From: an uncultured virus (IMG/VR IMGVR_UViG_2651870323_000004)
Lineage: Duplodnaviria; Heunggongvirae; Uroviricota; Caudoviricetes
DNA length: 20,000 nt
Virus record (IMG/VR): IMGVR_UViG_2651870323_000004
Reading direction: 5' to 3' (one strand)
Part shown: positions 1-20,000 of the stretch, in pieces
Numbering within the stretch: the first letter of the stretch is position 1
Layout of the letters: each line of letters starts with the position of its first letter
Program-made: the position numbers and the translations under genes
The notes under the pieces: model-generated
Told to the model about the DNA's origin: nothing
What the model saw: only the letters and a program-made list of their open reading frames with translations
Database searches by the model: none

Positions 1-522
1 GAATGTGGAAACCGCAGTGGCCCATTCGCGCGTGGCGGATTGCTCTGTGGCCTGACCTTTGGGGGCTTGGCGCTGGGCCGATGCCGCCCTGAATTTTTCC
101 TGACCCTCCGGAGTGCTGGTGTCGATCCAGCCCTGAGTTCGCATGCACGCTCCGGTTAGCTCTGCTTCGCGCTGGCGGGCGGCTGACACGGCGTAGGCGT
201 TGGCGATATTCGCACCCATATTCGCACCCGTCGCATATCCAGAAGCCAAACCGCCGGACGGCGTGGTGTTTCCCTGGAACGTGCTGACGTTTCCATAGCT
301 CGAAACGGTGCCCGTGGTGTTGTATCCGGTCGGCGCCGGTGCGGGCATGTACGCCTGCAATTTGGGCATCGGCGTTCGTCCAGCAGCGTAGCTTTCGCAC
401 TCGGCCAGCGCCATCGTCGCGCCGTCGTGGCCTTCGCCCGCTCGCGCCGGGTGCTGCCATTTCGCAGTGCTTGCGCAGCCTGACAGCACCGCCAGAACCA
501 TTGCCGAAATCGCGTAGCGCAT
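1..522 (-). CDS. Putative lipoprotein (prophage accessory gene), 3' end runs off the window
   Basis: Hand translation from ATG at 522: MRYAISAMVLAVLSGCASTAKWQHP..., open to base 1. Hydrophobic leader ending in a lipobox LSGC, with purine-rich GGGGAAG upstream. Not in the ORF track, presumably because there is no stop in the window. Confidence 0.8.
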   Translation of the reverse strand, partial: MRYAISAMVLAVLSGCASTAKWQHPARAGEGHDGATMALAECESYAAGRTPMPKLQAYMPAPAPTGYNTTGTVSSYGNVSTFQGNTTPSGGLASGYATGANMGANIANAYAVSAARQREAELTGACMRTQGWIDTSTPEGQEKFRAASAQRQAPKGQATEQSATREWATAVSTF

Positions 523-628
523 CTTGCTTCCCCCTGAGTTTTCGTGCGCGGGAACTGTATCAGACCCCTATCGACGGGCTGCGTGCCAAGCCTGCCAGCC
601 TTCCAGGGTTCACTTCAGAGGTGTGTCT

Positions 629-3600
629 ATGTCCCAGGATTTGCTCGCGATGGCGCGAGGTGATGGCGATGCTGCGGCCGGCGGCGGCTCCGACCTTTTC
701 GAGATGGCCGGCTTCAGGCCCCAGCCCAAGAAGCCCGCAGAGCGCACCTGGGGCGAGGCAGCGACCGATACCGTGGTGCAGCTGGCCGAGGGCGTGAACA
801 ACATCGCCGGGGCTGTGCCCAACCTGTTCGCGCCGCAGTCCGGGGTTGCGTCCTTCTTCCGGGACAATGCCGACCACTGGCGCGGGGAGCAGAGCGAGGC
901 CCTGCGCCGCAAGGTCGCCGACGCGGACGCCCAGATCGCGCAGGCGAACCAGGATTCCATCGTGGACCAGGCCGTGGCCGCCGCGAAGGCCTACAGCAGC
1001 GATCCGGCGCTGGCGGCGCGGTTCGTCACCACCAACCTGCCCAGCATGCTCCCGGGCGTGGCCGCGGCCAAGGCGGCGCAGGTCGCGCGTCTCGCGGGCG
1101 GCGCCAGCGCGGCCGTCGCGGCGGGCACGGCCACCACGGCGGCGGGCGTGACCAATGCCGTGCTCAATGCTGGTGGAGCCCGGGGCGAGGCCTTCGAGGA
1201 CATCCGCGACGCGCTCGTGAAGAAGGGCCATAGCCGCGAGGAGGCGGAGCGCATGGCGCTTGAGCGCTCGCGCATTCCGGCCGCCGTTGGCGCGGCCACC
1301 GGCTTCCTGTCCGGGAAGATCGGGCTTGAGCACGCCGTGGTGGGCGGCGGCGGCGCCCGTGGCGGGCTGGCGGCCGGGGCGCGCTCGGTGGCGGCGGAGT
1401 TGCTGGGCGAGCAGGCGGAGGAGGTGCTGCCCCAGGTCGCGACGAACTACCAGGCCAGCGACATCGACCAGCGGCCGCTATCCCGGAACGTAGGCCGCAC
1501 AGCCGTGGAAACGGCCATCGGTTCGGCGCCGGGCGCGGGCGTGTCGGGCGCTATGACCGCGCTGCGCCGCGGTGATGCCGCCGCTGCGAAGACGGAAGAG
1601 GGCACGCCACCAGCAGAGGCGGGCACGCCTGCGGAAGACATGCTCCCCGACTCGCTGCCGGACCAGCCGGCGCGCCGCTCGGGCCCGGCGGCTGACGCTG
1701 CCGACACGGCCGCGGCTGTCACGCGGCTGGCGGAGCTGGAGGTCATCGACGGCAGCGTGGGCCTGAGCGAAGAGCAGAAGGTCGAACGGGCGGTGCTGGC
1801 CGAGCGCGTGGAGCGTGCCGCCGCGCGAGAGGAGGAGCTGGAGGCCATCGGCGAGACGCCCGAGGAAGCGGCCGGTGCTGCGGCACCGCGGCCCGAAGCT
1901 GCGCCCGCGGCGGAAGCAGCCCAGCCCGGAGATGCCAGCGCAGCGGGAGCTTCCCAGGATGGCAGCCAGCTGCAGCAGGAGCTGCGGGCTGTAGCCCAGC
2001 GATCGAGCGGCGACACGCGGCGCAACGCGGTGGAGCTGCTGGCCCGACTGGAGGGCGGCGGTATGCCGGCCCATGTGCAACGTTTCGTGGAGCGCGAGGC
2101 CGCCGAGCTGGTGGCCACTGCGCAGGCCGCGCCGGCCGAGGCTGCTGGTGCTGCGCCGGGCGCTGCTGCGGCTCCGACCGCCCCGGATCGGCTGACCCCA
2201 CAGGAACGCCAGGAATTCGAGCGCGCCTACCGCCGCCCGGTAGCCGACCCGCTGGGCGAGCTGCAGGACCGCGTGCGCGCTGGCTCGGCCTACACCCAGG
2301 CCGGCGACGTGCAGCAGCTGCGCGATCAGTTGGAAGACGCCTGGCTCGAGCTGAACGTGGCGACCGAGACGCAACAGCCCGCGGCGGCGCCCGCGCAGAT
2401 CGACGGCGAGGCGATCCACCGCGTGGACGCCCAGCTGCGCACCCGGCGCATCCGCGACGCCCTGCAGAACCTGCTGGACGAGGACGTGGGCAACACGGTG
2501 CAGATCGTGGGCCGGCTCGATGGCGCGCTGGAGAAGATCGGCGAGCCGGGGCTGGATGACGGCGAGCGCCAGGCCGTGCGCCGCGTGGCGGACGCCTACT
2601 TCGGCTTTCGCGGGGCTCGCGAGCGCTCGCCCCTGCCCAAGCCCGTGGAGCGGGCCGAGGACTGGGGCGCGGACAACAGCAGCATGGAAGCGCTCATCCA
2701 GGAACGCGGGGCGCCGCGTGCGCGCAGCCGGGACCGGTCGGGGTATGCGCCTGCTGCCGAAAGTGCCCGATCGACTGCCGCCGCGCCGGCGGTGGACGCC
2801 TTCGATCCTGGCGCAGTTCGCGCCAAGACCTGGCCGCAGTTCGTGGCCGAACGCGGCGAGAACGTGGCGCGGCTGCGCCGGGGCTCGCCCGCGTGGGATC
2901 GCCTGCAGAACGAGTGGGCCGCCGTGAAGACGAAGCGCGCCGGCACGAACCCCGAGGGCACTGGCGCCGTGGGCGCGGCTACCCCCGAGATCCAGAACCG
3001 CGACCGGGCCCGACCCGCCAGCGTGGTGCAGATGCAGGGCATGGCCCAGAGCCCCGACTACATGCGCCTGGGTCCGTCGCGCAGCCCCGAGACGGGTGCG
3101 CCCATGGTGTTCGCCGTGGGCGACCAGGTGCACGCCGCGCACGCGATCGGCCGGGGCGACACGGCGGTGATGAGCGACGGCCAGCGCGTGCCGTTCCAGT
3201 ACGCGGTCATGGAAGCCGGCGACGTGCAGCCGTCCAACTTCGCCGACGGCGGGGTGAACCCGCTCTTCGACGCTGCACACCCGGGAACGGTGAAGGCGCT
3301 GAACAACGGGCGCACCGCGGGGCTGCGCGCGGCATACGAGCGCGGCACGGCCGACAGCTACCGGCAGGAGCTGATGGCCGACAGCGCCATGCACGGCATC
3401 GACCCGCAGGTGATCGCCGGCATGCGCGCGCCCATGCTGGTGCGCCTCTACTCGGAGCGCGACAACCAGGCCAACATGGGCGCCAAGAGCCAGAGCCAGG
3501 CCCTGGGGCTGTCGGCCGCCGAGCAGGCCGCCACGGACGCCGCGCTGCTGGATACCGGCGTGCTCGACGTGCTCGAGGCGGGCGACCTGGCCGGCGCCGC

Positions 3601-6600
3601 GAACCGCGATTTCGCACGGGCGTTCGTCGGCAAGCTGCAGGCCGAGGGCCAGGACGTGGCCGGCATGCTCGATGCCGGCGGCGCGCTCTCGCCCGCAGGC
3701 GTGGTGCGGCTGCAGGCTGCCCTCGTGCACAGGGCCTACAGCGATGGCGATCTGGTCGAATCCATGTTCGGCAGCACGGACAACGACATCCGCGCCATCG
3801 GCGAGGCACTGAAGGACGTGGCGGGCGAGTGGGCGAATCTGCGCCAGGCGGCTGCCGCTGGCGCCGTGAACCCACAGGTGGACGTGACGGGCAACCTGCT
3901 TCAGGCCATCCGGCTGGTGCAGAAGGCGCGGCGCGAGCGCGCATCCCTCTACGACGCGATCAACCAGGTGGACATGGTGACGGGCGACGTGCCCGACCCC
4001 ATGACCGTGGGCGTGCTGCGCATGCTCTATTCCGGCCAGTACCTGACGCGGGCCGTGGGCCGGGACCGGCTGGCCGACTCCCTGCGCGAATACATGGCCG
4101 CGGCCTTGGCGACGCGCGCGGGCGGTGATATGTTCGGCGAGCAGGTCGGCCCTGACGCCATCCTTTCCGCGTTGAGCGGCCAACCAACCACCCAGACCAC
4201 CAATGCAGCAAGCCCCCAACCTTCCGGACAATCCGCACCCGCAGCCCCGCAAGGCGAGCGAGGAGCCCCTGGCCGCGACCCTGCTGGCCGCGGTGCTGAT
4301 GAGCCAGGGCAGCAAGCACGGCGACCGGAACCAGATCGAGCAGGGCCGCGCCCTGATGAAGATGGCGGACGCGGCGAAGGGCAAGATGCCCAAGATCCCC
4401 GCGGACAGCCGGATGGGCAAGGCGATCGCGGAGCTGCAGAAGACGGCCGTGGCGCAGTAGCGCCAGACCTCGAACTTTCCAGCTACACCCCACGGGAAGT
4501 CACAGCGCGCGAGGACGCGCAGCAGGAGTCCGCCCAGGCCCGGGCGAAAGCCGACGCGAAGGCTGATGCCGACGCGCGCGCCGAGCGCGAGCGCCGCGAG
4601 GTATCCGCCCGGATGGAGGCCAGCGCCGAGAACTTCGAGCTGGGCGAGGATGCGGACGACGCCCTGAGCGGGCAGCGCCCCATGTTCAGCCGCGCAGCCG
4701 CGCCCGAGAGCGAGGCGTTCAAGAAGTGGTTCGGGGACAGCAAGGTGACGGAGAGCGGCAAGCCGGGTGGCCGCCCGCTCGTGATGTACCGCGGATCGCC
4801 CAACGAGAACGCGGCCCCGTCCCGGCCCGGGGCCCTTATCTTCCTGTCGCCAGACCCTGCGTTTGCCGAGCACTACGCGGCCGGCGGTGCCACCTATCCG
4901 CTGTACGTCAAGGCTGAACGGCCCTTCGACGCTTCCCGTGGGGAAGGCCTCGCGCTGTGGCGCAAGTACGCCGAGGAGACGGGCGCGGCATCGTGGGCCA
5001 CCTCGGGGACGGAGCGCGGAGCGCTGCCGGTCTGGCAGCAGGAGCCGGAACTGCGAAAGTGGCTGGACCGTGCTGGTGTTCAGTACGACGGGATCTGGTT
5101 TGCCGAGTCGAACGGTGGGGCATCGCTCGCGGTGCTGGCACAGGCTCAGGTCAAGTCGGCCACTGGAAACATCGGCACGTTCGACCCGTCGAACCCGGAC
5201 ATCCGCTTCAGCTTCGCCGGCAGGAACGCACGCAGCGCCGACCTGGGCGAGCTGGAGCGCGCCGAGGCCATGGCGCGCAGCGGCATGTCCAGCGCCGTCA
5301 TCCAGCAGGAAACCGGCTGGCACCGCGGCGTGGATGGCCGCTGGCGCTTCGAGATCAGCGATGACACCGCCGAATTCCGCCGGGCCGAGACGCGGCCGGA
5401 GGATCTCGTGGAGGTGGAGCGCCAGGTGCGCGAGGCGGCGACCGTCACCCAGGACGACGAACTGCACACCGCCCAGCTGGACGAAGGCGACGGCGTGCTG
5501 CGGGCCTACAGCACCACCCGAGAGGGGGCGCTGGCCAACCTTGTGGACCGCGTGGCGCGGGCCCGCTTCGGCGTGGAGTTCGACATCGCGAAGGTGAAGG
5601 ATGGACAGGTGGAGGCGCTGACCGACGTGCTGCGGCATCCGGCGCTGTTCGCCGCCTATCCGTTTCTGCGGGGGCTGAAGGTTTACTTCCGCAGGGGGCG
5701 AGACGCCCGCGAGTTCGGCTCCTACGACGAGACCCACCGGGCCGTCACGCTGAACGCGGATCGCGCTCCAGGAGAGGTGCTGTCCACGCTGCTGCATGAA
5801 CTCCAGCACGCGATCCAGTACCGTGAAGGCTTCGCGCTGGGCGGCAACATGGACGCCGACTTCACGAGCAGCGTGCGCAAGACCCTGCGCGAGATGGCCG
5901 AGGGCGAAGCGCGGGCGGTGGAGGCGTGGAAGGCGAAGCACCCGGACTTGATGGAGAACGCTGAGAAGGCGGCCGCCGTGGTGCGCGATGCCCTCATGTA
6001 CGAATCCATGGAGCGGCTGCTGTCCTACTCGGAGCGCGACAAGCCCAGCGGCGTGTTCCGGCTCATCCGCAACGAGATGCAGTGGATCTACAACACGACG
6101 CACTGGCTTGACCCGGTGGCGGTCGAGCTGCAGCGGCGGTTCTACGGGATGCCCAAGAGCGGCGCAAAGCGCAACGCCTACATCCGGGACATGGCCTTCG
6201 ATGCGCAGAAGTGGCTGCGAAGCACCATCGCGCCTGAGAACCTGGCAGCGTTCAAGGCCGACGAGCGCACGATGAAAGGGATGATCGGCGCGCTGCGCCG
6301 GCACGCCGACAAGGCGCGCGCCGCGCTGGAGCCCCTGCGAGAGCAGGAGGGCCGGGCCCGGGTAGCCGAGGCCCTGGAACGGAAGTTCGAGTTCGGATCG
6401 CCCTACGACATCTACCGCTCCCTCGCCGGTGAGGTAGAAGCGCGCACCACGCAGGCACGGCAGGGGCTCACGGAGGCAGAACGCCGTGCACGGCCCGTGC
6501 AGGCCGACATGGACGTGTCGCCGGCCGAGGCCATCGTGGTGGTGGGCGGCCACGAAATGCGCCTGCCGGACGTGCAGCAGGATCGCGGCGCGCCCGGGCC

Positions 6601-9600
6601 GGCCGATGACTTCGACGTGGACGCGTTCCTGCGCACGATGCAGGAGGCCCCGGCCGTGCCCGACGAGGCGAAGGCCCAGGCCGTGGCCCGCACGGAATCC
6701 GCCGCGGCTGCGATCCGCTCCGCGTGGGCGAACGGCCCCGAGGTGGTCGTGGCGTTCGACATGGCCGACCCGAAGGTGCCGCAGCAGGTGCGCGATGCCG
6801 ACCTGAGCCAGCGCAGCCGCGGCGCCGGGGGCTCGCCGGAGGGGTTCTACTTCGGCGGGAAGGTGTACCTGCTGGCCGAGCAGTTGCCGCGCGACCAAGA
6901 CGTGGCCCGCGTGCTCATGCATGAGGCGCTAGGCCACCACGGGCTCGCCGGGGTGTTCGGCTCGGGGCTCGATGCGGTGCTGCAGCAGCTCGTCCAGGCG
7001 CGGCCCGCCGAGGTGCGACGCAAGGCGGCGGAGTACGGTCTGGACTACGGCGACCGGGCCCAGCGGATGCAGGCGGCCGAGGAGGTGCTGGCCGAGATGG
7101 CGCAGGCCCGTCCGGAGCTGGGCTTCGTGCAGCGCGCGGTGGCCGCCGTGCGCAGCTGGGCGCGGGCGCACATCCCGGGCTTCGCCGACTTGCGGATGAC
7201 GGACGCCGAGATCGTCCGGGACTTCATCCTGCCGGCCCGGGGCTGGGTCGAGCGCGGGCGCCAGGCAGACGCAGCGCCGGCAGCCGCTGGCGGCGCGCCC
7301 GCCCTGGCCTTCAGCCTGCCAGCTGACGCGCTGGCCCAGGCCCGGGCGAAGTGGGCCGGGCTGGTCGATCAGTTCGTCCGTGGCGGGCTGGACGAAACGA
7401 AGACCTACGAGGTGCTGCCATCGTCCACGGCGGTGATGAAGATGTTGGGGCTGCCGGATCTGCCCGCGCACGCCGGTGTGCACGCCATGGACGCGCTCTA
7501 CAACCATGGCGTGAAGCCGTCGCAGATGAAGCAGATCCTGGACGAGCTGGCGAACCCGCGCATGGTCATGGTTTGGAACAAGGGCAGCCGCGGCGACGCG
7601 AGCCTGAATTTCGTCACGTCGATGAGCAACCCGCAGGGTCAGCCGTTCGTGATCGCCATCAAGCCCAACCGGGGCTCGGTGAAGGGGCGCTTCCACTGGG
7701 TGGCCACCGTCACGGAGAAGCAGCCGCGCGCGATCCTGGACATGGTGAGGGAAGGGGGGGCAATGTACGCTGGCGAGGGTGCCATCGCGGGAATCTCCGA
7801 GGCGGAGATGCGGGAAGCGTTGCGCTTCGCCAAAGAAAAACGAGGCAAGGAAGCCAGAGGACTGATGCAAGCAATTGGCACCAGTTATAGCTTACCGAAC
7901 CTCGTCCAGCGCGTATTGTACGCAAAGGATCTGGAAGCGTTCAAGGGGGAGCAGGCGGGCCCGGCAATGTTCAGCCGTGCGCCGGCCGGTGCCGCACAGG
8001 CAGCGCAGCCGGCGCAGGGGCTGCTGGCCCGCCTGCAGGACCGCGTGCGCCAGCTGACCAGCCCCGAGGCGGTGGACAGCTGGCTCTACAACTGGCAGGA
8101 CAAGTTCATCGACCTGAAGCGCATCCAGGACCAGATCAAGGCTCTGAACGGCACCGTCAGCGAGACGAACGACGCCTACCGCGGCGAGGAGCTGTACCAC
8201 AAGCGCGTGGCGAAGCGCACGGCCAACTTCCTGCGCGACGAGGTGCGGCCGCTGCTGGCCGCCATGAACGACGCGAAGGTGGGCATGGAGGAATTCGAGC
8301 GCTTCCTGCACGCGCGGCACGCTCCGGAGGCGAACCGCGTGCTGGCCGAGCGCAACCCGAGTAAGCAGGAGCTGGACCAGAAGCGCGCCGACGCCGCCAA
8401 GACCGTGGCGGACCTGCGCCGGCAGTTGCAGCACGCCCGGGCGTCCGGCTCGGTCATCAGCGGCATCCAGCGTTCGCTGGGGCTCGCCATGGCCGAGGCT
8501 GACCGCTGGAACAGCGCCGAAGCGTTCAAGGGCACGGAGGAGGACCGCCTGTCCCTGTCCGGCATGAGCGACGCCGAGGCCAAGAACGTCATGGGGGGCT
8601 ACAGCCCGGAGCAGCGCAAGGTGATGGACGCCTTGGCCACCCGGGTGGATCGGATGAACAACATCACGCTGCAGACGCTCGAGCAGTACGGCCTGATGGA
8701 TCGCCTGTCGATCGAGGCCTGGCGCAAGACCTACCAGCACTACGTCCCGCTGCACCGCGACGAGGCCCGGCCGGACAGCAAGGCTCATCCGATCGGGCAG
8801 GGCTTTTCGACGAAGGGCGACGCATCGAAGCGGCGCACCGGCTCCAACGAGAAGGTGACGAACATCCTGAGCCACCTGGTGATGCAGCGCGAGGCGGCGC
8901 TGACCCGCGGCGAGAAGAACAACGTGATGAAGCGCCTCTACGTGCTCGCGGCGCAGAACCCCGACGAGAGCCTGTGGTCCCTGGAGCTGCCCAAGAAAAA
9001 GGCCATCGACCCGGATACGGGGCTGGTGCGCACCATGCCGGACATCGGGGCGCGCCTGCGCGACAACGTGCTGACGCTGCGCATCGGGGGCAAGGACAAG
9101 CACATCATCTTCAACGAGCGCAACGAGCGGGCGGCCCGCCTGGCGCTCGCCATGAAGAACCTGGACGCCACGGAACTGGACCGCTTTACCCGCACGATGG
9201 GGCACCTCACGCGATGGTTCGCGGCGGTAAACACCCAGTACAACCCGATTTTCGGCGTGCTTAACCTGGCGCGCGACGTGCAGGGTTCGCTGCTGCAGCT
9301 GTCGTCCACCCCGTTGGCGGGCCGGCAGCGCGAGGTGTTCAAGAACATCCGCAGCAACATGCTTGACATCTACCGGGATCTCCGGCGAGAGCGCCGCGAA
9401 AGTGGGGCGGGGCAGGGGCCGTGGGCCCGGCTCTGGGAGCAGCTGCAGCTGGACGGCGGCACTACTGGCTATCGCGACCTCTACACCAAGCCCGAGGACC
9501 GCGCGGCGGCCCTGCGCAAGGCGCTCGAGCGGCAGGGCGAGGGTGGCGCGAAGGCCATGGTGCGCGGCGTGGGGGAGTGGCTGTCCGACTTCAATGAGAC

Positions 9601-10834
9601 GCTGGAGGCCTCCACGCGCCTGGCGACTTACAAGGCTGCGCTGGACGCCGGCCAGTCGCGCGAGGCCGCGGCCAGCCTTGCCAAGAACATCACGGTGAAC
9701 TTCAACCGGAAAGGGCGGAACACGTCCGTGGTGGGCAGCTACTACGCGTTCCTGAACGCCGCCATCCAGGGCAACGTGCGCATGCTGGAAACCCTGGCCG
9801 GGCCCGCCGGGCGGAAGGTCATGGCCGGCGGGGTCGCCCTGGGCATGCTGTCGGGGCTGGCGGGCGCGCTCATCATGGGCGGCGGCGGAGCCGACGACGA
9901 GTGGAAGAAGATCCCCGACTTCGTGAAGGAGCGCAGCATCATCATCCCGCTGTCGCGTCAGGACTACGTGGCGATCCCCATGCCGCTGGGGTTCCACGTC
10001 TTCCCGAACATCGGCCGCAAGCTGGTGGAGTTCGGCATGCATGACGATCCGACGAAGAGCCGCGCCGGTCACCTGGCGGACATGGCCATGATCGCCCTGA
10101 ACGCCTATAACCCGCTCGGCGGGGCCGACAACATCATGCAGATGCTGGCGCCCACGCCCTTCGATCCGGTGGTGGCGCTGATGGAGAACAAGGACTGGAC
10201 CGGCCGGCAGATCTACAAGGAGCAGCGCAGCGGGCTCGATCCGAAGCCCGGGCACGCCATGGGCAAGGATTCGGTGACGCCTCCCGCGCGGTGGGTGGCC
10301 CGGCTCATCAACGATGCCACCGGCGGCAACGAATGGCAGCCCGGGAAGTGGAGCCCCAACCCGGACGCGCTGGAGTACCTGTTCGGGCAGTTCACCGGAG
10401 GCGTGGGCCGCGAGCTGACCAAGGCCGGCAACATGGTGACGGCCGCCGTGACGGGCGAGGAACTGGCGCCGCATCAGATCACCCTGGCGGGGCGGTTTTA
10501 CGGCAACACCCGCGGCGTGAACGGCCAGAGCACGTCCTACTACGAGAACCTGAAGCGGGTGAACACCAGCATGGCCGAGGCCAGGGGGCGCGTGGCGAGA
10601 GGTGAGGAGGCCGAGGCCGTGCTGCTGGACGTGCCGCTGGCCCGCGTGGACGGGGCGGCCAGCGCGCTGGATAAGCGCGTGTCCGACCTGGTGAAGATGC
10701 GGCGGCAGATCCAGGCCGGCAGCGACCCGAACAAGCGCGAGCTCGTGAAGGAGGTGAATGCCGAAATCGAGCGCAGCATGTACCTGCTCAACAAGGCCGT
10801 GGAGGATGTGCTGGCCGAGCAACGCGGCCGGTGA
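629..10834 (+). CDS. Giant phage polyvalent protein (~3401 aa; LPD38 family, probably virion-injected)
   Basis: Uninterrupted ORF with high GC3. Start placed at ATG 629 after GAGGTG. Recognised motifs: ddrB-like ParB (QNRDR, QYAVMEA, NNGRTAGLRAAY; ~2984-3450); ART-PolyVal-like (FKKWFGDSKV..PLVMYRG..YDG..QVKSATGNIGTFDPSNPDIRFS; ~4715-5212); LPD23 (ETGWHRGVDGRWRFEISDD; from ~5213); zincin HELQH (5795) with distal GEVEAR (6428); second zincin HEALGH (6920); MuF-C-like (MLGLPDLP..HGV..ELANP; ~7400-7770); LPD38 (IPDFVKERSIIIP..IPMPLG..NKDWTGRQI..LFGQFTGG; ~9890-10430). Confidence 0.88.
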   Translation: MSQDLLAMARGDGDAAAGGGSDLFEMAGFRPQPKKPAERTWGEAATDTVVQLAEGVNNIAGAVPNLFAPQSGVASFFRDNADHWRGEQSEALRRKVADADAQIAQANQDSIVDQAVAAAKAYSSDPALAARFVTTNLPSMLPGVAAAKAAQVARLAGGASAAVAAGTATTAAGVTNAVLNAGGARGEAFEDIRDALVKKGHSREEAERMALERSRIPAAVGAATGFLSGKIGLEHAVVGGGGARGGLAAGARSVAAELLGEQAEEVLPQVATNYQASDIDQRPLSRNVGRTAVETAIGSAPGAGVSGAMTALRRGDAAAAKTEEGTPPAEAGTPAEDMLPDSLPDQPARRSGPAADAADTAAAVTRLAELEVIDGSVGLSEEQKVERAVLAERVERAAAREEELEAIGETPEEAAGAAAPRPEAAPAAEAAQPGDASAAGASQDGSQLQQELRAVAQRSSGDTRRNAVELLARLEGGGMPAHVQRFVEREAAELVATAQAAPAEAAGAAPGAAAAPTAPDRLTPQERQEFERAYRRPVADPLGELQDRVRAGSAYTQAGDVQQLRDQLEDAWLELNVATETQQPAAAPAQIDGEAIHRVDAQLRTRRIRDALQNLLDEDVGNTVQIVGRLDGALEKIGEPGLDDGERQAVRRVADAYFGFRGARERSPLPKPVERAEDWGADNSSMEALIQERGAPRARSRDRSGYAPAAESARSTAAAPAVDAFDPGAVRAKTWPQFVAERGENVARLRRGSPAWDRLQNEWAAVKTKRAGTNPEGTGAVGAATPEIQNRDRARPASVVQMQGMAQSPDYMRLGPSRSPETGAPMVFAVGDQVHAAHAIGRGDTAVMSDGQRVPFQYAVMEAGDVQPSNFADGGVNPLFDAAHPGTVKALNNGRTAGLRAAYERGTADSYRQELMADSAMHGIDPQVIAGMRAPMLVRLYSERDNQANMGAKSQSQALGLSAAEQAATDAALLDTGVLDVLEAGDLAGAANRDFARAFVGKLQAEGQDVAGMLDAGGALSPAGVVRLQAALVHRAYSDGDLVESMFGSTDNDIRAIGEALKDVAGEWANLRQAAAAGAVNPQVDVTGNLLQAIRLVQKARRERASLYDAINQVDMVTGDVPDPMTVGVLRMLYSGQYLTRAVGRDRLADSLREYMAAALATRAGGDMFGEQVGPDAILSALSGQPTTQTTNAASPQPSGQSAPAAPQGERGAPGRDPAGRGADEPGQQARRPEPDRAGPRPDEDGGRGEGQDAQDPRGQPDGQGDRGAAEDGRGAVAPDLELSSYTPREVTAREDAQQESAQARAKADAKADADARAERERREVSARMEASAENFELGEDADDALSGQRPMFSRAAAPESEAFKKWFGDSKVTESGKPGGRPLVMYRGSPNENAAPSRPGALIFLSPDPAFAEHYAAGGATYPLYVKAERPFDASRGEGLALWRKYAEETGAASWATSGTERGALPVWQQEPELRKWLDRAGVQYDGIWFAESNGGASLAVLAQAQVKSATGNIGTFDPSNPDIRFSFAGRNARSADLGELERAEAMARSGMSSAVIQQETGWHRGVDGRWRFEISDDTAEFRRAETRPEDLVEVERQVREAATVTQDDELHTAQLDEGDGVLRAYSTTREGALANLVDRVARARFGVEFDIAKVKDGQVEALTDVLRHPALFAAYPFLRGLKVYFRRGRDAREFGSYDETHRAVTLNADRAPGEVLSTLLHELQHAIQYREGFALGGNMDADFTSSVRKTLREMAEGEARAVEAWKAKHPDLMENAEKAAAVVRDALMYESMERLLSYSERDKPSGVFRLIRNEMQWIYNTTHWLDPVAVELQRRFYGMPKSGAKRNAYIRDMAFDAQKWLRSTIAPENLAAFKADERTMKGMIGALRRHADKARAALEPLREQEGRARVAEALERKFEFGSPYDIYRSLAGEVEARTTQARQGLTEAERRARPVQADMDVSPAEAIVVVGGHEMRLPDVQQDRGAPGPADDFDVDAFLRTMQEAPAVPDEAKAQAVARTESAAAAIRSAWANGPEVVVAFDMADPKVPQQVRDADLSQRSRGAGGSPEGFYFGGKVYLLAEQLPRDQDVARVLMHEALGHHGLAGVFGSGLDAVLQQLVQARPAEVRRKAAEYGLDYGDRAQRMQAAEEVLAEMAQARPELGFVQRAVAAVRSWARAHIPGFADLRMTDAEIVRDFILPARGWVERGRQADAAPAAAGGAPALAFSLPADALAQARAKWAGLVDQFVRGGLDETKTYEVLPSSTAVMKMLGLPDLPAHAGVHAMDALYNHGVKPSQMKQILDELANPRMVMVWNKGSRGDASLNFVTSMSNPQGQPFVIAIKPNRGSVKGRFHWVATVTEKQPRAILDMVREGGAMYAGEGAIAGISEAEMREALRFAKEKRGKEARGLMQAIGTSYSLPNLVQRVLYAKDLEAFKGEQAGPAMFSRAPAGAAQAAQPAQGLLARLQDRVRQLTSPEAVDSWLYNWQDKFIDLKRIQDQIKALNGTVSETNDAYRGEELYHKRVAKRTANFLRDEVRPLLAAMNDAKVGMEEFERFLHARHAPEANRVLAERNPSKQELDQKRADAAKTVADLRRQLQHARASGSVISGIQRSLGLAMAEADRWNSAEAFKGTEEDRLSLSGMSDAEAKNVMGGYSPEQRKVMDALATRVDRMNNITLQTLEQYGLMDRLSIEAWRKTYQHYVPLHRDEARPDSKAHPIGQGFSTKGDASKRRTGSNEKVTNILSHLVMQREAALTRGEKNNVMKRLYVLAAQNPDESLWSLELPKKKAIDPDTGLVRTMPDIGARLRDNVLTLRIGGKDKHIIFNERNERAARLALAMKNLDATELDRFTRTMGHLTRWFAAVNTQYNPIFGVLNLARDVQGSLLQLSSTPLAGRQREVFKNIRSNMLDIYRDLRRERRESGAGQGPWARLWEQLQLDGGTTGYRDLYTKPEDRAAALRKALERQGEGGAKAMVRGVGEWLSDFNETLEASTRLATYKAALDAGQSREAAASLAKNITVNFNRKGRNTSVVGSYYAFLNAAIQGNVRMLETLAGPAGRKVMAGGVALGMLSGLAGALIMGGGGADDEWKKIPDFVKERSIIIPLSRQDYVAIPMPLGFHVFPNIGRKLVEFGMHDDPTKSRAGHLADMAMIALNAYNPLGGADNIMQMLAPTPFDPVVALMENKDWTGRQIYKEQRSGLDPKPGHAMGKDSVTPPARWVARLINDATGGNEWQPGKWSPNPDALEYLFGQFTGGVGRELTKAGNMVTAAVTGEELAPHQITLAGRFYGNTRGVNGQSTSYYENLKRVNTSMAEARGRVARGEEAEAVLLDVPLARVDGAASALDKRVSDLVKMRRQIQAGSDPNKRELVKEVNAEIERSMYLLNKAVEDVLAEQRGR
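4203..4460 (+). CDS. Overprinted 85-aa ORF nested in the +1 frame of the giant gene; function unknown
   Basis: By hand count, 82 of 85 codons end in G/C, while over half of the host-frame codons in the same stretch end in A/T. The product looks helical (PLAATLLAAVLMSQG..ALMKMADAAK). Confidence 0.7.
   Translation: MQQAPNLPDNPHPQPRKASEEPLAATLLAAVLMSQGSKHGDRNQIEQGRALMKMADAAKGKMPKIPADSRMGKAIAELQKTAVAQ
7832..7908 (-). ncRNA. Candidate antisense small RNA: long imperfect hairpin ending in a U-tract
   Basis: Minus-strand pairings ACGAGG/CCUCGU, GGuAAGCUA/UGGCUUCC and ACUGGUGC/GCAUCAGU, then UUUUCUUU. Two pairs are G-U on the minus strand but A-C mismatches on the plus strand. A promoter-like element lies directly upstream. 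Confidence 0.5.
7915..7944 (-). promoter_or_regulatory. Sigma70-like antisense promoter inside the giant gene
   Basis: TTGAAC (7944-7939), 18-nt spacer, TACAAT (7920-7915), in a locally AT-rich patch of a high-GC gene. Confidence 0.5.
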
Positions 10835-10837
10835 TGG

Positions 10838-10862
10838 AGCGGCAGGCATAGTGCCTGCCGCT
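10838..10862. terminator. 11-bp perfect stem-loop right after the giant gene
   Basis: AGCGGCAGGCA-tag-TGCCTGCCGCT. No U-tract, so terminator function is uncertain. Confidence 0.45.
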
Positions 10863-10894
10863 GAGCTATCCTTCTGGGCACAACAGGAGGGCAC

Positions 10895-11140
10895 ATGCCG
10901 AAGATCAAGGTGTACACCGCGATGCGCGCCGACGGCGCCATGCTGGAGTTTTCTCATCCCGTCGAAGAGGAATGGACCGTCGAAGACGTGGCCCAGCGGC
11001 TTATTGAGCAAGCGCAGCGGTCGCAAGACCTGACTCCGGACGGACGACGCGGCGCAACCCGTGTCGAGCGGCTTGCAGAGTTAGGCTTCGCCATCACCAG
11101 TGTGGAGGAGGTGGAAGCCCCCGCCGAGGATGCCGAATGA
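10895..11140 (+). CDS. Hypothetical acidic protein, 81 aa
   Basis: Strong RBS AGGAGG, plausible composition, ATGA overlap with the next gene. Confidence 0.75.
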   Translation: MPKIKVYTAMRADGAMLEFSHPVEEEWTVEDVAQRLIEQAQRSQDLTPDGRRGATRVERLAELGFAITSVEEVEAPAEDAE

Positions 11141-11397
11141 TCCCATCCCTCAATATCGTCAAGGCTGGCTCCGGCATCTACGACGTGCACATTGAGGACG
11201 GCGGCACAGAAGTGGACGAGTTCACGGCAACGACCATCGCAGGCGCCATCCGGGAAGCGGCCGCCCGTGGGTACGGCGCCCGGGGCTTCCACATTTGGTA
11301 CGGCGCCATCTGCATCGGCACCACCACCCTGACCGCCATGCGGCACGATGCCGAAACGCTGGCGCTGAAGCTGCTGAGCGTGGCATCACAGTTCTGA
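11137..11397 (+). CDS. Hypothetical protein, 86 aa
   Basis: Translationally coupled by ATGA; globular-looking sequence with high GC3. Confidence 0.7.
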   Translation: MIPSLNIVKAGSGIYDVHIEDGGTEVDEFTATTIAGAIREAAARGYGARGFHIWYGAICIGTTTLTAMRHDAETLALKLLSVASQF

Positions 11398-11404
11398 GGG
11401 CGGC

Positions 11405-11800
11405 ATGAAGAATTCCGGAATGTTCGCCCAGGCTCTCCAGCATGCCTTCTGGATGCAGTCCGTCCGCGCACATGAGAACCCGAAACAGGTGGCACGCTCA
11501 CGCGCTGTGTTCGTTGACCTCTGGAAGAGCGCAGGATGGGTTGCGTTGATGGCTGCTCTGGGATGGTGCGCACTGTTCGCTGCAGGCAAGGCGCATCCAT
11601 CATTTCCCCTGGACGTGGGAAAACTGTGCTCCGTCATCGGAATATGGCTCGCCGGGTGGGGGACATGGCTCGCGATCCAAGAGCGGATGGGCTCCTGGGA
11701 TGGCTCCCTTCCAGATGAAATAGCCCGAGATGGGCTGTTCCGCCTTCTATTCATCCCGGGCATCTTCTTCTCGGTGGTCGGGGCTGGCTGGTGGGGTTGA
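11405..11800 (+). CDS. Hypothetical membrane protein, 131 aa (~3 TM segments)
   Basis: GAGG upstream of ATG; three hydrophobic Trp-rich stretches; lower GC3 than neighbouring genes. Confidence 0.65.
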   Translation: MKNSGMFAQALQHAFWMQSVRAHENPKQVARSRAVFVDLWKSAGWVALMAALGWCALFAAGKAHPSFPLDVGKLCSVIGIWLAGWGTWLAIQERMGSWDGSLPDEIARDGLFRLLFIPGIFFSVVGAGWWG

Positions 11801-11833
11801 TGATGCTGGATGTTTGTCCAGTATCATCCATTC

Positions 11834-12112
11834 ATGACCATCGACCAGATTGCAATCGCCTTGCTCGGCGCTGCGGCCGCGTTCCTGTCGCAGGCCAGCA
11901 CGGAAGCGGCCCGCCGGTGGGCTTGCATCTTCGGCATCGTGGGACAGCCGTTCTGGTTCTGGGCGTCCTGGCACGCCGACCAGTGGGGCGTCTTCGCGGT
12001 GTCGGTCTTGTACGCCCTGGCGTGGGTCCGGGGCTTCTGGGTGTACTGGGTAGCCCCCCGCCTGCGGGCGGGGTCGGGGCTGGGAGCCATCCCTAAATCT
12101 GCCCCAAAATGA
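11834..12112 (+). CDS. Small phage membrane protein, 92 aa (~3 TM segments)
   Basis: MTIDQIAIALLGAAAAFLSQ..RWACIFGIVGQPFWFW..QWGVFAVSVLYALAWVRG; start moved to ATG 11834. Confidence 0.75.
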   Translation: MTIDQIAIALLGAAAAFLSQASTEAARRWACIFGIVGQPFWFWASWHADQWGVFAVSVLYALAWVRGFWVYWVAPRLRAGSGLGAIPKSAPK

Positions 12113-12121
12113 GCGAATTAC

Positions 12122-12172
12122 AGCGTACCCAGGCGTAGCCCTATCCCTCTAGGAGCTACGCTGCGGTACGCT
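12122..12172. repeat. Long imperfect inverted repeat next to the att site
   Basis: AGCGTACC-cag-GCGTAGC-CCT ... AGG-a-GCTACGC-tgc-GGTACGCT. Confidence 0.7.
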
Positions 12173-12503
12173 AGGATTCGGGGTCGCTAGGGTTCGAATC
12201 CCTCCGTTTCCGCCAATCAGGAAAAGCTGCCAGCATGGCCTCAAGGCCATCGGCGGCTTTTTTTTCGTCCTCATGTTCGGACATGGCTAAGTCCTCCGCC
12301 ATGGCCGCGACGAACGCGTGCGCTGGGTCTTCACCCAGGATTGCGCGGAGCTTGCCCCGGACACGCCAGTTCGCAGGCCTTTTCCCCTGTTTCATTTGGA
12401 TCAATGTCGGCCCCGTGGTGTCGAGCATGGCCGCCAATTTGCGTTGGCTGCCGGCTGCAGTTGATGCTCGCTCGATCAGGTCGGAGAGTTCTTCGAGGGT
12501 CAT
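12171..12503 (-). CDS. Inovirus repressor (XRE/Cro-like HTH), 110 aa
   Basis: GSQRKLAAMLDTTGPTLIQMKQGKRP resembles an HTH; gene is divergent from the replication operon; start moved to ATG 12503; C-terminal WRKRRDSNP is the antisense reading of the tRNA fragment. Confidence 0.8.
   Translation of the reverse strand: MTLEELSDLIERASTAAGSQRKLAAMLDTTGPTLIQMKQGKRPANWRVRGKLRAILGEDPAHAFVAAMAEDLAMSEHEDEKKAADGLEAMLAAFPDWRKRRDSNPSDPES
12189..12215 (+). repeat. att site: 27-bp 3' fragment of a tRNA (probably tRNA-Ser); not an intact tRNA
   Basis: AGGGTTCGAATCCCTCCGTTTCCGCCA is a T-arm, 3' acceptor strand, discriminator G and CCA. No matching 5' acceptor strand (GGAAACG), D arm or anticodon arm upstream. 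Confidence 0.85.
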
Positions 12504-12508
12504 GGTGG

Positions 12509-12571
12509 TTGCAAATTGCAATAGGTAAGGTTACATTCCGGTTGCAATCTGCATCCGGTAGCGGATTGCTA
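12509..12571. promoter_or_regulatory. Rightward sigma70 promoter with three putative repressor operators
   Basis: TTGCAA (12509-14), 17-nt spacer, TACATT (12532-37). 13-bp pseudo-palindromes TTGCAAATTGCAA (12509), TTGCAATCTGCAT (12542) and TAGCGGATTGCTA (12559). Confidence 0.7.
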
Positions 12572-12587
12572 ATTTTAAGCAGCCGCC

Positions 12588-13127
12588 ATGCACCACCAAA
12601 TCACCCCCGGCGCCGTCGTCCTGACCGCCGACCAAATCGAGCTCACAGTCCGCGCCCTGGAGGGCAACGTAGCCGCACTGCAGGCCGCCGACGGCTCCTG
12701 GTACGGCTACCGCCACGTCTCCAGCCTGACCCTGGTTTGCCCACCCCTGCCACCAACGGCACCGGCTCAAAGCTTGGCGGCTGCGGCCGGTGCCGGGCAG
12801 GGGGCGGGCATTCACCTGTCGGCTCTTATGTCTTGCATTGGCACTGCAGCTTCGGGCATTGCGTCCGACGGCACCAGGACCCAACGGAAGCCAGGTGGCG
12901 CTTCTCGCGATGGCGTCGCCATTGCACCAAGTGGCCGCTGCGTTGGGTACCTGATGGTGCTCAAGGCTGCTGTCATGCCGTTTTTGATCGCTGCGTACAG
13001 CACCCAATACGTCAGCATTAATCCAGCTATTGCAGCGGCAAGCGGCAACAGCAATCCGAAGGCAAGTAACCCCATTTTTATCCCTCCCCAAAAAGGGGAA
13101 CATGGTAATGGCTGGGGTGAAGCATGA
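12588..13127 (+). CDS. First gene of the inovirus rightward operon; hypothetical
   Basis: The first ~50 codons have high GC3 and look protein-like. The rest crosses a hairpin and overlaps an antisense gene. The stop overlaps the next ATG (ATGA). Confidence 0.5.
   Translation: MHHQITPGAVVLTADQIELTVRALEGNVAALQAADGSWYGYRHVSSLTLVCPPLPPTAPAQSLAAAAGAGQGAGIHLSALMSCIGTAASGIASDGTRTQRKPGGASRDGVAIAPSGRCVGYLMVLKAAVMPFLIAAYSTQYVSINPAIAAASGNSNPKASNPIFIPPQKGEHGNGWGEA
12739..12809. repeat. GC-rich long hairpin
   Basis: GCCCACCCCTGCC..GGCACCGGC ... GCCGGTGCC..GGCAGGGGGCGGGC. Confidence 0.65.
12812..13075 (-). CDS. Small single-pass membrane protein, 87 aa (inovirus accessory gene)
   Basis: RBS GGAGG before ATG 13075; MGLLAFGLLLPLAAAIAGLMLTYWVLYAAIKNG has a hydrophobic N-terminus; lower GC. 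Confidence 0.7.
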   Translation of the reverse strand: MGLLAFGLLLPLAAAIAGLMLTYWVLYAAIKNGMTAALSTIRYPTQRPLGAMATPSREAPPGFRWVLVPSDAMPEAAVPMQDIRADR

Positions 13128-13594
13128 GGCTCGTCGCCAAGCACCACCAGGTTGGCTACCAGACCCCGGGAGAGCGGCCAGGCTGCCGCAACTGCGCGCA
13201 CTTCGAGGTGACGCGCCATGACTCGCCCATCATCGCCCCGCGCACGGCCTGCACGCTGCACCAGCTCGAAGTGACCAGCGGCGGCATCTGCAATAGCCAC
13301 AAGCTGCAGCGCAAGCCCGGCGAGGCCCAGCTCGCGTTCCTGGCCCGTCAGCGCGATCTGCTGGAGAGCCAGGCGCAGGACCTGGAGCCGCGCCTGGTCG
13401 ATGACCGCGTGTTCCCCGCTGTGGGGGAGATGTACGAAGGCAAGCCGATGACGGTTGCCAAGCATCGCCGCCTGATGGTGGAGCAGTTGATCACCAACGA
13501 GGAAGCCTCTGGCGATCCTGATCTGCTGCGCGCCGCAGCGTTCCGCCGCCGCGCCAATGGCATGCCTCCCCGTCCTGGGGATCGTCGCGCATGA
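13124..13594 (+). CDS. Hypothetical Cys/His-rich protein, 156 aa (possible Zn binding)
   Basis: CRNCAHF..CTLH..CNSH; ATGA-coupled at both ends. Confidence 0.75.
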   Translation: MRLVAKHHQVGYQTPGERPGCRNCAHFEVTRHDSPIIAPRTACTLHQLEVTSGGICNSHKLQRKPGEAQLAFLARQRDLLESQAQDLEPRLVDDRVFPAVGEMYEGKPMTVAKHRRLMVEQLITNEEASGDPDLLRAAAFRRRANGMPPRPGDRRA

Positions 13595-13803
13595 GCACCG
13601 CACCCATGGCCGGCTCGGCCCTTATCCACATGCCCAAGAGCTACGAGATTGCATGCCCGCCGGGCATGCTGGCCCACGGCCACCGCATCAAGCGCTTCAC
13701 GTCCCTGCAGGCCTTCGAAGGCTACGTCGCACAGCTGCGCAAGAGCGGCTGCACTGTCCGCTGGGACACGCCTTTTACCGCCACCGTGGAGGCCACCCGA
13801 TGA
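13591..13803 (+). CDS. Hypothetical protein, 70 aa
   Basis: ATGA-coupled to the upstream gene and to rep; high GC3. Confidence 0.7.
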   Translation: MSTAPMAGSALIHMPKSYEIACPPGMLAHGHRIKRFTSLQAFEGYVAQLRKSGCTVRWDTPFTATVEATR

Positions 13804-14825
13804 GCGGCCGCATGGCGGCGCGCGGAGGGGCCCCGCGCAGCGGGGAGGCGCTGCGCGCCGCCCCGTCCCCTAGTGCTGTAACACTAGGGGAAACCTCCAA
13901 GCAGCGCGCGAAGGTCGATTGGTTGACCGCGACGTGGAAGCCCGAGCCCGACGAACACGTCGTGGCGACGGTTCTGGACCTGCTCCATGGCTTCGGGCTC
14001 AAGGTGGAGGCCGAGGCTGGCCGTGGCCATTTCGGTTTCGCCGAGGGAGCCCGCCTGTACGTCCGCCTGGACGATGGCGCACGCCACCAGGTGGCGCTCC
14101 TCGACTGGGGCGGTGAGCGCATGCGTGGCCGTGCGCGCCTGGACCTCTCCGGCACTGCCTGCAGCCGCATCAGCGACTGGCAGGGCATGCAGGAGTGGCT
14201 GGGCCGCCAGTGGGAAACGACGATCACGCGCGTTGACTTGGCCGTCGATTGCCTCAATGGCGAGTTCACCGTCGAGGACGCCCGGGCCTGGATGGAGGCC
14301 GGCGAGTTCACCGCCGGCGAGGGCCGCCCGCCGCGCCACAGCACACCCGGCGACTGGCTGTCACCCGAACCGTTCTACGGCCGCACGCTGGAGATTGGCC
14401 GCCGCGAGAACGGAAAGATGCTCCGCGCCTACGAAAAGGGCCTCCAGCTCGCACCAGGTAGCGGCGACAAGTGGACGCGCTTCGAGGTCGAAATCCGCAA
14501 CAAGGATCGCGACGTGCCGCTCGACGTGCTCACCCGCTGTGATGAGTACTTCGTCGGCGCCTACGAGTGCCTGCAGCGCCTGCTGCCTGCCGCTGGCGAG
14601 CGCATCGCCACCCACCAGAAGGAAGGCGAGCTCAGCCTCGAAACGATGGTCCACCACGCCAGCGTCGGCTACGGAAAGCTCGTGCACGTCATGCGCGGCC
14701 ACGTGCCCGCTGACCAAATCCTCGACTTATTTGACCGGCCAGGCGTCCCAAGACGACTGGAAAAGGCCACCCTGGCCGGATTCATCGCGGCGTCGTCTGT
14801 CGCATCACAGGAGAAAAGGCCATGA
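13800..14825 (+). CDS. Rolling-circle replication initiator, Rep_trans family
   Basis: Motifs VDWL, ITRVDLAVD, GRTLEIG..KMLRAYEKG, WTRFEVE; start ATG 13800 after GGAGG. Confidence 0.92.
   Translation: MSGRMAARGGAPRSGEALRAAPSPSAVTLGETSKQRAKVDWLTATWKPEPDEHVVATVLDLLHGFGLKVEAEAGRGHFGFAEGARLYVRLDDGARHQVALLDWGGERMRGRARLDLSGTACSRISDWQGMQEWLGRQWETTITRVDLAVDCLNGEFTVEDARAWMEAGEFTAGEGRPPRHSTPGDWLSPEPFYGRTLEIGRRENGKMLRAYEKGLQLAPGSGDKWTRFEVEIRNKDRDVPLDVLTRCDEYFVGAYECLQRLLPAAGERIATHQKEGELSLETMVHHASVGYGKLVHVMRGHVPADQILDLFDRPGVPRRLEKATLAGFIAASSVASQEKRP
13867..13890 (+). other. Putative plus-strand origin (nick-site) hairpin within the 5' end of rep
   Basis: Perfect stem CCCCTAGTG-ctgtaa-CACTAGGGG, preceded by a second GC hairpin (~13814-13862). 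Rep_trans origins commonly lie at or in the 5' part of rep. Confidence 0.6.
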
Positions 14826-15130
14826 AAGCACATGTGATCGGTATCGAGATTTCCGAGGGCGTCAGCAAGAAGACAGGGCAGCCCTATGCCATCGGCAAGC
14901 TGTTCTGCGCGCTCCCCATCGTGGGGAAGGGGGCACGCGGCCTCATGGGCAGTGAGTACCAATGCGAACCTGTGGTGCTGCGCAAGCTCGATGGCATCGA
15001 GCTCCCCGTCGTCTGCGAGCTCGAAATGCAGGACGTTATGCGCTACGGCCAACGCCGCCAGGAGATCGTGTCCGTGGTGCCCGTCAAGGCTGCTGCGCAG
15101 CAGCCTGCAGCCGCTCCCCGTGCCGCCTGA
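14822..15130 (+). CDS. ssDNA-binding protein (pV-like), 102 aa
   Basis: Directly follows rep (ATGA); GVSKKTGQPYAI beta-hairpin motif and size are typical of inovirus SSBs. Confidence 0.85.
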   Translation: MKAHVIGIEISEGVSKKTGQPYAIGKLFCALPIVGKGARGLMGSEYQCEPVVLRKLDGIELPVVCELEMQDVMRYGQRRQEIVSVVPVKAAAQQPAAAPRAA

Positions 15131-15197
15131 GTGCAGCCGGTTGCCCTCCCGCCCGGGAGGGCCTCCGAGTGCATTTGCACGGCAGAGGGAGGTACCC

Positions 15198-15344
15198 ATG
15201 GATGATCAGGCGGAATGCCCGCATTGCGACCACAAAGGCCCGCTGGATGAATTTTTCGATGGCGACGACAGCGCGGGCGGCGAGGACTGGCTCGTCTGCC
15301 CTGACTGCGGCTCTGGCGGCATGTTGGACGACTTCACCGGCTGA
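15198..15344 (+). CDS. Acidic zinc-ribbon microprotein, 48 aa
   Basis: RBS GGAGGT; CPHC..CPDC. Confidence 0.7.
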   Translation: MDDQAECPHCDHKGPLDEFFDGDDSAGGEDWLVCPDCGSGGMLDDFTG

Positions 15345-15346
15345 CC

Positions 15347-15559
15347 ATGCACATCCTCGTTTGCAACGTCGCACAGGCGCCGTGCCCGCCCGATCAGCAA
15401 GCCTTGCTGAGCTTCACCCAGGCGGAGGACTTCGCCGCCCTGGGCCTCACACCCGAGGTGGTGGCTGCGGCATACGTGTTTGGCGCCGGCAGCGTGGTCC
15501 TGTGGTGGTTCCTCGGCTACTGCATCAGCCTCGCGATCAAGCTGATTTCCAAGGCCTGA
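15347..15559 (+). CDS. Putative minor coat protein (pVII/pIX-like), 70 aa
   Basis: C-terminal TM segment with basic tail; lies between SSB and major coat. Confidence 0.7.
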   Translation: MHILVCNVAQAPCPPDQQALLSFTQAEDFAALGLTPEVVAAAYVFGAGSVVLWWFLGYCISLAIKLISKA

Positions 15560-15644
15560 CCAATGCAACTATCAGCCTCGCGTGCGGGGTTGATGGGTGC
15601 AAACCGGATTCCCCGGAACACCGATTTTTTTCTGGAGTTTGAAA

Positions 15645-15779
15645 ATGGACGCAATCTTTGCAGCAGTGGATTTCAAGACCGTCGCCGCGGCCGTGGGTGT
15701 CATCGGTGTCGCCGTCATCGGCATCCACATGGCCTTCAAGGGCATCGACCTGGGCAAGCGTGGCGTGAAAAAGGCCTGA
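15645..15779 (+). CDS. Major coat protein (pVIII-like), 44 aa, no signal peptide
   Basis: RBS GGAG; MDAIFAAVDFKTVAAAVGVIGVAVIGIHMAFKGIDLGKRGVKKA has an acidic N-terminus, TM helix and basic C-terminus. Confidence 0.88.
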   Translation: MDAIFAAVDFKTVAAAVGVIGVAVIGIHMAFKGIDLGKRGVKKA

Positions 15780-15789
15780 GGGTAGGCCC

Positions 15790-15888
15790 ATGCTGATAGG
15801 GGCGCTGCTCGCTCTCTTCCTGGCCCTGGTGGCCGTGATTGGGGCGGTCAGCGCCCTTGTTTTTGCTCTGCAGGTGCGCAATGCTTAG
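15790..15888 (+). CDS. Putative minor coat protein, 32 aa
   Basis: MLIGALLALFLALVAVIGAVSALVFALQVRNA, a single TM segment between pVIII and pIII; hand-translated, below the ORF track cutoff. Confidence 0.7.
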   Translation: MLIGALLALFLALVAVIGAVSALVFALQVRNA

Positions 15889-16730
15889 ATCGTCAAAGTT
15901 CTTGTCTCTCCTGGTCGTGCTCCTGGCCGGTGTTGGCACGTCAAACGCCGGTGTGCGGTACCAATATGGCGACGCCTGGTACCCCAGTGCGACCGCTGCT
16001 TGTCAGGCCCACATAACGAAGAACGCATCTTCGAATCCGGGCGTTTCGTCGTCGGTCTCTGCGGTGCAGGAGTTCGCTACCACTGCGGTTTGCACTATCT
16101 CCTCCTCCAGCGCAAATGGATCGTGGACCGATCGTTTGACCGTCGGCCGCGAAGAGACCGCGTGCACAGCAGGTGAGTCAACTGGCGAGCTCGACTACCC
16201 CGGTTCTCGCGGCTCGTTCAGGACTTGTGTCCAGGGCTGTCTGGCGGACATGAGCGCCGTTACTCCCGTGCTTGAGTGCTCAGGCACTGGCACCAGCGCG
16301 TGCACCTACAAGACCCGCATGTCCGGCAAGCTGACCGGCGCATCGTGCAGCTCCGCATCTGGCGATCCGCCCACCACCAACCCGCCACCATGCCCGTCCG
16401 GCATGTCCGGTGGCTACGTCAACGGCGTTGAGGCCTGCGTCCCCAACTCGGGGAGCGGTGGCAGCACTGGCGGTGGCACTGGCGGCGGTACCGGGTCCGG
16501 CGACGGCACAGGCGGCGGCACGGGCGGCGGCACGGGCGGCGGCACTGGCGGCGGCACTGGCGGTGGTACTGGTTCCGGTGACGGGTCAGGCGGTGGCACT
16601 GGTGGTAGTACAGGTGGCGGCACCGGGTCCGGTGATGGCACTGGGGGCGGTACTGGCGGCGGTACTGGCGGCGGTACTGGCGGCGGTACTGGCGGCGGCA
16701 CTGGCGGAGGCACTGGCGGAGGCACTGGCG
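15881..16730 (+). CDS. Adsorption protein (pIII-like), reliable N-terminal part only
   Basis: Signal peptide MLRSSKFLSLLVVLLAGVGTSNA, Cys-rich domain, Pro-rich turn, then a GGGT/GSGDG linker. Sequence degrades after ~16730 and no C-terminal anchor is present. Confidence 0.85.
16453..16730 (+). repeat. 12-bp tandem repeats encoding the Gly-Gly-Gly-Thr linker
   Basis: GGCGGCGGYACN-like units interrupted three times by GSGDG. Confidence 0.9.
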
Positions 16731-16904
16731 GGGGGGCGGGGGGGGGGGCGGGCGGGGGGGCGGGCGCGGGGGGCGGGGGGGCGGCTGGGCCCCCCCCCCC
16801 ATGGGGGGGGAGGTGCTGGGGGGGGGGCGCGTCGCTCCCGGGCGGGCCTGGGGGGCCCGCCTCCCACCGGCCGCCCCCTGTTCGGGGCGGCGCGCCTGGG
16901 GCCT
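16731..16904. other. Corrupted G/C homopolymer tract; probable sequencing or assembly junction
   Basis: Long G and C runs with A/T nearly lost, between two truncated convergent genes. Confidence 0.8.
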
Positions 16905-17105
16905 GCCTGCGGCGGCGGTGGCGGGCGTCCAGTTGGCATCGCGCCAGCACAGTTCGTTCGTGCCGTTCTTCCACACCAGCTCGCCGGTGCCGTTTTGCCA
17001 GTTGTCGATCACCTTGCCGCCGTCAGCGGCCTTGACTTGGGCACCAGCCGAGGTAGCCAGCACGGCAGAGGCCAACAACATCGCCACTTTGTTCAGTTTC
17101 TTCAT
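16905..17105 (-). CDS. ompA: Outer membrane protein A, first 67 codons only
   Basis: MKKLNKVAMLLASAVLATSAGAQ..DNWQNGTGELVWKNGTNELCWRDANWTPATAAAG; RBS AGGAG; divergent from gyrA as in Burkholderiales. The C-terminal domain is missing. Confidence 0.92.
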
Positions 17106-17339
17106 GGTTCTCCTCTTGGGGAAAAAGCCGCAGCCGCGCTGCGAATATGGACGTCGTCAGTGACCATCACCAAAAACGCTGAATTGATTGTGCCATACGT
17201 AACAAGGCAAAGTGACCGCCCCCCAACCCTCTACCGTAGGACAAAAGCGCTTTACCCCCCGATCTGTTGCGCACTTGCGACAAGGCGTTGCGCCTAGAAT
17301 GTCCGACCTCCGCCGCCCTGATCCCGCATCCCCGACCCC

Positions 17340-20000
17340 ATGACCCAGTTCGCCAAAGAAACCCTGCCCATCAGCCTCGAAGAGGAGATGCGGCGCAGTT
17401 ATCTCGATTACGCGATGAGCGTGATCGTCGGCCGCGCGTTGCCGGATGCGCGGGACGGCCTCAAGCCGGTGCATCGCCGCGTGCTGTTCGCGATGCACGA
17501 ACTGAATAACGACTGGAACCGCCCTTACAAGAAGTCGGCCCGTATCGTCGGCGACGTCATCGGCAAGTACCACCCCCACGGAGACAGCGCCGTGTACGAC
17601 ACGATCGTGCGGATGGCGCAGGATTTCTCGCTGCGGCACATGCTGGTGGACGGCCAGGGCAATTTCGGCTCCGTGGACGGCGACGGCGCGGCCGCCATGC
17701 GGTACACGGAAATCCGCCTGTCGAAGATCGCCCACGAGATGCTGGCCGACATCGACAAGGAAACCGTTGATTTCGGTCCCAACTACGACGGCAGCGAGAA
17801 GGAGCCGCTGGTGCTGCCCAGCAAGCTGCCCAACCTGCTCGTGAACGGCTCGGCCGGCATCGCGGTGGGCATGGCGACGAACATTCCGCCGCACAACCTG
17901 AACGAGGTGGTGGATGCCTGCCTGCACGTGCTGCGCCACCCGGACGCCACGGTGGACGAGATCATGGAGATCATCCCCGCGCCGGACTTCCCGACCGCGG
18001 GCATCATCTACGGCATCAACGGCGTGAAGGAAGGCTACCGGACCGGCCGCGGCAAGGTGGTCATGCGCGCGCGCTGCCACTTCGAGGACATCGACCGCGG
18101 CCAGCGCCAGGCCATCATCGTCGATGAGCTGCCCTACCAGGTCAACAAGAAGACGCTCCAGGAGCGCATGGCCGAACTGGTGCACGAGAAGAAGATCGAG
18201 GGCATCAGCCACATCCAGGACGAGTCCGACAAATCGGGCATGCGCCTGGTGATCGAACTCAAGCGCGGCGAAGTGCCCGAGGTGGTGCTGAACAACCTCT
18301 ACAAGCAGACCCAGCTGCAGGATACCTTCGGCATCAACATGGTGGCGCTGGTGGACGGCCAGCCGCGCCTGTGCAACCTGCGGGACCTGATCGTCGTGTT
18401 CCTGCAGCACCGCCGCGAGGTGGTGACGCGGCGCACGGTGTTCGAGCTGCGCAAGGCCCGCGAGCGCGGCCACGTGCTGGAAGGCCTCGCCGTGGCGCTG
18501 GCCAACATCGACGAGTTCATCCGCATCATCCGCGAATCGCCCACGCCGCCCATCGCCAAGACCGAGCTGATGAACCGCGCCTGGGACAGCCAGCTGGTGC
18601 GCGAGATGCTCACGCGCACCCGTGCGGACGGCGGCGTGGTCAATGCCGACGACTACCGCCCCGAGGGCCTGGAGCGCGAATACGGCATGGGGCAGGACGG
18701 CCTGTACCGGCTCTCCGAAACGCAGGCCCAGGAAATCCTGCAGATGCGCCTGCAGCGCCTGACGGGCCTGGAGCAGGACAAGATCGTCGCGGAGTACAAG
18801 GACATCATGGCGGTCATCGAGGACCTGCTGGACATCCTGGCCAAGCCCGAGCGCGTCTCGGTCATCATCGGCGACGAGCTCACCGCCATCAAGGCGGAGT
18901 TCGGCCAGCACAAGCTCGGCATGCGCCGCACCCTGGTCGAGCACAGCGCGCAGGATCTCTCCACCGAGGACCTCATCACGCCCACCGACATGGTGGTGAC
19001 CCTCTCGCACACGGGCTACATCAAGAGCCAGCCGCTGTCCGAGTACCGCGCGCAGAAGCGCGGCGGGCGCGGCAAGCAGGCCACGGCGACCAAGGAAGAC
19101 GACTGGATCGACCAGCTCTTCATCGCCAATACGCACGACTACATCCTCTGCTTCTCCAACCGCGGCCGGCTGTACTGGCTCAAGGTCTGGGAAGTGCCGG
19201 CGGGCTCGCGCGGCTCCCGAGGCCGGCCGATCGTGAACATGTTCCCGCTGCAGGAAGGCGAGAAGATCAACGTGGTGCTGCCGCTGACCGGCGACATGCG
19301 CACCTTCCCCGCCGACCGCTTCGTCTTCATGGCGACCAGCATGGGCACGGTGAAGAAGACGGCGCTGGACGAGTTCAGCAACCCGCGCAAGGGCGGCATC
19401 ATCGCCGTGAACCTGGACGACGGCGACTATCTGATCGGGGCTGCGCTCACCGACGGCCAGCACGACGTGATGCTCTTCTCGGACGGCGGCAAGGGCGTGC
19501 GCTTCGACGAGAACGACGTGCGGCCGCTGGGCCGCGCCGCGCGCGGCGTGCGCGGCATGATGCTGGAGGACGGCCAGAGCGTGATCGCCATGCTGGTGGC
19601 GGAGGACGAGACGCAGAGCGTGCTCACCGCCACCGAGAACGGCTACGGCAAGCGCACCAGCATCGTCGAATACACGCGCCACGGCCGCGGGACCAAGGGG
19701 ATGATCGCCATCCAGCAGAGCGAGCGCAACGGCAAGGTCGTCGCCGCCACCCTGGTCCATGCGGAAGACGAGATCATGCTGATCACCGACAAGGGCGTGC
19801 TGGTGCGCACGCGCGTGGCGGAGATCCGCGAGCTGGGCCGCGCCACGCAGGGCGTGACGCTGATCGCGCTGGACGAAGGCGCGAAACTGAGCGGGCTGCA
19901 GCGCATCGTAGAGAACGACGCGAACCCGCCGGCCGCCGACACCACCGACGACGCTCCCCCTTCCGACGCGCAGGACGCGGACGGGCCCTCGACCGAATGA
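17340..20000 (+). CDS. gyrA: DNA gyrase subunit A, complete, 886 aa
   Basis: [39 protein letters not shown], catalytic AAMRYTE, GyrA box QKRGGRG, beta-pinwheel repeats, acidic tail. Confidence 0.99.

Follow-up and report, generated by a model that had tools for sequence, protein, structure and literature searches.

A conserved small-RNA gene overprinted antisense behind the MuF-C predicted RNase domains of phage polyvalent proteins

In type III toxin-antitoxin systems, RNA repeats precede the toxin gene on its own strand and are co-transcribed with it. Type I toxins are small, usually hydrophobic, and blocked at the level of translation, and in pairs of the RatA/txpA type a convergent antisense RNA overlaps the 3' end. 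AbiF/RCd22 combines a predicted endoribonuclease with an adjacent non-coding RNA (PMC12373285). For the PBECR/MuF-C domains of phage polyvalent proteins, an active-site pattern of a histidine and a serine or threonine has been described and RNase activity predicted (Iyer 2017, PMC5512222); the terms 'noncoding' and 'small RNA' are absent from the main text of that paper, and its section 19 names no inhibitor. The MuF polymorphic toxins of temperate phages are also virion-associated toxin domains that require self-protection of the lysogen, and their immunity is, according to Jamet 2017 (PMC5576092), a small downstream ORF in 89.4% of 191 genes. Finally, an orphan RNA, EcOnc36 (1301433-1301515, minus strand), has been catalogued from a Stx2 phage as an Hfq-bound peak in 5 Hfq datasets, with no Northern blot (Tree 2014, PMC4104026, Table S2); in the passages on this RNA no link to a MuF-C domain was found, and a review (PMC7873438) gives its targets as unknown.

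The window analysed here, i.e. the whole stretch of 20,000 nucleotides of an uncultured virus (IMG/VR IMGVR_UViG_2651870323_000004), resembles type III systems (ToxIN, CptIN, TenpIN) and AbiF/RCd22 in that a predicted endoribonuclease stands beside a structured non-coding RNA; its relatives also share the location in phages and plasmids and, in some loci, extra RNA copies. However, the toxin fold is BECR here and MazF-like or HEPN there, the RNA comes with a convergent promoter of its own, which lies on the opposite strand behind the domain and in most cases within the reading frame, and it is a single long hairpin in place of pseudoknot repeats, so that the window locus falls outside type III by strand, position, RNA form and toxin family (MuF_C; Rfam gave no antitoxin match). 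As in type I pairs (RatA/txpA, SR4/bsrG), the RNA is cis-encoded on the opposite strand and complementary to the toxin mRNA, and in stand-alone plasmid genes it is a convergent RNA over the 3' end; yet in place of a small membrane peptide the toxin is an enzyme domain of 160 aa or a part of a protein of 3400 aa, in the window it lies inside a protein of 3401 aa and 7 kb away from the start codon, and the loop sequence of the RNA is conserved across lineages. With the polyvalent proteins of PMC5512222 the locus has the domain family, the His and S/T pattern and the architecture in common. Unlike in MuF toxins, the domain is internal and no ORF can follow it; an RNA gene occupies that place.

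The gene of the polyvalent protein (Table 1) probably starts with the ATG at 629, which yields 3401 aa, and encodes ddrB-ParB, ART-PolyVal, LPD23, metallopeptidase-like DUF6782, MuF_C and LPD38 domains; its nearest named relatives occur in Acidovorax and Comamonas genomes. The MuF-C-like domain that an earlier note had placed just before the cassette is recognised by Pfam as MuF_C (PF18819; aa 2327-2400; 29.8 bits against a curated cut-off of 27.6, E 6.9e-07), and His2328 and Thr2395 fall in the conserved columns of the alignment, the His in the N-terminal helix region and the S/T in strand 4. An AlphaFold2 model of the domain (pLDDT 92.9, from an alignment of 34 sequences) finds its nearest solved folds in ParE/RelE/YoeB (Z 5.0-5.3; rmsd 3.4 over 76 residues at the best Z of 5.3), CdiA-CT (4.8) and colicin D (4.7; rmsd 3.4 over 82 residues), and toxins of the RelE/ParE/colicin D/CdiA type fill nearly all of the top 34 rows of this comparison. 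The model is consistent with a BECR fold, at middling scores. An earlier model, built from 8 sequences, had a poor pLDDT of 61.4, and with so shallow an alignment its low confidence over the RNA-coded residues 180-224 carries little weight; the amino acids spelled by the RNA region probably form a passive linker. Foldseek searches with either model returned nothing significant (E <= 0.001), and tblastn searches of named phages with the window domain and with P0060 gave no match.

Table 1. Features of the polyvalent protein gene and of the antisense cassette, in positions of the window
Feature	Position	Strand	Basis or remark
Giant phage polyvalent protein gene	524..10834	+	about 3401-3436 aa; database protein P0002 = 3401 aa
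MuF-C/PBECR domain with N-terminal helix and clade-specific C-terminal helix	7319..7849	+	Pfam core 7502-7723
His2328 (YNHGV), predicted catalytic histidine	7505..7507	+	alignment; pattern from PMC5512222
Ser2355-Arg2356, loop residues tracking the RNA loop type	7586..7591	+	protein comparison, 11 vs 6
Thr2395 (VATVT), predicted S/T of strand 4	7706..7708	+	alignment; pattern from PMC5512222
-35 box TTGAAC	7939..7944	-	sequence; TTGAAn in 6/7 other close relatives
-10 box TACAAT, via rare codons GTA TTG	7915..7920	-	invariant in 8/8 aligned sequences
Predicted ~76-nt small RNA	7832..7907	-	+1 at 7908 or 7907, by analogy with Sp5
Apical loop CAAUUGCUU (9 nt)	7869..7877	-	CAAUUG in common with the loop CAAUUG(G/A)AG of distant relatives
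U-tract UUUUUCUUU, encoding Lys-Glu-Lys by AAA GAA AAA	7832..7840	-	invariant in 7/7

Behind the domain, and continuing in frame with it inside the ORF, lies the minus-strand cassette that the earlier note had described at 7944-7832: the boxes TTGAAC and TACAAT, 18 nt apart, are followed by a hairpin of three segments (7907-7838) with a 9-nt loop and then by the U-tract. The +1 was set by analogy with the measured start in phage Sp5, 6 nt past the -10 box. As claimed there, the fold of 7832-7908 is better on the minus strand, with -30.6 kcal/mol (z -5.43, equalled by 0/200 shuffles) against -23.5 kcal/mol on the plus strand (z -3.58, 1/200). Among 1026 sliding 70-nt windows on both strands of the ORF the cassette has the best z (-4.17), although folding alone is a modest lead because the runner-up reaches -3.94 and 11 windows lie under -3. 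On its own, the promoter does not exceed chance (2 sites in the window, shuffles giving 1.6 +/- 1.3), and a stock terminator scan of the window did not list the long interrupted hairpin. When promoter, closed hairpin and U-tract are combined in one rule, the cassette is the sole match on both strands of the 20-kb window. Codon adaptation over 7829-7903 is the lowest in the ORF, excepting a stretch near the uncertain start, and GC3 there is 0.48 versus 0.88. When the stretch is recoded synonymously, 0.2% of 2000 versions fold equally well if codons are drawn uniformly, but 34.5% do so if the GC-rich codons of the ORF itself are used. The window holds a single copy of the RNA, antisense and downstream of the domain. 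An Rfam search, which the earlier note had proposed as a check, found no match over the cassette, either in the window or in 10 related loci.

Among close relatives, the promoter box, the stems and the U-tract are preserved at synonymous sites. This comparison comprises 7 distinct sequences with domains 70-100% identical; DNA of this clade is scarce, and repeated scans yielded no more distinct RNAs. One relative (L015) lacks the -35 box. Among invariant degenerate amino acids, the same codon is used by all sequences at 11/20 positions in the RNA region and 21/90 in the domain, and identical codons that end in A/T account for 6/20 and 0/90, respectively; the corresponding Fisher p values (0.012 and 1.8e-5) are overstated because the compared sequences are related. 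The window structure is 93.7% paired across the close relatives, a value reached by 1/500 shuffles, and two pairs are changed on both sides. Two types of loop occur, CAAUUGCUU in 3/7 and CAUGACU/CAUUACU in 4/7, the latter with two broken pairs under the loop. In the 17/19 proteins that are assignable to a loop type, residues 2355-2356 are the only columns separating the types (11 vs 6), being S/I-R with the QAIG type and R-G with the AVMA type, and the N-terminal 75 residues do not separate them. This pattern hints at a coupling between these residues and the RNA loop, but with two groups only it may be plain linkage.

The same antisense layout occurs far outside this clade, i.e. in a second prophage of G001, in G186 and G859, in the Stx phages 933W and phi24B, in Pasteurella phage Pmp11 and on plasmids of Pseudomonas and Aeromonas. 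When MuF-C domains were picked by protein alone, an antisense promoter-hairpin-U-tract cassette followed 18/26 of them; by lineage these are 7/9 by the rule and 8/9 by eye. The rule was composed after the sequences had been inspected; in controls it matched 5 times in 36,757 other antisense bases (one match being a further copy of the RNA) and 0 times in 40,672 sense bases. Its eight misses comprise one locus without a -35 box (L031), four G859 domains whose RNA of 138 nt exceeds the limit of the rule, one locus that is of the 933W type by eye (L050), and two stand-alone Glaesserella genes with direct repeats in place of the cassette. The earlier note had named the absence of a conserved promoter or structure at this position in homologues as a reason to abandon its reading; conservation was found instead.

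In the stand-alone MuF_C genes of plasmids (156 and 161 aa, both above the cut-off), the RNA is located beyond the stop codon and protein constraint therefore cannot account for it; by analogy, this resembles a toxin-antitoxin layout. Scans with the RNA motif only place 18/18 and 20/25 loci after a MuF-C domain, a result that is partly circular because the motif spells GLQLP in some loci. The promoter, by contrast, formed no part of the scan patterns, and it is present in the 40-nt window of 17/19 distinct motif loci versus 31/523 control windows, the two misses having a promoter farther upstream. Extra copies exist as three promoter-RNA units in L012 and a tandem pair in L065, and in G859 each of four tandem domains has one RNA. 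G-U pairs favour the minus strand in 21/24 distant RNAs. Phage Mu gpF, termed inactive in PMC5512222, is without the His, without the antisense promoter and without the U-tract (one case only). For other PBECR families, the single-hairpin rule found no cassette directly after any of 12 PBECR1/PBECR2 matches, and an antisense promoter follows the domain in 6/11 versus 20/267 control windows. In the PBECR1/PBECR2 scan the rule matched once, on a weak AT-rich fold at a distance of 190 nt.

Distant copies of the RNA carry the apical loop CAAUUG(G/A)AG in two coding frames or in non-coding DNA; in the L072 group, the loop motif lies in another frame than that of GLQLP, namely the frame of the window. 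The GLQLP tail of the domain is therefore probably a translation shadow of the RNA. The distant family has a 4-bp apical stem and a 7-nt loop with UUG at the anticodon positions. The outer two pairs of this stem change on both sides in 7/23 and 8/23 RNAs; these counts cover the apical stem, of which the inner two pairs are partly fixed by the search patterns, as the basal stems could not be aligned by MAFFT. A covariance model from the 23 distant RNAs, which is weak because it holds only 4 base pairs, had no significant match to the window RNA (E = 2, over 7833-7870, the 3' half only). The window meets the family in its layout, with antisense promoter, hairpin and U-tract directly after the domain and CAAUUG opening the apical loop, and we regard its RNA as a probable diverged variant, a kinship judged by position, by layout and by the CAAUUG in common. 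Mimicry of tRNA and loop-loop dimerisation (duplex -4.6 kcal/mol) are kept as leads.

Transcription has been measured for the homologue in the Stx2 prophage Sp5 of E. coli O157 Sakai. The supplement of Sy 2020 (PMC7547250) lists, from dRNA-seq, an antisense start at 1301472 in ECs1242 with an enrichment of 24.07, and the sequence upstream of it ends, letter for letter, in the cassette promoter TTGCGA-N17-TATTTT plus 6 nt. None of the three other starts in ECs1242 is as strong. The Hfq-bound peak EcOnc36 corresponds to the first 40 nt of this RNA plus 43 nt upstream of the start; the 3' end of the RNA was not found in the two supplementary files searched. EcOnc36 is thus the positional homologue of the window RNA, antisense to the MuF-C tail of ECs1242, and has a promoter, a hairpin with the loop CAAUUGGAG and a U-tract like the window cassette, from which it differs in sequence save for CAAUUG and the U-tract. 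Near-identical DNA is present in 425/5426 complete E. coli genomes. The homologous protein of phi24B is abundant in virions and has been proposed to be ejected (10.64898/2026.04.10.717836), and ECs1242, according to PMC5155283, is essential for infectivity and can be expressed whole from a plasmid; since that clone carries the RNA gene, its expression does not discriminate. A second, weaker antisense start also lies in ECs1242, and antisense starts are common.

The small RNA of ~75 nt proposed in the earlier note is well supported by the conservation of the cassette, which recurs in the same place behind MuF-C domains both close and very distant, and by the measured start and the Hfq-crosslinking peak of its Sp5 equivalent. 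A discrete RNA is very probably made from the window cassette, transcription having been measured in the Sp5 homologue only. We conclude that the small-RNA gene is real, conserved and overprinted, and that it is coupled to MuF-C predicted RNase domains: it travels with the domain, is constrained at the nucleotide level and is transcribed in one homologue. The belief of the earlier note that such an RNA had not been described holds for the pairing, as no paper joining MuF-C/PBECR domains to an RNA was found in a literature search largely outside subscription papers, nor do 'antisense' or 'noncoding' occur in the accessible text of a 2026 BECR classification preprint; it does not hold for the RNA itself, of which one member, EcOnc36, was already catalogued without a function.

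As to its role, we give about an even chance to a direct inhibition of the virion-delivered BECR RNase by the RNA, in the manner of a type III-like antitoxin. From the antisense strand, a constitutive sigma-70 promoter would drive an RNA of ~76 nt with a single hairpin, ended by its own intrinsic terminator, and this RNA would be the partner of the MuF-C domain that precedes it. If that domain is the RNase it is predicted to be, the apical stem-loop would bind the enzyme and the binding would inhibit it, as with type III RNA antitoxins. The prophage could thus make and package a toxic RNase within its injected polyvalent protein, lysogens would be protected against the same enzyme from related phages, and the injected enzyme would, with presumptive timing, be switched off once the phage DNA is transcribed. 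The ligand of a conserved enzyme would need a conserved loop and benefit from additional copies, and it would vanish where the enzyme is dead.

It is unlikely, in our view, that the RNA acts instead as a type I-like silencer in cis, pairing with the mRNA just 3' of the RNase domain and causing double-strand cleavage, so that leaky transcripts in the lysogen would not yield RNase. The RNA is perfectly complementary to this mRNA by construction, in the stand-alone plasmid genes it is convergent with the gene, overlapping the region of the stop codon, and the sense strand folds too (z -3.58) and shows the same palindromic CAAUUG, which would permit kissing of the loops. However, cis pairing requires no conserved loop, and an RNA whose only partner is its own mRNA could have different loops in distant lineages; because this loop is kept across lineages and reading frames, an antitoxin or decoy fits better than an antisense silencer. 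Moreover, a protein that arrives in the virion, as the phi24B homologue may, cannot be neutralised by pairing midway along a 10-kb ORF, and the extra RNA copies lie outside the frame of the domain.

An opposite sign of the interaction, with the RNA as an activator, cofactor or substrate mimic (e.g. a ligand like an anticodon stem-loop) that licenses or aims the RNase, appears improbable. The stem and loop of the distant family have the size of a tRNA anticodon arm, with UUG at the anticodon positions, and the tRNases colicin D and CdiA are among the nearest folds of the domain. Yet tRNAs carry a U at position 33, which this loop lacks, the loop of the window has 9 nt, and the RNA is almost wholly paired and offers no free variable guide; expression in a lysogen culture is hard to reconcile with activation of a nuclease.

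Still less probable is an independent Hfq-dependent RNA that acts in trans on mRNAs of host or phage and is located here by chance, as the crosslinking of EcOnc36 to Hfq in 5 datasets could suggest: Hfq binds the U-tails of terminators generally, there is no unpaired seed apart from the loop, and the location after MuF-C domains is strict. The weakest account takes the cassette for an element of DNA or mRNA (recombination signal, pause or processing site) where antisense transcription is incidental and no functional RNA is made; it could draw on the chance-level promoter, on the single homologue with measured transcription and on the apparent swapping of modules between relatives, but it has very little to recommend it when promoter, hairpin and U-tract are kept jointly in one orientation, G-U pairs favour the minus strand in most distant RNAs and the Sp5 start is the strongest in its gene.

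The reading as an RNA antitoxin bears on phage biology in several ways. It offers an answer to the question of how a predicted RNase, carried in the middle of an injected protein, could be packaged by phages that lack an immunity ORF for it, and EcOnc36, an orphan RNA of Stx phages, gains a testable function. What looks like a conserved 'protein motif' (GLQLP, KEK, xLYKxD) can reflect an RNA gene overprinted on the coding sequence. If the binding is true, RNA antitoxins would be added for the BECR fold, for which none was found in the literature searched, and PBECR enzymes could be cloned and characterised by this route. Tentatively, and with somewhat less than even confidence, we suggest that BECR RNases in giant virion proteins have their RNA immunity genes hidden antisense in frame, domain and RNA forming a swappable cassette with loop variants as immunity groups, which would provide protection of the lysogen, exclusion of the RNases injected by competitors and a timer that silences the enzyme minutes after infection. 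The principle of RNA immunity may extend to other PBECR families with antisense promoters.

The RNAs of six loci (L072, L076, L077, L084, L086 and L092) are preceded by TAnnTTTG, which matches the Bacteroidota promoter box, rather than relying on TTG-17-TAnnnT. Downstream of PBECR2 and PBECR1 domains (L101-L112), by 100-150 nt, an antisense promoter of the form TTG-N16-18-TAnnnT occurs at 6 of 11 loci, as against 20 of 267 control windows, and no single-hairpin cassette was found at these loci.

In a close relative (G017:C4 near 2585896; L011, L100), the gene ends in the middle of the domain at the edge of a prophage remnant, and both the catalytic C-terminal half and the RNA are absent within the 10.5 kb examined. 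Among database relatives of ~30-38% identity (P0022-P0039), the protein sequences often have the region of the predicted catalytic His replaced, for example by YANIRL, and nevertheless retain at constant spacing the K-rich stretch and xLYKSD, the presumed shadow which an overprinted RNA gene would leave in the protein.

The giant polyvalent protein gene of the window also contains a nested ORF, whose GC3 is 0.97 (0.45 in the frame of the giant ORF) and whose identity to relatives is 69-100%; PHROG returned no match for it, and it has the look of a genuine overprinted gene. Beside the prophage, at about 12170-16500, lies a module resembling a filamentous phage, which comprises the Rep_trans initiator, the RstB-like sequence and the small coat-like and Gly-rich pIII-like ORFs. 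At about 16500-17100 its Gly-rich ORF continues into the reverse strand of the 5' end of a presumably OmpA-like gene, the joining sequence being GC-skewed and of low complexity, and this junction is possibly a misassembly.

Coordinates of the nested ORF, the filamentous-phage-like module and the repeated RNA units
Feature	Position	Strand	Remark
Nested ORF, 85 codons	window 4203-4460	+	different frame from giant gene
Small coat-like ORFs and Gly-rich pIII-like ORF	module, window about 12170-16500		by-eye reading
Rep_trans initiator	window 13557-14825		E 1.9e-21
RstB-like	window 14822-15130		score below cut-off
Promoter-RNA units of L012	742-817, 1030-1105, 1319-1394		

On Glaesserella plasmids, two stand-alone MuF_C genes (L047, L049) carry a symmetric terminator and two direct repeats of ~26 nt, which lie over the stop codon, in place of the antisense hairpin cassette; these repeats are possibly a second, repeat-type RNA partner. 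Elsewhere the RNA unit itself is multiplied, three copies spaced 288-289 nt apart standing behind the single domain of L012. Five MuF-C domains occur in G859:C16 (12.8-24.7 kb; L034-L039), four of them in tandem cassettes of ~1.05 kb, each followed by TTGACA-N17-TAC(T/C)AT and a closed RNA of 138 nt belonging to a different sequence type. Such an arrangement is like an orphan toxin-immunity array.

Follow-up and report, generated by a model that had tools for sequence, protein, structure and literature searches.

A putative inovirus repressor gene that spans its attachment site, with a predicted change from a long nonpolar to a short polar tail on integration

Several phages carry their attachment site inside a regulator gene. 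In mycobacteriophage BPs, integration-dependent immunity is based on an attP located within the repressor reading frame; the integrated form of the protein is shorter, with a host-derived stop near the att site (PMC3694055, PMC4557955). Among filamentous phages, ORF13 of the Ralstonia inovirus RSS0 goes from 156 to 130 aa when the phage integrates, and the two forms have been proposed to differ in function (PMC3816273). ORF12 of the Xanthomonas inovirus XacF1 is a regulator gene with attP inside it, at a dif site used with XerCD (PMC5666396, PMC3816273, PMC4471427). ORF15 of the inovirus Rs551 is stated to be unchanged by integration (PMC4471427). The end of a repressor can also be set by a neighbour. 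In the tandem prophages prophiT36-2a/2b of Mycobacterium abscessus T36, one repressor gene takes its 3' end from the inner junction, and in the view of the authors only harmless frame combinations persist (PMC9934374). Both an attP inside a phage regulator gene (BPs, RSS0, XacF1) and a neighbour-set repressor end (T36) are thus already known. These descriptions, and the comparisons made from them below, follow the accessible portions of the cited papers.

The locus described here lies in a stretch of 20,000 nucleotides from an uncultured virus (IMG/VR record IMGVR_UViG_2651870323_000004), which we refer to as the window. Its features are collected in Table 1. The reading frame of the putative inovirus repressor is on the minus strand and crosses the 3' end of a tRNA-Ser(GCT), itself on the plus strand, without a stop, so that the protein ends in ...AFPD-WRKRRDSNP-SDPES. 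A TTG at 12521 is an alternative start and would give a frame of 116 aa (12171-12521, minus strand). An initial annotation, made from the letters alone, had noted the missing stop before the tRNA fragment and the tail WRKRRDSNP followed by SDPES; both are confirmed by translation, by genome G001, by the provirus record G002 and by contigs of sequencing runs X1 and X6. Positions 12189-12216 are an exact 28-bp match to the 3' end of tRNA-Ser(GCT) in G001, for which the chance of a given 28-mer occurring in a 5-Mb genome is, as a rough estimate, about 1e-9. ARAGORN and Rfam called no tRNA in the window because the fragment is too short. An assembly artefact at the junction of the repressor with the tailed prophage was considered and is ruled out: G002 matches window positions 1-16686 with zero mismatches, and the X1 and X6 contigs span the junction with no other letters, X6 being a possible source of this DNA. 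RNA contigs of run X1 also cover the region, a matter of coverage that is not informative on expression. The contigs of run X18 leave 12088-12171 uncovered, which, for contigs, is uninformative.

Table 1. Features of the 20,000-nucleotide window
Feature	Position	Strand	Remarks
Right part of tailed prophage of about 57 kb	1..12188		Small accessory ORFs and polyvalent protein
Polyvalent phage protein, 3436 aa	524-10834		Domains ddrB-ParB, ART-PolyVal, LPD23, DUF6782, MuF_C, LPD38
Putative inovirus repressor (XRE-like HTH)	12171..12503	-	110 aa from ATG at 12503; PHROG 638
SDPES tail, five codons and stop	12171..12188	-	From the tailed prophage arm
Tailed prophage right attachment site	12189..12216	+	28 bp of tRNA-Ser 3' end
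Inovirus att core, 13 bp	12203..12215	+	Last 13 bases of tRNA-Ser(GCT); minus strand encodes W-R-K-R
Two imperfect palindromes, candidate operators	12507..12560		33 bp apart, directly upstream of repressor start
Rolling-circle replication initiator (Rep_trans), inovirus	13800..14825	+	
Single-strand DNA binding protein (RstB-like)	14822..15130	+	
Major coat protein	15597..15779	+	
Putative pIII-like adsorption protein, Gly-rich repeat	15839..16686	+	Label from position and repeat
Probable assembly join	16687..16905		G-rich low-complexity sequence, inovirus to host genes

The last five codons of the repressor come from the neighbouring prophage, as the initial annotation had said. G001 carries the same right end (96% over window positions 11805-12216) within its own tailed prophage, which is bounded by a 41-bp direct repeat. 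Since that prophage lies between the tRNA and the other copy of the repeat, 12171-12188 is the right arm of the tailed prophage. G001 has no match to the window repressor.

We label the gene a probable repressor from its match to the XRE-like HTH family PHROG 638 (E 1e-6) and from its position. A Pfam search of the frame gave no hit, and the PDB profile match is a weak one, to Aca7 (E 0.004). A structural model of P0002, a 94% identical relative, contains the HTH helices, and its fold matches to XRE/HTH regulators all have E values above 0.1. The palindromes upstream of the start are candidate operators from their sequence and placement; a palindrome repeat with 33-34 bp spacing is also present in two related loci (L033 and L014). 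The promoter scan found no sigma-70 consensus site. A Shine-Dalgarno-like sequence is not evident before the repressor ATG (12501-12520), where the palindrome is directly upstream, and the message may be leaderless.

The two elements share the tRNA end. The 13-bp inovirus core is nested inside the 28-bp match, and in the window the remaining 13 bp of the 41-bp repeat have been displaced by the inovirus; in the related locus L150, host flank follows the far inovirus core. The placement of att within the repressor gene, proposed in the initial annotation, holds for the window and for relatives, in which the core is duplicated over 13-15 bp at both prophage ends (e.g., L033, L037, L044, L150). 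In intact prophages, the far copy of the core sits just behind a convergent gene for a resolvase-family serine recombinase, which is truncated in G002 (PF00239, E 6e-41) and intact in relatives. We also considered that integration might alter the C-terminus of the recombinase. This was rejected, as its stop precedes the core by 2-53 nt in 28/28 cases. The recombinase C-termini are, by eye, basic or polar and varied (e.g., ...KRQRC, ...PDYRS), with no proteolysis tag like that of the BPs integrase.

The tRNA-Ser is occupied in other ways as well. Several loci have islands with integrase-like ORFs (by eye) between the inovirus and the tRNA-Ser (L018 8294-9577, L020 7407-8657, L146 10173-11714, L158 1545-2717), and therefore stacking at this tRNA is common. 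In L152, tailed-phage lysis genes lie behind the same SDPES junction. Upstream of the far att copy, L047 has 128 bp and L022 has 60 bp from the 3' end of a repressor gene, which points to tandem copies or what remains of them.

Read through these junctions, the predicted proteins show that a long nonpolar tail gives way to a short polar one on integration. The initial annotation had foreseen up to three tails, and all are on record. The window protein (P0121) has the SDPES tail. P0122 has an identical 100-residue body and ends in RDSNPR, which we call the R tail. In run X17, a plant metagenome, the same inovirus is joined at 12189 to an intact tRNA, with no difference over 12189-14000; identity with the tRNA ends at this position on a codon boundary, and the tRNA side reads R-stop. 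P0002, identical in 94/100 residues, has a 27-residue hydrophobic tail of the free-form type. Reconstruction of attP succeeded only in part: G002 has a single core, with no second copy above 11 bp, but L150 retains both copies, and an in silico swap there gives the same 27-residue tail as in P0002. This tail is the antisense of the phage serine recombinase gene. The possibility that attP yields the same tail, or a stop within the shared core, is contradicted by L150 and P0002, since the free-form tail differs and is 27 residues long. The intact tRNA end was taken from G001 and X17, and P0002 and L150 served as stand-ins for the free-form tail because G002 is without the recombinase C-terminus. 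The prophage form is 106-110 aa long vs 127 aa for the free form, and the hydropathy of the last five residues is -2.0 with SDPES, -2.8 in the R form and +2.6 in the free form. The three tails also occur together in a second group of alleles (P0127, P0128/P0124, P0002). SDPES occurs with five repressor alleles (P0121, P0127, P0129, P0033, L152). Contigs of the runs contain neither a joint nor a free-circle junction for the inovirus, though rare forms are lost from contigs. Searching viral contigs for exact matches to the recombinase end or to the SDPES junction gave nothing, in a collection from which near records may be left out. The order of arrival of the two phages cannot be told, because both single-element states exist: the tailed prophage alone in G001 and the inovirus alone in X17.

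The same layout is family-wide in Comamonadaceae inoviruses, a group whose hosts are plant- and water-dwelling bacteria. Searching found 416 homologues of the repressor, and among 401 genomes searched for the family, 8 carry it. The 13-bp core pattern falls inside the repressor frame in 61/68 distinct loci, and in 59 of them in the frame encoding W-R-x-R/L. Among the other seven, one stops before the core and six have no pattern match, although two of these six show the core by eye. Tails were classified for the best 120 of the 416: 75 are RDSNP(R), 30 are long, 11 are other short tails (five of them tRNA variants), 1 is SDPES and 3 stop at the core. By eye, 29/30 of the long tails in this best 120 of 416 are of the recombinase-antisense type. 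Free-type junctions are seen directly in six loci (L024, L047, L049, L062, L074, L153), plus P0002, and L062 holds both free-type and integrated-type forms. There are exceptions. L045 stops before the core, L043 and L059/L063 use another frame, L134 has a 6-residue tail, and the circular Dulem virus 61 ends at the core edge (WRRR-stop), so that its tail would not change.

Twelve tails are written by a third element. They average 7.4 residues, and 11/12 are polar, with one of the twelve possibly a tRNA variant. The chance of such shortness is 0.0002-0.01 under a simple stop model, although many of these tails share an att arm, and all 6 for which the DNA was checked are below the local median length. 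It would seem that stacked lysogens last when the tail they borrow does no harm.

Codon patterns in the recombinase gene indicate that the free-form tail is under selection. The distance from the recombinase stop to the core is 2 modulo 3 in 25/28 cases, over spacings of 2-53 nt, which sets the repressor codon-to-codon on the antisense strand of the recombinase; the count covers 28 cases, and 43 further recombinase hits are without a core behind them, many because the record ends. For codon usage, we compared 26 recombinases at least 70% identical to that of L033. One Leu column uses TTA or CTA, which read TAA or TAG in antisense, in 17/26 genes vs 22/406 at other Leu columns. In the more divergent subset the counts are 12/20 vs 25/327 (p 2.5e-8; p-values here are overstated, the genes being related, with 5 label changes on the tree vs 7.6 when shuffled, and the column windows having been set after seeing the data). 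Four-fold sites are saturated (0.31-0.44), and four-fold identity in the overlap is 0.32. The two codons are about equally used at the Leu column (9 and 8) and neighbouring third positions vary, which is more in keeping with a stop codon than with a binding site. Antisense stops are found in 0/26 genes over columns 168-196, the last 29, where 7.6 codons would be expected, and in 26/26 genes over columns 143-167, where 7.7 genes would be expected and other 25-column windows have 5-11/26. Control recombinases without the tRNA core have an antisense stop in the last 28 codons in 7/17 cases.

The end of the tail has a character of its own. The last three residues have a mean hydropathy of 0.96 vs 0.02 inside the tails, and a charged residue occurs there in only 1/29 long tails. 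None of the 29 ends in Ala-Ala; Ser is the commonest last residue (14/29), and some end in LVA, LHA or xDA. The sequence of the tail is unconstrained; its length and nonpolar end are kept. The hydrophobicity is presumably in part a by-product of the antisense register. In the P0002 model the tail is helical over residues 97-117; the pLDDT falls from 70 to 42, with only the last nine residues below 50, so the modelled tail is not clearly unstructured.

The left part of the window belongs to the tailed prophage, whose full-length tyrosine integrase, portal, major head and tail-fibre genes are outside the window, in G002. A small membrane protein is encoded at its right end (11810-12112; weak NMN-transporter match, E 0.004), and a related sequence occurs near a tRNA-Arg in G001 (locus L004). 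Among named proteins, those of Paracidovorax and other Comamonadaceae are closest. The inovirus gene set is complete as to Rep, SSB, small coat protein and pI/Zot ATPase, counting genes only and with pI taken from G002. Past 16686, G002 continues with the Zot-family morphogenesis gene and then the serine recombinase. The window leaves the phage at about 16690 and lacks the rest of it; as G002 continues the phage there instead, the window assembly is probably chimeric at 16687-16905. There the pIII-like gene breaks off in the G-rich sequence and is joined to what we take, from the translations, to be the beginning of an ompA-like host gene, followed by a gyrA-like one. The join does not touch the repressor junction.

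In G002, an insertion sequence that, from its Pfam domains, appears to be IS3-like interrupts the recombinase gene after about 157 codons. The recombinase C-terminus and the second att are absent from G002 and may lie beyond the record. Because the recombinase is cut and G002 has no second att, recombination between att sites can probably no longer set this inovirus copy free. Run X6 has a further insertion at window positions 13509-13511. The copy looks to be decaying and may be defective. G002 also holds a second inovirus (L027 1703-11894), inverted and head to head with the first, with its own regulator, Rep and recombinase. Its regulator is 33% identical, ends in KLRSL and has no tRNA core. 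Two identical 1310-bp insertion sequences, inverted, flank the recombinase of the second inovirus (G002:C1 9669-13201, in L027). One of the two also cuts the recombinase of the first, and the X6 insertion is alike. At the far end of G002, a segment of the tailed prophage is repeated at 79% identity (reverse strand 77207-78180 vs 25792-26752), which suggests a further prophage beyond the two inoviruses.

We give a somewhat better than even chance to the reading that integration operates a stability switch on the repressor, with the third tail being neutral. The sequences show that the filamentous prophage integrates by its 13-bp core at the 3' end of tRNA-Ser, with the core in the last codons of the HTH regulator gene. 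In the free circle, or in tandem copies, the frame runs on along the antisense of the convergent recombinase and acquires a nonpolar-ended tail of some 27-57 residues. Beside an intact tRNA it gains RDSNPR or stops at once, and beside another element at the same tRNA it takes a short polar tail, here SDPES. On the proposed reading, the long tail would make the free-form repressor unstable or weak, so that the replication genes stay on; on integration the short tail would give a stable repressor, locking in lysogeny and immunity without an Ala-Ala tag. SDPES would be a by-product of two phages at one tRNA that behaves like a normal prophage tail, and stacked states would probably last only with a short borrowed tail. 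Nonpolar C-termini destabilise proteins and charged ones protect them. We propose that the long-tail form would be subject to proteolysis. The ssrA tag is a mostly nonpolar C-terminal degron (PMC9382460, PMC10850787). Against the switch count the lack of Ala-Ala ends, the unchanged tail of Dulem virus 61, four loci that leave the frame or stop early, the helical tail of the model and the weak matches behind the repressor label.

The swap might instead matter without proteolysis, by altering oligomerisation or the binding of a partner such as the recombinase, or through an overlap effect at the RNA level. The helical tail of the model and the lack of an ssrA-like end are compatible with this, as is the convergence of the repressor and recombinase transcripts, whose genes overlap by at least 27 codons only at attP. 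For RSS0 ORF13, the accessible part of the report by Yamada 2013 also proposes a functional difference rather than proteolysis (PMC3816273). However, an unconstrained tail sequence speaks against a specific interface, an RNA effect would need neither an open frame nor a conserved stop, and the nonpolar ends fit protease recognition. We consider this explanation rather unlikely.

Similarly improbable, in our estimate, is neutral compaction, in which the gene takes any stop that lies past the att site, the tail has no regulatory role and selection limits only the length of the run-on. In GC-rich genes, the antisense frame in codon-to-codon register is open by default, and the background of antisense stops here is 56/3193 codons. 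Dulem virus 61 and L045 manage without a tail swap, and tail sequences are unconstrained. L045 keeps the antisense stop codon though its repressor does not read through. Neutral compaction leaves unexplained, however, both the absence of stops from the last 29 columns (against the expectation and the 7/17 of the controls) and the frame kept in 25/28, an early stop being the cheapest way to limit a run-on.

The initial annotation had gone further and proposed that excision of one phage could change the stability of the other's repressor. In such cross-phage control, SDPES and R would differ in stability, and excision of the tailed prophage would change inovirus repression and output. A swap from SDPES to R on excision is geometrically certain, given the codon boundary at 12189, the tailed prophage has a full-length integrase, and stacking is seen with five repressor alleles, P0121 being on 23 contigs vs 5 for P0122, although these counts reflect sampling. 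Against this, SDPES and R are alike in being short and polar, other stacked elements contribute short tails of unrelated sequence, as by-products would, and the inovirus copy looks to be decaying and may be unable to excise; the proposal is not supported, and we hold it to be very doubtful. Equally remote is a broader neighbourhood read-out, in which an antisense-written degron marks free or tandem copies, stacked elements write their own tails, and induction of the tailed prophage retunes the inovirus repressor, coupling the two life cycles. The tail lent by the neighbour is better seen as a natural control than as a new mechanism: real but probably harmless.

If the stability switch is correct and the free-form tail lowers the level of repressor, then integration-dependent immunity has been reached by another route in a widespread group of Comamonadaceae inoviruses. 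That route would join a serine recombinase of the RSM type to a tRNA core and a recombinase-antisense tail kept open through selection at synonymous positions. For chronic filamentous phages, it would explain in a testable way what decides between replication and lysogeny, a point that has stayed a hypothesis for RSS0. The reading further predicts which elements are compatible at one tRNA site, and a weak repressor from tandem copies.

Our literature search, whose coverage excluded most subscription journals and supplements, returned no description of this inovirus family or of an antisense-encoded repressor tail. The accessible parts of the RSS0 and XacF1 papers (PMC3816273, PMC5666396) mention neither antisense overlap nor tail selection, and that of PMC12715192 has nothing on att inside a repressor.

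The likeness to BPs drawn in the initial annotation holds for the layout but not for the tag. Shared with BPs are attP inside the repressor frame, a shorter prophage form with its stop near the junction and a longer free form. BPs is a tailed phage with a tyrosine integrase co-oriented with the repressor; its repressor has an ssrA-like Ala-Ala tag, and its integrase is also C-terminally tagged. Here, an inovirus has a small serine recombinase that is convergent with the repressor and unaltered by integration, and the tail is antisense-encoded and without Ala-Ala. Because that tag is absent, we do not file the system as a member of the BPs type. RSS0 and XacF1 are also inoviruses with attP inside a regulator gene, but they use host XerCD at dif and have no recombinase of their own, whereas the present family has its own recombinase, a core at a tRNA end and no dif-like attP. 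The tandem prophages prophiT36-2a/2b are alike in being two prophages at one tRNA with a junction that sets the repressor end. Both of those are tailed and have ssrA-like tags, while here an inovirus and a tailed phage with unrelated integration chemistry have nested cores. The integration module is most like that of RSM1, RSM3 and Rs551 (RSM-type, Habenivirus), which likewise have a serine recombinase of the resolvase family and a 13-bp core identical to a tRNA-Ser 3' end (PMC3816273, PMC4471427). The recombinases are only about 49-54% identical, and the tRNA is Ser(UCG) in the RSM type and Ser(GCT) here. In Rs551, the repressor and recombinase genes point the same way and attP lies between them, 35 nt past the repressor stop; here the two genes are convergent and the core is inside the reading frame. 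What appears new is an antisense-encoded free-form tail, maintained by selection, on an RSM-type module.
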